DNA of 64,000 bases. Source: Chloroflexota bacterium (GTDB taxonomy: Bacteria > Chloroflexota > JAHJIN01). Positions 1 to 64,000 of this stretch are shown piece after piece. Under the pieces are notes generated by a model. It searched no databases. It saw nothing but the letters and a program-made list of their open reading frames with translations, and was not told where the DNA came from. Every line of letters begins with the position of its first letter. Positions within the stretch are counted from its first letter, which is position 1. The stretch covers positions 46,880 to 110,879 of the forward strand of contig JAHJIN010000185.1 of assembly GCA_018823415.1 (NCBI GenBank), written 5' to 3'. Both the position numbers and the translations under genes were made by a program.

Positions 1-1793
1 GGCATGTCGGCCATCTGGTACGGGGCGCGGTTGCCCAGCTCGGCCCGGGGCGTGGTATTCCAGAGGGCCTGAAGGTATTGGGCAATCTCGTTGGCCTGGT
101 CGATGTCGGCCGGGGGGTGGTACTGGAACCAGGCGCTCATCACCTCCGTGGGCGAATCAGCCAGGGCAATCAAGGCGCGCCATTCGGCCTCGGTCTGGGG
201 CATCGGGCCTTCCCAGAAGGCCTCCTCATCCTCGTCCCAGTCCTCTTCTTCATCCCATTCTTCCCAGACGTTGTCAAAGCTCATCTCGACCATTTCCTTG
301 AGGAATGGGTGTTCGGTCATGGCGACCGGGGATTCGGGACCCAGGCCCCAGGCGGCCGCCACGGCCAGCCGGGCCAACTTGGCATCATCCAGGCCGACTA
401 ACAGGACCGCTTGACGTTCCAGCCGGTCCCGCAGGCGGGCGCGAAACTCGTCGCTGACCAGAGCCGTGATCACCTGGCTCACCAACTGATTCCAGCGGTC
501 GCCGGTCCGGGTTTCTACCAGGGACTCGGCTTCGTCGATAAAGCCGGCAATCTCGTTTGGGTTAAAGAACCAGAAGGTGAATATATCATCATCCAGCAGA
601 TCGGCGGTGCCTTGCAGCAACTCGGTGGCCTCGTCCGGCGAAAGCACCGGGGCCACGGGCTCCGGGACGTCGGCCAAGTCATCGCCCAGCAGCATGTCGC
701 TCCAGACCTCGGCATCCAGGGGCACGGGGAGGCCGGCCTGGATGGTCCTGCGGCGCGCGTCCCGGTAGGCCTGTCGACAGACGGACAGGGGCATGTCTAT
801 CACGGCCGTGCCGCCTTCCATCAGGTCCAGCAGGATCTCTTCCCATTCTTCGGGTGCCAGGTCCGGCGTGGCAAAGCAATTGCGCACGCCCTGGTGGTCG
901 TTGATGGCGATGCTCATGACCATGAGCAGGCCGCTGCGTTGTTGGCGGACCACGCCAATGGCCTGGCCCCCGTCGCCATCAATGGTGCTGAGGTATGCGC
1001 GGACGAGGGGGGGCAGGGGTATGGGGGCCAACTCGGCGGCCCGGGCGCTGCCGCGCATGGTGAGGCGCCCCAGGGCCACCCGGGCAGCCTTGCACACGCG
1101 CCGGGAGGTGTGCCATTCGGCCAGCTCTTCCAGGGCCGGCGCGGCCGCCGGATGCCCCAGCCGTTCCAGGGCGCTAATGACCCGCTGGACATGCTTGTCG
1201 TTTGGCAGGTACAACAGGGGCAACAGGATATAGAGGGCGCGCGGGTCTCGCGGCTCGATGATAAAGTCAAGCCAGCCAGCAAACTCGTCGGCGTCGCGCA
1301 ATTGGGCGCTTTCCACTGCCGTCTGGCGCATCAACAAGTTGGTGGCCGAGTCTTCCAGCAGGCGGGTCTGCATGCGCCGGAACATGGATTCGGGGTCTTG
1401 CAGGCTAAAGAAAAACGTTTCTTCGTCCACCGGCACGTCGCGAGACTGGAGGATGCCCATAAGCTGCATCCGCGCGTCGTCGTGCAGCGACGTGTCATAC
1501 ACTTGCTCGGTGAGCCAGTCATCGACCTCGGGGGCATCCAGTTGTTGGATGATGTAGGCAATGCGCTCGCTGCGTCCCCAGTCTGCATTGCGCAGGGCCT
1601 GCTGCAGGATCGGCAAGACCCGGGTGGGCTGGCGCGTCACGATGTCAAAATTCGCCTCGACCTGTTCCCAGGGCAGATCAGGCTCCTGGAGCAACTGGTT
1701 CACGGCCTCTGCGACCTGATGGTCTATGCCGCTGCTGCCAGCTACTACTTGTAGATGACCGCGTTTGCTCGCGTTCTTGGGTTTTTTTGCCAT
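1..1793 (-). CDS. hypothetical protein, 3' end cut by window edge (absent from supplied ORF track)
   Basis: Own minus-strand translation. ATG at 1793-1791 preceded by GGAGGTG (1804-1798). The frame appeared open to base 3 in a by-eye translation; stop codons were checked explicitly only for bases 3-242. Reads MAKKPKNASKRGHLQVV...WEEWDEEEDWDEDEEAFWEG...NRAPYQMADM. The listed 411..1754(+) ORF is its antisense shadow. No family recognised. Confidence 0.6.
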   Translation of the reverse strand, partial: MAKKPKNASKRGHLQVVAGSSGIDHQVAEAVNQLLQEPDLPWEQVEANFDIVTRQPTRVLPILQQALRNADWGRSERIAYIIQQLDAPEVDDWLTEQVYDTSLHDDARMQLMGILQSRDVPVDEETFFFSLQDPESMFRRMQTRLLEDSATNLLMRQTAVESAQLRDADEFAGWLDFIIEPRDPRALYILLPLLYLPNDKHVQRVISALERLGHPAAAPALEELAEWHTSRRVCKAARVALGRLTMRGSARAAELAPIPLPPLVRAYLSTIDGDGGQAIGVVRQQRSGLLMVMSIAINDHQGVRNCFATPDLAPEEWEEILLDLMEGGTAVIDMPLSVCRQAYRDARRRTIQAGLPVPLDAEVWSDMLLGDDLADVPEPVAPVLSPDEATELLQGTADLLDDDIFTFWFFNPNEIAGFIDEAESLVETRTGDRWNQLVSQVITALVSDEFRARLRDRLERQAVLLVGLDDAKLARLAVAAAWGLGPESPVAMTEHPFLKEMVEMSFDNVWEEWDEEEDWDEDEEAFWEGPMPQTEAEWRALIALADSPTEVMSAWFQYHPPADIDQANEIAQYLQALWNTTPRAELGNRAPYQMADM

Positions 1794-2092
1794 CCGGCAC
1801 CTCCTAACCTGGATGAGCCAGAGCCAACCAGGTTGATGCATTTGAAGATTATTGCTCGCCGTACAAGATTTTCACTGGTTAGACTCTGGCGATGACTGGG
1901 CCGTTGCCCGGACGGGGAACTGGCCGTGGCGCTGTCGTACCTGTGCGTTATTATAAAGCATATCGAATGCGGACACAAGCGGAGCGGGTTGCAATCCGTT
2001 TCCAAACGTGGTAGGATATAGTTGCTGGTACATCAGCCGGGTTCCGGTCGTTTGCCCCGGCTGGCCCTCGCGGCAGCACGTCCGGAGGATCT

Positions 2093-3331
2093 GTGGACGA
2101 CTCGTTACCGCCTTATGCTGAACCCGAACCTCTGCTGGACCATGTCCCGCCGGTCCGCCAACGCCGGAGCCTGGGCGGCATCACCTGGGTGTTCCTGGCT
2201 ACGGCCTTGCTGGTGAGCTATGCCCTGATCTTGCTGGTCATTGGCGCTGTGGCCGTTCACGATGGCCTGCAAGACCGCGACACCCGGCTGGCCCAGGCGG
2301 CCACCCACTATGACCGGGGCGTCATCTACATGGATCAGGGCAACTATGCCGAGGCCGCCGGCGAGTTCGAGTTGGCCGTGGATCTGGCCCCCAGCTATTT
2401 GGATGCGCGGACGCAATTGGCCAAGGCCCGCGAGCGCGCCAAGCGCGAAACTGACGCCGTGTCGCTGCTGGAGCAGGGCGAAACCGCGTATCGCCAGGGG
2501 CAGTGGGAGCAGGCCATTCACTATCTGGAGCAGGTTCGCACCCTCAATCCCGACTATGAGCAGGAAAAGGTAGAGAACCTGCTGTTTTTTGCCTATTACA
2601 ACAAGGGTCTGCAACTGGTCGCCGCAGACCAGGTCCAGGAGGCCCTGACCCAGTTCGACCTGGCCTTGACCATTCGCCCGGCGCACCCCGACGTGATGCA
2701 GCAGAAACAACTGGCCCAGAGCTATCTGGAAGGCCGCAATCGCGAGGCTGTGAGCGATTGGACCGGTGCCCTCCGCAGCTACGAGGCCGTGCAACAGGTC
2801 AATCCCAACTATCGCGATGTCTACCAACGGCTGTACGATGTCCGCGTGCGCTATGGCGACCAATTGCTCGGCGCGGGCTCAGCCTGCGCGGCCCACGAGC
2901 AGTACAAGCTGGCCGTTGAAATGGGCCTGACCGGGGGCGCCGATGCCAAACAAAGCGTGGCCTGGTCCCAGTGCGTGCAGGCCCAAACGCCCGTGCCCAC
3001 TTCCATCCCGGTCGCCCCACCGGCCCGCACCGTGCGACCCGGCTTCTATGTGGGGGAACTGGCCGAAACCTATGACACCCCCGGCTCGATCCAGATTCGG
3101 GGCTATGTCCGCGACCGTTATGGCAAGGGCGTGCCCGGCGTGGTGGTGGTCATTACCATCTTTGACTTTCAGGAAGCGCGCGGAACCGATGCCAACGGCT
3201 ACTTTTCGTTCGACGGCATCGTCAGTCCCTATCAAGCAACCCTCAAGCTGCGGGATGAGCCCTGTCGGCCTCTGGAGGTCAAGCTGGAATTTGGCAAGGG
3301 GTTTGTGATCTATTTCCAAGAGGGCACCTAA
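2093..3331 (+). CDS. membrane-anchored TPR-repeat protein with C-terminal carboxypeptidase-regulatory-like beta-sandwich
   Basis: GTG start after GGAGGA. One TM segment (WVFLATALLVSYALILLVIGAVAV). Repeated TPR-like helices (YDRGVIYMDQGNYAEAAGEFELAVDLAP...). Tail GYVRDRYGKGVPGVVVVITI...TDANGYFSFDGI is typical of the CarboxypepD_reg fold. Confidence 0.8.
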   Translation: MDDSLPPYAEPEPLLDHVPPVRQRRSLGGITWVFLATALLVSYALILLVIGAVAVHDGLQDRDTRLAQAATHYDRGVIYMDQGNYAEAAGEFELAVDLAPSYLDARTQLAKARERAKRETDAVSLLEQGETAYRQGQWEQAIHYLEQVRTLNPDYEQEKVENLLFFAYYNKGLQLVAADQVQEALTQFDLALTIRPAHPDVMQQKQLAQSYLEGRNREAVSDWTGALRSYEAVQQVNPNYRDVYQRLYDVRVRYGDQLLGAGSACAAHEQYKLAVEMGLTGGADAKQSVAWSQCVQAQTPVPTSIPVAPPARTVRPGFYVGELAETYDTPGSIQIRGYVRDRYGKGVPGVVVVITIFDFQEARGTDANGYFSFDGIVSPYQATLKLRDEPCRPLEVKLEFGKGFVIYFQEGT

Positions 3332-3371
3332 CCTAGATAAACCAGAGCCAACCAAGAAACTTGACCGCCGA

Positions 3372-3428
3372 GAACGCAGAGAACGCTGAGCAGATTAAAT
3401 GTCTCTGCGCTCTCTGCGCTCTCTGCGG
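3372..3428. repeat. hairpin built from a 9-mer (two inverted copies, then three tandem CTCTGCGCT copies); likely terminator or REP-like element
   Basis: gagaacgca gagaacgct (3372-3389), a 12-13 nt loop, then ctctgcgct x3 (3403-3428). A second partial copy (ctctgcgctctctgcgg) lies at 7394-7410. Confidence 0.5.
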
Positions 3429-3505
3429 TGAAATTCTTGCCGTGTGCAAGGATTTGGCTGGTAACGTACTAACCTGGTGCAGACCCTTCTATCGAGGCAA
3501 ATCGC

Positions 3506-5167
3506 ATGTCTCTATTTGATGATTCAACCGATCATCTGTTAGCTCTGACCCGATTTTTGACCCAACTCGCAACGGCCAACCTGATCCGGGAGACCCTGGT
3601 CCTGGCCCTGGATGAGGCCATGCGGTTTACTGGCAGTCCCGGCGGCATCGTGTTGTTCATGGGCCAGGAGCCGGCCCACATCCAGCGCGGCATCGTCGAG
3701 CCGGCCCCGGCTGCGCAACAGATCGAAACGTGGGAAAGCCTGGTGCGCCAACGCCTGACCCAGGGCGAATGGCGGATCGCCAGCGCTGTCAAGCCCAACG
3801 ACCTGTCGTTTGTGACCACCACGCTGGTGTCAGCATTCGGCCCCACGCTGCTCAACGCGCCCTTGTTGGCCGAGGATCGCGTGGTGGGCACCATCAATCT
3901 CATCGTCCAAGACCCCGAGATCCCGCTGCTCACCAGGCAAATGCTGGCCCTGCTCGTGCGTGCCGTGGGCGCCACCAGCGTCGAGATCGAGCGCCGGCTG
4001 TTGATGCGCCAGGGCTTTAGTCATCTGGACACCCTGCACAAGGTGGGCCAGGTATTGGGCGGCACCCTGGAGCTGCACACCCTGCTCAACGAGATCATGC
4101 GCCTGACGTCCGAGGTGATGGAGGCCGAGGCCAGCAGCCTGTGGCTCATTGACGAAAAGGCGCAAGAGCTGGTATTCGAATACGCGCATGGCGGCCAGCG
4201 TGAGGCCCTGCGGCAATATCGCATGCCCATGGACCAGGGTATCGCCGGCTGGGTCGCCACGCACAACGAGCCGGTGTTGAGCAACAATGTGAGCCAGGAC
4301 GAACGTTTTAACCAGCGCGTAGACGTGCGCACCGGCTATCTGACCCATTCGATCCTGTGCGTGCCCCTGCGCATCAAGGGCAAGGCCATTGGCGTGCTCC
4401 AGGTGCTGAACCGGCTGGACGACGAAGGGTTTACCGAAAGCGACCTGAACCTGCTCAACATCCTGGCTGCCGAGGCCGCCATTTCCATCGAGAATGCGCG
4501 CCTGTATCGCAGCTTGCGCGAAGAGCGGGACCGGATCGTCATGGTGGGCGAGGACGTGCGGCGCGAACTGGCGCGCTCGCTCCACGATGGGCCGGCTCAG
4601 GCCCTGGCCGCCATCAACATGCGGCTCGACTTTATCCGCAAGTTGCTGGAGCGTGACCCGCAGCGTGCTGCCTCCGAGATCCAGGATCTGGAACGGATGG
4701 TGAGCGAGACCACGCGCGATGTGCGCAACCTGCTCTTTGAACTGCGGCCCATCGTGTTGGAAGCACAGGGTTTGCGGGCTGCCATCGAGTCGTTCGTAGG
4801 ACGGCTGTGGCGCGTGGGCAAACGGCCCATGTTTCACCTGCAGTTGGACATTGGCGATGAGCGCTTTGGGCCATCCACCGAAACCACCGTGTTTGCCGTG
4901 GCGCAAGAGGCCATCAACAACGCCCTGCGTCATGCCGACGCCGACAATATCATCGTTCACCTGCGCCAGGAGCAGAGCGATCTCGTTGCCACCGTGCGCG
5001 ATGATGGATTGGGCTTTCGCGTCAGCACGGTCGAGTCGGGCTATGAGCGGCGCGGCAGCTTTGGCCTGTTGAACATGCGTGAGCGCGCAGATATGATGAA
5101 TGGCTCGCTGTCGATCCACGCCGCCCCCGGCAAAGGCACCGAAGTCACCCTGCGCATTCCCCTCTGA
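3506..5167 (+). CDS. GAF-GAF sensor histidine kinase (HisKA_3/NarL-partner type)
   Basis: Two GAF-like regions. H-box ELARSLHDGPAQALAAI. HATPase_c motifs (EAINNALRHA, DDGLGF, GSFGLLNMRERA). Confidence 0.85.
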   Translation: MSLFDDSTDHLLALTRFLTQLATANLIRETLVLALDEAMRFTGSPGGIVLFMGQEPAHIQRGIVEPAPAAQQIETWESLVRQRLTQGEWRIASAVKPNDLSFVTTTLVSAFGPTLLNAPLLAEDRVVGTINLIVQDPEIPLLTRQMLALLVRAVGATSVEIERRLLMRQGFSHLDTLHKVGQVLGGTLELHTLLNEIMRLTSEVMEAEASSLWLIDEKAQELVFEYAHGGQREALRQYRMPMDQGIAGWVATHNEPVLSNNVSQDERFNQRVDVRTGYLTHSILCVPLRIKGKAIGVLQVLNRLDDEGFTESDLNLLNILAAEAAISIENARLYRSLREERDRIVMVGEDVRRELARSLHDGPAQALAAINMRLDFIRKLLERDPQRAASEIQDLERMVSETTRDVRNLLFELRPIVLEAQGLRAAIESFVGRLWRVGKRPMFHLQLDIGDERFGPSTETTVFAVAQEAINNALRHADADNIIVHLRQEQSDLVATVRDDGLGFRVSTVESGYERRGSFGLLNMRERADMMNGSLSIHAAPGKGTEVTLRIPL

Positions 5168-5244
5168 ACGCCCACCGGGAAACTCGACCTTCCACCTGAT
5201 TGCCGGCACCACAATCTAGAACCATGCGGTCTCTGAGGTTGGCC

Positions 5245-6777
5245 ATGAAACGTTGGGCTTGCAGCTTCCTCATCCTGTTTCTGTTGGTATGGACCGGCCT
5301 GGCGCTGGCCGGTTGCCAGCCCAGCCACCGGGTCGTGATCGTGGCCGACGACCGCCAGTGGGAGGTGTCGACGACGGCCGGCACCGTAGCCGAGGTGCTC
5401 CGCGAGGCCGGCGTGACCCTGGACACGCTGGATCGCATCGAGCCGGATCGCTGGACGACCGTGCGTGCCGGCATGACCATCACCGTGATCCGCGTGCATC
5501 AAAAAGAAGTGAGCGTGCTCATGCCGGTGCCCTACCAGCAGCAGGTCATCCGCGACGAGGGCACGCCGCGCGGCGAAACGCGTCTCCTCCAGGTGGGGGC
5601 CAATGGCGAAGAAGAACTGATCTTTCGCGTGACCTATGAGAACGAACAAGAGACCACGCGCGACCTGATCACCCGGCGCGTCACCCAGGAACCCCAGCGC
5701 GAGGTGATCGTGGTGGGCACGCGTGGGCTGTTGGCTTCGGCGGCGTTCACCGGCACCGTGGCCTATCTGGCCGGCGACAACGCCTGGGTGATGCGCCACC
5801 GCAGCGGCACCAAGCGGCCCCTGACGTTTGCCAGCGACCTGGATCACCGGGTCTTTGACCTGTCGCCCGACGGTAGCTGGCTGTTGTTCACCCGCCGGCC
5901 GCGCGACCCCGACGACGAGACCGCTCTCAACGAGCTGTGGCTGGTAGGCACGCGCCAGGTGGGCGACGAACCCGTCTTTTCGGGCATTCGCAACGTGCTT
6001 TGGGCCCAATGGGGGCCAGATAGCCAGACGTTTGCCTATTCCACCGCCGAGCCGCGCACCCGTTCCCCGGGCTGGAAGGCCAACAACGATCTGGTCGTCG
6101 CCGTCCGTGACGTGGTGACCAAGACCCAGGTATTGCCCCCCAGCGCGCGGTATCTATATGCCTGGTGGGGTTATACCTTTGCCTGGTCGCCCGATGGGAC
6201 CCAATTCGCCTGTGCCACGCCAGATGGCGTGCACCTCATCGACCGGGCCAGCGGCCAGTGGCGCACCCTGCTGACCTATCCGGTCTACCATAGCTACGCT
6301 GACTGGATCTGGACGAGTAGCCTGGACTGGTCGCCGGACGGCCGGCGGCTGCTGTGCGTGGCGCACGGTGACCCCCAGGGCGGCGAGATCCCCGAAGATA
6401 GCACCGTGTTTGACATCTGGTCACTAGATACCCAGGGCCGCGCTCACGACATGATCGCGCACAATGTGGGCATGTGGAGCATGCCGTGCTGGTCGCCCCA
6501 GGGGGATCTGATCCTGTATGGCTTGGCGCGCGATCCCACGCGTAGCCATGTGGGACCGTATGACCTGTATCTGGCGCGACCAGATGGCAGCGAGGCGCGA
6601 CGGCTGTTCCCAACCCCGGGACAGATCGGCCTGGCGCTGCCCGAGGCCTTGTGGGCGCCGGCCGGCGATGCGGTGGTGGCGGCCTATCTTCAAGACCTGT
6701 ATCGCGTGCCGTTGGCCGGCACCCCCCAGCCACTTACCGATAGCGGCTCGTGCAGTTGGCCGCAGTGGTCGCCCTAG
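5245..6777 (+). CDS. lipoprotein with DUF348/G5-like N-terminal region and TolB/PD40-like beta-propeller C-terminal region
   Basis: ATG 5245 after GAGG. Lipobox LALAGC. VVIVADDRQWEVSTTAGTVAEVL...REVIVVGT resembles DUF348+G5. Repeated WSPDG motifs resemble PD40. The track start at 5200 is probably too early. Confidence 0.75.
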   Translation: MKRWACSFLILFLLVWTGLALAGCQPSHRVVIVADDRQWEVSTTAGTVAEVLREAGVTLDTLDRIEPDRWTTVRAGMTITVIRVHQKEVSVLMPVPYQQQVIRDEGTPRGETRLLQVGANGEEELIFRVTYENEQETTRDLITRRVTQEPQREVIVVGTRGLLASAAFTGTVAYLAGDNAWVMRHRSGTKRPLTFASDLDHRVFDLSPDGSWLLFTRRPRDPDDETALNELWLVGTRQVGDEPVFSGIRNVLWAQWGPDSQTFAYSTAEPRTRSPGWKANNDLVVAVRDVVTKTQVLPPSARYLYAWWGYTFAWSPDGTQFACATPDGVHLIDRASGQWRTLLTYPVYHSYADWIWTSSLDWSPDGRRLLCVAHGDPQGGEIPEDSTVFDIWSLDTQGRAHDMIAHNVGMWSMPCWSPQGDLILYGLARDPTRSHVGPYDLYLARPDGSEARRLFPTPGQIGLALPEALWAPAGDAVVAAYLQDLYRVPLAGTPQPLTDSGSCSWPQWSP

Positions 6778-6797
6778 GCCGCGCCGCCAATAAAAAA

Positions 6798-6819
6798 GGC
6801 GAACCCGGGTGGGTTCGCC
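6798..6819. terminator. bidirectional hairpin between convergent genes
   Basis: ggcgaaccc-gggt-gggttcgcc, flanked by an A-run upstream and ttgcttt downstream. Confidence 0.7.
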
Positions 6820-6849
6820 TTGCTTTACAGGCTGGGCCGTGTCGTGCGG

Positions 6850-7227
6850 TCAAATCTTGCCGGTGCGGATCAACACGGCGTTGATGCGTTCCACCAGGGC
6901 CTTGAGGTCAAAGGGTTTGACCACATAGTCATCTGCGCCCATCTGGAACCCCTTTTCCATATCCGATTGCTGGCCCTTGGCACTCAACATGACAATGGCC
7001 GGTGAATCTTTGCCCATCGTGCTTTTCAGGCGCTCGCATACCTCATAGCCGTTCATCTTGGGCATCATGATGTCCAAAAGCACCAGGTCCGGGCGCTCTT
7101 CGAGGGCGCGCTTGTATCCTTCCTCACCGTTAATGGCGCTGATGACCTCATAGCCAGAACGCTTGAGTTTGATTTCCAAGAGTTTGATGATACTGGGGTC
7201 GTCGTCGACCGCGAGTATGCGCGCCAT
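6850..7227 (-). CDS. single-domain CheY-like response regulator
   Basis: MARILAVDDDPSII...VLLDIMMPKMNG...DDYVVKPF. The internal ATG at 7227 has a GAGG RBS. The track version (to 7365) adds a non-homologous N-terminus. Confidence 0.85.
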   Translation of the reverse strand: MARILAVDDDPSIIKLLEIKLKRSGYEVISAINGEEGYKRALEERPDLVLLDIMMPKMNGYEVCERLKSTMGKDSPAIVMLSAKGQQSDMEKGFQMGADDYVVKPFDLKALVERINAVLIRTGKI

Positions 7228-7475
7228 ATGTTTTACCTCAGAGTGTCGTCCCCGCGACACTCTCAAGTATACCCCATTTTGCCTCGGTGCACAAGTGGGC
7301 AGCGTACAAATAGGAAAACAGTACTGGTCAACAGAATTGTGAACAGCGAGACCGGCGACATTCACCGTGGAGCGCGCCGAGATTTCAAGAGGTCTCTGCG
7401 CTCTCTGCGGTTAGAATTACCAGGCGTAGATTGTTCACGAGCATCTTGACTACTACACCAAGTAGGAAAACGGTC

Positions 7476-8900
7476 ATGACGCCACAATGGTCTCGCCGCG
7501 CTGCCGCTGGCGTGGCGGCCCTGGCCCTGCGCGATGGCCTGGCGCGCCTGGTGGCGCTGGCCGGGCATCTGGTGCTGGCCCGGGTGCTGGCCCCGGCCGA
7601 TTTCGGGGCCTGGGCTGTGGTGCTGCTCCTGGCGAGCCTGGCCGAATTGGTGGCCGGGCTGGGACTGGGCGCGGCCCTGGTGCAGCGGCCGGCCCCGCCC
7701 GACGAACACGTGGCCGGCACCGCGCTCGTACTCCGGTTGGGGGCAGCACTGTGCATGGCCGTGATCCTGGTGGCGGCAGTCATAGCACTGTCGCCCTTGT
7801 TCCGTTTACCATCCACTGCACCCATGCTGGCCCTCATCGTCGCGCCCAGTCTGATCCTGACGGCGCTGGCCCTGCTGCCCGAGGCCCATCTGGAGCGTGC
7901 CCTCAGGTTTGACCGGCTGGCCCTGGCCGACAGCGCGCGGGTGGTGGCCGGGCAAATGGTGGCCGTGGCACTGGTCTGGGCCGGGACCGGCGTGATGGCG
8001 CTGGCCGGCGGGTACCTGGCCGGTGCACTGGTTTGGGTGGTGGCCTTGTGGGCCTTGGCCCCGGGGCGACCCCGGCTGGCCTGGCGCTATCGCGCGACCG
8101 AGGCGCGGCGGCTGCTGGGCTTTGGCGGCTCGCTGGTGGGTTATCAAATCGTCCACCTGGCCAAAGACCAGATGGCCCCGGCCCTGGGCGCGCCCCTCTT
8201 TGGCAGCACGGCCGTGGGTTACCTGGACTGGGCCGGCAAACTGGCCCGGGGTGCTGCGTTTCCCGCCGCGCTGGCGGACCGGGTGGCGTTCCCGGCCTAT
8301 GCACGCTTGCAACACGACCCGGCTGCGTTGCGCCGGGCGTTGCCCCTGACCCTGCGCTGGTCGGCGCTGCTCTCGTTCCCGCTGCTGGCGGTCCTGGGCG
8401 GATTGGGACCGGCGCTCATTCACTATTTGTACACGGACCAGTGGCTGCCGGCCTTGCCAGCCTTGTATCTGCTGGCCCTGCAAGCCGCCATTGGTGTGCT
8501 GCCGCACGTGCTCATGCCGGTCCTGCTGGCCACCGGCCGTGTGCGCCCGGTCTTGCTGCTGTCCGTGGGCTGGATGGCGCTGGCCTGGGCGCTGGCCCTG
8601 GCGCTATCGCCACTGCTGGGCTACCTGGGCATCGCGGTTGCTCACGTCCTCTCGACGGCCATCGCGGCCGGTGTGCTGCTGCGACTGGTGCCGGTCCCCG
8701 TGGGCGACGCGCTGCGGGCCGTGGGGCCGGCTGCCGGGGGCGCGGTCCTGGCCGTGGTTGCCGCGCGTGGCGCGGCCGCCGGTCTGGGCGACAGCATCCC
8801 GGCGACGCTGGCGGCCCTGGGCCTGGGGCTGGTGGTCTATGCGCTGGTGGTGCTGGTGGTGCAGGGCCACACGTTGTGGCGAGATTGGAGGTCTTTCTGA
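7476..8900 (+). CDS. polysaccharide/oligosaccharide flippase (MOP/Wzx-like, Polysacc_synt family)
   Basis: About 12 predicted TM helices. N-terminus AALALRDGLARLVALAGHLVLARVLAPADFGAW is typical of the family. Confidence 0.75.
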   Translation: MTPQWSRRAAAGVAALALRDGLARLVALAGHLVLARVLAPADFGAWAVVLLLASLAELVAGLGLGAALVQRPAPPDEHVAGTALVLRLGAALCMAVILVAAVIALSPLFRLPSTAPMLALIVAPSLILTALALLPEAHLERALRFDRLALADSARVVAGQMVAVALVWAGTGVMALAGGYLAGALVWVVALWALAPGRPRLAWRYRATEARRLLGFGGSLVGYQIVHLAKDQMAPALGAPLFGSTAVGYLDWAGKLARGAAFPAALADRVAFPAYARLQHDPAALRRALPLTLRWSALLSFPLLAVLGGLGPALIHYLYTDQWLPALPALYLLALQAAIGVLPHVLMPVLLATGRVRPVLLLSVGWMALAWALALALSPLLGYLGIAVAHVLSTAIAAGVLLRLVPVPVGDALRAVGPAAGGAVLAVVAARGAAAGLGDSIPATLAALGLGLVVYALVVLVVQGHTLWRDWRSF

Positions 8901-8924
8901 GCAGTCTGGGCCGCCTTTTTCGCG

Positions 8925-8958
8925 TCGATGGCCGGGGGTTGCAACCCCCGGCCATCGA
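8925..8958. terminator. bidirectional hairpin between convergent genes
   Basis: tcgatggccggggg-ttgcaa-cccccggccatcga (14-bp stem). Confidence 0.7.
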
Positions 8959-8961
8959 CGG

Positions 8962-11900
8962 TCAGTTCTTGATGACCAGTGGCAGGTAGATCTGATACGC
9001 GATCACGTGGACCGTGTGTGTCACCACTGCCTGGGTGCCGGCGCAGTTGGTGGCCGTCAGGGTCACGGTATAGTCATCGGCTTCCGTGTAGGCGTGTGTG
9101 ACGACGGCGCCGGTATCGGTATGGCCGTCGCCCAGGTCCCAGGTATAGACAATGGGCGGGGTGCCCAGGGCCGACGCGGTGAATGTGATCGGCTGATTTA
9201 TTCGCGCCGGGTCTGGCGACAGGTCCATGCTCACGTCATATACGGAGGCACAACCAGTCACCAGGATCGCGTGGGTGATCGTTTCGCTGACACAGAGATT
9301 TTCCAGGTTCAACTGGGCCACATACTCGCCGGCTACGGTATAGGTAAACGTGGGCGTGGCCGTGTCCAGGTCTGTGCCGCTGCCCGGTCCACCAAAATCC
9401 CAGTCATAGGTATAGACGCCGCCAACGGTGGCCGTAAAATGCGCCGGCACATTCGCGATGATGTCGGTATCGTGCCTAAAGTCGTTGGGCGCACCGGCTG
9501 TGATGACCTCGACATCGTCTACATACCAGCCCACGCGGCCCACCGAGCGGTCGCAGGCCAGGCGCCAGCGCACCTGGGCCGTTTGCCCGGCATAGGCTGC
9601 CAGGTCTATGGTGACCTCTTGCCAGGCACCGCTGTCACCGCTCCACGCCTGCTGCCCGGCGATGGGGCTGTCGTAGCTGGCGGCGATAGTGCGGTTATAA
9701 GGGGTCTGGGTGATGTGCGGCCCCAGGTCTTCCCAGATGCTGCCGTCGGTAGATATTTCGATGACGGCGCCGTCATAGCCGGCCTCCAGGCTGTAATAGT
9801 GCCAGAAGGTCAACGTGCCCCCGCTGGTCACCGCAAAGGGCGTGGTGATCCAGAGATAATCATCGGTGACGGTGCTCACGTCTGGCGAGAACCACGAGTG
9901 GGTGATGCTATGCGCCTGGGCGGTGGTGATGGCCCAGGCGTCGGTGCCCTGGCCGGCCGCACGAGTCCACTTGGCCCCCCCGGATTCGACGTCGTCCCAA
10001 AAGACCGCCTGGAGCCGCTCCGTCTCGAACATGTTGGTGATGGACCACGCGCCCGGGCCGCAGGCGTTGGCGCCGTTCACGCGCCAAAAGAGGCACGCGC
10101 CGCCGGGCAGCGCCGTTGGGGCTGTATAGGTGTTTGTGGCAATGTTCGATACGTCAATGAGTGGCGACGCGAACGATGGGTCTGCGCTTACCTGGAGGCG
10201 ATAGCTATCGGCTACCGGCACCGTGGACCATTGGAACGTGGGTTTGATGGGCACGTTGGACGAGCCATCAGCGGGGGACACAAGCGCCGGGGTGGCCGGC
10301 GCAGCGTGGTTGACGGCCAGGCTCACCGTGGTGGTGTGGACGTTAGTGCCGGCAGCGCCGGTGATGACCAGGTCGTGCGCGCCGGCCGGCGTGGCGGCCG
10401 TGGCGGTCACGGTGAGGGTCGCGGTAAAGGGCGGAACGCCAGATACCGGGGCAAAGGCATAGGGCGTGCCGGCCAGCGCGCCCAGCGCCAGTGTCACCGT
10501 TTCGGTATAGCCCCGGACGTCGCCCACGGGCACGCTGTACGTGACGGCCTGGGGCGCGCAGATGTCATAACCATCGGGCGAGGCCGTGACGGTGAAATCT
10601 GGCTCCTGGATCATGTTATAGGCCACCAGCGCAAAGTCCTGGTCGGTGGCATCGCCGTTATAGGGCACGCCGTCGCCGGCAATATTGGCGGCCACGACCC
10701 GCACGGTCACGTTTGCCGCGCCGGGGTTCTGGATATACACGCACTCGATGTTGTTGCGATAGTCGGCCGAACCGCCCGTAGTCGACCAGCCATTGGCGAA
10801 CACACTGCCCTTGTAGGTGGTGCCACCGACAGTTACTTCCAGGTTCAGGTCATTAACCCAGGCGTTGCCGCCGGCGATGCCCGGCGCATCGGTCCAGACC
10901 AGGGTGATCTTGAGGGGCTTGGCCGGATCGGCCACGCCGCCGGGCAGGGACCAGGTCTGACCGCTGGCGGTGAACAGGTGGTTCTGATCGCGGTACAGCA
11001 TGGACTCGCCATTGTCGATGACATTGTCCAGGTTCATGCGCCCCCAGCCCTCGTTGTTGTTGGGGATGTTGGGCGTGCCCATGTCGACAGCGCCATTCAC
11101 CAGAAGGGCCTTGGCCAGGGCCGGGCTGGGATTGACCCCGGCGTTGAACCCCCGCCACCACTCGGTGACGAGGGTCACGCCGCCCGAAACCTGGGGGCAG
11201 GCCATGCTGGTGCCGCTCATGTACACGTAATCCGAGTGACCGCTGACGACCTGGCCGCAGCCAGAGTAGCTGCCGGTATAAGAGCGCAAGGAGGCCACGT
11301 CGCTGCCCGGCGCCGAGATGGTGGGAGCCAGCCGGCCGTCCAGGCACGGACCCCGGCTGGAAAAGCTGACAATGTTCTCGATGTTGGCCGACGCGCCGCA
11401 GCCGGCCCCCAGCGGGTTGTCCGGCCGATAGTTCTCTGATGCCCCTACCACGATGAGGTTCTTGGCTTCTTTGGGCTCGGTGATAGAAGAGGCGCTGGAG
11501 CCACTGTTGCCGGCGGAAAAGACCATGATCAGCGGCTCGGCCTCGGTAGGCGTGTCGAAATTGGCGTCGCGGACCATCCTGTCATGGGTGACGCAGGCCG
11601 ACGAGTAACCCTGGGCGCCGGACGCGCCGGTGTACCAGCTATTGCTGGAACCCACGGCGTTGTTCAGCACCGAGTCTTTGCTCATGCGCTGCCAGCCGCC
11701 GGCGGGCGGCCACGCCGAGGACCAGAGGGCGTTCTGCACTACCAGCCGGGCGTTGGGGGCCATGCCCAGACCAAAGAGAAAGCCGTTGGCGTCCGTGTCG
11801 CCCAGAGTGGCGTTACCGGCGATGATGCCGCCGGTGTGGGTGCCGTGCCCGTCGTCGTCGGTGGGATGGCTGCCCCCCGTATAGTCCACAAAGGCGGCGA

Positions 11901-12888
11901 TGCGGCCCCGGATGTCCTGATGGGCGGTCGTGCTATTGTTCGTGTCGCAGCCGGTGTCCACGTCGGCAAAGATGACGCCGGTGCCGTCCACGCCCTTGGC
12001 CGTGAGCCACGCCTGGTAGCCGGTGAACGGCACGCCCCCGGTGTGATTGCCCACCACGATCTGGTTACTAACCTCGTCATCCAGGTCGGGCTGGGGCGAG
12101 GCATAGTCCAGGTGGAACACGTTGGCGATGCGGGCCACGTCGTCCAGCCGGTTGGCGTCCAGGGCAAAAATGGCGTTCACGAGTTGACCCTGCTGCAAGA
12201 CCGGCATGGGGAAGTCCTGCACATAGCGGCCGCCCAAGCTCTCGATGGCGTCCAGGGTGTCCTTGACGCGCCCATCGTCGTAAACGAGTACGTTGACGTT
12301 CTCAATGCGGCCGGCCTTGTCGGTCACGGCGTCCGCAATCTTGTAAGCCGGGTGCCAGTCGCCGGTCCAGCGCACCTCGGCGGCGGATTTGGCCGCTTCG
12401 ACCTGGGCGCCGGTGCCCCAGACCAGGTAGGCGTTCTGGGGGACGTATTGGAGCACCCGCAGGCCGGTGCTCTCGGCGGCCTTGAGCCACCCGTCGCGGG
12501 CCGGCCCCGCGAACTGGACCAGGTGCAGACCCTTCTCGGTGGATTCCGTGGGCGCCGTGAGGTCGGCCGGGAGGGTTGGCTCGCCCTGGCGCGTGTCAAA
12601 GGGATAGTTCAGCAGGCCGATCTGGGTGGCGTGGGGTTGCGCTTCGTACGGCACGCCGGCCTGTGCCAGGACAGCGGCCTGTTCCGAGGTCATTTCCACC
12701 CAGACAAAGCCGCCATAGTCGATGGCCGATGTCACTGTGCCAGGGGCCAGACGTTGGTATGCGGCCGGGGCCATCATGGCGATGACCGCCGGTGTGGGTG
12801 GATCGGGTTGGGTGTAGGCGGCTGCTCCCGGGGGAATGCACAGGGCTGCCACCAGGAGCAGGGCGAACAGGGTCTGGGTGCTACGCAT
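8962..12888 (-). CDS. large secreted subtilisin-family (S8) protease with C-terminal MAM-like and PKD-like domains
   Basis: ATG 12888 after AAGGAGGA. Signal peptide MRSTQTLFALLLVAALCIPPGAAA. Catalytic D (FADVDTGCD), H (HGTHTGG) and S (SGTSMACP). PKD-like YTWDLGDGH and YDWDFGG near the C-terminus. The track start at 13083 lies inside the upstream MFS gene. Confidence 0.9.
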   Translation of the reverse strand: MRSTQTLFALLLVAALCIPPGAAAYTQPDPPTPAVIAMMAPAAYQRLAPGTVTSAIDYGGFVWVEMTSEQAAVLAQAGVPYEAQPHATQIGLLNYPFDTRQGEPTLPADLTAPTESTEKGLHLVQFAGPARDGWLKAAESTGLRVLQYVPQNAYLVWGTGAQVEAAKSAAEVRWTGDWHPAYKIADAVTDKAGRIENVNVLVYDDGRVKDTLDAIESLGGRYVQDFPMPVLQQGQLVNAIFALDANRLDDVARIANVFHLDYASPQPDLDDEVSNQIVVGNHTGGVPFTGYQAWLTAKGVDGTGVIFADVDTGCDTNNSTTAHQDIRGRIAAFVDYTGGSHPTDDDGHGTHTGGIIAGNATLGDTDANGFLFGLGMAPNARLVVQNALWSSAWPPAGGWQRMSKDSVLNNAVGSSNSWYTGASGAQGYSSACVTHDRMVRDANFDTPTEAEPLIMVFSAGNSGSSASSITEPKEAKNLIVVGASENYRPDNPLGAGCGASANIENIVSFSSRGPCLDGRLAPTISAPGSDVASLRSYTGSYSGCGQVVSGHSDYVYMSGTSMACPQVSGGVTLVTEWWRGFNAGVNPSPALAKALLVNGAVDMGTPNIPNNNEGWGRMNLDNVIDNGESMLYRDQNHLFTASGQTWSLPGGVADPAKPLKITLVWTDAPGIAGGNAWVNDLNLEVTVGGTTYKGSVFANGWSTTGGSADYRNNIECVYIQNPGAANVTVRVVAANIAGDGVPYNGDATDQDFALVAYNMIQEPDFTVTASPDGYDICAPQAVTYSVPVGDVRGYTETVTLALGALAGTPYAFAPVSGVPPFTATLTVTATAATPAGAHDLVITGAAGTNVHTTTVSLAVNHAAPATPALVSPADGSSNVPIKPTFQWSTVPVADSYRLQVSADPSFASPLIDVSNIATNTYTAPTALPGGACLFWRVNGANACGPGAWSITNMFETERLQAVFWDDVESGGAKWTRAAGQGTDAWAITTAQAHSITHSWFSPDVSTVTDDYLWITTPFAVTSGGTLTFWHYYSLEAGYDGAVIEISTDGSIWEDLGPHITQTPYNRTIAASYDSPIAGQQAWSGDSGAWQEVTIDLAAYAGQTAQVRWRLACDRSVGRVGWYVDDVEVITAGAPNDFRHDTDIIANVPAHFTATVGGVYTYDWDFGGPGSGTDLDTATPTFTYTVAGEYVAQLNLENLCVSETITHAILVTGCASVYDVSMDLSPDPARINQPITFTASALGTPPIVYTWDLGDGHTDTGAVVTHAYTEADDYTVTLTATNCAGTQAVVTHTVHVIAYQIYLPLVIKN

Positions 12889-14062
12889 TAGGTCCTCCTT
12901 GAACGGGTGCGTGGGGTTTGGGAATCGGTTGGTATTGGGGCAGAAACAGGATGAGCAGCATGGTGGGGACAAGCAGGGCCGCGGCCAGCAGGAACGGGAG
13001 CGCCGGCTGCCCGGCATAGAGCCAGCCGGCCACGTAGGGTACCACGGTAAGCCCCACGCTATAGATGGTGTTATAGATGCCAAATCCCCGGCCCATCGTT
13101 TCCGGGTCTAGGGTCTCGCCCAGCCAGGTGGTCAGCAGCGACCCGCCGGACGAATAGCCGCCGCGCAGGAAAAAGGCCAGCGCCAGAAAGGGCAGCGCCG
13201 GCGCGTAGAGCAGGAGCAGGAACGAGGTCAGTATCGAACCCTGGGACAGGAGCACGCCCAGCCGGCGCGGGATGCGCGCCGAACTGAGAACAATCGCCAG
13301 CACCGAGGACCCCAGGGCGGCAGCCACTCCCAGTGCGCCGATGCTTTCGATTTTCAGGCCCACCACCTCCTCCAGATAGTTGGGCGCGAAGGACACTCCC
13401 AGGTAAAAGACGCTCAGAATGGCGGTGAATACCAGGCACAGCACCATGAAACGCCGGTTGCGCAGCACCGTGCGATAATTGCCGGTGCGAGAGGGCGCCG
13501 GTACCGGCTGTTCGGCGATGAGGAACATGACCACCGTGGAGAGGGCGTACAGGACCGTGGCGACGAGGTACACGGCGCGCAGGCCCCACATCTGCCCGAT
13601 CCAGCCGCCGATGAGGGGCGATGGTACCGTGCCGATGGAATATGCGGCCATCACCAGCGTGTAGGTGCGCTTGGCATCACCGGTGCGGCCGGCAGCCAGC
13701 ACATAGCTCTGGAGCGCCGGCATGACAAAGCCCGACATGTACGAGATGACCAGGCCGGGGATAAGCCAGCGCCAGTCCGGGGCCACCGCCACCAGGAGCG
13801 TGCCCACCACGCCCATCACCCACCCGACGACGAGGTTCTTGCGGCGGCTGGTGCGGTCCGACAAAAAGCCGGCCGGCAGGTAGGTCAGCATCATGGCCGC
13901 GTTGGCGATGCTCAGGGCCAGGCCAATGTCCGTGGGGCTGGCGCCCAGGCTCTTGATGTAGAGCGGGTTGATGTACACGTACAGGCCGCCGCCCAGCCCC
14001 CAGAGCAGCAGGCTCCACCACACGAGCGTGTTGTCTCGCCCCAGGCCAAACATCCCCCGCAT
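12881..14062 (-). CDS. MFS transporter
   Basis: About 12 TM helices and an MFS-like loop (LSDRTSRRKNL). Its stop overlaps the protease ATG by 8 nt (12881-12888). Confidence 0.8.
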   Translation of the reverse strand: MRGMFGLGRDNTLVWWSLLLWGLGGGLYVYINPLYIKSLGASPTDIGLALSIANAAMMLTYLPAGFLSDRTSRRKNLVVGWVMGVVGTLLVAVAPDWRWLIPGLVISYMSGFVMPALQSYVLAAGRTGDAKRTYTLVMAAYSIGTVPSPLIGGWIGQMWGLRAVYLVATVLYALSTVVMFLIAEQPVPAPSRTGNYRTVLRNRRFMVLCLVFTAILSVFYLGVSFAPNYLEEVVGLKIESIGALGVAAALGSSVLAIVLSSARIPRRLGVLLSQGSILTSFLLLLYAPALPFLALAFFLRGGYSSGGSLLTTWLGETLDPETMGRGFGIYNTIYSVGLTVVPYVAGWLYAGQPALPFLLAAALLVPTMLLILFLPQYQPIPKPHAPVQGGPNA

Positions 14063-14162
14063 GTCAGGTCACCGCCCGCGCGGCGATGGCCGGGCAGGGC
14101 CTCGCGCCGGGCCAGCGTGCAGTCATGGTCGTCTCCATCGCGCCGGTTGGCCGTGCTGGCCC

Positions 14163-14191
14163 ATTGTATCGCGCCAGCGGCCCTTTGTCAA
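14163..14191 (-). promoter_or_regulatory. sigma70-type promoter for the MFS-protease operon
   Basis: On the minus strand: TTGACA (14191-14186), 17 nt, TACAAT (14168-14163). Confidence 0.6.
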
Positions 14192-14202
14192 CGCCGCAAG
14201 TA

Positions 14203-14246
14203 CAAAAAGACCTCGGAGGTTGCGCCCAAGCGAATCTCCGAGGTCT
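14203..14246 (-). terminator. intrinsic terminator after the NUDIX gene
   Basis: agacctcggag...ctccgaggtct (11-bp stem), followed on the minus strand by TTTTTG. Confidence 0.7.
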
Positions 14247-14320
14247 GGCCGGTTGCCGGCCCCCAGCTAACCACGTTACCGGAGCTACACCTTATGATAT
14301 AGCCAGACGCCGGCCGCGAT

Positions 14321-14791
14321 CTATACGGCCACGTCCACTTTGTCAACGGTTTCGTTGTCGGCCTGAAACGTAAAGCGGGCCTGCAACCGCTCCCCGGCCA
14401 GGGCGCGCGGGAGCCAATGGGGGCCGTCCTGCCACATCTGGTCGTAGGGGATGTCGTCCAGGGCGAACCAGGCCGGCGTCATCTCGTCGGTTTCCACCGG
14501 CTCGCCGGCCCACGTCGTCGCCAGGAACACGTGCACCTCCTGGCTCCAGGGTGGCCGGTGGGGGAACAGGAACGTCAGCACGCCCACCGGCTGGAGGTCA
14601 ACCTCGCGGACGCGGACGCCGGCTTCCTCCGCCAGTTCCCGGGCGGCGGCCCCGGCGATGGTTTCGCCCGCTTCTACCTTGCCGCCAAAGCCGCCCCATT
14701 TGCCGGCGCCAAAGCCAATTCGCTTGCGGCCCAGGAGGACCCGGGTGGGCAGATCGCTTCGGACCAGGAAACATAGCGTGGCGGTTATCAC
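14321..14791 (-). CDS. NUDIX hydrolase (MutT/8-oxo-dGTPase-like)
   Basis: Nudix box GGKVEAGETIAGAAARELAEEAGV. GTG 14791 after AGGAGG, overlapping the upstream stop (GTGA). The track version starts too early. Confidence 0.8.
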   Translation of the reverse strand: MITATLCFLVRSDLPTRVLLGRKRIGFGAGKWGGFGGKVEAGETIAGAAARELAEEAGVRVREVDLQPVGVLTFLFPHRPPWSQEVHVFLATTWAGEPVETDEMTPAWFALDDIPYDQMWQDGPHWLPRALAGERLQARFTFQADNETVDKVDVAV

Positions 14792-15564
14792 GCCTCCTGG
14801 TCGCCGGCCGCCAGCATGGTCACGCTCTCCCGGTACGCCTGCCCGAACAGCGCTGCGCCCACCAGCATGATGTAGAACATGAGGGGCACCATCAAAAAGT
14901 AGCCCACCACGCACAGGATCACGGTGTAATAGGCCAGCATAAAGAACAAATAGATCATGGCAAACAGCCCGGCCACGATCACCCACACGATAAAATAGCC
15001 CAGCTTGTTGCGCCGCAGCAGCGCCCACCATTCGCGCACGCGAAAGGCGGCCGCTACCTTGTCGTGCCTGACCAAGTGCCCGATCGCCACCGGTAGGGGG
15101 ATGGCGCCCAGGAGTAGCAACACCCAGCCCACGACAATCGAGAGAAACATGATCCCCATGCTCACAAAGACCATGAGCATGGCCCCGGCTGCGGCCTGAC
15201 CGCTATCGTCAACGCTCATCATCAAGGGGAAGGCAAAGCTGCTGGCGAAATAGAGCGCCATGCCGCCGATCAGGACGATCAGCGCCGGCAGCAAATAGAT
15301 CATGCTGACGAGCCAGCCGCGCAAGCCGTCCATGCCCAGCTTGCCCCAATCGTTCCAGGCCGGCAGGGTCAGCTCCTGGCCTTCGATGGCCCGGCGCATG
15401 ATCTGGAGCACGTAGCCATAGACAAACAAGCCCGGCACGATGGGGATGATGAGGCCGGCCAGGTTGAGCGCCGCCCCGATGAGGAACCGCGTCTGCCAGT
15501 CGGGGCCCTGGAAGGGGAACCGAAACACCGCCTTTAACGAACTGGTTGTCATCTCTTCGGACAT
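14788..15564 (-). CDS. DUF4013-like integral membrane protein
   Basis: N-terminus FRFPFQGPDWQTRFLIGAALNL...AIEGQELTLPAWNDWG resembles DUF4013. Multiple TM helices. Confidence 0.65.
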   Translation of the reverse strand: MSEEMTTSSLKAVFRFPFQGPDWQTRFLIGAALNLAGLIIPIVPGLFVYGYVLQIMRRAIEGQELTLPAWNDWGKLGMDGLRGWLVSMIYLLPALIVLIGGMALYFASSFAFPLMMSVDDSGQAAAGAMLMVFVSMGIMFLSIVVGWVLLLLGAIPLPVAIGHLVRHDKVAAAFRVREWWALLRRNKLGYFIVWVIVAGLFAMIYLFFMLAYYTVILCVVGYFLMVPLMFYIMLVGAALFGQAYRESVTMLAAGDQEA

Positions 15565-15588
15565 GGGAACCTCCTGTACGTGATTTTA

Positions 15589-15610
15589 CCGTTGGGCTGC
15601 GGCCCAACGG
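15589..15610 (-). terminator. short hairpin after the DUF89 gene
   Basis: ccgttgggc-tgcg-gcccaacgg. No clear T-run. Confidence 0.35.
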
Positions 15611-15625
15611 GGACAGATTTGTTCT

Positions 15626-16537
15626 CTAGCCGCTGCCGTCTGGTTCCAGGAATGCCGCCACCGTGGCCCGGCGCTCGACGCCCCACCGCTGTGCCACCGG
15701 CTCACATTTGATGGTGAACAGGGCGAACACGCGGCCCGGCACCTGTGCGCCATACTCGGAAAACACGTAATAGTTGGCCTGCCCCTTGGCGATGACCAGG
15801 TCCGCCGTGTTCAGGGCTGCGCGCAGGTCCTCGCTCATCTCCTGGAACGAGATGCCCAGGGTGTCTGGCCCGGCCAGGATCAGCCGATCCGCCGCCTGGC
15901 CCAACCCCACGGCCCAGGCGTCCTCCATCGTGGCGTCGCTGGTGATGGGGCCGCCCCGGGTCGCCGACGTGACCCGGCAGCCGTGGCGCCGCAACTCGCG
16001 GATGAAAACAGCGTCCAGTGCGATCTCGCCCACGTTGTCATGGATATAGAGCACCTCTGGTGCCGCCCGCACCAGGTCGAACAAGGCGTCCAGTTGATCG
16101 ACCGCCGGGGGCCGGTCCAGGTACGGCGCGAAATAGGCCCGGGCGTGGGCCGGGTCAAAGGCATAGCCGGTGCCGGCCGTCCGCGAGTCCAGGCTGTTGG
16201 CCGCCAGCGCCCACCGGGCCAGGAACCGGAACCGGGCGGCGTCATCCGGGATGGCCGCAGCCTCGGCCGTCACCTGCGCGGCCATGTGCAGGCCCACCTC
16301 GTTGGCCCGGCGCCGGGCCTCGGCAAAGGGTGTGGGCAGGCCGGCCACTCGCTTGATGATGCGGTGCACCGCCGTGATGTGATACGACGGCGGCACGTCG
16401 TAGGACCAGTGTTCGCGCAGGTGTTCCAGCACGGCGCAGTCCACGGTCAGGCGCAGGTCCTCGTCCGGCACGCACAGGGCCGAGGCCGCCTGGGCATCGT
16501 CGATGATACAGGGTAGGCAGGCAGAGATGGTCAGCAT
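15626..16537 (-). CDS. DUF89/ARMT1-like damage-control phosphatase family protein
   Basis: CLPCIIDD..., DNVGEIALD, VIAKGQANY motifs. Internal ATG at 16537. Confidence 0.7.
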   Translation of the reverse strand: MLTISACLPCIIDDAQAASALCVPDEDLRLTVDCAVLEHLREHWSYDVPPSYHITAVHRIIKRVAGLPTPFAEARRRANEVGLHMAAQVTAEAAAIPDDAARFRFLARWALAANSLDSRTAGTGYAFDPAHARAYFAPYLDRPPAVDQLDALFDLVRAAPEVLYIHDNVGEIALDAVFIRELRRHGCRVTSATRGGPITSDATMEDAWAVGLGQAADRLILAGPDTLGISFQEMSEDLRAALNTADLVIAKGQANYYVFSEYGAQVPGRVFALFTIKCEPVAQRWGVERRATVAAFLEPDGSG

Positions 16538-16637
16538 GAGTCGATTATAGCATTCCCACCAATCGTTGGCAAGCCGGGTCGTGTTCAATCTGCCCGCTGC
16601 GTGGTATAATAGGGACCGGAATCAAGGAGGTTTTGCT

Positions 16638-18398
16638 GTGCAAGTTCTCAAACGACTCCTGGGCGCGCTGCGCCCCTACTGGCTCACACTGCTGGTCACG
16701 GGGGCTTTGCTTCTGGTGCTCACCGGGCTCGAATTGGTGCCGCCCCTGTTCCAGCGGCGCATCGTAGACGAGGTGATTGGCACCAAGGACCTGAGCCGGC
16801 TGGGCGTGCTGCTTGGTGTATTGGTGCTCGTCTATGCCCTGATCCAGATCGCCAACGCCGGCGACCTCTACCTGCGGCACTCCCTGGGCGAGCGGGTCAT
16901 CTATGACCTGCGCGTGCGCCTCTACGACTATTTGCAGCGCCTGTCGCTGTCCTTTTTCGAGCGCACTTCCACCGGCGAGTTGATGTCTCGCGTGACGAAC
17001 GACGTGGAGGCCCTGGAGCAGTTTGTGACCCACGGGTCCAGCCTCACGGCGGTGGACCTGCTGCGCCTGGTGGGCACCACCAGCATCCTGCTGTGGATGG
17101 ACTGGCGATTGGCCCTGGTGGCCCTGTTGCCCTTGCCCATTATCGCCGTGTCCCTGCGCGTGTTCAACCAGCGCGTGCGGCCTATTTACCGCAATGTCCG
17201 GGCGCGCCTAGGCGACATCAACTCCCGTCTGCAAGACAGCCTGGCCGGCATCCGCGTGGTCCAGGCATTCGGCCGCGAGGACGCCGAGTTGGAGCACTTT
17301 GCCGTCGAGAGCGGGCGCTATTATCGCGCCCGGGTGCGCGCCATTCGCACCTGGGCCACCTTTTTCCCGGCGCTCCATTTTGTCAGCAGCCTGGGCACCG
17401 TGCTGGTGCTGGGCGCGGGCGCCTGGCTGGTGGTAGAAGGACAAACCAGCCTGGGTACCCTGGTGGCCTTTTTGGCCTATGTGACCTCGCTCTATGACCC
17501 CATCCGCCGCCTGACCGAGGTGGATAACGTCATCCAGCAGGCCATTGCCGCCGGTGAGCGTATCTTTGAGCTACTGGACACCGAGCCCGACATCCAGGAC
17601 GCCCCCGGCGCCATCGCCCTGGACCAGGTGCGCGGCGAGGTGCACTTTGACGATGTGCATTTTCGCTATGGCACCGGCGACGAGGTGCTCCACGACGTCG
17701 ATTTCCACATGGCCCCCGGCGAAGTGGTGGCCCTGGTCGGCCCCAGCGGTGCCGGCAAGACCAGCATCGCCAACCTGCTCAGCCGCTTTTATGACCCCAT
17801 CCACGGCTGCATCACGCTGGACGGTCACGACTTGCGCACGCTGCAACTGGTCTCGTTGCGCCGGCACGTGGCGGTGGTGTTGCAAGACACGTTTCTGTTC
17901 AACACCACCATCCGTGAGAACATTCGCTACGGCCAGCCAGACGCTACAGAAGAGGCCATCGCGGCCGCGGCCCGGGTGGCGCACGCCCACGAGTTTATCA
18001 TGGAATTGCCCCAGGGCTATGACACCGAGATCGGCGAGCGGGGCGTGCGCCTGTCCGGCGGCCAAAAGCAACGCCTGGCCCTGGCCCGGGCTGTCCTGGC
18101 CGACCCGCGCATCCTGATCCTGGACGAGGCTACCTCGTCCGTAGACGCCGAGGCCGAGTATCTCATCCAGCAGGCCATGCAGGACGTGCTCCGGGGCCGT
18201 ACGGCGCTCATCATCGCCCACCGGCTCTCCACTATCCGCAACGCCGACAAGATCATCGCCCTGGAAGAGGGCCGTATCCGCGAGATTGGCAACCACGGCG
18301 AGTTGATGAGCCGGGGTGGTCTATATAGCCAGTTATATCGGCGGCAAATGGAACTAGTCGGCGACGAACTGATCACGTTACAGATGATGGACGAGTAA
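16638..18398 (+). CDS. ABC exporter, fused permease/ATPase (MsbA/multidrug type)
   Basis: GTG after AAGGAGG. Six TM helices, then Walker A GPSGAGKTS, signature LSGGQKQR and Walker B ILILDEATS. Confidence 0.9.
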   Translation: MQVLKRLLGALRPYWLTLLVTGALLLVLTGLELVPPLFQRRIVDEVIGTKDLSRLGVLLGVLVLVYALIQIANAGDLYLRHSLGERVIYDLRVRLYDYLQRLSLSFFERTSTGELMSRVTNDVEALEQFVTHGSSLTAVDLLRLVGTTSILLWMDWRLALVALLPLPIIAVSLRVFNQRVRPIYRNVRARLGDINSRLQDSLAGIRVVQAFGREDAELEHFAVESGRYYRARVRAIRTWATFFPALHFVSSLGTVLVLGAGAWLVVEGQTSLGTLVAFLAYVTSLYDPIRRLTEVDNVIQQAIAAGERIFELLDTEPDIQDAPGAIALDQVRGEVHFDDVHFRYGTGDEVLHDVDFHMAPGEVVALVGPSGAGKTSIANLLSRFYDPIHGCITLDGHDLRTLQLVSLRRHVAVVLQDTFLFNTTIRENIRYGQPDATEEAIAAAARVAHAHEFIMELPQGYDTEIGERGVRLSGGQKQRLALARAVLADPRILILDEATSSVDAEAEYLIQQAMQDVLRGRTALIIAHRLSTIRNADKIIALEEGRIREIGNHGELMSRGGLYSQLYRRQMELVGDELITLQMMDE

Positions 18399-18418
18399 TG
18401 ACGAACGAGGGAAGCCTC

Positions 18419-18518
18419 ATGCCCGGCCGGGCGTAGGACAAATTGACAATTTGTCCTACGATGCCGGGCATCGAAGGACGAAAATGTAGGTCGGATTGCC
18501 GCGCGCAGCGCGGCCTAC
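18419..18518. repeat. two adjacent REP-like palindromes
   Basis: Nested hairpin atgcccggc/cgtaggacaaatt-gac-aatttgtcctacg/gccgggcat (18419-18471), then gtaggtcggattgccgcgcgcagcgcggcctac (18486-18518). Confidence 0.6.
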
Positions 18519-18546
18519 TCGGGGCTATCTTGCGGAGGAGGTAGAC

Positions 18547-19056
18547 ATGGATTTCTCGAGCCTGATCACAACACGATACAGCGTGCGCGCGTATCGGGCG
18601 GACCCGGTGCCAGAAGGCGTACTGAACCGGGTGCTGGAAGCGGCGCGGTTGGCCCCCACCGCCGCCAACCGCCAGCCCTTTCGCATTCTGGTGATCCCCA
18701 CGGCTGGCCGGGAGGCCGAACTGCGGCGGGTGTATGACCGCGCCTGGTTCGTGCAGGCGCCGCTGGTGCTGATCATGTGCGCGCTGCCCGGTGAGGCGTG
18801 GACCCGCTCCGATGGCCTGAACTATGCCCTGGTGGACGCGACCATCGCCATGGATCACCTGATCCTGGCTGCCACCGAGGCCGGCCTGGGCACATGCTGG
18901 GTGGCGGCGTTCGACCCGGTCGCCGCACGCGACGTACTGGGTCTGTCCGAGGGCATGGAGCCGGTGGCCTTGACACCGCTGGGCTATCCAGCCGACGCGC
19001 CCCGGCCCAAGCAGCGCAAACCCCTGGCCGACCTGGTGGACCGTGAGCGCTGGTGA
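18547..19056 (+). CDS. nitroreductase family protein
   Basis: TRYSVRAY...PTAANRQPFR...GTCWV motifs. ATG after GGAGGAGG. Confidence 0.85.
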   Translation: MDFSSLITTRYSVRAYRADPVPEGVLNRVLEAARLAPTAANRQPFRILVIPTAGREAELRRVYDRAWFVQAPLVLIMCALPGEAWTRSDGLNYALVDATIAMDHLILAATEAGLGTCWVAAFDPVAARDVLGLSEGMEPVALTPLGYPADAPRPKQRKPLADLVDRERW

Positions 19057-19137
19057 GCAATTGACCCCGGCGCAGCAACGTGGTACAATCAGGACCGTGC
19101 CAACCGGCACCTGTTATCTCGGAGTCGAAAGGAGTAC

Positions 19138-19632
19138 TTGGTGAGGAGAAACTTGATAATTGTCGCTGTAATCGTGATGGCCGCCGTGGTGGTGGGGCTT
19201 GTGGCGTCGATGGGCATGAACATCATCAACCTGCCCTGGGTGGTTCTCTCGTTGTTGCGTGGCGGTCAGACGGAGCAGGCCACCGTAACCTGGTCCAGCC
19301 CCACGCCCACTATTCCCCCCACGCTGACGCCATCGCCTACCCGCATTCCTGCAGCGTTCCCCACGTATACGCCGACTGTGTTGCCGGCCACTGCCACGCC
19401 CACGCCCACTGTATATATCATCTACTATACCGTGCAGCCCAACGAGACGCTGGCCGACATTGCCGCCAAGTTTGGCGTGACCGAAGAGGCCTTGCGGCTG
19501 GCCAATCAACTGGCGCCAGAGGCCACCATTTTTCCCGGCCAGGTGTTGTTCATCCTCATGCCTATGCTCACGCCCACACCGGCGCCTACGTGGACTCCCG
19601 TCATCATGCCCACGTTGACTGTCGGCCCCTAA
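19138..19632 (+). CDS. membrane-anchored LysM-domain protein with Pro/Thr-rich linkers
   Basis: One TM helix. LysM-like YYTVQPNETLADIAAKFGVTEEALRLANQL. Confidence 0.75.
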   Translation: MVRRNLIIVAVIVMAAVVVGLVASMGMNIINLPWVVLSLLRGGQTEQATVTWSSPTPTIPPTLTPSPTRIPAAFPTYTPTVLPATATPTPTVYIIYYTVQPNETLADIAAKFGVTEEALRLANQLAPEATIFPGQVLFILMPMLTPTPAPTWTPVIMPTLTVGP

Positions 19633-19658
19633 TGGAAGAATAATCAGAGGTTCTGTTA

Positions 19659-20189
19659 ATGATTGATATACTGGCTGCCGCGCTGTTTATCTTTGGCCTG
19701 CGCGTGGTGGGCATCTCCATTGGCACGGTGCGCGTGTTGTTGACCATGCGCGGCCGCAAGTGGCTGTCGGCCATCACCGGGTTCTTTGAGGTGCTGGCCT
19801 ATGTGGTCGCCATTGGTCAGGTGGTGCAAAACCTGGACAATGCGTGGAATATCCTGGCCTACTGCCTGGGCTTTTCTGCCGGCACCATCCTGGGCATGTG
19901 GATCGAAGAGCGGCTGGCTCTGGGCTATGCCACGGTGCGCATCATCTCGGTGGACCACGCCCCGGCCATCGCCGAGGCCATCAGGGGCGCCGGTCACGGT
20001 GCCACCGACGGCCTGGCCCACGGCGCCGGCGGCATGGTGGGCACCGTCAAGGTGGTGGTGCGCCGCAAAGAAGTAAACCCGGTCTGCAAACTGGTTCAGC
20101 AGGAGGATCCCAAGGCATTCATCACCATCGAAGAAACCCAGGCCGTGCGCCAGGGCTATATGCGGCTGGCCCGCCAGGAGCGACGCTAG
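19659..20189 (+). CDS. UPF0316/DUF2179-family membrane protein
   Basis: FGLRVVGISIGTVRVLLTMRGRKW... is typical of the family. Confidence 0.7.
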   Translation: MIDILAAALFIFGLRVVGISIGTVRVLLTMRGRKWLSAITGFFEVLAYVVAIGQVVQNLDNAWNILAYCLGFSAGTILGMWIEERLALGYATVRIISVDHAPAIAEAIRGAGHGATDGLAHGAGGMVGTVKVVVRRKEVNPVCKLVQQEDPKAFITIEETQAVRQGYMRLARQERR

Positions 20190-21001
20190 TGCCCCCGATG
20201 CTGTCACTGGATCAGGCCCTGCTGTTTGCCCTGGATGTGACGCACGCGGCCGGCACGCGCCTGCGCCACTGGTTCGGCGCGGTGGGGCACACAGAAAAGG
20301 CCGACCACTCGCCGGTGACCGCTGCCGACGTGGCGACCGAGCGCTTTTTGACGGCGGCCATCGGCGAGCGTTTTCCGGGCCACGGCATCATTGCCGAGGA
20401 AGAGCACGCCGGCTACCAGGATCACGAGTGGACCTGGGTTCTCGATCCGCTGGACGGCACCACCAACTATGCCAACGGGCTGCCTTACTGGGCCATCTCG
20501 CTGGCCCTGGTTCGTCAGGGTGATGAGCGGCCGGCGGTGGGTGTGGTTCACCTGCCACTGCCCGGCGAAACCTACCACGCCGTCCAGGGCCGGGGCGCCT
20601 TCCTCAATGGCCATCGCATCCAGGTTTCCCCGGCCACCCGGTTCGACGTGAACTCGTTCATGGCCGTCTATTCGCACGCGCAGCGCGACTATGTCCTGGA
20701 GGCCGTGCCCGGCAAGCCGCGCATCTATGGCTCTGCCGCCTACGACTTTTGCCTGGTGGCCCGGGGCACGGCCCTGCTGGGCCTGGAGCCCCAGGCCAAG
20801 GTGTGGGACGTGGCGGCCGGCTGGCTCATTCTCCAGGAGGCCGGCGGCGTGCCCCGGCTTCTGGATGGCACCGATGTCTTTCCCCTCCAGCCCGGCGATT
20901 ACGCAAATCGTCGCCTGGCCGTGTTGAGCGCTGCCAACGAGACCCTGTGGCAAGGGGCCCGGTCGCGCCTCGTGGCGAGATCTGGCCGGTCAGACCAATA
21001 A
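20189..21001 (+). CDS. inositol monophosphatase family protein
   Basis: WVLDPLDGTTNY motif. GTG overlaps the previous stop (TAGTG). ATG 20198 is an alternative start. Confidence 0.8.
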   Translation: MPPMLSLDQALLFALDVTHAAGTRLRHWFGAVGHTEKADHSPVTAADVATERFLTAAIGERFPGHGIIAEEEHAGYQDHEWTWVLDPLDGTTNYANGLPYWAISLALVRQGDERPAVGVVHLPLPGETYHAVQGRGAFLNGHRIQVSPATRFDVNSFMAVYSHAQRDYVLEAVPGKPRIYGSAAYDFCLVARGTALLGLEPQAKVWDVAAGWLILQEAGGVPRLLDGTDVFPLQPGDYANRRLAVLSAANETLWQGARSRLVARSGRSDQ

Positions 21002-21010
21002 CCAATCACC

Positions 21011-24000
21011 ATGTTCGGCCAAGACCTCATCCTCCGCACCAAGCTCATGCCGCCGCGCATCCGGCGGCGCGTGCTGTCGCGCGCGCGCCTGACCGAACGT
21101 CTGCAAGAGGCGTTAGAGCGCCGGCTGACCATCATCCAGGCCGGCACCGGCTATGGCAAAAGCACCGCGCTCATCACCACCCTCACCCACCTGCCCCAGC
21201 CCACCTACTGGTACACCATTACCGAATCCGACGCCGAGCCGCTGCTGTTCTTGCTACATCTGATCTATGCCTTTCGCACGCGCGCGGCCGCCGACAGTCA
21301 CCTGGGCGAGCGCAGTCTGGCCTTGCTCCAGACCGAGCGCGGGGGCAATGGCCCGGGCTATGCGTTGGTCATCGACGCCCTGGTAAACGACCTGGCGGTC
21401 GAGTTGACGACCGACGCCTTTTTGGTGCTCGATGACTATCACCTGGTCAACGCTGCCCCGGCCATTATCACTCTCACTGACCGCCTGATCGAGGTGGCGC
21501 CGCCCAACCTCCACGTGATCGTCAGCACGCGCCAGCGACCCAACCTGCCAGGACTGGTACGCTGGCAGGTTCGCGACGAGGTGTTGGCCCTGGACCGTCA
21601 TGACCTGGCCTTTCGACCGGCCGAGATCGGTGCCCTGTTCCAGCTCTATGGCTATGGCCTCAGCGCCGTCCAGATCGAGACCCTGGCAGCCGAAACCGAG
21701 GGTTGGGCCATTGCCCTGCAACTGGTGGGCCAGGGCGTGCGCGCTGCCGGCGGCGTAGCCCAGGTGCTAACCGGCCTGCCCGATTCACTGGAACGGCTGT
21801 TTGACTATTTGGCCCAGGAGATACTGGACAAGGAAACCCCGGCGCGCCGGGCCTTTTTGCTCCAAACCTCGATCCTGCGCCACCTGACGCCGGCCGCCTG
21901 CGACGCGCTCACCGGTTGCACCGACAGCCAGATGGTGCTGCAAACCCTGGAAGACCAGGGGCTTTTTGTCATCGCCGTGGGCGACGAGTATCGCTACCAT
22001 CACCTGTTTGGCGAGTTCCTGAGCCGCCAACTGGCCCCGGCCGAGGCCCCGGACCTACATCGTCGTGCTGCCATCTTTTACCAGGACCGCTCAGACAACG
22101 AGGCGGCCATCCATCACCTGTTGCTGGCCCACGAGTTCGACGCCGCCGCGCAGGTGATGGCCCAGATTGGCGAAGATATGCTGCGCCTGGGTCGGCGTGA
22201 GCCATTGAGCACCTGGATCCAACGGTTGCCGGTGGATACACTGGCCCAGACGCCGGCCCTGCTGCGCTTTCAGGGCGACATCTGCCGCCAGAGTTCGCGC
22301 TTTGACGAGGCGCTGGCCTGGTACGAGCAGGCATATCAGCAATACATGGTCCATCAGGACCGGGCTGGGATGAGCCGGGCCTTGCGCGGTCAGGCCCTGG
22401 TCCACCTGGACACGGTGCGCCCGGCCCAGGCCGAGAGCCTGCTTCAGGAGGCGCTGCGGCTCATTGACGGTCAGGACGACCGCGAGAACCGGGCACGACT
22501 GCTGGAGCTGCTGGCCGAGAACCAGCTCAACCTGGGCCATCCCGAAGAATCCGAACGCCTGCGCGCCCGGGCGCGCGAACTGCGCCAGGAAGGCCCCGGC
22601 GAAGCCGAACTGGCCGTGCGCGTGCTCTTGCGCACCGGCCAACTCGATCAGGCGCGCCGCCTGCTGGAAGAGCAGGCCGCCATTGAGCAGCGCGAGCCGG
22701 TCCAGCGGCCCCGTTCCCACCGCGAGACCCTGCTCATTCTATCACTGATCCAGTCCTTTCAGGGCGAAGGAGAGGCGGCCTATCGCTATGCCACCGAGGG
22801 GATTGCCCGCGGTCAGGCGCTCAACTCGCCGTTCGTGATCGCTGTGGGCTATATGCGGCAGGGTCATGCGTGGCTGTTGCGCGATGCGCCTTCTTATGAA
22901 GCAGCCTGTCGCTGCTATCAGGAGGCCATCGTCCTGGGCGACACGCTGACCGGGTCGCGCCTCAAGGTGGAGGCCCTGTGGGGCCTGTGTCGGGCGCACG
23001 GGTTCCAGGGCGAGCTGGCAGCCGCCGAGCAGGCCGCGCAGCAGGGTATCCAAGTAGCGGAACAGGCCGGCGACGAGTGGATCGCCGCCCTGATCCGGGT
23101 GGTGATGGGCGGCGGCTATGTCCTGGCCCGCCAATATGCTGCCGCCATCGACTGGCTGGTGCAGGCCGAGACCGCCTTTCAGAACTGTGGCGATGTCTTT
23201 GGGCAAACCGTTGCGCGGCTGTGGCGGTGCCTGGTGGCCTGGGAGATGGCCGACCTCACCGGGCTGGAACCCATCCTGGCCGACTTGCTCCGCGCCACCC
23301 GCGAACATGGGTTCGAGTACATCTGTTTGCGCAAGACGTTGCTGGGGCCGCCCGACCCGCGTCGGCTGGTGCCCTTGCTGCTGTTTGCTCGCGACACCGG
23401 CTACCAGCCGGCGTTTGTGGAGCAATTGCTGGGCCGGCTGGGCCTGACCCACCTGGAGATTCACCCAGGCTACCAGCTTCGGGTGCAGGCGTTGGGGCCG
23501 TTCCGGGTCTGGCGCGGCGCGCAGGAAATCCAGGCCTTTGAGTGGCAGCGCGACAAGGCGCGGCAGTTGTTCCAGCTTTTACTCACCTATCGCCAGGACC
23601 TGCTGGACCGCGAGCAGATCGTGGAGTTGTTGTGGCCCGGGCTGGAGCCAGAATCGGCCCGGCGCGATTTCAAGGTGGCTCTCAGCACGCTGTATCGCGC
23701 CCTGGAGCCAGACCGGCGCGCCGGCGACCAGTCGGCCTTTGTGGCGCGCAGCGGCAGCCGCTATGGCTGGCGTCCCGAGGCTGACGTATGGCTGGACGTG
23801 GACCAGCTCGAACGCCTGATTGCCGAGGGGGATGGGCAGTTCGAGCGCGAGCCCCAGGCGGCGCTGGAACACTACCGGCAAGCGTTGGCGCTGTACCAGG
23901 GCGAATATCTGCCTGAACGCCGCTACGAAGAGTGGTGCGCCCCCGAGCGCGACCGCTTGCTCGCCCTGTATCTGGGGGCTGCCGACCGGCTGGCTCATGC

Positions 24001-24238
24001 CCTCATCGACAGCCAGGATTGGGAGGGTGCCATTGAGGTATGCCAAACGATCCTGGCGCACGACGATTGCTGGGAGCAGGCGTATCGGCTGCTGATGACG
24101 GCGTACGCGCGCCTGGGGAATCGGGCGCAGGCGCTGCGGGCCTATCACCGTTGCGTCGAGTGTCTGCGGGAGGAATTGGACGTAGCGCCTTCTGCTGAGA
24201 CCGCACGCCTTTACGAATCTGTCTTCCAGTCCCCGTAG
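21011..24238 (+). CDS. STAND (MalT-like) ATPase - TPR - C-terminal SARP (winged-helix + BTAD) regulator
   Basis: N-terminus TKLMPPRIRRRVLSRARL...QAGTGYGKST (MalT/LuxR-type NTPase), TPR-like middle. C-terminus LRVQALGPFRVWRG...QALALYQGEYLPE...AYRLLMTAYARLGNRAQALRAYHRC (Trans_reg_C + BTAD). Confidence 0.8.
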   Translation: MFGQDLILRTKLMPPRIRRRVLSRARLTERLQEALERRLTIIQAGTGYGKSTALITTLTHLPQPTYWYTITESDAEPLLFLLHLIYAFRTRAAADSHLGERSLALLQTERGGNGPGYALVIDALVNDLAVELTTDAFLVLDDYHLVNAAPAIITLTDRLIEVAPPNLHVIVSTRQRPNLPGLVRWQVRDEVLALDRHDLAFRPAEIGALFQLYGYGLSAVQIETLAAETEGWAIALQLVGQGVRAAGGVAQVLTGLPDSLERLFDYLAQEILDKETPARRAFLLQTSILRHLTPAACDALTGCTDSQMVLQTLEDQGLFVIAVGDEYRYHHLFGEFLSRQLAPAEAPDLHRRAAIFYQDRSDNEAAIHHLLLAHEFDAAAQVMAQIGEDMLRLGRREPLSTWIQRLPVDTLAQTPALLRFQGDICRQSSRFDEALAWYEQAYQQYMVHQDRAGMSRALRGQALVHLDTVRPAQAESLLQEALRLIDGQDDRENRARLLELLAENQLNLGHPEESERLRARARELRQEGPGEAELAVRVLLRTGQLDQARRLLEEQAAIEQREPVQRPRSHRETLLILSLIQSFQGEGEAAYRYATEGIARGQALNSPFVIAVGYMRQGHAWLLRDAPSYEAACRCYQEAIVLGDTLTGSRLKVEALWGLCRAHGFQGELAAAEQAAQQGIQVAEQAGDEWIAALIRVVMGGGYVLARQYAAAIDWLVQAETAFQNCGDVFGQTVARLWRCLVAWEMADLTGLEPILADLLRATREHGFEYICLRKTLLGPPDPRRLVPLLLFARDTGYQPAFVEQLLGRLGLTHLEIHPGYQLRVQALGPFRVWRGAQEIQAFEWQRDKARQLFQLLLTYRQDLLDREQIVELLWPGLEPESARRDFKVALSTLYRALEPDRRAGDQSAFVARSGSRYGWRPEADVWLDVDQLERLIAEGDGQFEREPQAALEHYRQALALYQGEYLPERRYEEWCAPERDRLLALYLGAADRLAHALIDSQDWEGAIEVCQTILAHDDCWEQAYRLLMTAYARLGNRAQALRAYHRCVECLREELDVAPSAETARLYESVFQSP

Positions 24239-24289
24239 GACAAAGCCGCCCCTCTCAAGGCAGATGCCCATTTGGCCCGGACCATCACC

Positions 24290-25123
24290 ATGTCTGAACT
24301 CGACATCGAAAAACCTGGCGGTGAAGGTGCCCCGGCCCTGCGCGTGCAAACGCTGGGCGGCTTTTGCGTGTGGCGCGATGGCGTCGAGATTGCGCCCACC
24401 GCCTGGGGCCGCGAAAAGGCGCTGCATCTCTTCCAGTTCTTTGTCACCGTGCGCGGGCAATATTTGCACAAGGAGCAGATTATCGACCGGCTGTGGCCGG
24501 ACCTGGACCTGGAGCGCGGCGACCGGGATTTCAAGGTTGCACTGAACGCCGTCAGCAGCGTGTTAGAGCCGGCCCGTCGGCCCCGCACCGAGTTACGTTT
24601 TGTCCAGCGCCGCGAGCTGGCCTACGGGCTCAACACGGCCGAGACCTGGATAGACGCCGATGCCTTTGAAGCTGCCGTCGCCGCCGGGAACCGGGCCCTG
24701 CCCGGCGATGTGGCAGCGGCCATCGCCCACTATCGGACGGCCATAGATCTGTATGCTGGCGACTATCTGCTCGAGCGCCGCTACGAGGACTGGTCCAGCG
24801 CCGAGCGCGAGCGGCTCCAAGTGCTGGCTCTGGGCACCATGACGACCCTGGCCGATCTGCTGGTGAACCGCAGTCCATTGGAGAGCGTGCGCCTGGCCCA
24901 GCGCGTTTTGGCCACGGACCCGGCCTGGGAGGCCGCCTATCGCACCCAGATGCGCGCCTACATGGCCCAGGGCAACCGGCCGCTGGCCCTGCGGACGTAT
25001 CAGCAGTGCGTGGAGGCGCTCGACGAGGAATTCAGGGTGGAGCCGCTGCCCGAAACGCACGAGCTGTACGAGGAGATCCAACGTCAAAACGCCACGCGAA
25101 GCGGTCATGCGTCACACAGATGA
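24290..25123 (+). CDS. SARP-family transcriptional activator (winged helix + BTAD)
   Basis: LRVQTLGGFCVWRDG..., AIDLYAGDYLLERRYEDW..., AAYRTQMRAYMAQGNRPLALRTYQQC. TTG 24272 is an alternative start. Confidence 0.8.
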   Translation: MSELDIEKPGGEGAPALRVQTLGGFCVWRDGVEIAPTAWGREKALHLFQFFVTVRGQYLHKEQIIDRLWPDLDLERGDRDFKVALNAVSSVLEPARRPRTELRFVQRRELAYGLNTAETWIDADAFEAAVAAGNRALPGDVAAAIAHYRTAIDLYAGDYLLERRYEDWSSAERERLQVLALGTMTTLADLLVNRSPLESVRLAQRVLATDPAWEAAYRTQMRAYMAQGNRPLALRTYQQCVEALDEEFRVEPLPETHELYEEIQRQNATRSGHASHR

Positions 25124-25133
25124 CGTTTGACGC

Positions 25134-25166
25134 AGTAACTCACCCGTAACTCTGATTTGCTACCAT
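25134..25166 (+). promoter_or_regulatory. direct-repeat (NGTAAC x2, 11-bp phasing) activator-type promoter
   Basis: AGTAAC 25134-39, CGTAAC 25145-50, TACCAT 25161-66. The -10 box starts 16 nt after the start of the last repeat. Confidence 0.5.
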
Positions 25167-25190
25167 CATCCTGCAAGAGAGGTGTTTGCC

Positions 25191-25700
25191 ATGAAAACCC
25201 AGCGCGACATCGCGTCGTTTGTGCTGCGCTTTACCCAGGAGCTGTGGCAGGACCCCCAGGGCGAGCCGCACATCCAGTGGCGCGGGCACATTCGCCACGT
25301 CCAGGGGGACGAGGAGGCCCGGTTCACCGAGTTTGCCGAGGCCGTGGCCTTTATGCAGCGCTACCTGACGCAACTCACGCAGGGTTCCATCAACGCGCTG
25401 CCGGGAGGGGGGACCGTGGACCAGGAAAAGGTGCTCCAGGAAAGCTTTAAACTGTGGGAAGAATTCGCCGCCGGCTATACCAACGCCGTGTTCGAGGCCA
25501 TGGACCGCACCATCAAGCAGTCCGAGTCGTTCCGGCAGCAGATGGACGAGTCCGTGCAGCGCGCGCTCGAATCGTGGCAATTGCCGGCCCAGGCGGACCC
25601 AGGGCAAGTTGTGCAAGCCCTGAACGATTTGCAGGCGCAGGTCCAGGCCCTGGCCGCCCGGGTGAACGACCTGGAAAAGAGCCTGGAGGCGGGAAAGTGA
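25191..25700 (+). CDS. hypothetical protein; unknown N-terminal domain fused to a phasin-like coiled-coil C-terminal half
   Basis: The C-terminal half (EKVLQESFKLWEEFAAGYTNAVFEAMDRTIKQSESFRQQMDESV...LNDLQAQVQALAARVNDLEKSL) is paralogous to the 26853 and 27150 proteins. Confidence 0.7.
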   Translation: MKTQRDIASFVLRFTQELWQDPQGEPHIQWRGHIRHVQGDEEARFTEFAEAVAFMQRYLTQLTQGSINALPGGGTVDQEKVLQESFKLWEEFAAGYTNAVFEAMDRTIKQSESFRQQMDESVQRALESWQLPAQADPGQVVQALNDLQAQVQALAARVNDLEKSLEAGK

Positions 25701-25723
25701 ACCGGTCCAGACCGATGGCGTGT

Positions 25724-25758
25724 CAGAAACCCGTTTTCCCCAAGAAAACGGGTTTCTG
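25724..25758 (+). terminator. perfect 15-bp hairpin
   Basis: cagaaacccgttttc-cccaa-gaaaacgggtttctg. Confidence 0.65.
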
Positions 25759-25764
25759 AATCAC

Positions 25765-26688
25765 ATGCCCTTTATCCAGACCCACGACCTGAACATCCAT
25801 TACGAAGTAGCCGGGACCGGCGACACCGTTCTCGTCCTGGCGCACGGCAATTTTGCCTCGTGGCGGTGGTGGCGGCCGGTGCTGGACCGGCTCCCGGCCG
25901 GCGTGCGCGCCTATGCCCCAGACCTGCGCGGCTGCGGCGATACGGACCGCCCGCCAGACGGCTACACCGTCGAGCGGTTGGCCGGCGACCTGCACGCCTT
26001 TGCCCGGGCCTTGCGGCTGCCCCGGTTTCACCTGGTCGGCCACTCGCTGGGCAGCGCGGCGGCGCTGCAAAGCGCGCTGGACCACCCCGGGCCGGTACAG
26101 ACGTTGACCCTCGTGGCCCCGGCTCCGGCCGAGGGGCTGCCTTTTTCTCACGACGGGACTCGCGTCCCCTGGGTTGCCTGCCTGTTCGAGACCTCGCTGG
26201 ACACGCTGGACGCCGTCTATCGCCTGCTGCGCACGGTGGACGCGAACCGGCCCCTGCTGCGCCAGGCATTGATCCAACTGACGCCCACGCTGCCCCACGG
26301 CGACGAATTCGAGGCCCTGGTGGACGACGCCGGGCGCATGGCCCCGGAGGCCGTGGTGGGCTACCTGCGGGCCCTGGACGCGTGGAACGTCCAGGGTGAA
26401 TTGGGCCGGCTCCATCAGCCCACGCTGATCCTGGGCGGCGGTCGTGACGTCCTGGTGCCCTGGGCGGCCCTGGAGCGTATGGCGGAGGGCATCGCCGAGA
26501 GCCGGCTCGTCGTCTGGCCGGACGTGGGCCACTCGCCGCAGCTCGAACAGCCGGACCGCTTTGTCCAGCTTCTCATGGCCTTTGTCGAGGAACACGCCGG
26601 GCGGCGCTGGTTGGGGGATCTGTGGAACCAGGCGTCTGCTCGCATACTTGGACCTTCCCGAAAGCTTTCAGGTGCCGTCGAACCATAG
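25765..26688 (+). CDS. alpha/beta hydrolase
   Basis: LVLAHGNFASWRWW..., nucleophile elbow GHSLGS, ...WPDVGHSPQLEQP. Confidence 0.8.
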   Translation: MPFIQTHDLNIHYEVAGTGDTVLVLAHGNFASWRWWRPVLDRLPAGVRAYAPDLRGCGDTDRPPDGYTVERLAGDLHAFARALRLPRFHLVGHSLGSAAALQSALDHPGPVQTLTLVAPAPAEGLPFSHDGTRVPWVACLFETSLDTLDAVYRLLRTVDANRPLLRQALIQLTPTLPHGDEFEALVDDAGRMAPEAVVGYLRALDAWNVQGELGRLHQPTLILGGGRDVLVPWAALERMAEGIAESRLVVWPDVGHSPQLEQPDRFVQLLMAFVEEHAGRRWLGDLWNQASARILGPSRKLSGAVEP

Positions 26689-26744
26689 AACGCTTGCCCA
26701 ACCAGTGCCAATCGTTCTGGAAAACCCTGGTAGAGCTTTTGGGA

Positions 26745-26788
26745 AGGTAAAAAGCTGTAACTGAACTGTAACAAGGTTTTGGTATCAT
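26745..26788 (+). promoter_or_regulatory. direct-repeat (TGTAAC x2 plus a degenerate GGTAAA, 11-bp phasing) activator-type promoter
   Basis: GGTAAA 26745-50, TGTAAC 26756-61, TGTAAC 26767-72, TATCAT 26783-88 (16 nt after the start of the last repeat). Confidence 0.55.
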
Positions 26789-26852
26789 CAAACCGTAACG
26801 TTCGAGAGGTCATTGCGAGCGCGAAAACCAAAACACACACAGGAGGAAACCG

Positions 26853-27107
26853 ATGACAGAGGTACAGAGCATGATGGAAAAGAACGTCGAGATGTGGGAG
26901 CAGGCATCCGGGCAATACATGGACGCCATGTTCAAGGCCGCGGAAAAGGCCATGGAACAGTCGACCGCGTTTCAGAAGCAGGTCAACGACGCGGTGAATG
27001 CCGCGGTGAGCGCCCAGTTGGACGCCACGCTGAAGGCATTAAAGTCACTGGAGCACCAGGTAGAGACCCTGGCCGGCAAAGTGGACGATCTGCAGGGCAA
27101 GGGCTAG
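26853..27107 (+). CDS. phasin-like small coiled-coil protein (paralog 1)
   Basis: 84 aa after an AGGAGG RBS. Tandem paralog of 27150..27401 (EKNVEMWEQASGQYMDAMFKA...AFQKQV...). Sits in the PHA gene context. Confidence 0.6.
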   Translation: MTEVQSMMEKNVEMWEQASGQYMDAMFKAAEKAMEQSTAFQKQVNDAVNAAVSAQLDATLKALKSLEHQVETLAGKVDDLQGKG

Positions 27108-27108
27108 A

Positions 27109-27131
27109 GAGATAGAGACGAGAGATAGAGA
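27109..27131 (+). repeat. GAGATAGAGA-N3-GAGATAGAGA module
   Basis: gagatagaga at 27109-18 and 27122-31, immediately after the stop codon. Confidence 0.8.
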
Positions 27132-27149
27132 GGACCAGGAGGAAACACG

Positions 27150-27401
27150 ATGGCGGAAAAGAGTATGTTTGAAAAGAATGTCGAGATGTGGGAGCGGGCG
27201 ACCAGCCAGTACATGGACACCATGTTCAAGGCGATGGAAAAGACCCTGGAGCAGTCGGCCGCGTTCCAGAAGCAAGTGACCGCAGCGGTCAATACCTCGG
27301 TCGGCGCCCAGTTCGAGGCCACGCTGACGGCCATCCGGACGCTGGAAAAGCAGGTAGAGGCACTGTCCGCCAAGGTGGACGAGCTGATCGACAAGGGCTA
27401 A
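27150..27401 (+). CDS. phasin-like small coiled-coil protein (paralog 2)
   Basis: 83 aa after a GGAGGA RBS. Clearly homologous to the preceding ORF. Confidence 0.6.
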   Translation: MAEKSMFEKNVEMWERATSQYMDTMFKAMEKTLEQSAAFQKQVTAAVNTSVGAQFEATLTAIRTLEKQVEALSAKVDELIDKG

Positions 27402-27407
27402 AGACAA

Positions 27408-27430
27408 GAGATAGAGACGGGAAATAGAGA
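27408..27430 (+). repeat. GAGATAGAGA-N3-GAAATAGAGA module
   Basis: 27408-17 and 27421-30. Same 13-bp register as at 27109. Confidence 0.8.
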
Positions 27431-27514
27431 TAATGGGGCAAAGAGGCAAGGTGATGAGTGACCTTGTCTCGTTGCCCATTTAACGACGCAGCACACGACA
27501 AACCAGGAGATGAC

Positions 27515-29128
27515 ATGAGCGACCAAATGAACCTGATGGCCGCGCTGGGCAAGGTGCAGGAGGCCAACCTGACCGCCGCCGCGCGCGCCTGTAAGCTGAC
27601 CGCCAACGCCGCCGCGCAACTGTGGGGCTTGCCGGCTCCCTGGGGCGAGGTCGTGCCGCCGGACAAGCGTTTTCGCGACGATGCCTGGGGCGAGTATCCG
27701 GCCACCGACTGGTTGCGGCAGGCCTATCTCATCGCTGCCCGGTGGATGCTGGACCTGGCCGATGGGTGGGAGTCGCTGGACCCGGCCATCCACCGCCAGG
27801 CCCGGTTCTGGACGCAACAGGCCGTGGACGTGGCAAGCCCGGCCAATTCCCCGCTGACCAACCCGGTGGTCCTGCGCGAGACCGCTCGCACCGGCGGGGC
27901 CAACCTCGCGCGGGGTGCGCGCAACCTGCTCGCCGACGCGCGCCGGGGGCGCATCAGCCAGGTCGCCGAGGGGGCATTCACCGTCGGCCGGGACCTGGCC
28001 ATCACCCCCGGCCAGGTGGTCTATCGCAACCCCCTCATCGAGCTGATCCAGTACGCCCCGGTCACCAACAGGGTCCACGCCACGCCCCTCCTGATCATCC
28101 CGCCGTGGATCAACCGCTACTATGTGATGGACCTGCGGCCGGCGAACTCGCTGTTCAAATATCTGGTGGACGCCGGGTTCACGCTGTTCGCCATCAGTTG
28201 GAAGAACCCGGGCAGCGACTTGCGGAACCTGGACTGGGAAGACTATATGGAGCAAGGCCCGCTGGACGCGCTGCGCGTCGTCCGGGCCATCACCGGCGCG
28301 GAGCACGTGAACGCGGCCGGCTATTGCGTGGGCGGCATCCTGCTGGAGACGGTCCAGGCCCATCTGGCCGCTACCGGCGACACTTCCATCGCCAGCGCCA
28401 CGTATTTCACCACGCACCTGGACTTTTCTCACGCTGGCGACATGGCCGTCTTTCTTAACGAGCCGAGCCTGTTGTTCCTGGAGTGGCTGATGAACGCCAG
28501 CGGCGGGTACCTGGACGGCCGGAACCTGGCGGCCACGTTCAACATGCTGCGGGCCAACGACCTGATCTGGGAATACGTGGTGAACAACTATTGGCTGGGC
28601 CAGGAACCGCCGGCCTTTGACCTGCTCTACTGGAACGGCGACGGGACACGGGTGCCGGAGCGCGTGCACGCGTTTCTGCTGCGCAACCTGTTCCTGGAGA
28701 ACCGGCTGCTGACGCCGGGCGGCCTGCGGGTCAAGGGGACCGACCTGGACATGCGCCGGATCACCGCCCCCATCTATGCCGTGGCCGGGACCGAGGACCA
28801 CATCGTCCCCTGGCCGGCGGCGTACAAGCTGCGCGAACAGGCCAGCGGCCCGGTGCGCTTGATCCTGGCCGAGGGCGGCCACATCGGCGGGATTATCAAC
28901 CCGCCGGCGGCCAAGAAACGTGGCTATTGGCTCAACGAGGGCGCGGCGAGCGGTACGGACGCGGAGGCGTGGCGGGCCGGCGCCACGCGCCACGCCGGCA
29001 GTTGGTGGGATGACTGGGCGGCCTGGATGCGGGATCAGTCCGGCGAGCCGGTGCCGCCGCCAACGCTGGGCAGCGCCGAGTTCCCGCCGCTGGCAGCCGC
29101 CCCGGGCACGTATGTGTTGGAGCAATAG
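27515..29128 (+). CDS. phaC: class I-like poly(3-hydroxyalkanoate) synthase
   Basis: ATG after AGGAGA. PhaC_N-like DKRFRDDAW, lipase box AGYCVGG. ...DHIVPW... and a C-terminus typical of PhaC. Confidence 0.85.
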   Translation: MSDQMNLMAALGKVQEANLTAAARACKLTANAAAQLWGLPAPWGEVVPPDKRFRDDAWGEYPATDWLRQAYLIAARWMLDLADGWESLDPAIHRQARFWTQQAVDVASPANSPLTNPVVLRETARTGGANLARGARNLLADARRGRISQVAEGAFTVGRDLAITPGQVVYRNPLIELIQYAPVTNRVHATPLLIIPPWINRYYVMDLRPANSLFKYLVDAGFTLFAISWKNPGSDLRNLDWEDYMEQGPLDALRVVRAITGAEHVNAAGYCVGGILLETVQAHLAATGDTSIASATYFTTHLDFSHAGDMAVFLNEPSLLFLEWLMNASGGYLDGRNLAATFNMLRANDLIWEYVVNNYWLGQEPPAFDLLYWNGDGTRVPERVHAFLLRNLFLENRLLTPGGLRVKGTDLDMRRITAPIYAVAGTEDHIVPWPAAYKLREQASGPVRLILAEGGHIGGIINPPAAKKRGYWLNEGAASGTDAEAWRAGATRHAGSWWDDWAAWMRDQSGEPVPPPTLGSAEFPPLAAAPGTYVLEQ

Positions 29129-29228
29129 CACACTCGACCGCTGACCACTGACGGCCGACCGCCCGGGCACTGGATGACGGTCAGCGGCCCCTATCGGGCG
29201 CCATCGGCGGTCCTTATGGAGCAAACCA

Positions 29229-29570
29229 ATGAGCAAGAAAACCGAACCGCCAGCCCCCGACCCCCTCCAGCCCTGGATCCAGTTCTGGGAGACCTGGTCC
29301 CAGTCCTGGTCCAAAGCACTGAGCGACACCGCCGCCAGTGAGGCGTTCGCCGAGTCCATGGGCCAGCACGCAGAGATCTACCTGCAGGCCACGGCCCTGG
29401 TGCGCCGCCAGATGCAAGAGGTCATGGAGCAAACCATGCACCAGATGAGCGTCCCCACCCGCGACGACGTGATCCGCCTGGGCGAGCGCTTGACCCACAT
29501 CGAGATGCGGCTGGACGACCTGGACGCCAAGGCGGACGAGGTTTTGGACCGGTTGAAGGCGATGGCGTAA
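29229..29570 (+). CDS. PhaE/PhaR-like small PHA synthase partner subunit (putative)
   Basis: 113 aa. W-rich N-terminus (QPWIQFWETWSQSW) and VPTRDDVIRLGERLTHIEMRLDDLD resemble the conserved PhaE C-terminal box. Sits directly upstream of the class III phaC. Confidence 0.55.
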   Translation: MSKKTEPPAPDPLQPWIQFWETWSQSWSKALSDTAASEAFAESMGQHAEIYLQATALVRRQMQEVMEQTMHQMSVPTRDDVIRLGERLTHIEMRLDDLDAKADEVLDRLKAMA

Positions 29571-29604
29571 AATGCAGTACGCCATCAGGATGATTTTGAT
29601 CAAT

Positions 29605-29684
29605 GTCATTGCGAGGCGCGGTTTTCTCGCCGAAGCAATCCCCACCGCTGTGACTGGAGATTGCTTCGCTTCGCTCGCAATGAC
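29605..29684. repeat. nested palindromic REP/MITE-like element (GTCATTGCGAG...CTCGCAATGAC)
   Basis: Outer arms 29605-15 and 29674-84. Inner arms cgaagcaatcccc and ggagattgcttcg. A half copy gtcattgcgagcg lies at 26809-26821. Confidence 0.7.
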
Positions 29685-29701
29685 AGTTACGAGATAGACG
29701 A

Positions 29702-30793
29702 ATGTCACTCCTTGCCCAACAGACGCAAGCCCGCCTCGTCGCCGGGATGCAGGCCATCGTGGACTCGTACGACGTGGCGGTGGGCCTGACGCCCGGGGAC
29801 ACGGTGTGGGCGCTCAACAAGGCCCGGCTCTATCGCTACCGGCCCATCGTGCCCCCGGAGGACCGCTACCCCATTCCCCTGCTCCTGGTCTACGCCCTCA
29901 TCAACAAGCCCTACATCCTGGACCTGCTTCCGGGCCGCAGTTTTGTCGAGTTCATGGTGAGCCAGGGATTCGACGTGTACCTGCTGGATTGGGGCGCGCC
30001 GGGGCCGGAGGACCGACATACTCGCTTTGACGATTACGCCGCCGAGTACCTCCCCCGCGCCGTGCGCAAGATGCTGCGTGTCCACACACACAGTGGGCTG
30101 CGCCGGACACGGCGCGTCTCTGGCGCCAGCGAGTTCAGCATCCTGGGCTACTGCATCGGCGCGACCATCAGCGTGCTCTATGCCGCCCTCCACCCAGACG
30201 CCCCCCTGCGCAACCTGGTCCTGCTGACGCCACCCCTGGATTTTTCGGTGCGAGAGGACAGCGTCTTTGCCACCTGGCTCGACGAGCGGTATTTCGACGT
30301 GGACCGGCTGGTGGATACCCTGGGCAACGTCCCGGCCTCGATCATTGAGGCCGGGTCCAAGATGCTCAAGCCGGCGGAGAATTACGTGGGGGCCTATGCG
30401 ACGCTGTGGAATCGACTGGGGGATGAGGACGCGGTGCGGAGCTGGCAGGCGATGCACCGCTGGGTACACGATGGGGTGCCGTTCGCCGGGGAGGCCTTTC
30501 GCCAGTGGGTGAAAGAGTACATCCGGGGCAACGAGCTCATCGAGGGACGGCACGTGGTCCGAGGCCAGCGCGCGGACCTGCCCAACATTCGTGCCGCGCT
30601 CCTCAACGTCGTCGCCGAATATGACCACATCGTGCCCCGGTCGCAATCTCTCAGCATCATGGACCGGGTCGCCAGCACCGACAGGCACCTGGAGAGCGTC
30701 CGGGCCGGGCACGTGGGGGTCATGGCCGGGAGCCGGGCCCGCCACGAGCTATGGCCCCGCATCGCCGGGTGGCTGGGGGAACGGTCTGGTTAG
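29702..30793 (+). CDS. phaC: class III poly(3-hydroxyalkanoate) synthase catalytic subunit
   Basis: 363 aa. LLLVYALINKPYILDL, lipase box GYCIGA, HVGVM... all typical of class III PhaC. Carries an apparent 11-aa insertion (VHTHSGLRRTR) before the lipase box. Confidence 0.85.
   Translation: MSLLAQQTQARLVAGMQAIVDSYDVAVGLTPGDTVWALNKARLYRYRPIVPPEDRYPIPLLLVYALINKPYILDLLPGRSFVEFMVSQGFDVYLLDWGAPGPEDRHTRFDDYAAEYLPRAVRKMLRVHTHSGLRRTRRVSGASEFSILGYCIGATISVLYAALHPDAPLRNLVLLTPPLDFSVREDSVFATWLDERYFDVDRLVDTLGNVPASIIEAGSKMLKPAENYVGAYATLWNRLGDEDAVRSWQAMHRWVHDGVPFAGEAFRQWVKEYIRGNELIEGRHVVRGQRADLPNIRAALLNVVAEYDHIVPRSQSLSIMDRVASTDRHLESVRAGHVGVMAGSRARHELWPRIAGWLGERSG
30080..30117 (+). repeat. REP-like element copy inside the phaC coding sequence
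   Basis: 31/31 nt identical to 39894-39924 (gtccacacacacagtgggctgcgccggacac), plus 5/7 matches in the next 7 nt. Confidence 0.85.
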
Positions 30794-30886
30794 CTGCTTC
30801 CTAACCTGGGTGAAGCCGCTACGCTACCAAGCCAGACTCGACTAGGTTGCAACCTGCTGGATATTCTCGCTCATGGCGCAAAAATT

Positions 30887-32179
30887 TCACGGGTTAGGCC
30901 CCAGCACCCGCTCCATCTCTTCCCAGAAGGCCCCGGCCAGGCTCACGTGGAGCAGATAGGCCGGCACGGCCCGCACCAGCGCGCACAGGTTCTCGAAACG
31001 CTGGAGGTTGAACGCCGCGACCTCGTCCAGCGGCAGGCCCCGCAAAAAGTGCGTTGAGGTCTGCTGCGCCAGCTCCGTCAGCAGGGCCAGCGTGTGACCG
31101 GGCCCTAGCGGTTCGACGCGGTCCTCCTCTCCTTGCTCCAGGACAAAGATGGCCCGCAGTGGTACGGCTTCCTGCACGTCCCAGGTGTCGCTCCCGTCCC
31201 CCTTTTCTTCGCCAAAGAACCGGCTCCAGGTGGGCCAGGAGTGCGCCCAGTAGGTGCCCCCCGCGTGTGGGGCCTCGTCTCGCACCACCAGCGTCACGTC
31301 GTCGGCCAGGGCGCGCCAAGGTGGGACCAGACGGCGGCTGGCCGTGGACTTGCCCACGCCGGAGCGACCGGCGAGGAGAATGCCGGCTCCGCTGCTGTGG
31401 CGCGGAGCTTGGGCCAACCCGCTGTGCAGCAGCACGCCACTACGGGGCAACATCTCGCGGGCGATGCAGGCCGAGAGCCGCGTGAGCTGTTGCCAGAACC
31501 ATTGCTCTTCAGTGAGGGGTTCGGAGACGAAACGAAGGCCGCCGGCAGCAGCGTCAGGCCGGGGCCGGCGAGGGCGCAGCACGTCCGGCGGTTCCAGCAC
31601 ACAGACGACGTCGGTATCGCTCATGTAGGTCGGAATGCCATTCCGACCTACGCCGGTCACGACGAGCAGGCGGCGTGTGTCCGGGGGAAGTGGCGTTGGC
31701 GCCGGCGACAATCGCGCGGCCCGGGCGAAAAAGTCCACCACGCGCGCGGCCGTGGCATCGCCGGCGCACAGGGCCAGGCGAGTGTCGTCGGCCACGGTCA
31801 GGGTAAAGCCCTCATCCACTCTCCCGCTGCGCGCCTTTCCCCCTCCCAATGGTGGGAGGGGGAAAGGTAAAGGGGCCGTGGGGGAGGGCGAGGGCCTGGT
31901 CAGCGGTTCTGCCAGCACGAACAACCGCCGCTCCAGGTCATTGGCAAAGGCGAGCGTGTCGGCCAGGATGGTCGAGGGTGCATTCTCGCATTGGCTTGCT
32001 ACCTGCTCGGCGACCTGGGCCAGGGTGCGCCGGCCGTCGAGCAGCTTCCAGATGGTCACGCCCACCGGGCTGGCACCCACGGCCTCGGCGGTGAGGGGAT
32101 GGAACAGGATGGCCCAGTCGTCGAAATCCTCCCGGAGCACGACCTGGGGATGAATGCTGGGGGTGTCGGTTGGTTTCAC
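30887..32179 (-). CDS. PqqD-family (RiPP recognition element) domain fused to an HPr-kinase-like P-loop domain
   Basis: GTG 32179 lies 5 nt after AGGAGA. N-terminus VVLREDFDDWAILFHPLTAEAVGASPVGVTIWKLLDGRRTLAQVAEQV (PqqD-like), then a Pro-rich linker. C-terminus GVLLHSG...GILLAGRSGVGKSTASRRL...ALADDV (HprK-like). The track ATG 32212 lies only 9 nt from the -10 box and has no RBS. Confidence 0.75.
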   Translation of the reverse strand: MKPTDTPSIHPQVVLREDFDDWAILFHPLTAEAVGASPVGVTIWKLLDGRRTLAQVAEQVASQCENAPSTILADTLAFANDLERRLFVLAEPLTRPSPSPTAPLPFPLPPLGGGKARSGRVDEGFTLTVADDTRLALCAGDATAARVVDFFARAARLSPAPTPLPPDTRRLLVVTGVGRNGIPTYMSDTDVVCVLEPPDVLRPRRPRPDAAAGGLRFVSEPLTEEQWFWQQLTRLSACIAREMLPRSGVLLHSGLAQAPRHSSGAGILLAGRSGVGKSTASRRLVPPWRALADDVTLVVRDEAPHAGGTYWAHSWPTWSRFFGEEKGDGSDTWDVQEAVPLRAIFVLEQGEEDRVEPLGPGHTLALLTELAQQTSTHFLRGLPLDEVAAFNLQRFENLCALVRAVPAYLLHVSLAGAFWEEMERVLGPNP

Positions 32180-32220
32180 CGGGGTCTCCTGTAACCGTGA
32201 TGATGGTTCCATCCGGCGGC

Positions 32221-32249
32221 ATTATACCGTCTTTCGGGCTGTCAGTCAA
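32221..32249 (-). promoter_or_regulatory. near-consensus sigma70 promoter of the PqqD-kinase-like gene
   Basis: Minus strand: TTGACT (32249-44), 17 nt, TATAAT (32226-21). Confidence 0.65.
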
Positions 32250-32280
32250 TGTGTCGCGCCAATCCCAGCCCCGCCGCACG

Positions 32281-32313
32281 CAAAACCCGCCGGCGGCCAA
32301 GCCACCCGGCGGG
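32281..32313 (-). terminator. intrinsic terminator after precursor-like ORF A
   Basis: cccgccgg...ccggcggg stem, followed on the minus strand by TTTTG. A homologous copy lies at 33680-33713. Confidence 0.65.
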
Positions 32314-32469
32314 TGAGTGGGGTCAGGTTGTGGCGCGCCGGCGCTTACCTTCCCGCAAGCTGATCTACGTTCCCCGCCTGTGGCGGACAGACGCTCCGGG
32401 CATGGCTTGCGGGAATGTGCAGCGCCCGGCCGGAATGGCACGCTGCCAGGCCGAGCTTGACTTCTACGA

Positions 32470-32790
32470 TCATGGTATGGCCGGCAAACTCCCGACTACA
32501 CAAGGTAGATCGTTGGTCATGCCGCTGCTGCCGGCATCGCACGTGGACCCGGTCGGATTGGTGCCGGAAGCGCAGGTGGGGATTGCCGATACCCCACTCA
32601 GGCAGTCTCCCGGGTCTCCATAGAAGAATTTGACGGCCGAGCCCGCACCGCATATGCCAGCCCCGGTGCCCACAGCGCAGTATTCGTATGGCCCGGTCGC
32701 TGCCGCTCCGTCTCGGCACTGGAGCGGCCACTGGCCGGTGGCTCGAGCCCCGGCCGCCAGGTCCACCATCACTGGTTTCTGGTAACGCAT
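32470..32790 (-). CDS. Cys/Gly-rich precursor-like peptide A (106 aa)
   Basis: ATG after AAGGAGGAAG. MRYQKPVMVDLAAGARATGQWPLQC, then a divergent 7-Cys tail. One of three paralogs. Confidence 0.7.
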   Translation of the reverse strand: MRYQKPVMVDLAAGARATGQWPLQCRDGAAATGPYEYCAVGTGAGICGAGSAVKFFYGDPGDCLSGVSAIPTCASGTNPTGSTCDAGSSGMTNDLPCVVGSLPAIP

Positions 32791-32894
32791 GTTCTTCCTC
32801 CTTGTGTTGATGTGCCGACCAGCCTTGCGAAGGTTCTACGAGATGTTCGCCGGCCAAAAGTACCGTGTATAAGGCTCTGGTACCGGCCGCTCCC

Positions 32895-32924
32895 AGCATA
32901 CCAGAGGAGGGACGGATGTGTCAA
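32895..32924 (-). promoter_or_regulatory. sigma70 promoter of peptide A
   Basis: Minus strand: TTGACA (32924-19), 18 nt, TATGCT (32900-32895). Confidence 0.6.
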
Positions 32925-33110
32925 TACCCCGCGGCACTGGGCCGCGGTCAGGGTATGCTGGCCGCGCTGGGCGAGCAGCTTCCAGATGGTCACGCCCAGC
33001 GCATCCAGGCCCACCACCTCCCCAGTGAGAGGGTGGAACAGCACAACCCAGTCGTCGAACTCGCGCAACACGACATGGGGGTCGGCGATGGGCCTGTCTG
33101 TGGGTTGCGC
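32925..33110 (-). pseudogene. decayed duplicate of the 5' end of the PqqD-kinase-like gene
   Basis: DNA and protein homology to 32179-32000 (LREFDDWVVLFHPLTGEVVGLDALGVTIWKLL). The position of the GTG start reads GCG (33110-08). Homology stops where the peptide-A promoter begins. The track ORF 32769..33071 reads through promoter and RBS. Confidence 0.6.
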
Positions 33111-33132
33111 GGTGTGACTCCTATGATTGACG

Positions 33133-33165
33133 AGGCCCTACGGGTCTCCCAGACCCGTAGGGCCT
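33133..33165 (-). terminator. 15-bp hairpin after peptide B
   Basis: aggccctacgggtct-ccc-agacccgtagggcct. No T-run. Confidence 0.5.
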
Positions 33166-33256
33166 GGACATGGTTGCTCTCATCCCGGCGAAGGTGAGTA
33201 GGGTCAGGCTGTGGCGCGCTGACAGTGTGCGTTGCGGCGGGGCGCCAGGCTGGCGA

Positions 33257-33556
33257 TCAGCCGACGTGTGAAGGTCCAGCAGTACAGTCGCCTGCGGTGC
33301 CCCCCAAGCCGAACTCGCACTCCCAGTGATAATACGTGGTCATCCCTGAGAGACATGTAAAACCCGCGTTTGACCCGCCGGCGCAGTCTCCCGCGTTTGG
33401 CCCGGTGGTGCAGGCAGCATCATAAGCCGGGGTGGTGCCGGATCCGCAGACTCCCTGGAACGTAGGTGATGTGCCAGGCACGCACGACAAAGGCCCCTGT
33501 CCGGCCGCCCGCGCCCGCGCGCTCAAGTCCATCACCTTCGGTTTCTCGTACCGCAT
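33257..33556 (-). CDS. Cys/Gly-rich precursor-like peptide B (99 aa)
   Basis: Internal ATG 33556 after CAGGAGGC. MRYEKPKVMDLSARARAAGQGPLSC, then a divergent 7-Cys tail. Confidence 0.7.
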   Translation of the reverse strand: MRYEKPKVMDLSARARAAGQGPLSCVPGTSPTFQGVCGSGTTPAYDAACTTGPNAGDCAGGSNAGFTCLSGMTTYYHWECEFGLGGTAGDCTAGPSHVG

Positions 33557-33631
33557 GTTCGCCTCCTGTGGTTCGATGAATGGCGTCGCGCCTGATGGGG
33601 CGGTCCAGTCCCGGCAACCGGGGCCATGCAT

Positions 33632-33661
33632 ATGATACACGTAAGGGGGGGGGGATGTCAA
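33632..33661 (-). promoter_or_regulatory. sigma70 promoter of peptide B, with a C10 (plus-strand G10) tract in the spacer
   Basis: Minus strand: TTGACA (33661-56), 18 nt containing the homopolymer at 33645-54, TATCAT (33637-32). Confidence 0.6.
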
Positions 33662-33679
33662 TGCCGGTCTTGCTGCACG

Positions 33680-33713
33680 CAAAACCCGCCGGGCGGTCAG
33701 GCCACCCGGCGGG
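33680..33713 (-). terminator. intrinsic terminator after peptide C
   Basis: cccgccggg...cccggcggg stem plus TTTTG on the minus strand. Confidence 0.65.
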
Positions 33714-33860
33714 TGAAGGACCCACCAGGCAACGGTGGGCGGTGTCAGATTGGGGCGTGCAGGCATTTACCTTCCCGCAAGCTCCGAGCTTTCGGGAAGG
33801 TGCCGAGGCGGGCGCGTTGGCGAGCCGGCCCGGCCCTGCACACCGCAACGCCTATGGCGG

Positions 33861-34157
33861 TTATATTGGACCTGGTCCTGAAGTACAGAATTCTATGACA
33901 TTTGCGTCCGTTCCGCCGACACACGAGTAATTGCCGCCCCCGGACCCGATCCGGCAATCGTAGGGAGAGTTCCCACCTGCGCAGGGGCCAACTCCTGGAC
34001 CGCCGTCAGGGCCAGCATTGCAAGGGTACGAGGCGCTGGGGGTGCCTCCCCCCGAACAGCTTGCATCGCTCGAGCCAAATAAACATCCCAATGGCCACTG
34101 GCCGGTGACCCGGGCACTGGCGCTCAAGTCCATCACGACGGGTTTCTGGTAACGCAT
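33861..34157 (-). CDS. Cys/Gly-rich precursor-like peptide C (98 aa)
   Basis: Internal ATG 34157 after CAGGAGAAAG. MRYQKPVVMDLSASARVTGQWPLGC, then a divergent 7-Cys tail. Confidence 0.7.
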   Translation of the reverse strand: MRYQKPVVMDLSASARVTGQWPLGCLFGSSDASCSGGGTPSASYPCNAGPDGGPGVGPCAGGNSPYDCRIGSGGGNYSCVGGTDANVIEFCTSGPGPI

Positions 34158-34223
34158 GGTCTTTCTCCTGATGTTGATATGCCGGTGCCCCCTGGCGTTC
34201 ACGGCTGGAACCCGGCCACTTCC

Positions 34224-34253
34224 AGTATACCAGGAGGGGGGAAGAGTTGTCAA
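34224..34253 (-). promoter_or_regulatory. sigma70 promoter of peptide C
   Basis: Minus strand: TTGACA (34253-48), 18 nt, TATACT (34229-24). Confidence 0.6.
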
Positions 34254-34268
34254 TACCCGGCCGCGCGT

Positions 34269-34312
34269 TGTAACTCCCCTGTAACACCTCTGTAACGGCC
34301 TTGGGGTATCAT
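34269..34312 (+). promoter_or_regulatory. direct-repeat (TGTAAC x3, 11-bp phasing) activator-type promoter of the reductase/phaC operon
   Basis: TGTAAC at 34269-74, 34280-85 and 34291-96. TATCAT 34307-12 (16 nt after the start of the last repeat). Confidence 0.6.
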
Positions 34313-34354
34313 GGAAGGGAAATACCAAAGCCCAATCCCCAACAAGGAGACCCC

Positions 34355-35119
34355 ATGCGCTTAAAAGACCGAGTCGTGCTCATCACCGGCGGGGCGGCCG
34401 GCATCGGCCGGGCCACCGCCGAGCGTTTCGCCGAGGAAGGCGCCATCATTGTGCTGTGCGACCTGATGGAGGAAGCCGGCCGGGAGGCTGCCGCTGGCCT
34501 GGGGCCGGACGCGGCGTTCTACAAGGTGGACGTGACCAACCGCCAGGCCGTCCAGGAATGGGCCGACGCCGTGTTCGCCCGCTATGGCCGCATCGACGTG
34601 CTGGTGAACAACGCCGGCGTCCTCCGCGACGGCCAACTGGTCAAGTTCAAGGAAGGCCAGGTGGTGGGCCAGATGCCGGAACGGGATTTCGACCTGGTCA
34701 TCGCCGTCAACCTCAAGGGCGTGTTCAACTGCACCCAGGCCGTGGCCCCGTATATGATCCAGAGCGGCGGCGGCGTGATCCTCAACGCCTCGTCCGTGGT
34801 GGGGCTGGACGGCAACTTTGGGCAGACCAACTATGTCGCCACCAAGTCCGGCGTCATCGGCATGACCAAGGTGTGGGCCCGGGAGCTGGGCCGCTACAAC
34901 ATCCGGGTCAACGCCGTGGCCCCGGGCTTTACCCTCACCGAGATGGTGCGCCAGATGCCCGAAAAGGTGCTGGATGGCATGAAGGCCCGCACGCCCCTGG
35001 GCCGCCTGGGCGAGCCGCGCGACATCGCCAATGCCTACCTGTTCCTGGCATCCGACGAGGCCAGTTATGTCTCCGGCGCGGTGCTCCGGGTGGACGGCGG
35101 CATTGTGGTGGGGACGTGA
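34355..35119 (+). CDS. fabG: SDR 3-oxoacyl reductase (FabG / acetoacetyl-CoA reductase PhaB-like)
   Basis: ATG after [15 protein letters not shown] cofactor motif, NNAG, and YVATKSG (YxxxK). Confidence 0.85.
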
Positions 35120-35128
35120 GAGAGACTG

Positions 35129-35188
35129 GAGATAGAGACATGAGATAGAGTAGTACACAAAAGACTCTCTATCTCCCCTCTCTATCTC
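35129..35188. repeat. perfectly symmetric palindrome made of two GAGATAGAGA modules and their inverted copies
   Basis: gagatagaga 35129-38, gagatagag(t) 35142-51, 14-nt centre (35152-35165), tctctatctc 35166-75 and 35179-88. Likely hairpin, terminator or attenuator between fabG and phaC. Confidence 0.8.
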
Positions 35189-35212
35189 TATCCCGCCCAC
35201 CGAGAGTGTGGC

Positions 35213-36988
35213 ATGGACGACCGATCCGCAAATCCCGCAGCTTCCTCCCCCTGGCGCGCCTGGCTGGAAAACCCCTGGACCCAGGCGTGGGTGGGGTGGC
35301 AGCGGCTGCTGTGGGCCAGCCATCCCCTGAGCCGGCTGGTGCCGCTGGACGTGGACGAGGTCTATCGCGCGTTTGCGGTCCTGGGCGACGACCTGGCGGC
35401 AAACCCGGACAAGCTCGTGGCCCGCACCGCCGACCTGCTGCGCAGCTATAACGAGCTGGCGCTGTGGAGCCTGCGCCGGGGCCTGGACGCCGAGCCGGCC
35501 GACGAGCTGGTGACGCCGGACAAAAAGGACCGCCGCTTCCGGGATGAGGCCTGGGCCAATAACCTGGTTTTCAGCGTGCTCAAACAATCGTACCTGGTGC
35601 TGTCTCAATGGCTGGTGGCGGCCTCGGAGGACGTGGAGGGCCTGGAGCCGCTGGAGCGCCAGCGGACCAACTTTTACATGCGCCAGTTCGTGGACACGGT
35701 CAGCCCCACCAATTATCTGTTGACCAACCCCACGGCCCTGCGCGAGACGCTGGACACCGGCGGCGAGAACCTGCGCCGGGGCTTGCAGAACCTCCTGGAC
35801 GACCTGGAACGCGGCGAGGTCAAGATCGCCGGCAAGGAGCAGTTTACCGTGGGCCAGGACCTGGCCCTCACGCCGGGGCAGGTGATCTATCGCAACGACC
35901 TTATCGAGCTGATCCAGTACGCGCCGGCGGCCGAGCAGGTCCACGCCGTGCCGATGCTCATCATCCCACCCTGGATCAACAAGTACTATATCATGGACGT
36001 CCGGCCCGGGCGCAGCATGGTGGAGTACCTGGCACAGCAGGGGTTCACGGTGTTCCTGATGAGCTGGCGCAACCCCACCCCGGCCATGCAGGACCTGAGC
36101 ATGGAAGACTATTTACGGCTCGGCCCCCTGAGCGCGCTGGAGGTGGTCCAGGCCATCAGCGGATCATCTCGCGTCAACTGGATCGGCTACTGCCTGGGCG
36201 GCACGCTGCTGGCCATCACCCTGGCCTACCTGGCCGCCATTGGGGACGATTCGACCAACTGTGCCACGTTTTTCACCACCCTGCAAGACTTTTCCGAGGT
36301 GGGCGAGACCTCGCTGTTCGTCACACCCGAGTGGATCACCGAGGTGGAGCGGCGCATGGACGACAAGGGCTACCTGGACGGGCTGGAACTCAGTTCAGTG
36401 TTCAAGCTCATGCGCGCCAATGACCTGATCTGGGGCTTTGTGGTGAACAATTATCTGCTGGGCCAGGAGCCCATGCCCTTTGACCTGCTGTATTGGAGCG
36501 TGGACCGCACGCGCATGCCCCGGGCCATGCACTCGTTCTACCTGCGCAACATGTACGTGGAGAACAACCTGGTCCAGCCGGGCCGCCTGGAATTCCTGGG
36601 CCAGGGCATCGACCTGGGCCGAGTCCGCTGCCCCAGCTATGTGGTGGCGACGGTGGAAGACTATATCGTGCCCTGGCCGGCCGCGCACAAGGCGGCTGCG
36701 CTTTTCTCTGGTCCCGTGCGCCGCGTCCTGAGCGCCGGCGGTCATCAAACCGGCATCATCAACCCGCCGTCGGACCGGGTCTTTTACCTGACCAACGAGT
36801 CAGACACGGCCGATGCGGACGCTGACGAGTGGCTCCAGTCTGCCACGCGCCACGCCGGTAGCTGGTGGCCGGACTGGATGGCCTGGCTGGGCGAGCAGTC
36901 GGGGGAAAAGCAGGCACCCCCGTCGATGGGCAACGAGGCGTATCCGCCGCTGGCGGCCGCGCCGGGCACGTACGTCTTGGAGGAATGA
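35213..36988 (+). CDS. phaC: class I-like poly(3-hydroxyalkanoate) synthase (second copy)
   Basis: DRRFRDEAW, lipase box IGYCLGG, DYIVPW. Collinear with the 27515 protein. Confidence 0.85.
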   Translation: MDDRSANPAASSPWRAWLENPWTQAWVGWQRLLWASHPLSRLVPLDVDEVYRAFAVLGDDLAANPDKLVARTADLLRSYNELALWSLRRGLDAEPADELVTPDKKDRRFRDEAWANNLVFSVLKQSYLVLSQWLVAASEDVEGLEPLERQRTNFYMRQFVDTVSPTNYLLTNPTALRETLDTGGENLRRGLQNLLDDLERGEVKIAGKEQFTVGQDLALTPGQVIYRNDLIELIQYAPAAEQVHAVPMLIIPPWINKYYIMDVRPGRSMVEYLAQQGFTVFLMSWRNPTPAMQDLSMEDYLRLGPLSALEVVQAISGSSRVNWIGYCLGGTLLAITLAYLAAIGDDSTNCATFFTTLQDFSEVGETSLFVTPEWITEVERRMDDKGYLDGLELSSVFKLMRANDLIWGFVVNNYLLGQEPMPFDLLYWSVDRTRMPRAMHSFYLRNMYVENNLVQPGRLEFLGQGIDLGRVRCPSYVVATVEDYIVPWPAAHKAAALFSGPVRRVLSAGGHQTGIINPPSDRVFYLTNESDTADADADEWLQSATRHAGSWWPDWMAWLGEQSGEKQAPPSMGNEAYPPLAAAPGTYVLEE

Positions 36989-37416
36989 TAGAGATGGGAG
37001 ATAGAGATAGGGATGGGGGTCAAGTTCGAGCGGCTGGAGACATGGCAGCGGGCGATTGACTTTGCCAACGAGATGTTTGACATCGCGGACGCGCTGCCCC
37101 AACGGCACCAGTTCTCACTGGGCGAGCAACTGCGAAGGGCTGCTCTCAGCATCCCCACCAACATCGCTGAGGGGACCGGCCGAGACAACCCCCGGGAATC
37201 CCGCTATTTCTATCGTATCAGCAAAGGCTCGCTATACGAATGCGTGAGTTTGCTGGTGATGTTTGGCAAGCGCGGACACCTGGAGCGTGATGCATATCAG
37301 CAGCATCGAGCCGAGGCCGACGAACTCGCCTCCATGATCACCGGCCTCATCCGCGCCCAAGGTAGAGACAGAGACAAAAGATAGAGATCTCTCTATCTCT
37401 ATCGCCCATCTCTATC
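36987..37416 (+). mobile_element. inverted-repeat-bounded cassette carrying a four-helix-bundle ORF (IVS-like architecture)
   Basis: Left arm GATAGAGATGGGAGATAGAGATAG (36987-37010). The reverse complement of the right arm (37393-37416) is GATAGAGATGGGCGATAGAGATAG, a 23/24 match. Confidence 0.45.
37013..37384 (+). CDS. four-helix-bundle protein (23S rRNA intervening-sequence protein family)
   Basis: ERLETWQRAIDFANEMF...SLGEQLRRAALSIPTNIAEG...FYRISKGSLYEC are family hallmarks. Confidence 0.8.
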   Translation: MGVKFERLETWQRAIDFANEMFDIADALPQRHQFSLGEQLRRAALSIPTNIAEGTGRDNPRESRYFYRISKGSLYECVSLLVMFGKRGHLERDAYQQHRAEADELASMITGLIRAQGRDRDKR

Positions 37417-37433
37417 CTATTTGAGGAGATCTC

Positions 37434-39890
37434 ATGAACCCACAAGAGCTATACAGGCAAAAACACCTCTCCATCCCCGAGGCGGTCTCACTGGTGCATT
37501 CGCATCAGACCATCGTGGGGGCGATGGCGGCGTCCGAGCCGCCGGGCCTGCTGGGCGAGCTGGGTCGGCACAAGGACCGGCTGGAAGACGTGACGGTGTG
37601 CGTCTGCCTGCCCATGCGGCATTATGACTTTGTGCTTGAGCCCGAGATGGCCGGGCACTTTTTCGTGGAGAACTGGTTTTACGGCGCGCCGGACCGCGAG
37701 GTGCATCCCCAGGGCCGCACCTCCTACATCCCCAACAACCTCCACGCCGCCGCCCGGGGCAAGCTGGCCGCGCTGGGCAATCACCTGGACATTTTCTGGG
37801 GCACGGCCACCCCACCGGACAAGCGTGGGTTCATGTCCCTCTCGCTGGGGCTGGTCATCGAAAAGCAGATCATGGAAGCCGCCGACATGGTGGTGCTCGA
37901 GATCAACGAGAACCTGCCCTGGACTCTGGGCGATACCCAGGTGCACATTTCGGAAGTGGACGCAGTGGTAGAGAACCACGTGCCCCTGTTCGAGCTGCCC
38001 CCCGGGCCGTCCGCCGACTGGGAGCGTGCCATTGGCGGCTATATCGCTGAACTCATTGAGGACGGTGCCACGCTCCAACTCGGCATCGGTGGCATTCCCA
38101 ATGCCATCGCCGCGTTCCTGATGGAGCGGCGCGACCTGGGCGTCCACACCGAGATGTTTACCGACGGCATGGTGGACCTGTACGAGGCCGGCGTCATCAC
38201 CGGCCGGCGCAAAACCCTGTGGAAGGGCAAGATGGTGGGGGCCTTTGCCCTGGGCACTCGCAAGCTCTATGATTTCATGGACAACAACCTGTGTGTCGAG
38301 TTCCAGCAGGGCTATGTCACCAACGACCCTTATGTCATCTCCCGGAACCACAAGATGGTGAGCGTGAACACGGCCCTTCAGGTGGACCTGTACGGCCAGG
38401 TGTGCTCGCAGAGCATTGGGGCGCGGCATTATAGCGGCACCGGTGGCCAGCTCGACACGCACCGGGGCGCGCAGATGTCCCCCGGCGGGCGTGGAATCAT
38501 TGCCCTACGGTCCACGGCCCGGAAAGGCACCGTCTCCACCATCGTCCCCATGTTGAGCGAGGGCGCGGGCGTGACGGTGCCCAGCCAGGACATAGACACC
38601 GTCGTCACCGAGTATGGCGTGGCCGAGCTCAAGGGCCGCAGCGTCAAGGACCGCATGGAGGCGTTGATCCGGGTGGCGCACCCCGACTTTCGGCCCTGGA
38701 TCCGCGAGGAAGCCGAGCGATTGAACATCGTGCCGCGCCTGGTGGTGCCGGGTTACGAGCTGACCAAACCCACTCTCAAAGCCACCGCGCCCGGCGTCAC
38801 CGCCGGGTCCATCAAGCTGGGCACTTTTTGCGACCTGTCCGGTCCCAACGCTGCCATTGGCATGGCCGCATTCCGGGGCTATTCCACGTATTACGAGTAC
38901 GTGAACCACTGGGGCGGCGTGCACGGTCGGCAGATCGAGCTCGTCGTCAAGGACGATGGCTTTGATCCTACGCGCACCCGGCTGGCGGTGATGGAACTGG
39001 TCACGCAGGACGAGGTGTTTGCCGTCGTCAACCCGTTGGGCACGCCCACCAACCTGGCCGTGCTGGACTATTTGTTGGAAAAGCAGATCCCGGTCATCTC
39101 GCCGCACAGCGGGGTGTCGGCCTGGTCGGCGCCGCTCAAGCCCACCTATTTCGCGCTCCAGCCTTCGTACCACGTGGAAGGGCAGATATTGGCCCAGTAC
39201 GCGCTGGACGAGTTGGGGGCCCGGCGCATTGCTGTGCTGGCGGTGAACGACCGTTTTGGGCAAGAAGGTTCCACGGCGTTCCTGGGCGAATTGGCGCAGG
39301 CCGGCGTGCGGCCGGTGCTCACGCTCACCCATCCCATCCTGGAATCCACCCCCGACCGGTGGATAGCCGAGCTGGCCGCCCACGAGCCGGACCTGGTGCT
39401 GCTGTACACCTATGTCAAGCCGGCCGCCGACCTGCTGCGCGCGGCGCAAGTCGCCGGGTTCACCCCGCAATGGCTGGGCAGCTATGTTCTCTCCGGGCCA
39501 GACCTGTTCCAGTTTGCCGGGGCCGAGGCCGCCAACGGCGTGCGTACCACCAGCTACCCGGCCGGGCCGCGCGACCATCGCGGCGAAACCCTGTTCCAAA
39601 AGCTCATGGCGCGTGGCGCCCCGTGCGACACCGAAATGGCCGGGCCGCACAGCCGTATTGGCTACGCGGCAGCGCAACTGGTGGTAGAGGGCCTCAAGCG
39701 CGCCGGACCGGACCTCACCCGCGATGGCTTGATCCAGGCCCTGGAAAGCTTGCAGGACTGGACCGGTGGCCTGCTGCCGCCCATCAGCTATAGCTCGACC
39801 GACCATCGGGGGTTGACGGCGCTGGCCCTGCAACGGGCACGGAACGGACAATGGCTGGTGGAAAACGGATTGCTCAAACTGCGCGAGTGA
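37434..39890 (+). CDS. acetyl-CoA hydrolase/4-hydroxybutyrate CoA-transferase domain fused to a type I periplasmic-binding-protein (LivK-like) domain
   Basis: Residues 1 to about 430 are the CoA-transferase family (...GIGGIPNA..., ...EYGVAELKGRS...). From IKLGTFCDLSGPNAAIGMAAFRGY onward it is Peripla_BP_6-like. No signal peptide, single uninterrupted frame. Confidence 0.75.
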   Translation: MNPQELYRQKHLSIPEAVSLVHSHQTIVGAMAASEPPGLLGELGRHKDRLEDVTVCVCLPMRHYDFVLEPEMAGHFFVENWFYGAPDREVHPQGRTSYIPNNLHAAARGKLAALGNHLDIFWGTATPPDKRGFMSLSLGLVIEKQIMEAADMVVLEINENLPWTLGDTQVHISEVDAVVENHVPLFELPPGPSADWERAIGGYIAELIEDGATLQLGIGGIPNAIAAFLMERRDLGVHTEMFTDGMVDLYEAGVITGRRKTLWKGKMVGAFALGTRKLYDFMDNNLCVEFQQGYVTNDPYVISRNHKMVSVNTALQVDLYGQVCSQSIGARHYSGTGGQLDTHRGAQMSPGGRGIIALRSTARKGTVSTIVPMLSEGAGVTVPSQDIDTVVTEYGVAELKGRSVKDRMEALIRVAHPDFRPWIREEAERLNIVPRLVVPGYELTKPTLKATAPGVTAGSIKLGTFCDLSGPNAAIGMAAFRGYSTYYEYVNHWGGVHGRQIELVVKDDGFDPTRTRLAVMELVTQDEVFAVVNPLGTPTNLAVLDYLLEKQIPVISPHSGVSAWSAPLKPTYFALQPSYHVEGQILAQYALDELGARRIAVLAVNDRFGQEGSTAFLGELAQAGVRPVLTLTHPILESTPDRWIAELAAHEPDLVLLYTYVKPAADLLRAAQVAGFTPQWLGSYVLSGPDLFQFAGAEAANGVRTTSYPAGPRDHRGETLFQKLMARGAPCDTEMAGPHSRIGYAAAQLVVEGLKRAGPDLTRDGLIQALESLQDWTGGLLPPISYSSTDHRGLTALALQRARNGQWLVENGLLKLRE

Positions 39891-39893
39891 GAC

Positions 39894-39931
39894 GTCCACA
39901 CACACAGTGGGCTGCGCCGGACACTGCGTGT
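39894..39931 (+). repeat. REP-like hairpin element (intergenic copy)
   Basis: acacacagtg-ggctgcgccgga-cactgcgtgt (10-bp stem with 1 mismatch). 31 nt identical to 30080-30110. Confidence 0.8.
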
Positions 39932-39991
39932 AATGCGTGAACAACTAGGCCTTACGCCTTGCGTTTTACCCACTATGAAACAGGAGGACAC

Positions 39992-40996
39992 ATGGCTCGA
40001 TACGGCACCATTATCGGCACGGGGCACTATCTCCCGGAGACAAAGGTCACTAACGAAGAGCTAAAAGCACGGATGGGCCAGATCAATCCGGCCCTGGCAG
40101 ACGTCATCGACAAGTTCGAGGAGTCGAGTGGCATCCGGCAGCGCTGGTACGCCCCTCGCGACTGGGTCACGTCTGACATTGCGCTGCCGGCCGCGCAGGC
40201 TGCGCTCCGGGCCGCCGGCATCAAGCCCGAGCAACTGGACATGATCCTGCTGGGCACCGATACGCCCGACTATATCACGCCGGCCACCTCCGTGGTGTTG
40301 CAGCACAAGCTGGGGGCGGTGAACGCCGGCACCTATGACATCGGTTGCGCCTGTGCCAGTTTCCCCACCGGCGTCGCCGCCGCGTCCGGGCTCATCACCA
40401 CCAACACCTGGGTCAAGTACGTGCTGGTGGTGGGCGTGTACATGATGAGCAAGCTGGCCGACCCCAACGACCCGGCCGTGTTTTTCTATGGCGACGGGGC
40501 CGGGGCTGCCGTCCTGGCCGTCGATTCCAAGCCAGGGTTCATCACCTCTGCCTATCTGGCCGACGGTGCGTACCACAGCTATTGGGGCATCTATTCGGGC
40601 GGCACCTACGAGCCGGCCACGGTCGAGGCGGTCCAGGCCGGGCGCACCCAGGTGCGCATCACCAACCGCTACCCGCCCGAAGTCAACCATGACAACTGGC
40701 CGCGCCTCGTGCGCATGCTGGCCGAGCGCGGCGATTTTGCCGTGTCCGACATTGACGTGGCTCTCTTTACCCAGGTCCGGCTGCCGTCCATCAAGTTGGT
40801 GATGGAAACGGTGGGCCTGCCCCTGGCAAAGACCCACTGGATCATGGAAGACTGGGGCTATACCGGGTCGGCCTGCATCCCCATGTGCCTGGACGACGCC
40901 ATCCAGAAGGGCAAGGTCAAGTCCGGCGACCTGGTGGTGCTGGTGGGTTCGGGCGTGGGCTATAACCAGGCCGGCGTCGCCCTGCGCATGCCATAA
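39992..40996 (+). CDS. KAS III (FabH-like) condensing enzyme
   Basis: ATG after AGGAGG. TGHYLPE..., active-site region DIGCACASF, GSGVGY C-terminus. Confidence 0.8.
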   Translation: MARYGTIIGTGHYLPETKVTNEELKARMGQINPALADVIDKFEESSGIRQRWYAPRDWVTSDIALPAAQAALRAAGIKPEQLDMILLGTDTPDYITPATSVVLQHKLGAVNAGTYDIGCACASFPTGVAAASGLITTNTWVKYVLVVGVYMMSKLADPNDPAVFFYGDGAGAAVLAVDSKPGFITSAYLADGAYHSYWGIYSGGTYEPATVEAVQAGRTQVRITNRYPPEVNHDNWPRLVRMLAERGDFAVSDIDVALFTQVRLPSIKLVMETVGLPLAKTHWIMEDWGYTGSACIPMCLDDAIQKGKVKSGDLVVLVGSGVGYNQAGVALRMP

Positions 40997-41006
40997 GGAG
41001 GTTCTC

Positions 41007-42080
41007 ATGGACAAACAGATCCCCAACGTACTGCCCGGCATCACGTCACAGATGGTGGATACGCCGCGTCTGCAAATGCACGTGCTATCCTGTGGTCCGG
41101 TCGACGGCGAACCGGTGGTATTTATCCACGGCAACTTTTCGTCGGCCACGTACTATGAAGAGACCATGCTGGCCATGCCGCCGCGCTATCGCTGCCTGGC
41201 CCCGGACCTGCGCGGCTATGGCCTCACGGAAGACAAGCTCATTGACGCTGCTCGGGGCGCGCGCGATTGGAGCGACGACCTGGACGCCCTGTTCACGACC
41301 CTGGGGCTGGGCAAGGTGCACTTGCTGGGCTGGTCGCTGGGAGCTGGCCCGGTCCTGCAATACCTGATCGACCACCCGGCCAAGGTCGCCAGCATCACCC
41401 TGTTGGACCCCATCTCGCCCTATGGCTTTGGCGGCACCCGGGAACTGGACGGGCAGTCCTGCTTCCCTGACTATGCCGGGGCCGGTGGCGGCGTGGTCAA
41501 CCCCGAATTTGTGGGGCGCATTGCCGCCAGCGACCGCACCGACGAGGACCCCAACTCGCCGCGCAACATCATCAACGCCTTCTACTACAAGCCACCGTTC
41601 CGCGCCGCCCGCGAGGAGGATTTTCTCAGTGCGTCCCTGCTGGAGCGGACCGGCGAGCAGAAATATCCCGGCGACATGGTCCCCTCGGCCAACTGGCCCA
41701 ACGTGGCCCCGGGCGATTTCGGGCCGATCAATGCCACGTCGCCCAAGCATTTTGACGTCAGCGGCATTGTGGACGCGATGCCCAAGCCGCCCATCCTGTG
41801 GGTGCGCGGTTCCGACGACCAGGTGGTGGGCGATGCGTCCATGTTTGACATTGGCACCTTGGGCAAGCTGGGCTTTGTGCCCGGCTGGCCGGGCGACGAG
41901 GTCTATCCGCCTCAGCCGATGGTGAGCCAGACCCGGGCCGTGCTCGAGCAGTACGCGGCCGGTGGCGGGCGCTACCAGGAGCACGTTATCCAGGACGCCG
42001 CTCACGGCCCGCACATCGAAAAGCCGTCCGAGTTCAACGCGGTCTTGCACCAGTTTCTGGCCCAGGCAGGAGCCGACTAG
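41007..42080 (+). CDS. alpha/beta hydrolase
   Basis: VVFIHGNFSS..., GWSLGA nucleophile elbow, ...AAHGPHIEKP. Confidence 0.75.
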   Translation: MDKQIPNVLPGITSQMVDTPRLQMHVLSCGPVDGEPVVFIHGNFSSATYYEETMLAMPPRYRCLAPDLRGYGLTEDKLIDAARGARDWSDDLDALFTTLGLGKVHLLGWSLGAGPVLQYLIDHPAKVASITLLDPISPYGFGGTRELDGQSCFPDYAGAGGGVVNPEFVGRIAASDRTDEDPNSPRNIINAFYYKPPFRAAREEDFLSASLLERTGEQKYPGDMVPSANWPNVAPGDFGPINATSPKHFDVSGIVDAMPKPPILWVRGSDDQVVGDASMFDIGTLGKLGFVPGWPGDEVYPPQPMVSQTRAVLEQYAAGGGRYQEHVIQDAAHGPHIEKPSEFNAVLHQFLAQAGAD

Positions 42081-42878
42081 ATGCCCAGGATCCCGGTCAA
42101 CGGCACAGACATCTATTACGAGCTACACGGCCCGGCCGATGCCCCGGTGCTGGCCCTGGTCAATGGCATCCTCATGGGCACGGCGAGCTGGCCGTATCAG
42201 GTGCCGGTCTTGTCGAAACACTATCGTCTGCTCCTGCACGACTGCCGGGGCCAGTGGCAGTCGGCGCATCCTGAAGGGCCGTACACGATGGAACTCCACG
42301 CCGACGACTTGGTGGCCCTGCTGGATGCTTTGCACATCGAGCGGGCGCACATTGGCGGCATCTCGTACGGCGGCGAGGTGGCGATGACCTTTGCGCTCAA
42401 ATACCCGGACCGGGTGCGGAGCCTGGTGCTCAGCTCCACGGTCAGCCACAGCGAGCCGGCGCTCCGGCTCATCATCGAGGGGTGGATGCGTGCGGCTCGG
42501 CTGTACGACTCGGACCTGTTCTTTGAGGTGACGGCTACCGACAACTTTAGCGAGGCCTGGATCGCGGCGAATCAGCCGGTCCTCGATGCGGCCCGCCGGC
42601 GTTATACCACGCTGGATCTCGACGCCGTGGTGCGCCTCTGTGAGTGCTTTTTGGCGTACGACATCCGCGAGTCCCTGGGGCAAATCGCCGCGCCGGCGCT
42701 GGTCATGGTGGGAGAAGATGATCACCTGAAGCACCGGGGTTATGCCGAGGTCATCGCCGACCGCATCCCCGGCGCCGAGTTGCTCATCATCCCCCACGCC
42801 GGCCACGCCGTGTGCTGGGAACGACCCGGCGAGTTCAACACCGCCATCCTGGGCTTTCTCGCCCAGCACGACGAATAG
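42081..42878 (+). CDS. alpha/beta hydrolase (enol-lactonase-like)
   Basis: VLALVNG..., GISYGG, ...PHAGHAVCWERP. Confidence 0.75.
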   Translation: MPRIPVNGTDIYYELHGPADAPVLALVNGILMGTASWPYQVPVLSKHYRLLLHDCRGQWQSAHPEGPYTMELHADDLVALLDALHIERAHIGGISYGGEVAMTFALKYPDRVRSLVLSSTVSHSEPALRLIIEGWMRAARLYDSDLFFEVTATDNFSEAWIAANQPVLDAARRRYTTLDLDAVVRLCECFLAYDIRESLGQIAAPALVMVGEDDHLKHRGYAEVIADRIPGAELLIIPHAGHAVCWERPGEFNTAILGFLAQHDE

Positions 42879-42938
42879 CGAATACCGAATGTACGAATCA
42901 CAAACGCTCGCGTGCTGTTCGTTGCAGGAGGAAACGCC

Positions 42939-43358
42939 ATGACCATCCGCCAAGATTTCCAGATAGGTGAGCAAGCCACCTTTACCAAGACCATCACCGA
43001 GGCCGATGTGAATGCCCTGGCCGATCTCATCGGCGACCATAATCCGGTCCACATGGACGAGGCGTTCGCCGCCGGGACGCGCTTTGGCCGCCGCATCGCG
43101 CACGGCGTGTTCACCAGCGGCCTCATCTCGGCGGTGCTGGGCAATGACCTGCCCGGCCCGGGGGCCATCTATCTCAGCCAGGAGATCCAGTTCAAGGCGC
43201 CGGTCTATTTTGGCGATACCATCACCGCCGTCGTCGAGGTGCAAGCCTGGCGGCCCGACAAGCGTATCATTACCTTGAAAACCGACTGTTACAACCAGGA
43301 CGAGGCGCTGGTCGCCACCGGCCAGGCCGTGTTGCTGGCGGAGCGGCCCAGAGAGTAA
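42939..43358 (+). CDS. MaoC-like (R)-specific enoyl-CoA hydratase (PhaJ-like)
   Basis: ADLIGDHNPVHMDEAFAAGTRFGRRIAHG hot-dog motif. ATG after AGGAGG. Confidence 0.8.
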   Translation: MTIRQDFQIGEQATFTKTITEADVNALADLIGDHNPVHMDEAFAAGTRFGRRIAHGVFTSGLISAVLGNDLPGPGAIYLSQEIQFKAPVYFGDTITAVVEVQAWRPDKRIITLKTDCYNQDEALVATGQAVLLAERPRE

Positions 43359-43485
43359 AACAGAGCAGGTATATCCGTCGAACATCAAGCGTATCGAAAG
43401 GAGGTGATGCTCGCCTGTCCAATCGACCAGTTGACCGATTTACCCATGTAGCAATATCTCAACACCCCAAATAGGAGGAGATCGA

Positions 43486-44778
43486 ATGAAAAAGCAAGTT
43501 GTTTTCGCGATTGTTGGCGTACTGGTAGTGATAAGCATGCTGGCCGCGCAGTGCCCGTCGGGGCCGGCTTCCCCAACGGAGGTGCCGCAACCGACGACAG
43601 CACCTCAACCCACCAAGGCCGCCGAGCCCACCAAGGCCGTCGAACCTACCACAGTTCCCGAAGGTCCGCCCCTCAAGATCGGGCTGCTGCGCCCGGTGAG
43701 TGCTGGCCTGGTCATCTATGGCGAGATGGAAGAACGCGGGTTCCAGTTGGGCCTTGACTATGCCACCAATGGCACCGGCATGGTGGCCGGCCGCAAGATC
43801 GAGGTCATCATCAAGGACACCGAAGGCAAGCCAGACGTAGGCGTGAGCCGTGCTCGCGAACTCGTCGAAAAAGATGGCTGCGAGATCCTGGTCGGGTCTT
43901 GCTCCAGCGCCGTGACCCTGGCCATGATGGAAGTGGCCAAAGAGAACAAGACCATCCTGATGGTGCCCGTGGCAGCCGCGGACCAAATCTCTGGCGAGAT
44001 GTTCAACGAGTACACCTTCCGCACCAGCTCCTCGGCGGCACAGGACGCCCTGGCCGGCGCCAAGTACGCCGCCCGCTCCCTGGGTAAAAAGTTCGTGGGC
44101 CTGGCCCCGGACTATTCCTGGGGGCAGGACCAGATCAAGGTCTGGAAAGAGATCGTGGAACAGGAAGGCGGCGAGTTCGTGGCCGAGGTCTATGCCCCGG
44201 CCGATACCACCGAGTTCACCCCTTACTTCCAAAAGTGCCTGGACAGCGGCGCCGAAGTGCTGTTCGTGGCCTGGGCCGGCGCTGGCGGCGTGCAACTCTT
44301 TAACCAGTTGCAGGAGCAAAAGATAACGGAAAAGCTCCAGCTCACCACCGGCATCGTGGACAATGCCACCTTTGCGGCCCTGGGCACTGCCCTGGTGGGC
44401 AACAAGGGCATGATCAAGTACTACTACGAGTTCCCCAAGACCAAGGAGAACGACTGGCTGGTGAAGGAGCACATGGCCCGCTACCAGGTGCCACCGGACC
44501 TCTTTACCGATGTCAGTTTTGCCTCCGCGCAAGCCCTGGTCATGGCCCTGGAAAAGACCAGCGGCAGCACCAAGGCCGAGGACCTGATCAAGGTCCTGGA
44601 AGGCATGAGTTGGCCCGCGCCCAAGGGCACGTTCACCATCCGGGCCGCAGACCATGCTTGCCTCCAGCCCATGTACACGGCCACGGTCGTCATGGAAGGC
44701 GACAAGCCGGTCATCAAGCTGGTGGCCGAGATGTCAGCAGAGGACTGCGCTCCCAAGATCACGGCACCCGCTCGGTAG
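43486..44778 (+). CDS. ABC transporter substrate-binding lipoprotein (Leu/Ile/Val-binding family)
   Basis: Signal plus lipobox (MLAAQC), Pro/Thr linker, then a Peripla_BP_6-like body. Confidence 0.8.
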   Translation: MKKQVVFAIVGVLVVISMLAAQCPSGPASPTEVPQPTTAPQPTKAAEPTKAVEPTTVPEGPPLKIGLLRPVSAGLVIYGEMEERGFQLGLDYATNGTGMVAGRKIEVIIKDTEGKPDVGVSRARELVEKDGCEILVGSCSSAVTLAMMEVAKENKTILMVPVAAADQISGEMFNEYTFRTSSSAAQDALAGAKYAARSLGKKFVGLAPDYSWGQDQIKVWKEIVEQEGGEFVAEVYAPADTTEFTPYFQKCLDSGAEVLFVAWAGAGGVQLFNQLQEQKITEKLQLTTGIVDNATFAALGTALVGNKGMIKYYYEFPKTKENDWLVKEHMARYQVPPDLFTDVSFASAQALVMALEKTSGSTKAEDLIKVLEGMSWPAPKGTFTIRAADHACLQPMYTATVVMEGDKPVIKLVAEMSAEDCAPKITAPAR

Positions 44779-44804
44779 ACAAGCAGATCAGTAACAAGGG
44801 GATC

Positions 44805-44837
44805 AGCCTTGCGAAGGCCTAAAGCCTTCGCAAGGCT
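44805..44837 (+). repeat. REP-like palindrome (AGCCTTGCGAAGG family), possible intra-operon attenuator or mRNA stabiliser
   Basis: agccttgcgaaggc-ctaaa-gccttcgcaaggct. No T-run. Confidence 0.65.
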
Positions 44838-44880
44838 CTCCCTCTCTACGTTTTACGCATCACGCAACGGAGGACGCCGC

Positions 44881-45690
44881 ATGACAGGGAATGGCATCAT
44901 TCTAGAAACGCGTCATTTGCGGAAGGACTTTCAGGCCCTGCGCGCCGTGGACGACGTGAGTATTCAGGTTCGGCAGGGCACCTTCCACTCTATCATCGGG
45001 CCGAACGGGGCCGGCAAGACCACGTTGTTCAACCTGCTCAGCGGCACCCTCAAGCCTTCGGAAGGCGAGGTCTTGTTCAAAGGCCAAGACATCACCCGGT
45101 TCTCGGATACCCGGCGCTCGCACCTGGGCATCGGTCGGTCGTTCCAGATCACCAATATCTTTCCCAACCTGACGGTGTTGGAGAACGTGCGCATCGCCAC
45201 CCAGTCCCGGGGCCATGATAGCCTGAAGATCTGGATGCACTATGGGCGCTATCGCCAGTATGAAGAGCGTGCGCGCGAGATTCTGGCCGAGGTGGGGCTG
45301 GCCGGGAGGGAATTGCAGATCGCCGGGCTGCTGCCCCACGGCGACCAGCGCAAGCTCGAGATTGCCATCCTGATGGCCACCGAGCCGGAACTGTTGCTCT
45401 TGGACGAGCCCACTGCCGGCATCAGCCGCGAAGAGGTCCCGGCTATCATGGAAGTCATCGGCCGCATCAAGGCGCGCAGCGACAAGACCATCATGCTGGT
45501 GGAGCACAAGATGGACATCGTGATGGGTACCTCTGACGTCATCACGGTGATGCACCTGGGCAACGTCATCGCCGAGGGCACGCCAGCCGAGATCGCCGGC
45601 AACGAGACGGTGCAAAACGCCTACCTGGGCGGGCTGTACAAGGACGCCATGCGGGAAGCGCTGGCTGCCGACGGGCGCGAGGGGGAATGA
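44881..45690 (+). CDS. livG: branched-chain amino acid-type ABC transporter ATPase
   Basis: GPNGAGKTT, LPHGDQRKLEIA, LLLLDEPTAG. Confidence 0.85.
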   Translation: MTGNGIILETRHLRKDFQALRAVDDVSIQVRQGTFHSIIGPNGAGKTTLFNLLSGTLKPSEGEVLFKGQDITRFSDTRRSHLGIGRSFQITNIFPNLTVLENVRIATQSRGHDSLKIWMHYGRYRQYEERAREILAEVGLAGRELQIAGLLPHGDQRKLEIAILMATEPELLLLDEPTAGISREEVPAIMEVIGRIKARSDKTIMLVEHKMDIVMGTSDVITVMHLGNVIAEGTPAEIAGNETVQNAYLGGLYKDAMREALAADGREGE

Positions 45691-46394
45691 TGGACGCGAT
45701 ACTGGAACTCCAAGACGTCAACACGTACATCGGCCAGTTCCACATCCTGGAAGGCGTTTCGCTGTCCGTGCCTGGCGGTGCGGTGACGGTGATACTGGGA
45801 CGTAACGGGGCCGGCAAGACCACCACGCTCCGCACCATCATGGGCCTCACGCCGCCGCGCACCGGCCGCGTCGTCCTGGCCGGGCAAGAGGTTCAGGGCA
45901 AAGCCCCCTACGACATCGCCAAGCTGGGGATCGGCTATGTGCCGGAGCACCGGGGCATCTTTGCCGACCTGTCGGTGGAGGAAAACTTGAAGCTGGCCGA
46001 GCGCAAAAAGGGCGACCTGGAACGCAAGGCCGACTTGATCTTTGACTTATTCCCCGACCTCAAACGCCTCATCAAGCTGGGCGGTCGTAACCTGTCTGGT
46101 GGGCAGCAGCAGATGCTGGCCGTGGCCCGGGCTCTGGTGCCAGACAACAAGCTGCTCCTCATCGACGAGCCGACCAAGGGTCTGGCCCCGGTGGTGGTGG
46201 AAGCTGTCATGGAAGCCATCCACCAGTTGCGCAAGACCCTCACCGTACTGCTGGTGGAGCAGAACTATTTTGTGGCCTCGGGCGTCGGCGAGTACTATAC
46301 CATCATCGACGTGGGCAAGACGGTGAGCGCCGGCGAGATGGCGGAATTAAGGCGCCACCCCGAGATCGTGGAGCGGTACCTGGGGGCTACGTGA
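45687..46394 (+). CDS. livF: branched-chain amino acid-type ABC transporter ATPase
   Basis: GRNGAGKTT, LSGGQQQML, LLLIDEPT. ATGA overlap with livG. Confidence 0.85.
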   Translation: MMDAILELQDVNTYIGQFHILEGVSLSVPGGAVTVILGRNGAGKTTTLRTIMGLTPPRTGRVVLAGQEVQGKAPYDIAKLGIGYVPEHRGIFADLSVEENLKLAERKKGDLERKADLIFDLFPDLKRLIKLGGRNLSGGQQQMLAVARALVPDNKLLLIDEPTKGLAPVVVEAVMEAIHQLRKTLTVLLVEQNYFVASGVGEYYTIIDVGKTVSAGEMAELRRHPEIVERYLGAT

Positions 46395-46449
46395 GACATC
46401 GTGCGTCAAACGTCACTCATCGCGCATGACGCATGACGGAGGTAGAAAC

Positions 46450-47430
46450 ATGCCTATCGAAGACCTATTGGCCCGCATCATCAACATCACCCTTCAGGGA
46501 TTGACCATGGGGATGCTGTTCTTTCTCATCGCGTCCGGGCTGTCGCTGATTTTTGGGTTGATGGACGTGCTAAACTTTGCCCACGGATCACTGTTCATGA
46601 TCGGTTCCTATGTGGCGCTGACCACGTTCTGGCTCCTGGGCGGCTATCCGCTGGAATCCATCCAGGCCCAGCAACTGGGTGTCCTGGGGTTCAACACGGC
46701 CCCGGTGCTCATCGCCGACTCGAATCTGCGGTTCCTCATCGCCGTGATCACCGGCACCACGGCGGGACTTGTCGTGGGCACGCTCATGGAGTGGGGGCTG
46801 ATCCGCCCCCTGTACAAGCGCCCCATCTTTCAGATCCTGTTGACCCTGGGCATGGTCTATGTCCTCGCCGAGATCGTCAAGCTCATCTGGGGGCCGGCCC
46901 CGTTGGGCATGGCCAAACCAGAGCTGTTGACCGGCACGGTGGACATCCTCGGCCGGGCGTTCCCCATCTATAACATCTTTATCATCCTGTTGGGATTCGT
47001 GGTCATGGCCGTGGTCTATACGATCCTGCGGCGCAGTCGCATTGGGATCATTATCCGGGCCGGGGTAGAAGATAGCGAGATGGTGCAAGCCCTGGGGATC
47101 AATGTGCGGCGGGTGTTCACCGGGGTCTTTGCCCTGGGCGCCGGGCTGGCGGCCCTGGGCGGCGCGGCCGCGGTGCCCTTCCTGGGTGGCGCGAACCCGG
47201 ATCAGGGCATGGCCTTTCAGTTGAGCGCCTTTGTGGTGGTGGTCATTGGCGGGATGGGCAGCTTTCCCGGGGCATTTGTGGGCGCCCTGCTGGTGGGCCT
47301 GGCCCGCTCCTTTGCCGACTACCAATTGTCGCCCATCATCGCCCAGGGCATTGTGGTGGGCATGATGGCCCTGGTGTTGTTGATCCGGCCGCAGGGTCTA
47401 TTTGGCAGAAAGCAGGAGGGAGGGCACTGA
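46450..47430 (+). CDS. livH: branched-chain amino acid-type ABC transporter permease
   Basis: LivH-like TM protein (...LNFAHGSLFMIGSY...). Confidence 0.8.
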   Translation: MPIEDLLARIINITLQGLTMGMLFFLIASGLSLIFGLMDVLNFAHGSLFMIGSYVALTTFWLLGGYPLESIQAQQLGVLGFNTAPVLIADSNLRFLIAVITGTTAGLVVGTLMEWGLIRPLYKRPIFQILLTLGMVYVLAEIVKLIWGPAPLGMAKPELLTGTVDILGRAFPIYNIFIILLGFVVMAVVYTILRRSRIGIIIRAGVEDSEMVQALGINVRRVFTGVFALGAGLAALGGAAAVPFLGGANPDQGMAFQLSAFVVVVIGGMGSFPGAFVGALLVGLARSFADYQLSPIIAQGIVVGMMALVLLIRPQGLFGRKQEGGH

Positions 47431-48455
47431 TGAACTGGTTGAAAAGCTTTGTCAAGGACAACTGGGGTTGGTTTCTGGTTATTGCCCTTCTCGCCTCGCT
47501 GCCGGTCTTTTTGGCCAAGTTTGAGCTGGGGTTGCTGATCCAGGTCTTTGTGCTGGCTATCTTTGCCCTGAGCTATGACCTGCTCATGGGCTACGCGGGC
47601 ATCCTGAGCTTTGGTCACGCGCTATTCTTTGGGATGGGCGCTTATACGGTAGCTATCCTACTCAAGGGCCTGAAAAACGCCGAAGTGTTCGGGCAAACCG
47701 TGACCATCGAGCCGGTGCCGCTGCCGATCGTGCTGCTCATCGTGATTGCCATTGGCGCGACCCTGGGGGCACTGCTACAGGTGGTCTCGATCCGCGTAAA
47801 AGGCGTCTATTTCGCCATGATCACGCTGGCCTTTGCCGAGATGGCCTTTATCCTCAGCGCATCCACAGAGCTACGGCGCATCACCGGCGGCGACGAGGGC
47901 CTGCACGGCGTGCCCATCCCTGACATCATCAACCCCACCGCAGAGCGCACGACGTTTTATTTCCTGGCGTTGGGGTTCATGATCCTGATGTATGTTCTGG
48001 CCCGGCGGCTGGTGAACTCGCCCACCGGCAAGGTGCTGGCCGCCATCCGCGAGAACGAGGGCCGGGCCGCCGCCATCGGCTACAACGTCTTTGTCTACAG
48101 GCTGGTGATCCTGATGGTCTCTGGCGTGTTTGCCTCGCTGTGCGGCGCGATGTACATCATGTACTTTCGCAGCGCCACGCCGGACCTGTTGGGCGTGAGC
48201 CGCACCATTGACGCGCTGCTCATGACCATCATCGGCGGCATCGGCACGCTGTCTGGACCCATGCTGGGCGCAGCCGTGCAGCGCCTGGCTAGCCATAGCC
48301 TGGCCGATCTGCCGCTCTTTGAGAAAAGCTGGCCCCTGCTGCTGGGCGTCGGCTATATCCTGCTGGTGCTGTTCTTCCCCTATGGCATCGTGGGGACGTG
48401 GCGGCAGCGCCGGGGCTGGGTGATCCAGCAGTGGCACAAGATCGTAGGCAAGTAG
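47430..48455 (+). CDS. livM: branched-chain amino acid-type ABC transporter permease
   Basis: LivM-like (...GYAGILSFGHALFFGMGAY...). TGATG overlap with livH. Confidence 0.8.
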   Translation: MNWLKSFVKDNWGWFLVIALLASLPVFLAKFELGLLIQVFVLAIFALSYDLLMGYAGILSFGHALFFGMGAYTVAILLKGLKNAEVFGQTVTIEPVPLPIVLLIVIAIGATLGALLQVVSIRVKGVYFAMITLAFAEMAFILSASTELRRITGGDEGLHGVPIPDIINPTAERTTFYFLALGFMILMYVLARRLVNSPTGKVLAAIRENEGRAAAIGYNVFVYRLVILMVSGVFASLCGAMYIMYFRSATPDLLGVSRTIDALLMTIIGGIGTLSGPMLGAAVQRLASHSLADLPLFEKSWPLLLGVGYILLVLFFPYGIVGTWRQRRGWVIQQWHKIVGK

Positions 48456-48476
48456 ACCAGTAGCAAGGGAACAAAA

Positions 48477-48535
48477 GCCTTGCGAAGGTGTGCGAACCTG
48501 CGGTTCGCTTGAACCTTCGCAAGGCTCTGCTTTTA
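48477..48535 (+). terminator. REP-like palindrome (AGCCTTGCGAAGG family) acting as operon terminator
   Basis: agccttgcgaaggt...accttcgcaaggct (14-bp stem with inner hairpin gcgaacc/ggttcgc), followed by ctgctttt. Confidence 0.65.
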
Positions 48536-48543
48536 AGGGGGGC

Positions 48544-48572
48544 TTGAACCTTGGCCAGGCTTGTACTATAAT
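48544..48572 (+). promoter_or_regulatory. sigma70 promoter
   Basis: TTGAAC (48544-49), 17 nt, TATAAT (48567-72). Confidence 0.6.
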
Positions 48573-48591
48573 GAGGTCGGAGGGAAAAGCC

Positions 48592-49170
48592 ATGAGCCTG
48601 AGCGACACGTACCAGCGTATCCTGACCGACCCAACGCCGGCCGACCTGTGGCAACTGCAAGGTGATCTCCTTGTCATCGGCACCGAGGCAGCCCGGCAAG
48701 CCCGGCAGGTGACTTGTGATTTCTGCGGTTATTTGCGTGATCTGGCGAGCAAGGTCTCGTCGCGCCGGCACAGCCGGCTGGGTGCCATCCTCGCCACAGC
48801 TTCTGTGACCAGCGTGAGCCTCCAGGAACTCGTCGATTCACAGGCGGCGCTCCTGGAACGCCTGCTGGCTACCGGGGGCACTGCGTTGCTCGAGATTGGC
48901 TCTGCCTATGAGCATCTTCAGGCCTGGGAGCGTGAGACTGAATTGGTGCATTGTGACGTGGCCTGGGCGCTCTATGGCGAGCTGTGGGACATCTCTATGA
49001 CCATGCTGCCGGACCTCCCGGCGGATACGCGGCGGGCGCATCTGGATGGTTTGCTCGGTCCAGTCGTGGCGCCAGACACCCCCACGGGGGTCAAGGTCGT
49101 GCTGCTGATCAAGCTATTCCAGGTGGTGCTGGCGGTGCGGCTGGCGCCGGTGTTGGCCGGGGAGTCGTGA
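48592..49170 (+). CDS. hypothetical protein
   Basis: ATG after GGAGGGAAAAG. 192 aa, no family recognised, hydrophobic C-terminal segment. Confidence 0.55.
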   Translation: MSLSDTYQRILTDPTPADLWQLQGDLLVIGTEAARQARQVTCDFCGYLRDLASKVSSRRHSRLGAILATASVTSVSLQELVDSQAALLERLLATGGTALLEIGSAYEHLQAWERETELVHCDVAWALYGELWDISMTMLPDLPADTRRAHLDGLLGPVVAPDTPTGVKVVLLIKLFQVVLAVRLAPVLAGES

Positions 49171-49282
49171 TCGCGTTTCGCCCGGCTCAAATCCCCGGGA
49201 CCCCGATGGCGCTGGACAGCCAGCAGCGGATCATTTTTGTTAGTAGATTAGTACCAATTCCGGCCCTAGAGCCCAGATCGCA

Positions 49283-49311
49283 TTGACTTTGTGACAGCGG
49301 TCTGTTAGAAT
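49283..49311 (+). promoter_or_regulatory. sigma70 promoter driving the riboswitch leader
   Basis: TTGACT (49283-88), 17 nt, TAGAAT (49306-11). Confidence 0.6.
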
Positions 49312-49374
49312 GAGAGTGCAGGAAGAGAGTCCCACCACCACGTTAACTACCGCAAGTTGATCAAAAACCGTTCT

Positions 49375-49462
49375 AGTTGTTGTGTTCAAGGGCAAACCCG
49401 TAGCGATACGGGGACGCAAAGCCACGGATCTGATGATGGTCAGATGGCCGGGTTGCCGCAAC
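49375..49462 (+). promoter_or_regulatory. candidate c-di-GMP-I (GEMM-I) riboswitch aptamer
   Basis: AAGGGCAAACC-CGUA-GCGA-UACG-GGGACGCAAAGCC...GGCCGGGUUGCCG. This matches the conserved GEMM-I core, including a GNRA-capped P1b-like hairpin. Confidence 0.75.
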
Positions 49463-49483
49463 GATGATCGTTAGGGTGATAGA

Positions 49484-49525
49484 CCCGTCGTTGGGCAGAC
49501 AAGCTGGCCCGGCGATGGGTTTTTT
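49484..49525 (+). terminator. intrinsic terminator (riboswitch expression platform)
   Basis: cccgtcgttgggc / gcccggcgatggg (13 bp including G-U pairs), 10-nt loop, then TTTTTT. The RBS and ATG lie downstream. Confidence 0.7.
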
Positions 49526-49544
49526 GTTTGGGGGGAGGTGTGTG

Positions 49545-51380
49545 ATGAAGGAGCGCTCGTTTTTGCTAAAAGCCTTGTCCATAATCGCGCTCGTGGGACT
49601 GTTGGCTGTTGTGCCCGGCCTGACCGCAGCCACACCAGCCGGTTCGTACCAGGCGATGATGGACCCGGCATTGATGGGTGCGTTGGACAAGGGCGGAGCC
49701 GCAGTAGGCGTCATTGTGCAGAGTGACGCCGGGGCAGCGGCAGCGGGCGCTGCCGTGGTCCGCGCTGGCGGCCAGGTGACGGCCGAGTTGTGGATCATCA
49801 ATAGCGTGTCGGCTCGGGTAGACGGCGTGGCCCTGGCGCGTTTGCAGGCCGACCCGGCCGTCTCGCGCATCTCGCGAGACATCGGGGTCAAGGTCAGTGG
49901 AGGACCGGGGGGGGGCAACGACGATGAATTCGAATTGCTCAACTTGCCGGTCCAGGACGTAGATGCGGCCTGGCTGCACGATGAGGGCATCCAGGGGCGG
50001 AACGTGGGCGTGGCGGTGTTGGATACGGGCATCGCCTCCAAGCCTCACATCAAGCTCCAGGGTCAGGCGGCTGTGGACTTTGTGGAGCCAGCGTATAGCG
50101 GTCAGTTCCGTGACCCCCACGGGCATGGCACACTGATGGCCGGCATCATCGGGAGCAACTGGAAAGACCCGCGCCAGGACGTGCGCATGGGTCTGGCGCC
50201 CAAGGCCAAGCTGGTTTCCGTGCGCGTGCTGGACGCCAACGGCCAGGGCTCTTATTCGACGGCGATCCAGGGCCTGCAGTGGATATTGGAGCACAAGGCC
50301 CAGTTCAACATCCGCGTGGTGAACATGTCCCTGCACGCCGAAGTGGTGTGCCCATACTTTTTCGACGCGCTAGATCAGGCGGCAGAGGTGGTGTGGCGCA
50401 ACGGGATCGTAGTGGTGGCGGCGGCCGGGAACGCCGGCCCTGATCCCGCGACCATTACCGCTCCTGGCAATGACCCGTACATCATCACTGCGGGGGCTAT
50501 TCACACCAAGGATACCCCCGGCGACCGATCAGACGACTATATCGCGCCGTTTTCCTCCAGTGGTCCCACCCTGGACAACTTTGTCAAACCCGATATTGTG
50601 GCCCCGGGCGTGCGCATTTGTTCCCTTTTGGCTTCGCCCGACTGCACCATTGCCCAGCAATACCCGGAGAACATTCTGGATTCGCAGCAGCGGCTGTTCA
50701 AGATCAGCGGCACTTCGGCCTCCGCAGCAGTGGTTTCGGGCATCGTGGCGCTGATGGTAGACGAACATCCGGGTATCACCCCAGACGTGGTCAAGTATCG
50801 GCTGATGGCAAATGCCTGGGTGGGCGGCAACGAAGAGTTGGGCCTGTACTACAGCCCACTGCGCCAGGGTTGCGGCTATGTGAATGCCAAGGCAGCGGTC
50901 CAGTCTACCCTGGACGGTACGGCCAATGGCGGCCTGGTCCCAGACCAATATTGTGTTGGCTATGCCCTGGACGCTTTGTTTGATGGTTTGACCTTTATCG
51001 ACGGCCAGACCTGGACCGGCTCTGAATTGTGCTGGTTCACCGGCCAGACCTGGACTGGCAATCTCCTCTGGATCGACGGTCAAACCTGGACTGGCGGGCA
51101 GACGTGGACTGGTGGTCAAACCTGGACTGGCGGACAGACCTGGACCGGCGGCGTGACGTGGTTCTCCGGCCAGACCTGGACTGGTGGACAGACCTGGACT
51201 GGCGGGCAGACCTGGACCGGCGGCCAGACCTGGACTGGCGGTCAGACGTGGACTGGTGGACAGACCTGGACCGGGGGACAGACCTGGACTGGTGGACAGA
51301 CTTGGAGTGGTGGACAAACCTGGAGTGGCGGACAGACCTGGAGCGGCGGCGTCACCTTTGTGAGTTTCGTGAACCTCTGA
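49545..51380 (+). CDS. secreted subtilisin-family (S8) protease with a C-terminal GQTWTGG heptad-repeat domain
   Basis: Signal peptide MKERSFLLKALSIIALVGLLAVVPGLTAA. Catalytic D (VAVLDTGI), H (HGHGT) and S (SGTSASAA). About 18 heptads at the C-terminus. Confidence 0.85.
   Translation: MKERSFLLKALSIIALVGLLAVVPGLTAATPAGSYQAMMDPALMGALDKGGAAVGVIVQSDAGAAAAGAAVVRAGGQVTAELWIINSVSARVDGVALARLQADPAVSRISRDIGVKVSGGPGGGNDDEFELLNLPVQDVDAAWLHDEGIQGRNVGVAVLDTGIASKPHIKLQGQAAVDFVEPAYSGQFRDPHGHGTLMAGIIGSNWKDPRQDVRMGLAPKAKLVSVRVLDANGQGSYSTAIQGLQWILEHKAQFNIRVVNMSLHAEVVCPYFFDALDQAAEVVWRNGIVVVAAAGNAGPDPATITAPGNDPYIITAGAIHTKDTPGDRSDDYIAPFSSSGPTLDNFVKPDIVAPGVRICSLLASPDCTIAQQYPENILDSQQRLFKISGTSASAAVVSGIVALMVDEHPGITPDVVKYRLMANAWVGGNEELGLYYSPLRQGCGYVNAKAAVQSTLDGTANGGLVPDQYCVGYALDALFDGLTFIDGQTWTGSELCWFTGQTWTGNLLWIDGQTWTGGQTWTGGQTWTGGQTWTGGVTWFSGQTWTGGQTWTGGQTWTGGQTWTGGQTWTGGQTWTGGQTWTGGQTWSGGQTWSGGQTWSGGVTFVSFVNL
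51003..51350 (+). repeat. coding 21-bp tandem repeat (GQTW[TS]GG heptads)
   Basis: 16 GQTW[TS]G units plus 2 variants (GVTWFS, GVTFVS). Copies differ mainly at synonymous positions. Confidence 0.9.
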
Positions 51381-51416
51381 TCAACTGCTCTCGTTATCCC
51401 GGCACCGGAGCAAAAA

Positions 51417-51442
51417 GGGGGACGGTCTCATGACCGTCCCCC
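51417..51442. terminator. bidirectional hairpin between convergent genes
   Basis: gggggacggtc-tcat-gaccgtccccc, with an A-run upstream. Confidence 0.7.
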
Positions 51443-51462
51443 TCATTGCGTCTACCGGGTGA

Positions 51463-53145
51463 CTAGCGATGGCCTTTGCGCGCCCGGCGCCGGTCGCGGA
51501 CGGCGTGCACGTCCTGCAAGGTGTTGGCCCCGGCCGGGCTCTTGTCGTCGCGGACCCGGGCGATGCGGGCCAGGCGCAAGGCGACACCGGCGGGGTAGCT
51601 GGGGCTATTCTGCACCTCGTCAAAGAGCACCTCTACCACCAGCCGGGGCTCCACGTAGACGGTGCTGCCGGCGCGATGCCGCTCCAGGGCCAGCAATCGC
51701 GCCGTAAGGGCCTGGAACTCGGCATCGGTGGGGCCTTTGAACGTCTTGCCCACCACCATGTACTCGCCGGTGTCCTCGTCGCGCGCGGCCAGGTGATAGT
51801 TGGAAAGCCAACCGTGGCGCCGGCCATAGCCCCAGTCCGCCGCTGCGATCACCAGGTCTAGCGTCTCCACGTGTTTGAGCTTGAGCCAGTGCCGGCCGCG
51901 CGCGCCCGGCGTATAGGCGCTACTCAATCGCTTGGCCATGACCCCCTCGTGGCCGGCCTCGTAGGCGGCTTGGGCAAAGGCCTCGGCCTTGGTCACGTCG
52001 GTGGGCATCACCTGGGTTGCCAGGGTCAGTGGCGGGGCGATGACCCCGGCCAGGGCGGCGCGCCGGGCCTCGTAGGGCTGGTCCAGGAGCGATTGCCCAT
52101 CGAGCCACAGCAGGTCAAAGGCGTGGAGATGCAGGGGGATCTGCCGGGCCAGCCGGTCCACGTCGTGGACGCGGCGGAACCGGCGCATGAGGTCCTGAAA
52201 CGGCAGGGGGCGCCCCTCGACGCCGGTCGCCACGGCCTCGCCCTCCAGGATGGCGTCCTGGGCACGCAGGCCCTCGCGTACCGCCGCCACCAGGTCCGGT
52301 ACACTGGCCGTCACGTCGGCCAGTTGGCGTGAATAGACGCGCACCTCGTCGCCTCCGCTTTGCGCGTGCACCTGCACCCGCGCCCCATCGAACTTGAACT
52401 CCAGGGCCACATCCTCGATCTTGGCGAACACGTCGGCCATGTCATCGGCTGTCTGGGCCAGCATGGGCTGGAGGGGCCGGAACAGGCGCACGGTGGCGGC
52501 TTGCAGGGCCGGCACACCCCCGGTCAAGGCGACCCCGGCCACCTCGGCGATGTCGCCCCAGAGCTGGTGGGCCCGGCGCACGGTTTTTGGTGGCGCGTCG
52601 GCGGCCCGGGCCACAGCGTCCAGCATGATTCCTTCGCTGACGCCGTGGCGCATCTCCCCGAACACGTTCTTGACGACATACTTGGCCTCGGCCGGGCTGG
52701 CGCGCTCCAGTAAGCCACGGATCAGGTCGGCCTTGCGCGTGCGAGACCCCTTGCCGGTCGCGTCGGCCATCGCCTCGAATGCCTGATAGACCTCCAGGGT
52801 GGTCAGCGGGGGCGGTGTGACCGGCTCAGCGCGGGCTGTCTCAAACAGCATTCGCACGGCCTCACCGCCGTCCACCGCCTCGGACCAGATGCGGTCGCGC
52901 TGGTCCTCGGTGGGGGCCGTGAGCTCGCATACCACGGCGCTGGCCTGCTTCCAGCTCACGTTCAGGGTGCGCGCGTCATAGGCCGGGAAGGGCTGGCCCA
53001 GGATCAAGCGCACGGCCGGGGCTACCTCGTCCGGCGCGAGCCGGCGCAGGAAATCGGCCAGAAGCGCGGCCTTTTCCAGGCGGGCGCTGGTGCGTTCCAG
53101 CGCTTCGCCCAGGTCGGCCAGATCGGCAAACCGGGTATCCATCAC
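51463..53145 (-). CDS. ATP-dependent DNA ligase (three-domain Lig1/LigB-like)
   Basis: Motif I EFKFDGARVQVH, plus further adenylation and OB-fold regions. Confidence 0.85.
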   Translation of the reverse strand: MMDTRFADLADLGEALERTSARLEKAALLADFLRRLAPDEVAPAVRLILGQPFPAYDARTLNVSWKQASAVVCELTAPTEDQRDRIWSEAVDGGEAVRMLFETARAEPVTPPPLTTLEVYQAFEAMADATGKGSRTRKADLIRGLLERASPAEAKYVVKNVFGEMRHGVSEGIMLDAVARAADAPPKTVRRAHQLWGDIAEVAGVALTGGVPALQAATVRLFRPLQPMLAQTADDMADVFAKIEDVALEFKFDGARVQVHAQSGGDEVRVYSRQLADVTASVPDLVAAVREGLRAQDAILEGEAVATGVEGRPLPFQDLMRRFRRVHDVDRLARQIPLHLHAFDLLWLDGQSLLDQPYEARRAALAGVIAPPLTLATQVMPTDVTKAEAFAQAAYEAGHEGVMAKRLSSAYTPGARGRHWLKLKHVETLDLVIAAADWGYGRRHGWLSNYHLAARDEDTGEYMVVGKTFKGPTDAEFQALTARLLALERHRAGSTVYVEPRLVVEVLFDEVQNSPSYPAGVALRLARIARVRDDKSPAGANTLQDVHAVRDRRRARKGHR

Positions 53146-53248
53146 ATAACCTCCGGCCCAGCAATCGTCATTGGCTGGACAATGCTATTGATACTTGATA
53201 TAATGACTGGCGCGCATCACTCATTCCAATAACCCGGGAGGTGTCATC

Positions 53249-54754
53249 ATGAGAGCGCTATCTGCGGTGGTATGGACGCTGGGAGCAATAGTTTTGCTCG
53301 TGGTGATCGCGGTGCATGGGGCCGGCCCGGCGGTTGCCGCGCTTCGCGAGCCGGCGCCGACCTGTCTCGCCGGCGGTGCGTTTCATCCGACGCCAGCCAT
53401 CGACGCCACGAGCGCAGTGACGCCGACCATCATCTTTTGGAACCCCGAATTTGGCGCGCGGGCCGTACCCACGGCCACGCTGGTCGCTGCCACGTTCAGC
53501 ACCGGCATGGACCCTGCCACCCTCACCGGCGCCACCTTCCGCGTCAGTCAGGGAAGCACGCCCATCAGCGGCTCGGTCCGCTATATCGCCATCAGCCAGG
53601 TAGCCGTTTTCGAGCCGGCTGTGCCGCTGGCGCCTGACGCGGCCTATACGGCCACCGTCACGTCGGGTGCGCGCAGCACGGCTGGCGTGCCCCTGGCCCA
53701 GAACGTGGCCTGGCCGTTCTCCACCACCGATGGCACGTCACCCCTGGCCGACGGCATGCACGTCTATTTTGGCGACCTGCACAGCCATTCCGCCTATTCG
53801 GATGGCAAGGGCACCCCGGCCGACGCCTTTGCCACGGCCCGGGCCAACGGGCTAGACTTTTTCGCACTGACCGATCATTCTAGCCGGCTGACGCCCGAGG
53901 AATGGCAAGACATGCTGGTCCAGGCCAACACCGTGACGGTGGAGGGCGAGTTTGTGGGGCTGCGCGGGTTCGAGTTTACCCATCCCAAGGGGCATATTAA
54001 CGTGTTCGATACCGATACCAACGTCTGGGAGGGCGACCCCAACTATGACACGCTGCCCGAGTTCTATGCCTGGCTGGCCGCCCAGCCGACGGCTATCGGC
54101 CAGTTCAACCACCCGGCCAAGACGAGCACATATGACTGGAACTTTGACGACTGGGCGTATGACGCCGGGGCCGCCAACAAGATGTGCCTGCGCGAGACGC
54201 CGGGCACCCCGCCGGAACAATACCTGTTGAGCCTCGACGCGGGCTGGCACCTGGGCGCGGTGGACAATTCGGACACGCACCGTGCCGACTGGGGCCGGTG
54301 GCGGTTCATGGGCCTGGTAGCCCCCAGCCTGACCCCTGACGCGGTCCTGGACGCCTTGCGGGCCCGGCGCACTTTTTTCGTGTACAACCGGGACTCGGCG
54401 CTGGTGATGCAGGCCAATGGATACTGGATGGGCGTGATGATCCCGCTCACCACCACGATCCAGTTTACGGTTACGGCCTATGACCCCGATCCTACGGACC
54501 GCATCCTGACGCTGGTCCTGTATGACAATGGCGCGCCCGTGGCGTCCACGTCACCGCTGGCGGCGCCGGTCCTGTATACCTGGACGACCACTATCACCGG
54601 GACGCCCGGCCACTATTATTATGCCAAGCTCTACTATGACGTGGATAGCTGGACGTATCCCTCGTACACCAGCCCGGTCTGGATGGCGCCGAACCCACTG
54701 GCGTGGCGGGCATATCTGCCGCTGGTCGCCAGGGGCTATGACGGCGCCGAGTGA
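53249..54754 (+). CDS. secreted PHP-domain metallohydrolase with N-terminal Ig-like domain
   Basis: Signal/TM at the N-terminus. GDLHSHSAYSDGKG...FFALTDHS PHP motifs. Confidence 0.7.
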   Translation: MRALSAVVWTLGAIVLLVVIAVHGAGPAVAALREPAPTCLAGGAFHPTPAIDATSAVTPTIIFWNPEFGARAVPTATLVAATFSTGMDPATLTGATFRVSQGSTPISGSVRYIAISQVAVFEPAVPLAPDAAYTATVTSGARSTAGVPLAQNVAWPFSTTDGTSPLADGMHVYFGDLHSHSAYSDGKGTPADAFATARANGLDFFALTDHSSRLTPEEWQDMLVQANTVTVEGEFVGLRGFEFTHPKGHINVFDTDTNVWEGDPNYDTLPEFYAWLAAQPTAIGQFNHPAKTSTYDWNFDDWAYDAGAANKMCLRETPGTPPEQYLLSLDAGWHLGAVDNSDTHRADWGRWRFMGLVAPSLTPDAVLDALRARRTFFVYNRDSALVMQANGYWMGVMIPLTTTIQFTVTAYDPDPTDRILTLVLYDNGAPVASTSPLAAPVLYTWTTTITGTPGHYYYAKLYYDVDSWTYPSYTSPVWMAPNPLAWRAYLPLVARGYDGAE

Positions 54755-55854
54755 CGCAGCGCAAACCGCGCCGCGACCCGCACGGCGACTATGATCCGTT
54801 GGTCGGTCACCGGAAACGCATAAGCGTCCAATTCGTCTGGGCGCACCCAGCGCACGTCGGCGCAGGCGATGGGCCGGGGTTCGCCGGCCACCAGCGTGCA
54901 CCAAAAGGCGTGCAGCGTAATGCGAAAATGTGTATAGGCGTGGGGGATGGTCGTCAGCAGATCGCCCACTGCCACCTCGATGTCTAGCTCCTCGCGCAAC
55001 TCGCGGCGCAGGCAGTTGGGCAGCGACTCGCCCGGCTCGCGCTTGCCGCCGGGAAACTCCCACAGGCCGCCCAGCATGTCGTCGGGCCGGCGCTGGGCGA
55101 TGAGCAGCCGCCCGTCGCGCTGGATCACGGCGGCCGTCACGTCATAGTGGGGAATCTGACGGCGCGGGGCGCGCACTGGCAGCGCGGCGGTCCGCCCCTG
55201 GGCCCGCGCCAGGCAGTCGGCGGCCCAGGGGCATTCGCCGCAGCGCGGGGTGCGGGGTGTGCAGACAGTGGCACCCAGGTCCATGAGGGCCTCGTTGAAC
55301 GCGCCGGCCCGGCCCGTGGGCAGCAATTCAGCGGCGATGGCCCGGAGCCGGTGGTGCGTGGCCGGCCGGGTCACGTCGTCCTCCACGACGCAGAGGCGGG
55401 CCAGCACCCGGCGCCCATTGCCATCCACGGCCGGCACGTCTTGCCCGAACGCCAGGCTGAGCACAGCCCCGGCGGTGTAATCGCCCACGCCGGGCAACGC
55501 GCGCCAGCCCTCGTAGGTGGCGGGGAACTCGCCGGCGGCAACCACCTGCCGCGCGGCCCGGTGCAGGTTCCTGGCCCGAGCATAGTAGCCCAGCCCTTCC
55601 CAGGCCTTCAGCACATCGTCCAGCGATGCGGCGGCCAGGGCCTCCACCGTGGGAAACCGGGCCAGGAACCGCTCATAGTACGGGCCGGCTGTGCCGGTCT
55701 GCGTCTGCTGGAGCATCACCTCGGCCACCCACACGCGATAGGGCGTGCGCAGCTTGGTGCGCCGCGGTTCATCGCGCCAGGGATAGGGGCGCGCCGGCTG
55801 GGACCGGTGCCAGTCCAGCAGGCGATGGGCCAGGTCGTGCGGATCCGGGCTCAC
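54736..55854 (-). CDS. mutY: A/G-specific adenine DNA glycosylase
   Basis: VWVAEVMLQQTQ, HhH-GPD region, 4Fe-4S cluster CTPRTPRCGECPWAADC, NUDIX-like C-terminus. 19-nt convergent overlap with the PHP gene. Confidence 0.85.
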   Translation of the reverse strand: MSPDPHDLAHRLLDWHRSQPARPYPWRDEPRRTKLRTPYRVWVAEVMLQQTQTGTAGPYYERFLARFPTVEALAAASLDDVLKAWEGLGYYARARNLHRAARQVVAAGEFPATYEGWRALPGVGDYTAGAVLSLAFGQDVPAVDGNGRRVLARLCVVEDDVTRPATHHRLRAIAAELLPTGRAGAFNEALMDLGATVCTPRTPRCGECPWAADCLARAQGRTAALPVRAPRRQIPHYDVTAAVIQRDGRLLIAQRRPDDMLGGLWEFPGGKREPGESLPNCLRRELREELDIEVAVGDLLTTIPHAYTHFRITLHAFWCTLVAGEPRPIACADVRWVRPDELDAYAFPVTDQRIIVAVRVAARFALRHSAPS

Positions 55855-57224
55855 CCGGCCAGCACCGACACGCCATCCAGCCCGGCCGGGTGCGCCACGC
55901 CCAGCGCGTCCAGCACCGTGGGCGTACCGTCGGTGATGTTGGGCGTGCGGTCCAGCGCCAGCGGCCGGTTGACGTAGAACATGGCGTCGTCATAGGTGTG
56001 CATGCCCACCAGCTCGGTCCCCTTGAACGTGAGCGAGTCTTTGCCCCAGGCCCCTTTGAGGTCATAGCCGCGCCGGGGCACCAGGATCAGGTCGGCGGCT
56101 TGGTCAAAACAGGGGCCGTGATACAGGTCCTCGCGGCGCAGCACGGTTTCGAGCATGGGCTCGCCGGTTGCCGGGTCGCGCAGCCCGGCCAGCAGCGCCT
56201 GGGCCAGCTCGTCGCGTAGGGCCTCGTACTCGGCGCCGGGCGACACGCAGCCGCGCGGCTCACGGCCCCGCACGTGCAGGAACACGCGGCCCGGGTCCAG
56301 GCTATAGGCCCGGGCCGTGGGGGCGATGTGCTCCAGCTTGGGCGCCGCGTCGGCCGGCACCCTCTCGAACGACAGCCAGCCGTTTTGCTCCAGCCATGTG
56401 TTCACATACACCTCGTAATCCAGCGTGCAGAACCCGTGGTCCGAGAGCACGATGAGGGTGGTGTCATCGTCCAGCCGGTCCCACACCTGGCCCAACACCT
56501 GGTCGATCTGGGCGTAACAGTCTCGAAAGGCCGGGGCATACGTGGAATGATCGGTCGCCATCTCTTCCCAGAGAAAGTGGTGCAGCCGGTCGGTCTCCAT
56601 CACGTGACACTGGGCCAGGTCCCAGTCTTCCTCGTCCATCAGGTGGAACATGGACTCGGCGCGGCGGGCCAGGGTCTCGCGAAAATCGACCAGCAGCCGG
56701 TCCTTGTCGCGCCGGGCCTGCCACGGGTCAATGTCGATGCGATAGCCCCAGGCCTTGAGGCGCTGGGCCACGGCCGGCGGATAGACAGCCTTGTCGATGC
56801 TGGGCGAGAGAAAGCAGCCAATGAGGACGCCGTTGACCTCGCGGGGCGGATATGTCACCGGCACATTCATCACGATGACACGCTTGCCGGCCCGGCTGGC
56901 GATCTCCCACAGCGTATCGCTTTTCATGTCGCGGCTGGTGGGAATGGTGACCTGATAGGTGCCGGGCCGCCGGTCGATAAAGCCATAGATGCCGTGTTGG
57001 CCGGGGTTGCGCCCGGTCATATAGCAAGACCAGGCCACGGATGAGACGGTGGGATATACCGACGTATTGGGCAGCAGCGTGCCGGCCCGGGCGATCTGCT
57101 GGAACCGGGGCATCACCCCCTCACCCATCAGGCGGGTGATGAGGCTGTGCGGCGTGCCGTCCAGGCCAATGACCACCGCCCGACGGCGCGGTGATTGGCC
57201 GCGCAATCGTTTGAACAAGCTCAT
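55851..57224 (-). CDS. alkaline-phosphatase-superfamily phosphodiesterase / nucleotide pyrophosphatase
   Basis: VVIGLDG...YPTVSSVAWSCYMTGRNPGQHG...SDHG motifs. Confidence 0.75.
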   Translation of the reverse strand: MSLFKRLRGQSPRRRAVVIGLDGTPHSLITRLMGEGVMPRFQQIARAGTLLPNTSVYPTVSSVAWSCYMTGRNPGQHGIYGFIDRRPGTYQVTIPTSRDMKSDTLWEIASRAGKRVIVMNVPVTYPPREVNGVLIGCFLSPSIDKAVYPPAVAQRLKAWGYRIDIDPWQARRDKDRLLVDFRETLARRAESMFHLMDEEDWDLAQCHVMETDRLHHFLWEEMATDHSTYAPAFRDCYAQIDQVLGQVWDRLDDDTTLIVLSDHGFCTLDYEVYVNTWLEQNGWLSFERVPADAAPKLEHIAPTARAYSLDPGRVFLHVRGREPRGCVSPGAEYEALRDELAQALLAGLRDPATGEPMLETVLRREDLYHGPCFDQAADLILVPRRGYDLKGAWGKDSLTFKGTELVGMHTYDDAMFYVNRPLALDRTPNITDGTPTVLDALGVAHPAGLDGVSVLAG

Positions 57225-57259
57225 GGGACCTCCGATTCGTGTTTCGTATTGCGTACTGC

Positions 57260-60200
57260 TTATGTGTGATGGTCTAGTACCTGGCGGACCTTGGACAGCA
57301 ACTCGTCCAGGTCGTACGGTTTGGGCAAAAAGCCGCGCGCGCCGGCGTTCAGCATGGCCCGGGCCCGGTCGTCCTCGGCATAGCCGCTGGAGATGAGCAC
57401 TGCCACCTCGGGATCGATCTCTTGCAGGTGGCGGAACGTATCGGCGCCGCTCAGGCGGGGCAAGCCCATGTCTAGTATCACCAGGTGAACGTGTGGCCGG
57501 TGTTTCTGATAGGTTTCCAGGGCCTGCCAGCCATCGGCGGCGGTCAGCACGGTATAACCGGCGCTTTCCAGGGCTTGCTGGAGCAACGTGCGAATAAAGT
57601 CCTCGTCGTCCACCACCAGGATCGTCTCCACGCCGCCAGCGCTCTCGATAGGCGCAGCGATGGGCGCCGAGGGTTGCTCCTGGCCGGCTGGCAAATAGAC
57701 GGTGAACGTGGTGCCGCGCCCCAGGGCGCTATTGACCTGGATGATTCCGCCATGGCTGCGCACGATGCCATAGACCATCGCCAGGCCCAGGCCCGAGTGC
57801 GGCTTGCCGGGCTGGCCTTTTTTGGTGGTGAAAAACGGCTCGAATATGCGCTGCTGGGTTTCCTGGTCCATGCCCACGCCAGTATCGGTCACTCTGATCC
57901 GCACATAGGCGCCGGGTTCCAGGCCCAACGCTGCGGGAGAGCCCTTTTCACCCAGGCTCGTGTTCTCGGTCTCGACGATCAGGTAACCGCCAGTGGGCAT
58001 GGCGTCGCAGGCATTCAGGCAGAGGTTGAGTAGCATCTGGTGGAGTTGGCCGGCATCGCCTTCCACCACCGCCAGGTTGGCAGCCAGGCGCGTCTCCAGG
58101 GTGATGGCCTTGTCTACCGTGCGCGCCAGCAGGCGCAGCACTTCGCGGGTCAGGTCGTCAAGGTCGGTGGGACGCACCTCGTAGCGACCGCCCCGGGCAA
58201 AAGCCAGCAACTGGTTGGTCAGTTCGGCGCCGCGCCGGGCCGACTGGATGATGGTGTCCACCGAGGTGCGCAACGGGCTATCGGCCGGCAGGTCCCGCTC
58301 CATGAGCGAGGCAAAGCCCAGGATGCCGCCCAGCAGGTTGTTAAAGTCGTGGGCGATGCCGCCAGCCAGCGTGCCGATGGCTTCCATTTTCTGGGCCTGG
58401 CGCAATTGTTCTTCCAGCCGGCGGCGCTCGCTAATGTCGCGGACCAGGGCCAGCACCAATTGGTCACCGTTCAGCCGGAGCACCGAGGTGCTGACCTCCA
58501 CCGGGACTCGGCTCCCGTCCTTGCGTACGTTTTCGGCTTCCAGGCGCAGGCCATCATTTTGCAGTTCGCGCTCGATGAGCTGCGGGATCTGGGTTTCTAT
58601 CAGCGGTGGGAGCAGGTCGCTCACGCTCATGGTCAAGAGCTCATCACGGCTATAGCCCAACATCTCGCAGGCCCGGGCGTTCACGTCCAGGATCCGGCCA
58701 TCCAACGTTTCCAGGAACACGGCATCGTTGGCTTGCTCAAAGAGCGCGCGATAGCGTGTCTCGGACGAGCGCAAGTTCTGGATCAGACGCGCGTTTTCGA
58801 TGACGGTTGCCAGGTGGCTGGCGAGCGTGGAGACCAGGTGCAAATCTGCTTCGGTGAACGCGTTTGACTGATGGCTTTCGATGTTTAGCGCACCGATAAC
58901 GCGCGAGCGGGTGCTCAGCGGCACGCACAACTCGGAGCGGGTTTGGGGGTCGTACGGGTAGTATCGTTCGTCTTGCCTGACGTCTGGCAACAGGACGGCT
59001 TGGTCGTTTTGCACTACCCAGCTCATGACACCCTGGTCAACGGGCCACGGTTGCATATGAGGCACCTGATCGGGAAAGGCGGTAGAAGCCAGGCAGACCA
59101 GGTAGTTGGTGTCGGGATCCAGCAGCATCACGACCACATCGTCGGCATTCAGTACCCGATGCAAGCTCTGCGCTGCGTGTTCCAGGATTTGGTCCAGGTG
59201 GACAGATGTGGTGGCGGCCACGATCACGTCGTATAGGGTGCTCAGGTCAGCTGCGCGCTGCTGGGTCTCTTGGAACAGCCAGGCGTTGTCGATGGCCACC
59301 GCTGCCCGGCTGGCAAATAACATCAACAAGTCCTGGTGTTCGGTGGTAAAGGCCTGGTAGCTGGTGACATTGTCTAACGACAGGGTGCCGATGGCCTGAT
59401 CCCGCACGATCAGTGGCACGCTGAGGAGCGATTTCTCTTCATAGGCCTGGGCCGAGTCTACCGATTTGAACCGTGGGTCGGCATGGACATTGCCCACGAT
59501 GACCGGTTCGCGGTGGGCAAACACCCACCCGGCGAATCCTTCCCCGGGTTTCAGCGTCACGGCGACCAGCAGGTCTGGGTCATAGCCCACGCCGGTCTGT
59601 ACCCGCAACTCGCCGCGCTTTTCGTCCCACAGGTGCAAGGTGCCCTTTTCGGCCGGGCCAATGGCGGTGATGGCTGTCTCGATCACTCGCTGCAACACCT
59701 GATCCAGGTCCAGGGTCGAGCTCATGTACCGGGCAGTAGCCATGAGCGAACTCTGTTCGTGCAGACGGCGCTGGTTGTTCTGGAACAGACGAGCGTTTTC
59801 GAGGGCGATGGTTGCCAGGTCGGCCAGGGTCGCGAGCAGAGTCATGTCGGCCGGGTCGAGCGTGCGCGGCTGGCGCCACCAGAGCAAGATCCCGCCCAGC
59901 ACCTGGTCCCCGCTGAGCATGGGGGCGGCCGTTACGCTTACATAGCCTTCGTCCAGGAGCAGGGCCTTGTATCCATAGTTCGGGGTGGCCCGCACGTCAG
60001 CCAGGTGTACTGGTTTTCGGCTATCGATCGCCTGGCCAATGGTACTCGTTTGATCAATTTGGACATGCACAGAGCGAAGGGCATCCTGAAACGCCGGGCG
60101 CAGGCCGTGGGCCACGTTTACTACCATGCTTGTGCCATTGGCCTCCCACTCGCAGATGCCAGCGGCATCGGCGGCCAACAAGCCCACGGCCCGGGTGGCA

Positions 60201-62716
60201 ATCGTCTCCAGGATCTGGGCCGGGTCTAGTGAGGCTAGGATGGCTTGACCGATCTGGTTCAGGGCAGTCAGTTGCTCATTGCGCCGTTGCGTGGCCTCTT
60301 CCATTGCCTTGCGGGCCGAGATGTCGGTCACGGCACTGAGCGCGCCGGCATAGGTGGTGCCCTCGAACACGGGCCGGGCGCTGACGATGACCGGGATGCG
60401 GCGCTGGTCCGGGCCTTGCAGGACCGTTTCATAGCGACTGGTGATGCCCCGAGACCGCTTGCCGGTTTCTTCATGCACCTCGGGCTGATGCTCCGGGGGC
60501 ACAATGACAGACCAGTGCTGCCCCAACAATGCGGTGGCCGAACAACCCAGCAGCGACTCGGTGGCCGGGTTCACAAATGTGATATGCCCCTCGGCATCTT
60601 CGACAATGATCCCCTCTTCAACACCCTGGACAATGCTCTCGTTAAATTCCTTTAGCTGGCGCAGTTCGGCCTCCACACGCTGGCGTTGGATGGCGGTCCC
60701 AAACATCCCAGACGCCGCGTGCAGGGCCTCGACCTCGGCCGGTGACCAGATGCGCTCGTGCACACAGTCGTCAAAACCGATGAACCCCCACCACCGGGCG
60801 TCCACAAAGACCGGCACGGCGATCATGGAACGGACCCCCTGTGGTTCCAGGACGGCACGCTCGGATGCCGGGAACTCGCGAATCAGACCGTGGACCACCT
60901 CGTTGCGACTCAATATTTGCCGGTGCCGCTCCATTCCCCCTTTTACCCACGGAAAGTTCTGTGCGGCACGAGTCCCCAGCAGCGAGGTTGTGCCGGCGGC
61001 GGTCCATTCGTACCGTTCGTTGGTCAACAAGATGCCATCAGCGGTTTCGTGATTCTCAAAGACATAGGCCCGGCTGACATTTATGGCCTCGCCCAGGCGT
61101 GCCAGGGCTGCCTGAATGCTGACGTCGAAATCGCCAGGGGCCAGAAACTGCTCGGCGGCGAAAGAGACCGCATTGAGGATGGTATCTCGACTCTGCAAGG
61201 CCAGCTCTGCTTCTTTGCGCGCGGTGATGTCGCTGGCAATGCCGGTCAATCCCATCATCTGGTTGTCACGCATCACCGGGCGGCTGACTGTGCGGGTCCA
61301 GATGTAGCGCCCATCCTGGGCGCGCAGGCGGAATTCGAGCGGCTGGGGAGTATCTCCTTGCAATACATGGTCGAGGCGCTCCAACACAGTGGGCAAATCA
61401 TCAGGGTGAATGAACTCGACGAAACGTCGGCCTGTTACCTCGGCGGCTTGATACCCCCCCAGGTGCTCGATGGACGGGCTGCAATACGCGATCAAGCCTT
61501 CTGTATCCAGCTCAAAGATCAGGTCGTGCACGTTTTCTACCAGGTGCCGATAGCGGGCCTCGGATTCCTGGGCTCGCTCGTAGATCTGGGCGTTCTGGAT
61601 GGCGCTGGCGATGGCCCCGGCCACCTGCTGTAACAGGCCCATGTGGTGCTCGGAAAAGGCGGCCGGCTGCGTGCTGGCCAGATTCAAGGCCCCAATGGGC
61701 TGGTCGCTGACCACGAGAGGCACGTTGATCCGAGAGCGCAGGCCGGCTTCGTAGAGCAATCGTTCCCCGACAAAATCTGTCTCGGTGCTCAGATCGGGGG
61801 TCAGGTGCGGCTGGCCGGCCAGGACATCTGGGCCGGCGGCCGTGGCTGTCAGCGGCATCGTGACGCCCGCGCCTAACGGGGCATCTGGCTGTCCCAGTGC
61901 AGCCAGCGCGTGCATGGTGAAACTGGGCGGGTCTGTATTGAGCAAGGCAATGCTGGCTCGGTCAAAGGGCACCAGGCGGCCCAGTTCCCGGGCCACCGCG
62001 CCAAACACGTCCTTGACGTTCCGGCTGGCATTGAGGGCCTGGATGATGACATTGATCGCGCCGGCCTCACGCTCCCGGCGTGCCAGTTGTTCGTAGAGCT
62101 GGGCATTCTCCAACGCCGCCGAGACCAGATCGGCAAAGGCAGTGATGGCCGGAACATCGGCCGGGACCAGGGTCCTGGCGATGACGGACAGGACGCCGGT
62201 TACCTCTCCATCAACGGCTAACGGGGCCGTGATGCTGCGCCCAAAACTCGCCGCCTGGATGATCGGTCGGGCCGGCCGACGCAGAGGTTTCGGCAAGAGT
62301 TCCAGGATACCCGACATCGGGTCTGGATCGAGGATCGTCTGCCCCGTTTCGACTACCTGCCGGAAAATATTCCCCCACTCGACCGGGAACGTATAGCCGA
62401 TCAGCCGGCCCCCCAGCAGCTTTTGGAACGCAGCCAGCGTGGAGGAGCCAAGATTCACGTGACCGACGACAAGCTGGCGCTTGTCCTGGTTCAGCAAGAG
62501 AACGGCACTGTATAGGCTCAGCGATTCCAGTTCCCGGCTCACTGCCTCGAACACGGCATCAGGCGAGTGCGCGGCTCGCTCGCGAAGCGCGGCAGCCGCG
62601 GCCGCATTGAGCGCGCGCAGCATGTCTCCGGATCGCCGGGGGGCAGTCTCGGATACCTGGGTCGCGTCGGGTTGGTCATTCATGGTCGATACTCCGTCGT
62701 TCACCTGGCGCATCAT
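57260..62716 (-). CDS. giant multi-GAF/PAS hybrid sensor histidine kinase with C-terminal receiver
   Basis: Several GAF and PAS blocks. H-box GGIAHDFNNLL, HATPase GLGLAMV, receiver VILDMGLPRLSG. ATG 62716 forms an ATGA overlap with the upstream stop. The track start 62755 (GTG) is an alternative. Confidence 0.85.
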   Translation of the reverse strand: MMRQVNDGVSTMNDQPDATQVSETAPRRSGDMLRALNAAAAAALRERAAHSPDAVFEAVSRELESLSLYSAVLLLNQDKRQLVVGHVNLGSSTLAAFQKLLGGRLIGYTFPVEWGNIFRQVVETGQTILDPDPMSGILELLPKPLRRPARPIIQAASFGRSITAPLAVDGEVTGVLSVIARTLVPADVPAITAFADLVSAALENAQLYEQLARREREAGAINVIIQALNASRNVKDVFGAVARELGRLVPFDRASIALLNTDPPSFTMHALAALGQPDAPLGAGVTMPLTATAAGPDVLAGQPHLTPDLSTETDFVGERLLYEAGLRSRINVPLVVSDQPIGALNLASTQPAAFSEHHMGLLQQVAGAIASAIQNAQIYERAQESEARYRHLVENVHDLIFELDTEGLIAYCSPSIEHLGGYQAAEVTGRRFVEFIHPDDLPTVLERLDHVLQGDTPQPLEFRLRAQDGRYIWTRTVSRPVMRDNQMMGLTGIASDITARKEAELALQSRDTILNAVSFAAEQFLAPGDFDVSIQAALARLGEAINVSRAYVFENHETADGILLTNERYEWTAAGTTSLLGTRAAQNFPWVKGGMERHRQILSRNEVVHGLIREFPASERAVLEPQGVRSMIAVPVFVDARWWGFIGFDDCVHERIWSPAEVEALHAASGMFGTAIQRQRVEAELRQLKEFNESIVQGVEEGIIVEDAEGHITFVNPATESLLGCSATALLGQHWSVIVPPEHQPEVHEETGKRSRGITSRYETVLQGPDQRRIPVIVSARPVFEGTTYAGALSAVTDISARKAMEEATQRRNEQLTALNQIGQAILASLDPAQILETIATRAVGLLAADAAGICEWEANGTSMVVNVAHGLRPAFQDALRSVHVQIDQTSTIGQAIDSRKPVHLADVRATPNYGYKALLLDEGYVSVTAAPMLSGDQVLGGILLWWRQPRTLDPADMTLLATLADLATIALENARLFQNNQRRLHEQSSLMATARYMSSTLDLDQVLQRVIETAITAIGPAEKGTLHLWDEKRGELRVQTGVGYDPDLLVAVTLKPGEGFAGWVFAHREPVIVGNVHADPRFKSVDSAQAYEEKSLLSVPLIVRDQAIGTLSLDNVTSYQAFTTEHQDLLMLFASRAAVAIDNAWLFQETQQRAADLSTLYDVIVAATTSVHLDQILEHAAQSLHRVLNADDVVVMLLDPDTNYLVCLASTAFPDQVPHMQPWPVDQGVMSWVVQNDQAVLLPDVRQDERYYPYDPQTRSELCVPLSTRSRVIGALNIESHQSNAFTEADLHLVSTLASHLATVIENARLIQNLRSSETRYRALFEQANDAVFLETLDGRILDVNARACEMLGYSRDELLTMSVSDLLPPLIETQIPQLIERELQNDGLRLEAENVRKDGSRVPVEVSTSVLRLNGDQLVLALVRDISERRRLEEQLRQAQKMEAIGTLAGGIAHDFNNLLGGILGFASLMERDLPADSPLRTSVDTIIQSARRGAELTNQLLAFARGGRYEVRPTDLDDLTREVLRLLARTVDKAITLETRLAANLAVVEGDAGQLHQMLLNLCLNACDAMPTGGYLIVETENTSLGEKGSPAALGLEPGAYVRIRVTDTGVGMDQETQQRIFEPFFTTKKGQPGKPHSGLGLAMVYGIVRSHGGIIQVNSALGRGTTFTVYLPAGQEQPSAPIAAPIESAGGVETILVVDDEDFIRTLLQQALESAGYTVLTAADGWQALETYQKHRPHVHLVILDMGLPRLSGADTFRHLQEIDPEVAVLISSGYAEDDRARAMLNAGARGFLPKPYDLDELLSKVRQVLDHHT

Positions 62717-63480
62717 GCTGCCGTCCCGGTGGTGGGCCGACGCAGGATCAGGCACCGAAATGCCTCGGCATAGCGCGTGGGGCCGGTCCCCGATTCTTCC
62801 GTACAGGTGGCGGCCACCTGCGCGGCCCGGGCTCGTATACGCTGGCTCAACGCCTCCCAGTCCTGGCCCACCTGGCTGCGGTGCTCGCTCAAGGCCCGGA
62901 TCTTGAGGTCGATGGTGTCGGAGATGTCTACCCAGGTGTCGGGTTCACCGGCGCCCCACAGATACACCACGCTCACGTCGTGCGGCGCCAGGCCCTCGCC
63001 CAGCAACTCGGCAAAGATCCAGCGCGTCCCGGCCGAAGGGAACACGGCATCCAGTGCCGCGTCGGCAGCAGCCCGGTGGTCCGGGTGGTTTACATAGCCG
63101 CTGCCATAAAAGCGCATGGTGGGATCGCCGCACACTACCGTGTCAGGCCGAAAGCGGCGGATCTGGCGGGTGAGATCGCGGCGCAACTCGAGCGTGGGCT
63201 GCAACGTGCCATCTTCATAGTCCAAAAAGATCACCTGACGCACGCCCAGGATGGCGCTGGCGGCCTCTTGCTCCTGGCGGCGGATCACGGCCAGTTCGGC
63301 CGGGCGGCAGTCCGGGTCGTTCGAGCCTCTACTGCCATCAGTACAGATCACAGTAAACACCTCGGCGCCCTGGCGGATCCAGTGTGCCAACGTGCCGGCG
63401 ATGGTAAACTCTTCGTCGTCCGGGTGCGCAGCAATCACCAGTACCCGGTGCGGGATGTGCGGCGTGCTAGTCGTGGGCAT
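62713..63480 (-). CDS. PIG-L/LmbE-family deacetylase
   Basis: ATG 63480 after GAGGAGG. VLVIAAHPDDEEF, ...HPDHRAA motifs. The track version starts too early. Confidence 0.8.
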   Translation of the reverse strand: MPTTSTPHIPHRVLVIAAHPDDEEFTIAGTLAHWIRQGAEVFTVICTDGSRGSNDPDCRPAELAVIRRQEQEAASAILGVRQVIFLDYEDGTLQPTLELRRDLTRQIRRFRPDTVVCGDPTMRFYGSGYVNHPDHRAAADAALDAVFPSAGTRWIFAELLGEGLAPHDVSVVYLWGAGEPDTWVDISDTIDLKIRALSEHRSQVGQDWEALSQRIRARAAQVAATCTEESGTGPTRYAEAFRCLILRRPTTGTAA

Positions 63481-63592
63481 GGGGCCTCCTCGTTGATTGC
63501 TAATTGACTGGCGTATTATAGCACATTTGCGGTGTCCGTGGTATAATGGGTTGGCCGCCCAACGCGGACGCTTTCGTGCTGAGGAGGAGAAC

Positions 63593-64000
63593 ATGACCGA
63601 CCCATTGATCCTGGCTATTGACAATGGCACCCAGAGCGTGCGCGCGCTGCTCTTTGACCTGCACGGCAACCTGGTAGCCAAATCGCGCGTGCCCATCGAG
63701 CCGTATGTGTCGCCGCAACCGGGTTGGGCCGAGCAGGACCCGGCCTATTATTGGGACAATCTGTGCATGGCTTGCCAGCAACTCTGGTCTCTGACCGATG
63801 TGCCCAAGAGTGCTATCGCCGGGGTGGCCCTCACCACCCAGCGCGCCACCATGATCAACCTGGATAAGGACGGCCAGCCTTTGCGCCCGGCCATCGTCTG
63901 GCTGGATCAGCGCCGCACCGAGGGCCTGCCGCCGGTGAGCGGGCGTTGGGGCCTGATCTTCAAGTTAGTGCGCATGACGGAAACGGTGGCCTATCTGCAG
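63593..64000 (+). CDS. FGGY-family carbohydrate kinase, 3' end cut by window edge (absent from ORF track)
   Basis: ATG after [33 protein letters not shown]...GWAEQDP...AIVWLDQR is the typical FGGY_N signature. Confidence 0.75.

Follow-up and report, generated by a model that had tools for sequence, protein, structure and literature searches.

All coordinates below refer to the window, the whole 64-kb stretch of Chloroflexota DNA that we analyzed. On its + strand, the gene for a 591-aa PHA synthase, PhaC (35213-36988; PhaC_N, E 8e-66), is followed by a gene for a 123-aa four-helix-bundle (4HB) protein (37013-37384; PF05635 23S_rRNA_IVP, TIGR02436) and by one for an 818-aa fusion of an acetyl-CoA hydrolase/transferase with Peripla_BP_6 (37434-39890; assigned by Pfam), hereafter referred to as the CoA-transferase. 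The 4HB gene is co-directional with both of these host cistrons, phaC upstream and the CoA-transferase gene downstream, and the fusion is found at 65-86% identity across many Anaerolineae. An earlier note, made from the letters of this DNA, had described the 4HB gene as the single ORF enclosed by 24-nt inverted repeats (36987-37010 and 37393-37416, 23/24 matching), with the 5′ repeat overlapping the phaC stop codon. Our repeat search showed these to be the core of longer arms of 27 nt each, which are 25/27 (93%) complementary and have 376 nt between them. The remaining points held: the 5′ arm starts within the phaC stop TGA (36986-36988), overlapping it by 2 nt, and 37013-37384 is the one real ORF between the arms.

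The 5′ arm (36987-37013, + strand) consists of two purine-rich units of the GAGATAGAGA type with a 13-nt period, and it ends on the A of the 4HB start codon. The pyrimidine-rich 3′ arm (37390-37416, + strand) consists of TCTCTATCTC units complementary to the 5′ arm and ends 17 nt upstream of the CoA-transferase start, with GAGGAG, the ribosome-binding site of that gene, just beyond. The whole unit is 430 nt long with a terminal stem of 26-27 bp, and this cassette fills the entire spacer from the phaC stop codon to the CoA-transferase ribosome-binding site. The repeat unit of the arms can also be given as GAGAUAGAGAnnn, and arm variants include GCTAGAG/GTTAGAG. An internal, + oriented repeat pair (37365-37387, + strand) repeats the 5′ arm in direct orientation. 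It supplies the codons for the RDRDKR* tail at the C terminus of the 4HB protein, as the earlier note had recognized from the last codons of the ORF, and it can pair locally with the 3′ arm, forming the near side of a hairpin. Neither a promoter-like site nor a + strand terminator-like site was found in or beside the cassette.

Folding had been proposed as a check on this architecture. The minimum free energy structure of 36975-37430 (−188.9 kcal/mol, z −4.7) is closed by the long-range stem between the arms. The arm duplex by itself comes to −45.0 kcal/mol, compared to about −22.3 to −22.8 kcal/mol for the rival local pairing of the C-terminal repeat with the 3′ arm.

The 4HB ORF matches PF05635 over the full profile (1-106/106; E 1.5e-29, 102.8 bits against a cut-off of 33.8) and TIGR02436 with 99.9 bits (cut-off 24). 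Its core residues R42, S46, N50, and E53 lie within LGEQLRRAALSIPTNIAEG in the arrangement GxxRxxxSxxxNxxE, a motif reportedly set out in Lin 2006. Among 34 homologues, S46, N50, and E53 are invariant and R42 is nearly so (at least 90%). PMC3936711 likewise gives GxxRxxxSxxxNxxE as the core motif of PF05635 proteins. By sequence comparison, residues 5-117 are homologous to XCC0516 (PDB 2GSC; E 1.5e-14), a solved four-helix-bundle homopentamer. The 4HB protein is under strong purifying selection, with dN/dS values of 0.05-0.18 between the window gene and cassette homologues, over which dS is saturated. At E values of 0.001 or lower, this query retrieves 14,348 clusters (50% identity level); within the window itself, tblastn found no second 4HB gene.

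The arm repeat is not limited to the cassette. With at most one mismatch, GAGATAGAGA occurs 15 times in the window compared to 0.88 expected (0/100 shuffles reach 15), and the exact 8-mer GATAGAGA is confined, within the window, to four spacers, all of them within two PHA clusters. Directly after the fabG stop and before phaC lies an ORF-less, or "empty", palindrome (35118-35194, + strand) built of the same repeat, in agreement with the shared module that had been noticed there. It folds at −44.1 kcal/mol (z −4.5), and its loop and the 3′ end of the 4HB ORF both contain ACAAAAGA; in a relative, L003, a 4HB cassette sits directly after the fabG stop, followed by a different downstream gene. Two solo, + oriented repeat pairs, each without an inverted partner and thus unpaired, lie around two tandem small ORFs of 83-84 aa upstream of a second phaC. 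One (27105-27131, + strand) is between the two ORFs and begins at the stop codon of the first, and the other (27408-27430, + strand) follows the second ORF, upstream of this phaC paralogue 1. No significant family was found in NCBIfam for the small ORFs beside the solo repeats or for Cys-rich peptides. Rfam over the whole window returned a c-di-GMP riboswitch as its sole match, with no RNA family for the hairpins and no rRNA.

If the repeat were bound by a PHA regulator, as an operator or as an RNA target, and the 4HB protein were a PHA-granule or operon factor (phasin- or PhaR-like), this would account for the placement of all window copies in spacers of PHA genes, the four motif-bearing spacers lying in two PHA clusters. 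The closest 4HB homologues, which are all in PHA/lipid operons, also favor it. However, the repeat is dispersed in Chloroflexota genomes, mostly as short ORF-less hairpins, and in GTDB genomes the number of loci with it exceeds 119. The MAG of Ca. Hadersleviella danica alone has at least 14 such loci on at least 13 contigs, and two other Anaerolineae MAGs have at least six each. 4HB proteins 72-75% identical to that of the window occur with the same arms in an Hdr-like Fe-S oxidoreductase operon, more distant ones lie in arginine, glycolysis, NAD, and cas operons, and one relative, L215, has the same order of fabG, phaC, and CoA-transferase genes without the repeat and without the 4HB gene. 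The dispersal of the repeat over many genomes and the many unrelated operons that hold the cassette lead us to reject a PHA-specific operator or regulon motif, and we regard the regulatory reading as a whole as very improbable.

The unit of arm, gene, and arm recurs beside unrelated genes in relatives. Homologues in the four closest clusters (74-84% identity) are encoded between fabG and a KASIII gene or between a class-III phaC and a biotin carboxylase gene, and these clusters, together with the window (five loci), have + oriented repeats upstream and in the last codons of the ORF and − oriented repeats downstream. Further 4HB genes are found between OTCase and AA-kinase, NuoF-like and FdhD, PGK and GAPDH, and carboxyltransferase and ECH genes; in the spacer between NAD synthase and methylase genes, where the position is conserved over three loci; and between cas genes (cas6 and cas4, cas10 and cmr3), with arms present at the cas10-4HB-cmr3 locus of Picosynechococcus. 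Every cassette examined was co-oriented with at least one neighbor gene and nearly always with both. Arm sequence is still conserved where protein identity to the window 4HB has fallen to 47-55%, and the number of repeat units varies among cassette copies. Cyanobacterial 4HB genes carry quite different repeats of the same design, purine-rich on one side and inverted and pyrimidine-rich on the other.

At a threshold score of at least 13.5, a strong flanking inverted repeat was found at 33/69 protein-selected metagenome 4HB genes compared to 0/232 controls, which were random 355-nt segments from the same 4HB loci. A typed GNNAGAG arm stands on both sides of 52/76 cassettes, and in 46 of these 52 the arm type is that of the nearest protein neighbor. 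Among the motif-selected genome loci listed, the spacing between + and − clusters is bimodal, with 56 pairs at 79 nt or less and 8 pairs at 364-434 nt, and 7 of the latter 8 have a 4HB ORF inside. As the reading in the earlier note requires, other copies of the gene family are flanked by arms, and relatives carry arms with the gene whatever the neighbors; about one-third of sampled family members have no detectable arms.

When the fit of each 5′ arm was compared between its own 3′ arm and the 3′ arms of other loci, the scores were 17.9 and 16.5, respectively (permutation p 0.016). As a sign of locus-specific co-evolution this excess is only modest. The arms are mostly generic and nearly interchangeable among loci, which indicates that their sequence, rather than mere pairing, is conserved. 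Wobble bias provides no specific argument for selection on an RNA stem: read in the sense orientation, stem mismatches are of G.U type in 29 cases and of A.C type in 31. At 20 relatives' loci without obvious flanking ORFs, Rfam found no rRNA, with one match to a group II intron domain. We also considered carriage by phages and rejected it: IMG/VR held no close 4HB relative, and the repeat pattern found in 60 viral contigs consisted of solo arrays in 59/60.

Orthologous sites occur in filled, decayed, empty, and unoccupied form. Junctions of phaC and CoA-transferase genes, a comparison suggested in the earlier note, include one with the site intact (filled) and its repeat arrays expanded (L131); a 3′-truncated pair (L210/L211, CoA-transferase 86% identical) that kept the 5′ arm, lacks the 3′ arm, and has the 4HB ORF cut to 84 aa; and L215, in which phaC (62% identity) and the CoA-transferase gene (74% identity) follow fabG, with a 33-nt spacer and neither repeat nor 4HB gene. 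L090 and L121 share a site with identical boundaries, which fall between TGTGA and GATAGAGA at one end and before GCGAGGAGTA at the other; in one of them the site holds the arms and a 4HB gene, and in the other the arms and a 12-nt loop. A second junction common to these two is intact in L121 and disrupted in L090. In L009, the hairpin has a 107-nt loop that opens with a 4HB start, ATGGGGTTCAAG. The L009 remnant, the comparison of L121 with L090, and the ACAAAAGA loop after fabG support the view that some empty hairpins are internal deletions. The hairpins of Ca. Hadersleviella are stereotyped, with a conserved loop of ~27 nt that, by eye, is unlike the ends of the 4HB ORF, suggesting that not all empty versions are simple deletion products. 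The "filled" and "empty" versions that had been proposed for the cassette thus have counterparts in arms that move with the gene, in dispersed ORF-less hairpins, and in four states of occupancy.

Many of these features would also be expected if GAGATAGAGA hairpins were REP-like spacer marks of the host, serving mRNA processing, stability, or translational coupling in intercistronic spacers, and the 4HB gene were an ordinary, vertically inherited gene between two of them. With every operon spacer bearing the repeat, enclosure of the 4HB gene would simply follow. The four repeat-bearing window spacers, two of which have no inverted partner, fit this reading, as do the near interchangeability of arms between loci, the closest cassettes, which remain in the PHA neighborhood with FabG-like divergence, the conserved position in the NAD synthase operon, and the saturated dS. 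However, the repeat is rare: only four spacers in the 64 kb have it, and none of the 232 control segments is bracketed. Of the 4HB genes, 33/69 are bracketed, and these lie in unrelated operons and have arm variants that track the protein clade. Nor would spacer marks of the host lead one to expect that cyanobacterial 4HB genes share the arm design despite quite different repeats, that truncated or disrupted 4HB remnants persist inside arms, that filled and empty alleles have identical boundaries, or that spacer lengths cluster at the size of the ORF. On balance, we think punctuation by the host unlikely.

Gene-in-a-stem-loop elements are familiar from the intervening sequences (IVSs) of 23S rRNA. 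RNase III cleavage has been shown for these, and we infer it for the window cassette. The IVSs of Coxiella burnetii, Leptospira, and Brucella hold an S23p/PF05635 ORF (PMC4990558; for 23S rRNA IVSs, Ralph & McClelland 1993, as cited there). The Coxiella IVS is 428 nt long and has a stem of 28 bp, and its ATG is preceded by AGAAGA and by GACAGAT repeated 3-4 times (PMC4990558). The proposal in the earlier note that this architecture is used here between mRNA cistrons agrees with what we observe: a member of the same protein family in the loop, a terminal inverted repeat forming a stem in the range of 26-28 bp, a length of 430 nt compared to 428 nt, and a GA-rich tandem 5′ array that runs up to the start codon, composed of GACAGAT three to four times there and of GAGATAGAGA with GACAGAG variants here. 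Cassette copies differ in how many repeat units they have, as do Coxiella strains, and versions with decayed ORFs occur on both sides of the comparison. Unlike an rRNA IVS, which resides in helix 25/45, the window cassette lies in the intercistronic mRNA spacer between phaC and the CoA-transferase gene, and its arms also form a dispersed genomic repeat family with ORF-less members. Purifying selection on its ORF is strong; the Coxiella ORF, by contrast, is in decay and probably not translated.

REP/REPIN elements and RAYT transposases, reportedly the subject of Nunvar 2010 and Bertels & Rainey 2011, resemble the present family in that short imperfect palindromes occur in many dispersed copies in intergenic or intercistronic spacers and in that a protein-coding gene is itself bracketed by repeat copies. 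In contrast to RAYT, the bracketed gene encodes a 120-aa four-helix bundle without HUH/Y1 transposase motifs, and the arms are tandem sub-repeat arrays rather than a single REP sequence; no Y1_Tnp/RAYT domain was found among the annotated neighbors in the window and at relatives' loci. As with MITEs and their autonomous partners, filled and short versions share terminal inverted sequences and have unrelated interiors, and orthologous sites show presence/absence polymorphism. Apparent differences from MITEs are that no transposase was seen, that no target-site duplication is recognizable, and that the ORF is always co-oriented with host transcription.

The literature on PF05635 covers IVSs, cas loci, rRNA insertions in CPR bacteria, and Avd-like proteins. 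According to two papers, PF05635 genes lie within cas operons, e.g., between cmr2 and cmr3 (PMC3936711), and PF05635 occurs in CPR 16S/23S rRNA insertions at several sites, alongside ORF-less versions (PMC11270868). These cases resemble ours in that the same family is inserted between co-directional genes or in rRNA genes, and the passages on them make no mention of inverted tandem-repeat arms or of a link to dispersed hairpins. In the full-text literature, subscription-only papers aside, we found no description of repeat-armed PF05635 cassettes in mRNA operons.

Our best explanation, which we consider probable, is that 36987-37416 is one copy of an IVS-type cassette family. The cassette would lack its own promoter and depend for expression on read-through from the host operon. 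In the polycistronic transcript, pairing of the arms would give a stem of 26-27 bp (−45 kcal/mol) in which the 4HB start codon is buried, and ribosomes terminating at the phaC stop within the 5′ arm could open this stem transiently. By analogy with the 28-bp stem of 23S rRNA IVSs, the stem may be a substrate of RNase III, and cleavage would part the phaC, 4HB, and CoA-transferase messages. Recombination or slippage of the 5′ arm with its direct repeat, located in the final codons of the ORF, might turn filled cassettes into empty ones, and filled and empty versions may interconvert by recombination through their common arms.

We infer mobility of the IVS-type cassette from its presence/absence pattern and its dispersal. 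No transposase, integrase, reverse transcriptase, or homing endonuclease was found in the cassette or within about 10 kb, and comparison of the filled window with the unoccupied L215 junction revealed no recognizable target-site duplication, the flanks being too diverged to judge. As synonymous sites are saturated between the sampled copies, no recent transposition is documented. The closest copies, all in PHA/lipid neighborhoods, show 74-82% identity in the 4HB protein compared to 70-78% in FabG, and they look vertically inherited inside the PHA neighborhood. Such similar divergence is as compatible with a long vertical history in place, accompanied by local rearrangement, as it is with mobility.

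The family relationship to Avd bears on what the protein might do. Avd (PDB 4DWL; PMC10053308) has a homologous four-helix-bundle fold and belongs to a homologous family, and its action on nucleic acid, in partnership with a reverse transcriptase (PMC10053308), shows that the four-helix-bundle fold can work on RNA/DNA. One could go further and take the 4HB protein to be the Avd accessory protein of a diversity-generating retroelement, with the repeats as features of its template and variable regions, since PF05635 is a Pfam family resembling Avd (PMC10053308). Yet the window gene stands alone between metabolic cistrons, and neither a reverse transcriptase nor a TR/VR pair was found among Pfam-annotated neighbors (~3-5 kb on each side) or at relatives' loci. 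The neighbors are metabolic genes, and the repeats are short tandem units, not a TR/VR pair of ~100 bp. We give a retroelement hardly any credence.

A tentative extension of the cassette explanation, to which we assign a low probability, is that the 4HB oligomer is the element's own trans-acting factor, binding GA-rich arm units as RNA or ssDNA and thereby maintaining, protecting, or mobilizing both its own cassette and those ORF-less hairpins that have the same arms. Conservation of the arms, the match of arm type to protein clade (46/52), purifying selection, and the Avd homologue are suggestive of such a role. If true, it would define a class of small selfish elements without transposase, integrase, or homing endonuclease, and 23S rRNA IVSs, 4HB genes of cas operons, and possibly cyanobacterial short tandem repeat arrays would belong to the same class.

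To our knowledge, 23S rRNA IVSs and their conserved "S23p" ORF have gone unexplained for three decades. Our findings suggest that the rRNA IVS is perhaps one habitat of a much larger family, which appears to live mainly in spacers that separate co-transcribed genes. A matching set of hairpins without genes accompanies this family, and its alleles at a given site can be filled, decayed, empty, or unoccupied. PF05635 genes in cas, PHA, and metabolic operons, which have been read as functional partners of their neighbors, are more likely passengers. By adding long stems to polycistronic mRNA, these passengers would be expected to affect its processing and the stoichiometry of the host operons.

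The cassette between phaC and the CoA-transferase gene is bounded by two 27-nt arms (36987-37013 and 37390-37416), which an inverted-repeat search found to be 93% complementary and 376 nt apart. They enclose one + strand ORF (37013-37384) that matches PF05635 over its full length (E 1.5e-29), also matches TIGR02436 in a profile search, and resembles the solved four-helix-bundle (4HB) protein 2GSC (E 1.5e-14). As the phaC ORF ends at 36988, its TGA lies within the 5′ arm, and a sense-oriented (+) repeat copy at 37365-37387 (+ strand) codes for the last 4HB codons (RDRDKR*). The palindrome after fabG (35118-35194; -44.1 kcal/mol, z -4.5) is built from the same repeat unit. The long-range stem closes the MFE fold of 36975-37430 (z -4.7), with a predicted arm duplex of -45 kcal/mol versus -22.3 for competing local pairing. 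The earlier note had read the enclosing arms, the phaC overlap, the repeat-encoded tail and the related palindrome from sequence alone; its observation is confirmed, and the fold it proposed as a check agrees. Neither a promoter-like site nor a + strand terminator-like site was found inside or adjoining the cassette. The protein is very unlikely to be a DGR Avd, as no RT is among the Pfam-annotated genes about 3-5 kb to either side.

The Coxiella 23S intervening sequence (IVS) is 428 nt long, and RNase III cuts the 28-bp stem that closes it; its S23p ORF follows AGAAGA and a GACAGAT repeat present in three or four copies according to strain (PMC4990558). The same authors recall an old proposal that IVSs had been mobile elements, with the ORF aiding mobility. 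The window element agrees with it in protein family, in length, in its stem and in a 5′ arm made of repeats, which supports the suggested gene-in-stem-loop architecture between mRNA cistrons. However, it lies outside rRNA, the IVS-defining location, and we therefore describe it as IVS-like in working rather than placing it among the rRNA IVSs. REP/REPIN-RAYT systems and MITEs are similar in their dispersal and in bracketing a gene with its own repeats, but no transposase was seen with the window element, and no target duplication is recognisable when its junction is set against the highly diverged flanks of an unoccupied one. Earlier papers record PF05635 genes within cas loci (PMC3936711) and CPR rRNA insertions (PMC11270868), in passages that make no mention of flanking arms. 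A search of openly available full-text literature found no published armed cassettes in mRNA operons.

We collected 244 relatives of the window 4HB protein (E up to 1e-10) and placed the closest clusters on contigs. These homologues (74-84% identity) sit at fabG|4HB|KASIII and class-III phaC|4HB|biotin carboxylase, with neighbours that differ from those of the window cassette. All have upstream GAGATAGAGA units running into the start codon, with + units over the last codons and, downstream, TCTCTATCTC units. In a protein-selected sample of 80 metagenome loci (encoded proteins 44-86% identical), an inverted repeat with a score of 13.5 or more flanks the gene at 33 of the 69 loci with enough flank, which are not fully independent since a few are duplicates from different samples. 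Of 232 random 355-nt segments taken from these loci, 0 are flanked in this way. Other 4HB genes, which the earlier note had proposed to check within the genome, thus carry arms in many cases here, and at about one third of the genes in this sample arms were not detectable. The arm units vary (GATAGAG, GCTAGAG, GTTAGAG, GACAGAG, GTGAGAG), and in 46 of 52 cases the variant is the one found with the most similar protein. GATAGAG arms are kept even at loci where protein identity to the window 4HB is no more than 47-55%.

The repeat pattern occurs at more than 119 loci in GTDB species genomes among the matches listed, mostly in Chloroflexota (Anaerolineae, Thermoflexales, Caldilineales, Promineifilaceae, Ardenticatenaceae), and at least 14 loci on 13 contigs of one MAG are among them. 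At these repeat-selected loci, spacing from a + cluster to the next inverted (-) cluster is bimodal among the matches listed, with 56 pairs at 79 nt or less (mode ~31) and 8 pairs at 364-434 nt. Of the 8 long pairs, 7 contain a 4HB ORF though the loci were picked by repeat alone. The main alternative, in which the repeats belong to host spacers and the 4HB gene is an ordinary resident, we consider unlikely. Short hairpins of Ca. Hadersleviella have a conserved loop of ~27 nt in common, in either orientation, which marks them as copies of an element that did not arise independently. On a Chitinophagaceae MAG contig (L050, 1-447), GAGATAGAGA arms lie 382 nt apart with no 4HB gene between them; the loop holds a nested second low-GC inverted repeat (~70 nt per arm), which may be another small element inserted there or an assembly chimera. 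The strict pattern also occurs in 60 IMG/VR viral contigs (L220-L279), many from sample 3300045988; 59 carry a solo array without inverted partner, and none of the 60 has a close 4HB relative.

Orthologous sites differ in occupancy, supporting the filled and empty versions that the earlier note had proposed as one alternative. For the window's own junction, L215, a relative's locus with the window order fabG|phaC|CoA-transferase (72%, 62% and 74% identity), has a 33-nt phaC|CoA-transferase spacer with neither repeat nor 4HB gene, and no palindrome after fabG. Two loci with fabG|CoA-transferase (L212, L213) also lack the element. In L210/L211 (CoA-transferase 86% identical), the 5′ arm is kept, the 4HB gene is truncated after KGSVYECVSLL and the 3′ arm is lost. 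L003 carries the cassette directly after the fabG stop codon, with a different downstream gene. In L131, again for the window's own junction, the cassette is intact and its repeat arrays are strongly expanded, so that, as with the Coxiella heptamers, unit number varies; GATAGA-type units extend over ~90 nt ahead of the 4HB start, and a 19-nt unit is repeated about five times at the gene's 3′ end (2881-3470).

The boundaries of two loci from an Hdr-like operon, L090 and L121, are identical (TGTGA|GATAGAGA ... |GCGAGGAGTA). At the first junction, L090 has arms plus 4HB whereas L121 has arms plus a 12-nt loop; at the second, L121 is intact whereas L090 has ~30 4HB codons followed by foreign low-GC DNA. 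There, with arms intact, a 156-aa hydrophobic ORF without a Pfam match (4503-4973) replaces most of the 4HB gene; cassette loops may be capable of acquiring foreign DNA. In the window, the 5′ arm and the repeat encoding the C-terminal codons form direct repeats 380 nt apart, and recombination or slippage between them would leave a hairpin like the fabG palindrome. The loop of that palindrome and the 3′ end of the 4HB ORF have ACAAAAGA in common, and a 107-nt loop in L009 opens with ATGGGGTTCAAG, the 4HB start.

Between cassette ORFs, dN/dS is 0.05-0.18 and synonymous sites are saturated; by this measure the copies sampled are old and encode a functional 4HB protein. Relative to the closest copies, 4HB (74-82% identity) and FabG (70-78%) have diverged to a similar extent, which is compatible with long vertical descent within the PHA neighbourhood. 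Despite this divergence the arm sequence has stayed conserved. Arm complementarity is 16.5 between different loci versus 17.9 within a locus (p 0.016), and the unit sequence, not pairing alone, seems constrained. Stem mismatches show no wobble bias, so the data do not tell constraint on RNA from constraint on DNA. That the 4HB protein is a factor recognising the arms is a tentative and rather doubtful proposal.

Within the window, GAGATAGAGA (up to one mismatch) occurs 15 times versus 0.88 expected, and the exact core GATAGAGA is confined to four spacers. Two of these (27105-27131 and 27408-27430) hold sense-oriented pairs that have no inverted partner and lie around two small ORFs preceding a second phaC. 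This raised the possibility of a repeat that marks the spacers of PHA operons and encloses the gene only incidentally. Elsewhere, by Pfam or RefSeq annotation, cassettes are flanked by unrelated housekeeping or defence operons: Hdr-like Fe-S oxidoreductases, OTCase|amino-acid kinase, NuoF-like|FdhD, NAD synthase|methylase (three loci), PGK|GAPDH, carboxyltransferase|enoyl-CoA hydratase and, on cyanobacterial plasmids, cas6|cas4 and cas10|cmr3.

The small ORFs are tandem, helical and 83-84 aa long (26853-27107 and 27150-27401, +), with solo sense-oriented GAGATAGAGA pairs between and after them; they have no family match and look phasin-like by context only. The second phaC follows at 27458-29128, and an upstream ORF (25182-25700) weakly matches a PHA-granule protein (E 2.5e-4). 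Next to the cassette, 37434-39890 (+) encodes one 818-aa protein that joins an acetyl-CoA hydrolase/transferase to a periplasmic-binding-protein-type domain (Peripla_BP_6), so that a cytoplasmic CoA-transferase carries a solute-binding fold; the fusion is found in a great many Anaerolineae (65-86% identity), in every case within an operon of PHA/lipid type. Two paralogous Cys/Gly-rich small ORFs (~33257-33560 and ~33861-34160, -), both starting MRY(E/Q)KP(K/V)VMDLSA, have no NCBIfam match and look like RiPP precursor peptides; L210/L211 have radical-SAM/SPASM, PqqD and ScmC genes upstream of the CoA-transferase operon. The only Rfam match in the window is a c-di-GMP-I-GGC riboswitch aptamer (RF03167; 49381-49461, +; 61.6 bits versus a gathering score of 59).

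At two of four cyanobacterial plasmid 4HB genes, a purine-rich tandem array lies on one side and its inverted complement on the other (GGGAAAAGGG..., GGAGATAAGGAGATAG). In a third, on a Pseudanabaena galeata plasmid (L217 1890-2460, cas6|4HB|cas4), long direct heptamer arrays flank the gene, with (GCTAAAA)n upstream and (GCCAAAA)n downstream; they resemble cyanobacterial STRR (short tandemly repeated repetitive) sequences. Whether STRR arrays and PF05635 genes are connected may merit a test.

The 4HB gene is co-directional with both neighbours in about twenty cassettes, with one only in three and antisense to both in none, a pattern that fits read-through expression from the host operon. We think it likely that the window element is an IVS-type cassette in an intercistronic spacer, one member of a dispersed repeat family that comes in filled and empty versions, transcribed with its host operon and probably closed by a stem sensitive to RNase III.

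Follow-up and report, generated by a model that had tools for sequence, protein, structure and literature searches.

The gene for a secreted S8 protease in Chloroflexota DNA is preceded by what we judge, with a probability of about 0.8, to be a canonical class I c-di-GMP riboswitch that belongs to a receptor-less subtype with a GYGA tetraloop and acts on the gene as a transcriptional OFF switch. It lies in a stretch of 64 kb, the whole of which was analysed and is referred to here as the window, and all of its parts are on the + strand. The element is a known type of regulator and not a new kind of element. The ligand that it binds, the direction in which it regulates in vivo and its physiological role are things that we infer.

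The regulated gene (49545-51380, +) encodes a 611 aa subtilisin-like S8 peptidase of the 'AprX' type (PF00082, E 6e-45). Its N-terminus carries a signal-like segment, which predicts secretion, the catalytic residues D160/H194/S391 are invariant among the aligned homologues, and the C-terminal part contains (GGQTWT)n repeats encoded by a tandem array of period 18 at 51084-51342. An earlier note on this DNA had described the product as a secreted, repeat-bearing S8 protease, and these findings agree with it. The gene is monocistronic and the next gene, a DNA ligase (51463-53145, -), is convergent. When the long ORFs of the window were searched with crude regular expressions, no GGDEF or HD-GYP motif was found and the EAL pattern gave short-string matches only; Pfam detected no GGDEF or EAL domain in 16 window ORFs.

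The promoter proposed in the earlier note, TTGACT-17-TAGAAT at 49283-49311 (+), is of the sigma-70 type, matches at 10 of 12 positions and has the TG of an extended -10 element. No other such site occurs in 48800-49800, and shuffled sequences average 0.2. We infer that transcription starts near 49318, and the 5' leader that precedes the aptamer (49312-49375, +) would contribute about 57 nt of transcript; a small leader hairpin, GUUAACU...AGUUGAU, is present at about 49342-49362 in both the MFE and the centroid structure. The RBS, GGGGGGAGG at 49530-38, and the ATG at 49545 (together 49530-49547, +) were also placed correctly by the note.

The sole Rfam match above gathering score in the 64 kb window is a riboswitch at 49381-49461 (+). 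It was reported as RF03167 (c-di-GMP-I-GGC) at 61.6 bits (gathering score 59; E 4.1e-12), and covers model positions 1-80 of 80. The best-scoring model is RF03167 and not RF01051, the family named in the earlier note. A second family of clan CL00126 also reached its own gathering score and was masked by the competition; most plausibly this is RF01051, the threshold of which (35) is far under that of RF03167, and the RF01051 score of the aptamer is bounded by E-value scaling at below about 71 bits. RF03167 was still top, at 55.5 bits, when the core 49386-49456 was searched alone, and an E-value-threshold search of 49250-49600 likewise masked the RF01051 score behind it. Our own covariance model, R1, which was built with the window sequence included, gave the window aptamer 69 bits. 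Weak Rfam matches to folP RNA (20-23 bits, where the gathering score is 99), to CRISPR-DR20 and to two fungal RNAs were rejected as noise. The core quoted in the earlier note, AAGGGCAAACC / CGUA-GCGA-UACG / GGGACGCAAAGCC / GGCCGGGUUGCCG, is present as quoted and is backed by the Rfam match.

Two hairpins with GC:GC closing pairs are seen in both the Rfam structure line and the MFE computed for a transcript that ends at 49470. In the first (49397-49412, +) a tetraloop of the GNRA type, GCGA at 49403-06, tops a stem of 6 bp, CCCGUA/UACGGG, and the second, P2 (49420-49454, +), has the strands AGCC-A-CGGAUCUGAU / GUCAGAU-GG-CCGGGUU, with the equivalent of G83 lying in the GG bulge at 49446-47; the Rfam alignment and the folds agree on both. 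In the same MFE the full aptamer is closed by a P1 of 9 bp, the 5' strand of which, GUUGUUGUG (49376-49384, +), pairs with 49457-49465. This helix was missing from the earlier note, which had otherwise called the aptamer correctly. No 11-nt tetraloop receptor (CUAA...UAUG) was seen in the window P2, either in the Rfam alignment or in an alignment of eight aptamers. Judged by its sequence, the window aptamer is canonical GEMM-I, of a subtype with a GYGA tetraloop (here GCGA) and without the 11-nt receptor.

We used the RF03167 and RF01051 consensus alignments to locate the predicted ligand contacts, with numbering that follows PMC4744006 (Vc1 C36/A39 vs Vc2 A47). Vc2 G20, A47 and C92 correspond to G49391, A49418 and C49456 (all +). 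G49391 is unpaired and lies just 5' of G49392-C49393, which pair with G49416-C49417; these in turn sit within 49415-49418 (+), which runs from C49415, the C44 equivalent, to A49418, the intercalating base. C49456 is in the 2-nt junction G49455-C49456 (',,' columns, consensus GC). In Vc2, G20 makes a Hoogsteen contact to G-alpha and C92 a Watson-Crick contact to G-beta (PMC4744006, PMC5888326). Both bases of the predicted inter-helix pair C44-G83 are present, as C49415 and G49447. G49391 and C49456 are invariant in alignment A2, which comprises eight protease-linked aptamers. Taken together, the clan match (E 4e-12) and the contact bases of the RF01051 consensus bear out the call of a GEMM-I (c-di-GMP-I) aptamer in the earlier note.

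The stems also covary. When pairs were counted on the Rfam architecture, on which model R1 was also based, 96% of cells are paired across the eight protease-linked aptamers and 10 pairs show double changes, a result that none of 500 shuffles reached, while controls in which the structure was slid dropped to 21-46% paired. The covariation supports both hairpins, and the stem of the first has double changes in four of its six pairs. RNAalifold returned for these eight aptamers a structure in which GGC was wrongly joined to GCC over the entire aptamer, and it was rejected.

Downstream of the aptamer is an intrinsic terminator (49483-49525, +), with a stem of 49483-96/49507-20 plus 2 bp, a loop at about 49499-503 and a U-tract at 49520-25. 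Fourteen contiguous pairs, three of them G-U, are followed by two more across a 1-nt bulge, so that the stem amounts to 14-16 bp; the hairpin alone has a folding energy of -28.3 kcal/mol and is followed by UUUUUU. The hairpin and U6 described in the earlier note are therefore real, and its stem of 13 bp was too short. A scan for promoter and terminator motifs caught only the apical part of this terminator.

The strand that links aptamer and terminator is GCCGCAACGAU (49455-49465, +), which comprises the junction and the 3' strand of P1, and which can pair either with the 5' strand of P1 or with the terminator 5' arm at 49487-96. When growing transcripts were folded, the MFE contained the aptamer with P1 at 49470. 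At 49497 it opened P1 and built a 10-bp antiterminator, 49455-65/49487-96. A comparison of energies gave -48.3 kcal/mol for this alternative vs -43.7 kcal/mol for the enforced aptamer. The antiterminator was still the MFE at 49514, and the terminator formed at full length, where the energies of the leader were -64.5 kcal/mol for aptamer plus terminator, -60.4 for the antiterminator and -57.8 for an enforced GCCGGG:CCCGGC helix. This last pairing, between the P2 3' strand GCCGGG (49447-49452, +) and CCCGGC at 49508-13, had been put forward in the earlier note. It exists and belongs to the antiterminator, but as an outer extension only, the core being 49455-65/49487-96: in the unconstrained MFE at 49514 it is nested around that inner helix. 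The 6-nt match is not beyond chance by itself, as the terminator segment, when shuffled, equals it in 316 of 2000 cases (16%), and we retain it because of its nesting within the longer antiterminator and because the close relative L082 has it too. The full-length unconstrained MFE includes non-native pairing across the aptamer, and the whole leader folds modestly better than shuffles (z = -1.95); the folding used is thermodynamic, and tertiary contacts and kinetics are outside its scope.

We propose the following mechanism. After transcription from the 49283-49311 promoter, the aptamer with its 9-bp P1 (49376-49465) would fold first. If c-di-GMP is bound, through contacts to G49391, A49418 and C49456, P1 and the junction would be locked; 49483-96 would be left free to pair with 49507-20, the terminator would form before U6 and the transcript would end ahead of the RBS. 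If the aptamer is unbound, the junction and P1 3' strand (49455-65) would take the terminator 5' arm 49487-96 once it is made, and the P2 3' strand (49447-52) would then capture 49508-13, the early part of the terminator 3' arm. The nested antiterminator would allow RNA polymerase to read through into the protease gene, with the result that the protease would be made at low c-di-GMP and switched off at high c-di-GMP.

GEMM-I riboswitches exist in both polarities, and the direction given here rests on secondary-structure energetics only, so that a c-di-GMP aptamer with an ON platform, or one that acts mainly through translation or RNA stability, has to be considered. We regard this as unlikely. 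One and the same strand closes P1, bears the C92 equivalent and sequesters the terminator 5' arm; therefore a ligand-stabilised P1 should free the terminator. In the folds of L082 and of five distant homologues, as in those of the window, the computed antiterminator is mutually exclusive with both aptamer and terminator. The RBS lies 3' of the U-tract, and the folds do not pair it with parts of the aptamer. The OFF logic of the earlier note, which invoked a ligand-free antiterminator, is thus favoured by the competition of P1, antiterminator and terminator in these folds.

Conservation of the window's own expression platform was followed in one close relative, L082, a locus with a protease 70% identical to that of the window. 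It can be seen that L082 retains P1, the antiterminator and the terminator by means of linked compensatory changes. The P1 pair 49379/49462 changes from G-C to A-U, and a linked triple change at 49463/49489/49514 converts G/C/G to A/U/A. The L082 fold shows an analogous GCCGG:CCGGC helix, there is an equivalent terminator stem with U6, and GGGGAGGTGTG and the ATG are conserved.

The top Rfam label could be taken at face value, in which case the element would be a true c-di-GMP-I-GGC variant, the binding site of which would differ in its chemistry and might accept a ligand that is not c-di-GMP. RF03167 is indeed the top clan member, just over its gathering score (61.6 vs 59), and the window resembles it in its best covariance score, in its short receptor-less P2 and in having P1 modelled. 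However, a comparison of the two printed Rfam consensus lines, from which we took the variant-defining position, shows that the sole ligand-contact difference between RF03167 and RF01051 is G vs A right after GACGC, at Vc2 A47. The RF03167 consensus reads ACGC-G-AA at this column (ACGCGAAgCc in the model) and that of RF01051 ACGCAAA; the window has ACGC-A-AA, with A49418 where the variant consensus carries a conserved G. Moreover, five distant homologues with A at the A47 position are also labelled RF03167, while RF01051 gives 81-84 bits to two others that closely resemble them. We therefore conclude that the label results from E-value competition, to which the lack of a receptor in the P2 of the RF03167 model, and not the variant base, probably contributes. 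A genuine variant is therefore very unlikely. Clan competition can evidently label a canonical GEMM-I as c-di-GMP-I-GGC, and when a riboswitch is annotated automatically as a 'variant', the nucleotide that defines the variant should be inspected. Receptor-less forms are reportedly accepted as c-di-GMP-I members, and the missing receptor accordingly does not exclude membership of RF01051.

Another cyclic dinucleotide, such as 3',3'-cGAMP bound by a GEMM-Ib type RNA, is a still weaker candidate for the ligand, and we give it little credence. GEMM-Ib specificity is said to go with A at the G20 position; by this criterion the window, with G49391, does not qualify, and G is kept in 8/8 of the aligned protease-linked aptamers. 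What speaks for cGAMP is that the GEMM-I fold is common to GEMM-Ib RNAs (PMC5888326, PMC7266159) and that Rfam shows no separate GEMM-Ib score for the window aptamer. It is equally hard to credit that the element is a decayed or chance match of no regulatory function, with the terminator attenuating constitutively or ending an upstream transcript, for although the match is only 2.6 bits over the RF03167 gathering score and the tetraloop receptor is missing, its E of 4e-12 was obtained in 64 kb, neither helix is damaged and no contact base is lost, the compensatory changes in L082 keep the element and its switching helices, the element has its own promoter and the receptor-less GYGA subtype is abundant.

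This abundance comes from metagenomes, in which we found at least 120 loci of the receptor-less GYGA subtype. The C92 equivalent is C in 76/76 of the members with a parsable 3' motif. Downstream ORFs, picked by a longest-frame rule, are mostly secreted- or surface-looking as predicted from their N-termini. It is conceivable, if improbable, that these receptor-less GYGA aptamers, which Rfam ranks as RF03167, are a functionally distinct GEMM-I subclass whose ligand selectivity or affinity tuning is unlike that of Vc2-type aptamers, and that in filamentous Chloroflexota they define an undescribed second-messenger regulon of W-repeat secreted subtilases for dispersal or sheath-remodelling.

Of the known systems, the canonical riboswitch that we favour is most readily compared with Vc2 of Vibrio cholerae (RF01051). 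Like Vc2, it has two hairpins closed by P1, GC:GC pairs flanking a GNRA-looped first hairpin, the ACGCAAAGCC core and equivalents of G20, A47, C92 and C44-G83. It differs in that the tetraloop is GCGA and not GAAA, P2 is without the 11-nt receptor and the bulge is GG and not AG, and it departs from RF01051 in that Rfam puts RF03167 first. A functional parallel is found in Clostridioides difficile, where class I c-di-GMP riboswitches are transcriptional OFF switches and one of them controls the secreted protease PPEP-1/ZmpI (CD2830), made at low c-di-GMP (PMC11477304). That enzyme is an M34 Pro-Pro metalloprotease from the Firmicutes, whereas the window, from the Chloroflexota, encodes a serine peptidase of family S8 whose C-terminal repeats are W-rich. 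By this reading the W-repeat S8 protease belongs to the c-di-GMP regulon and is probably produced when c-di-GMP is low, which fits dispersal or free-living cells; for an uncultured bacterium of Anaerolineae-like type this is a usable clue to function.

More distant Chloroflexota proteases were collected by a profile search of genome contigs with a 28-sequence protease alignment; a search of genome contigs with a single protease sequence as query gave no relatives. A GEMM-I aptamer lies just upstream of the gene in 9/80 of these loci (L031, L061, L063, L066, L068, L069, L070, L072 and L078), while the closest genome-derived homologues, L002-L020 (38-46% identity), are without a riboswitch. These nine Anaerolineae/Chloroflexota MAG loci share with the window the 'AprX'-type S8 family, and most of them also the order of aptamer, terminator-like hairpin and RBS, with an aptamer 3' strand complementary to the terminator 5' arm. 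In contrast to the window, they have a GAAA tetraloop and a CUAA/UAUG receptor, their GGCCUGG-type terminator competes with P2 where that of the window competes with P1, and their proteases share only 37-44% identity with that of the window. Seven platforms were read by eye: in each, the hairpin has a GGCCUGG-like 5' arm complementary to the 3' strand of the aptamer, a clear U-tract terminator is present in five of the seven, and an antiterminator was the MFE in 5/5 of the loci that were folded. Several lineages of the Chloroflexota thus have GEMM-I before one protease family, by way of two aptamer subtypes and two antiterminator solutions, and this recurrence suggests that the link has been selected for, which would parallel PPEP-1. 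The distant loci have no long 5' leader comparable to that of the window, and their aptamers begin about 10 nt after the -10 element. By eye, a promoter-like sequence, TTGACT...TAGAAT/TAAAAT/TATACT, precedes the aptamer in L068, L066 and L069.

The leader of the protease gene contains every element that the earlier note had listed between 49283 and 49545 (+). A TTGACT-17-TAGAAT promoter (49283-49311), with 10 of 12 consensus matches and a TG extension, is unique in the surrounding kilobase (shuffle mean 0.2) and is followed by AAGGGCAAACC, the CCCGUA-GCGA-UACGGG hairpin, GACGCAAAGCC and GGCCGGGUUGCCG, then by a hairpin with U6, the RBS GGGGGGAGG (49530-38) and the ATG at 49545. When the whole 64 kb window was searched with Rfam 15 at gathering thresholds, the sole match lay at 49381-49461 (+), full length. 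The proposed c-di-GMP-I assignment held at the level of the clan (CL00126, above gathering score), but the top-ranked family was RF03167 (c-di-GMP-I-GGC; 61.6 bits, E 4.1e-12, gathering score 59) and not RF01051 (c-di-GMP-I, prototype Vc2), and RF03167 kept its rank after the closing helix, P1, was trimmed off. A second, lower-ranked overlapping family of the clan also reached its own gathering score, and two such families were seen at E up to 10. The one passing threshold behind RF03167 is most plausibly RF01051, whose gathering score is 35 bits and whose score on the window must, from bits-to-E scaling, lie below about 71 bits.

A potential explanation for this ranking is that the aptamer is a true GGC variant. 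Among the ligand contacts, a single position separates the two Rfam consensus lines: GACGC-A-AAgCc in RF01051 and GACGC-G-AAgCc in RF03167. The ligand contacts of Vc2 are G20, A47 and C92 (PMC4744006; contact geometry in PMC5888326), and their Vc1 equivalents are G12, A39 and C104; the inter-helix C of Vc1, at 36, precedes A39 by three bases (PMC4744006). This numbering places the distinguishing base at Vc2 A47 and, as read from the two consensus lines, the variant would be defined by a G there. Alignment of the window to the Rfam consensus puts A 49418 (+) at this position, and the canonical contacts are all present on the same strand: G49391, unpaired before the G49392-C49393 pair, corresponds to G20, C49456 within a two-base junction corresponds to C92, and the positions of the inter-helix pair are taken by C49415 and G49447. 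The window thus lacks the base that sets the variant apart, and a true GGC variant was rejected because 49418 is A, not G. A GEMM-Ib (3',3'-cGAMP) type aptamer was rejected because G49391 is a G at the G20 position.

The RF03167 label is also attached to five aptamers of other genomes that carry ACGC-A-AAGC (65-70 bits), and two aptamers very similar to those five score 81-84 bits on RF01051; the label on A-bearing aptamers thus arises from E-value ranking inside the clan. These five, at protease loci L031, L063, L066, L068 and L069, have the canonical A47 equivalent and are labelled c-di-GMP-I-GGC through clan competition. For the window, a further probable reason is the second hairpin of the RF03167 model, short and receptor-less, which fits better than the receptor-containing RF01051 consensus. 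The variant class is probably overcounted by automatic annotation, and Rfam variant labels call for caution. By every sequence test run, the window element appears to belong to the class I c-di-GMP riboswitches and would work like other members of this established regulator type; we infer its ligand, polarity and physiology.

The first hairpin of the aptamer (49397-49412, +) has a GCGA (GNRA) loop, and the second (49420-49454, +) is bulged at 49424 (A) and at 49446-47 (GG) and is without the 11-nt receptor CUAA...UAUG. P1 pairs GUUGUUGUG (49376-84) with CGCAACGAU (49457-65) on the + strand and is longer than Rfam's modelled P1. When eight protease-linked aptamers were aligned on the Rfam architecture, 96% of cells were paired and 10 pairs were doubly compensatory; none of 500 shuffles reached these covariation values, and sliding the partners left 21-46% paired. 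From the inferred start of transcription to P1 there is an extra 5' leader of ~57 nt (49312-49375), with a hairpin near 49342-49362; distant homologous riboswitches lack it, and their aptamers start ~10 nt past the -10.

Downstream, 49483-96 pairs with 49507-20 (+) in a terminator of 14 contiguous pairs (three G-U) plus two across a bulge. Folded alone, this long GC-rich hairpin reaches -28.3 kcal/mol, and UUUUUU (49520-25, +) follows directly. The switch was examined by folding transcripts of growing length and by enforcing structures on the full leader. It can be seen that the minimum free energy fold of a transcript ending at 49470 is the complete aptamer with 9-bp P1. By 49497 P1 is broken, and G49455-U49465 pairs with G49487-C49496 (10 bp, G49458 bulged) at -48.3 kcal/mol, against -43.7 with the aptamer enforced. 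At 49514 this inner helix is extended outward by GCCGGG (49447-52) with CCCGGC (49508-13), at -55.1 kcal/mol, against -54.3 with the aptamer enforced. For the full leader the unconstrained minimum, with the terminator formed, is -67.7 kcal/mol; enforcing aptamer plus terminator gives -64.5, the inner antiterminator helix -60.4, and the GCCGGG:CCCGGC helix of the earlier note by itself -57.8. That pairing is real and is precisely the one that extends the antiterminator at 49514, but alone it is not significant (16% of shuffles equal it); it makes most sense as an outer clamp on a larger antiterminator.

Since the inner antiterminator helix takes in the junction base C49456 and all of the 3' strand of P1, the antiterminator and the ligand-bound aptamer should exclude each other, and c-di-GMP is predicted to promote termination. 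In this modelled OFF switch, bound c-di-GMP would block the antiterminator and favour the terminator. The riboswitch call made from the sequence was correct in substance.

The protein-database entry closest to the protease, P0001 (70% identity), is encoded, with its leader, on a 1.5 kb contig, L082. The aptamer in this leader is of the window's subtype (GUGA loop, no receptor); its terminator has a U6 tract, and its RBS is identical to that of the window. P1 pair 49379/49462 is G-C in the window and A-U in L082, and P1 pair 49378/49463 is U-G and U-A, respectively; antiterminator pair 49463/49489 changes from G-C to A-U and terminator pair 49489/49514 from C-G to U-A. P1, antiterminator and terminator are thus preserved together by a linked three-way change. 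Growing-transcript folds of L082 gave the nested antiterminator of the window, including the outer helix GCCGG:CCGGC.

The regulated gene (49545-51380, +) encodes 611 amino acids with a Peptidase_S8 domain (PF00082, E 6e-45), a hydrophobic, signal-like N-terminus and ~14-17 tandem GGQTWT hexapeptides at residues about 514-600, in agreement with its earlier description as a secreted, repeat-bearing S8 protease. The repeats correspond to a DNA array of 18-bp period (51084-51342, +; 14.4 copies, 80% matches) and are covered by no Pfam or NCBIfam model. W-G-G-rich C-terminal repeats occur throughout the homologous family (alignment consensus WAGGYxx, W and G columns invariant). Organism-named homologues are all Chloroflexota or Anaerolineae MAGs (37-46% identity), and an identical protein is present on a Logan contig (SRR2540949). 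The protease forms a single-gene unit, since the next gene, for a Lig1-type ATP-dependent DNA ligase (51463-53145, -) with N-terminal DNA-binding, adenylation and OB domains, is convergent with it. The protein database contains a great many relatives of this ligase; the few that bear an organism name are Anaerolineae (59-61% identity).

Metagenome contigs scanned for exact matches to a pattern of the GYGA-loop core gave at least 120 loci. Among the matches listed, 116 copies were usable (GCGA 81, GUGA 35), the C92 equivalent was C in all 76 with a parsable 3' motif, and the bulge was AG in 66 and GG, the window's form, in 10. Downstream ORFs, again among the matches listed, were grouped by BLASTP and described by eye from sequence alone: a group of 17 large ORFs, of which several begin with a signal-like segment; a group of 16, some members of which have a pilin-like GFTLIELLVV N-terminal motif; nine secreted proteins of ~200 aa; several groups of small ORFs with signal-like N-termini; and some ORFs with HExxH metalloprotease-like motifs. 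Only L082 among these matches shares the S8 protease. Such a mix of apparently extracellular products is what would be expected of a c-di-GMP regulon. Three contigs, L134 (118 and 1132), L158 (613 and 1392) and L171 (1490 and 3345), carry two aptamers of this subtype ~0.8-1.9 kb apart, each before a separate ORF (507 and 122 aa in L171, small in the other two). These look like c-di-GMP-regulated genes clustered locally.

A protease-alignment scan with one genome per species gave 80 loci, mostly Chloroflexota (Anaerolineae, Ardenticatenaceae, Promineifilaceae and others), and in nine of these a GEMM-I aptamer immediately precedes the protease gene. Rfam found seven of the nine, and our covariance model R1, built from protease-linked aptamers including the window's, found two more. 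These nine have GAAA loops and the CUAA...UAUG receptor, in contrast to the GCGA loop and receptor-less hairpin of the window. Read by eye, the downstream hairpin in seven of seven loci has a GGCCUGG-like 5' arm complementary to GCCAGGCC, the 3' strand of the aptamer. A clear U-tract terminator follows directly in L061, L063, L066, L070 and L078, and in all five the transcript ending after the 5' arm folds with this arm and the aptamer strand paired as an antiterminator; U-tracts are weaker or interrupted in L068, L069 and L031, and L072 is doubtful. Across the protease family the regulatory logic of the window is thus repeated, with another aptamer subtype and other switching sequences. No aptamer was found at the nearest genome-derived relatives of the window protease (L002-L020), so the association is patchy.

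In C. difficile, a class I OFF riboswitch controls the secreted protease PPEP-1/ZmpI, which strips adhesins at low c-di-GMP (PMC11477304). This is the closest functional precedent for the window element, although protease class and phylum differ, as would the substrates. The riboswitch-subtilase link is recurrent in Chloroflexota, and the riboswitch helps to annotate an uncultured lineage.

The window has a G+C content of 64%. No GGDEF motif was found in its long ORFs, and none of the 16 ORFs scanned with Pfam has a GGDEF or EAL domain, though 64 kb is a small sample that says little. A giant hybrid sensor kinase (57260-62755, -; 1831 aa) has five GAF and three PAS domains, a 'diguanylate cyclase-like sensor', HisKA/HATPase and a receiver; no GGDEF domain was found in it. 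A second, much larger S8 peptidase (8962-13083, -; 1373 aa) has PKD and InhA-like MAM domains, and Rfam detected no riboswitch near it. A 192-aa ORF (48592-49170, +), a gene call on the Logan contig, has no Pfam or NCBIfam match; the ABC permease genes flank it on one side and the riboswitch promoter on the other. An 818-aa ORF (37434-39890, +) joins acetyl-CoA hydrolase/transferase domains (residues 4-427) to a periplasmic-binding-protein domain (459-805), an unusual fusion or possibly two genes read as one; downstream of it is a branched-chain-type ABC transporter cluster (about 43486-48455).
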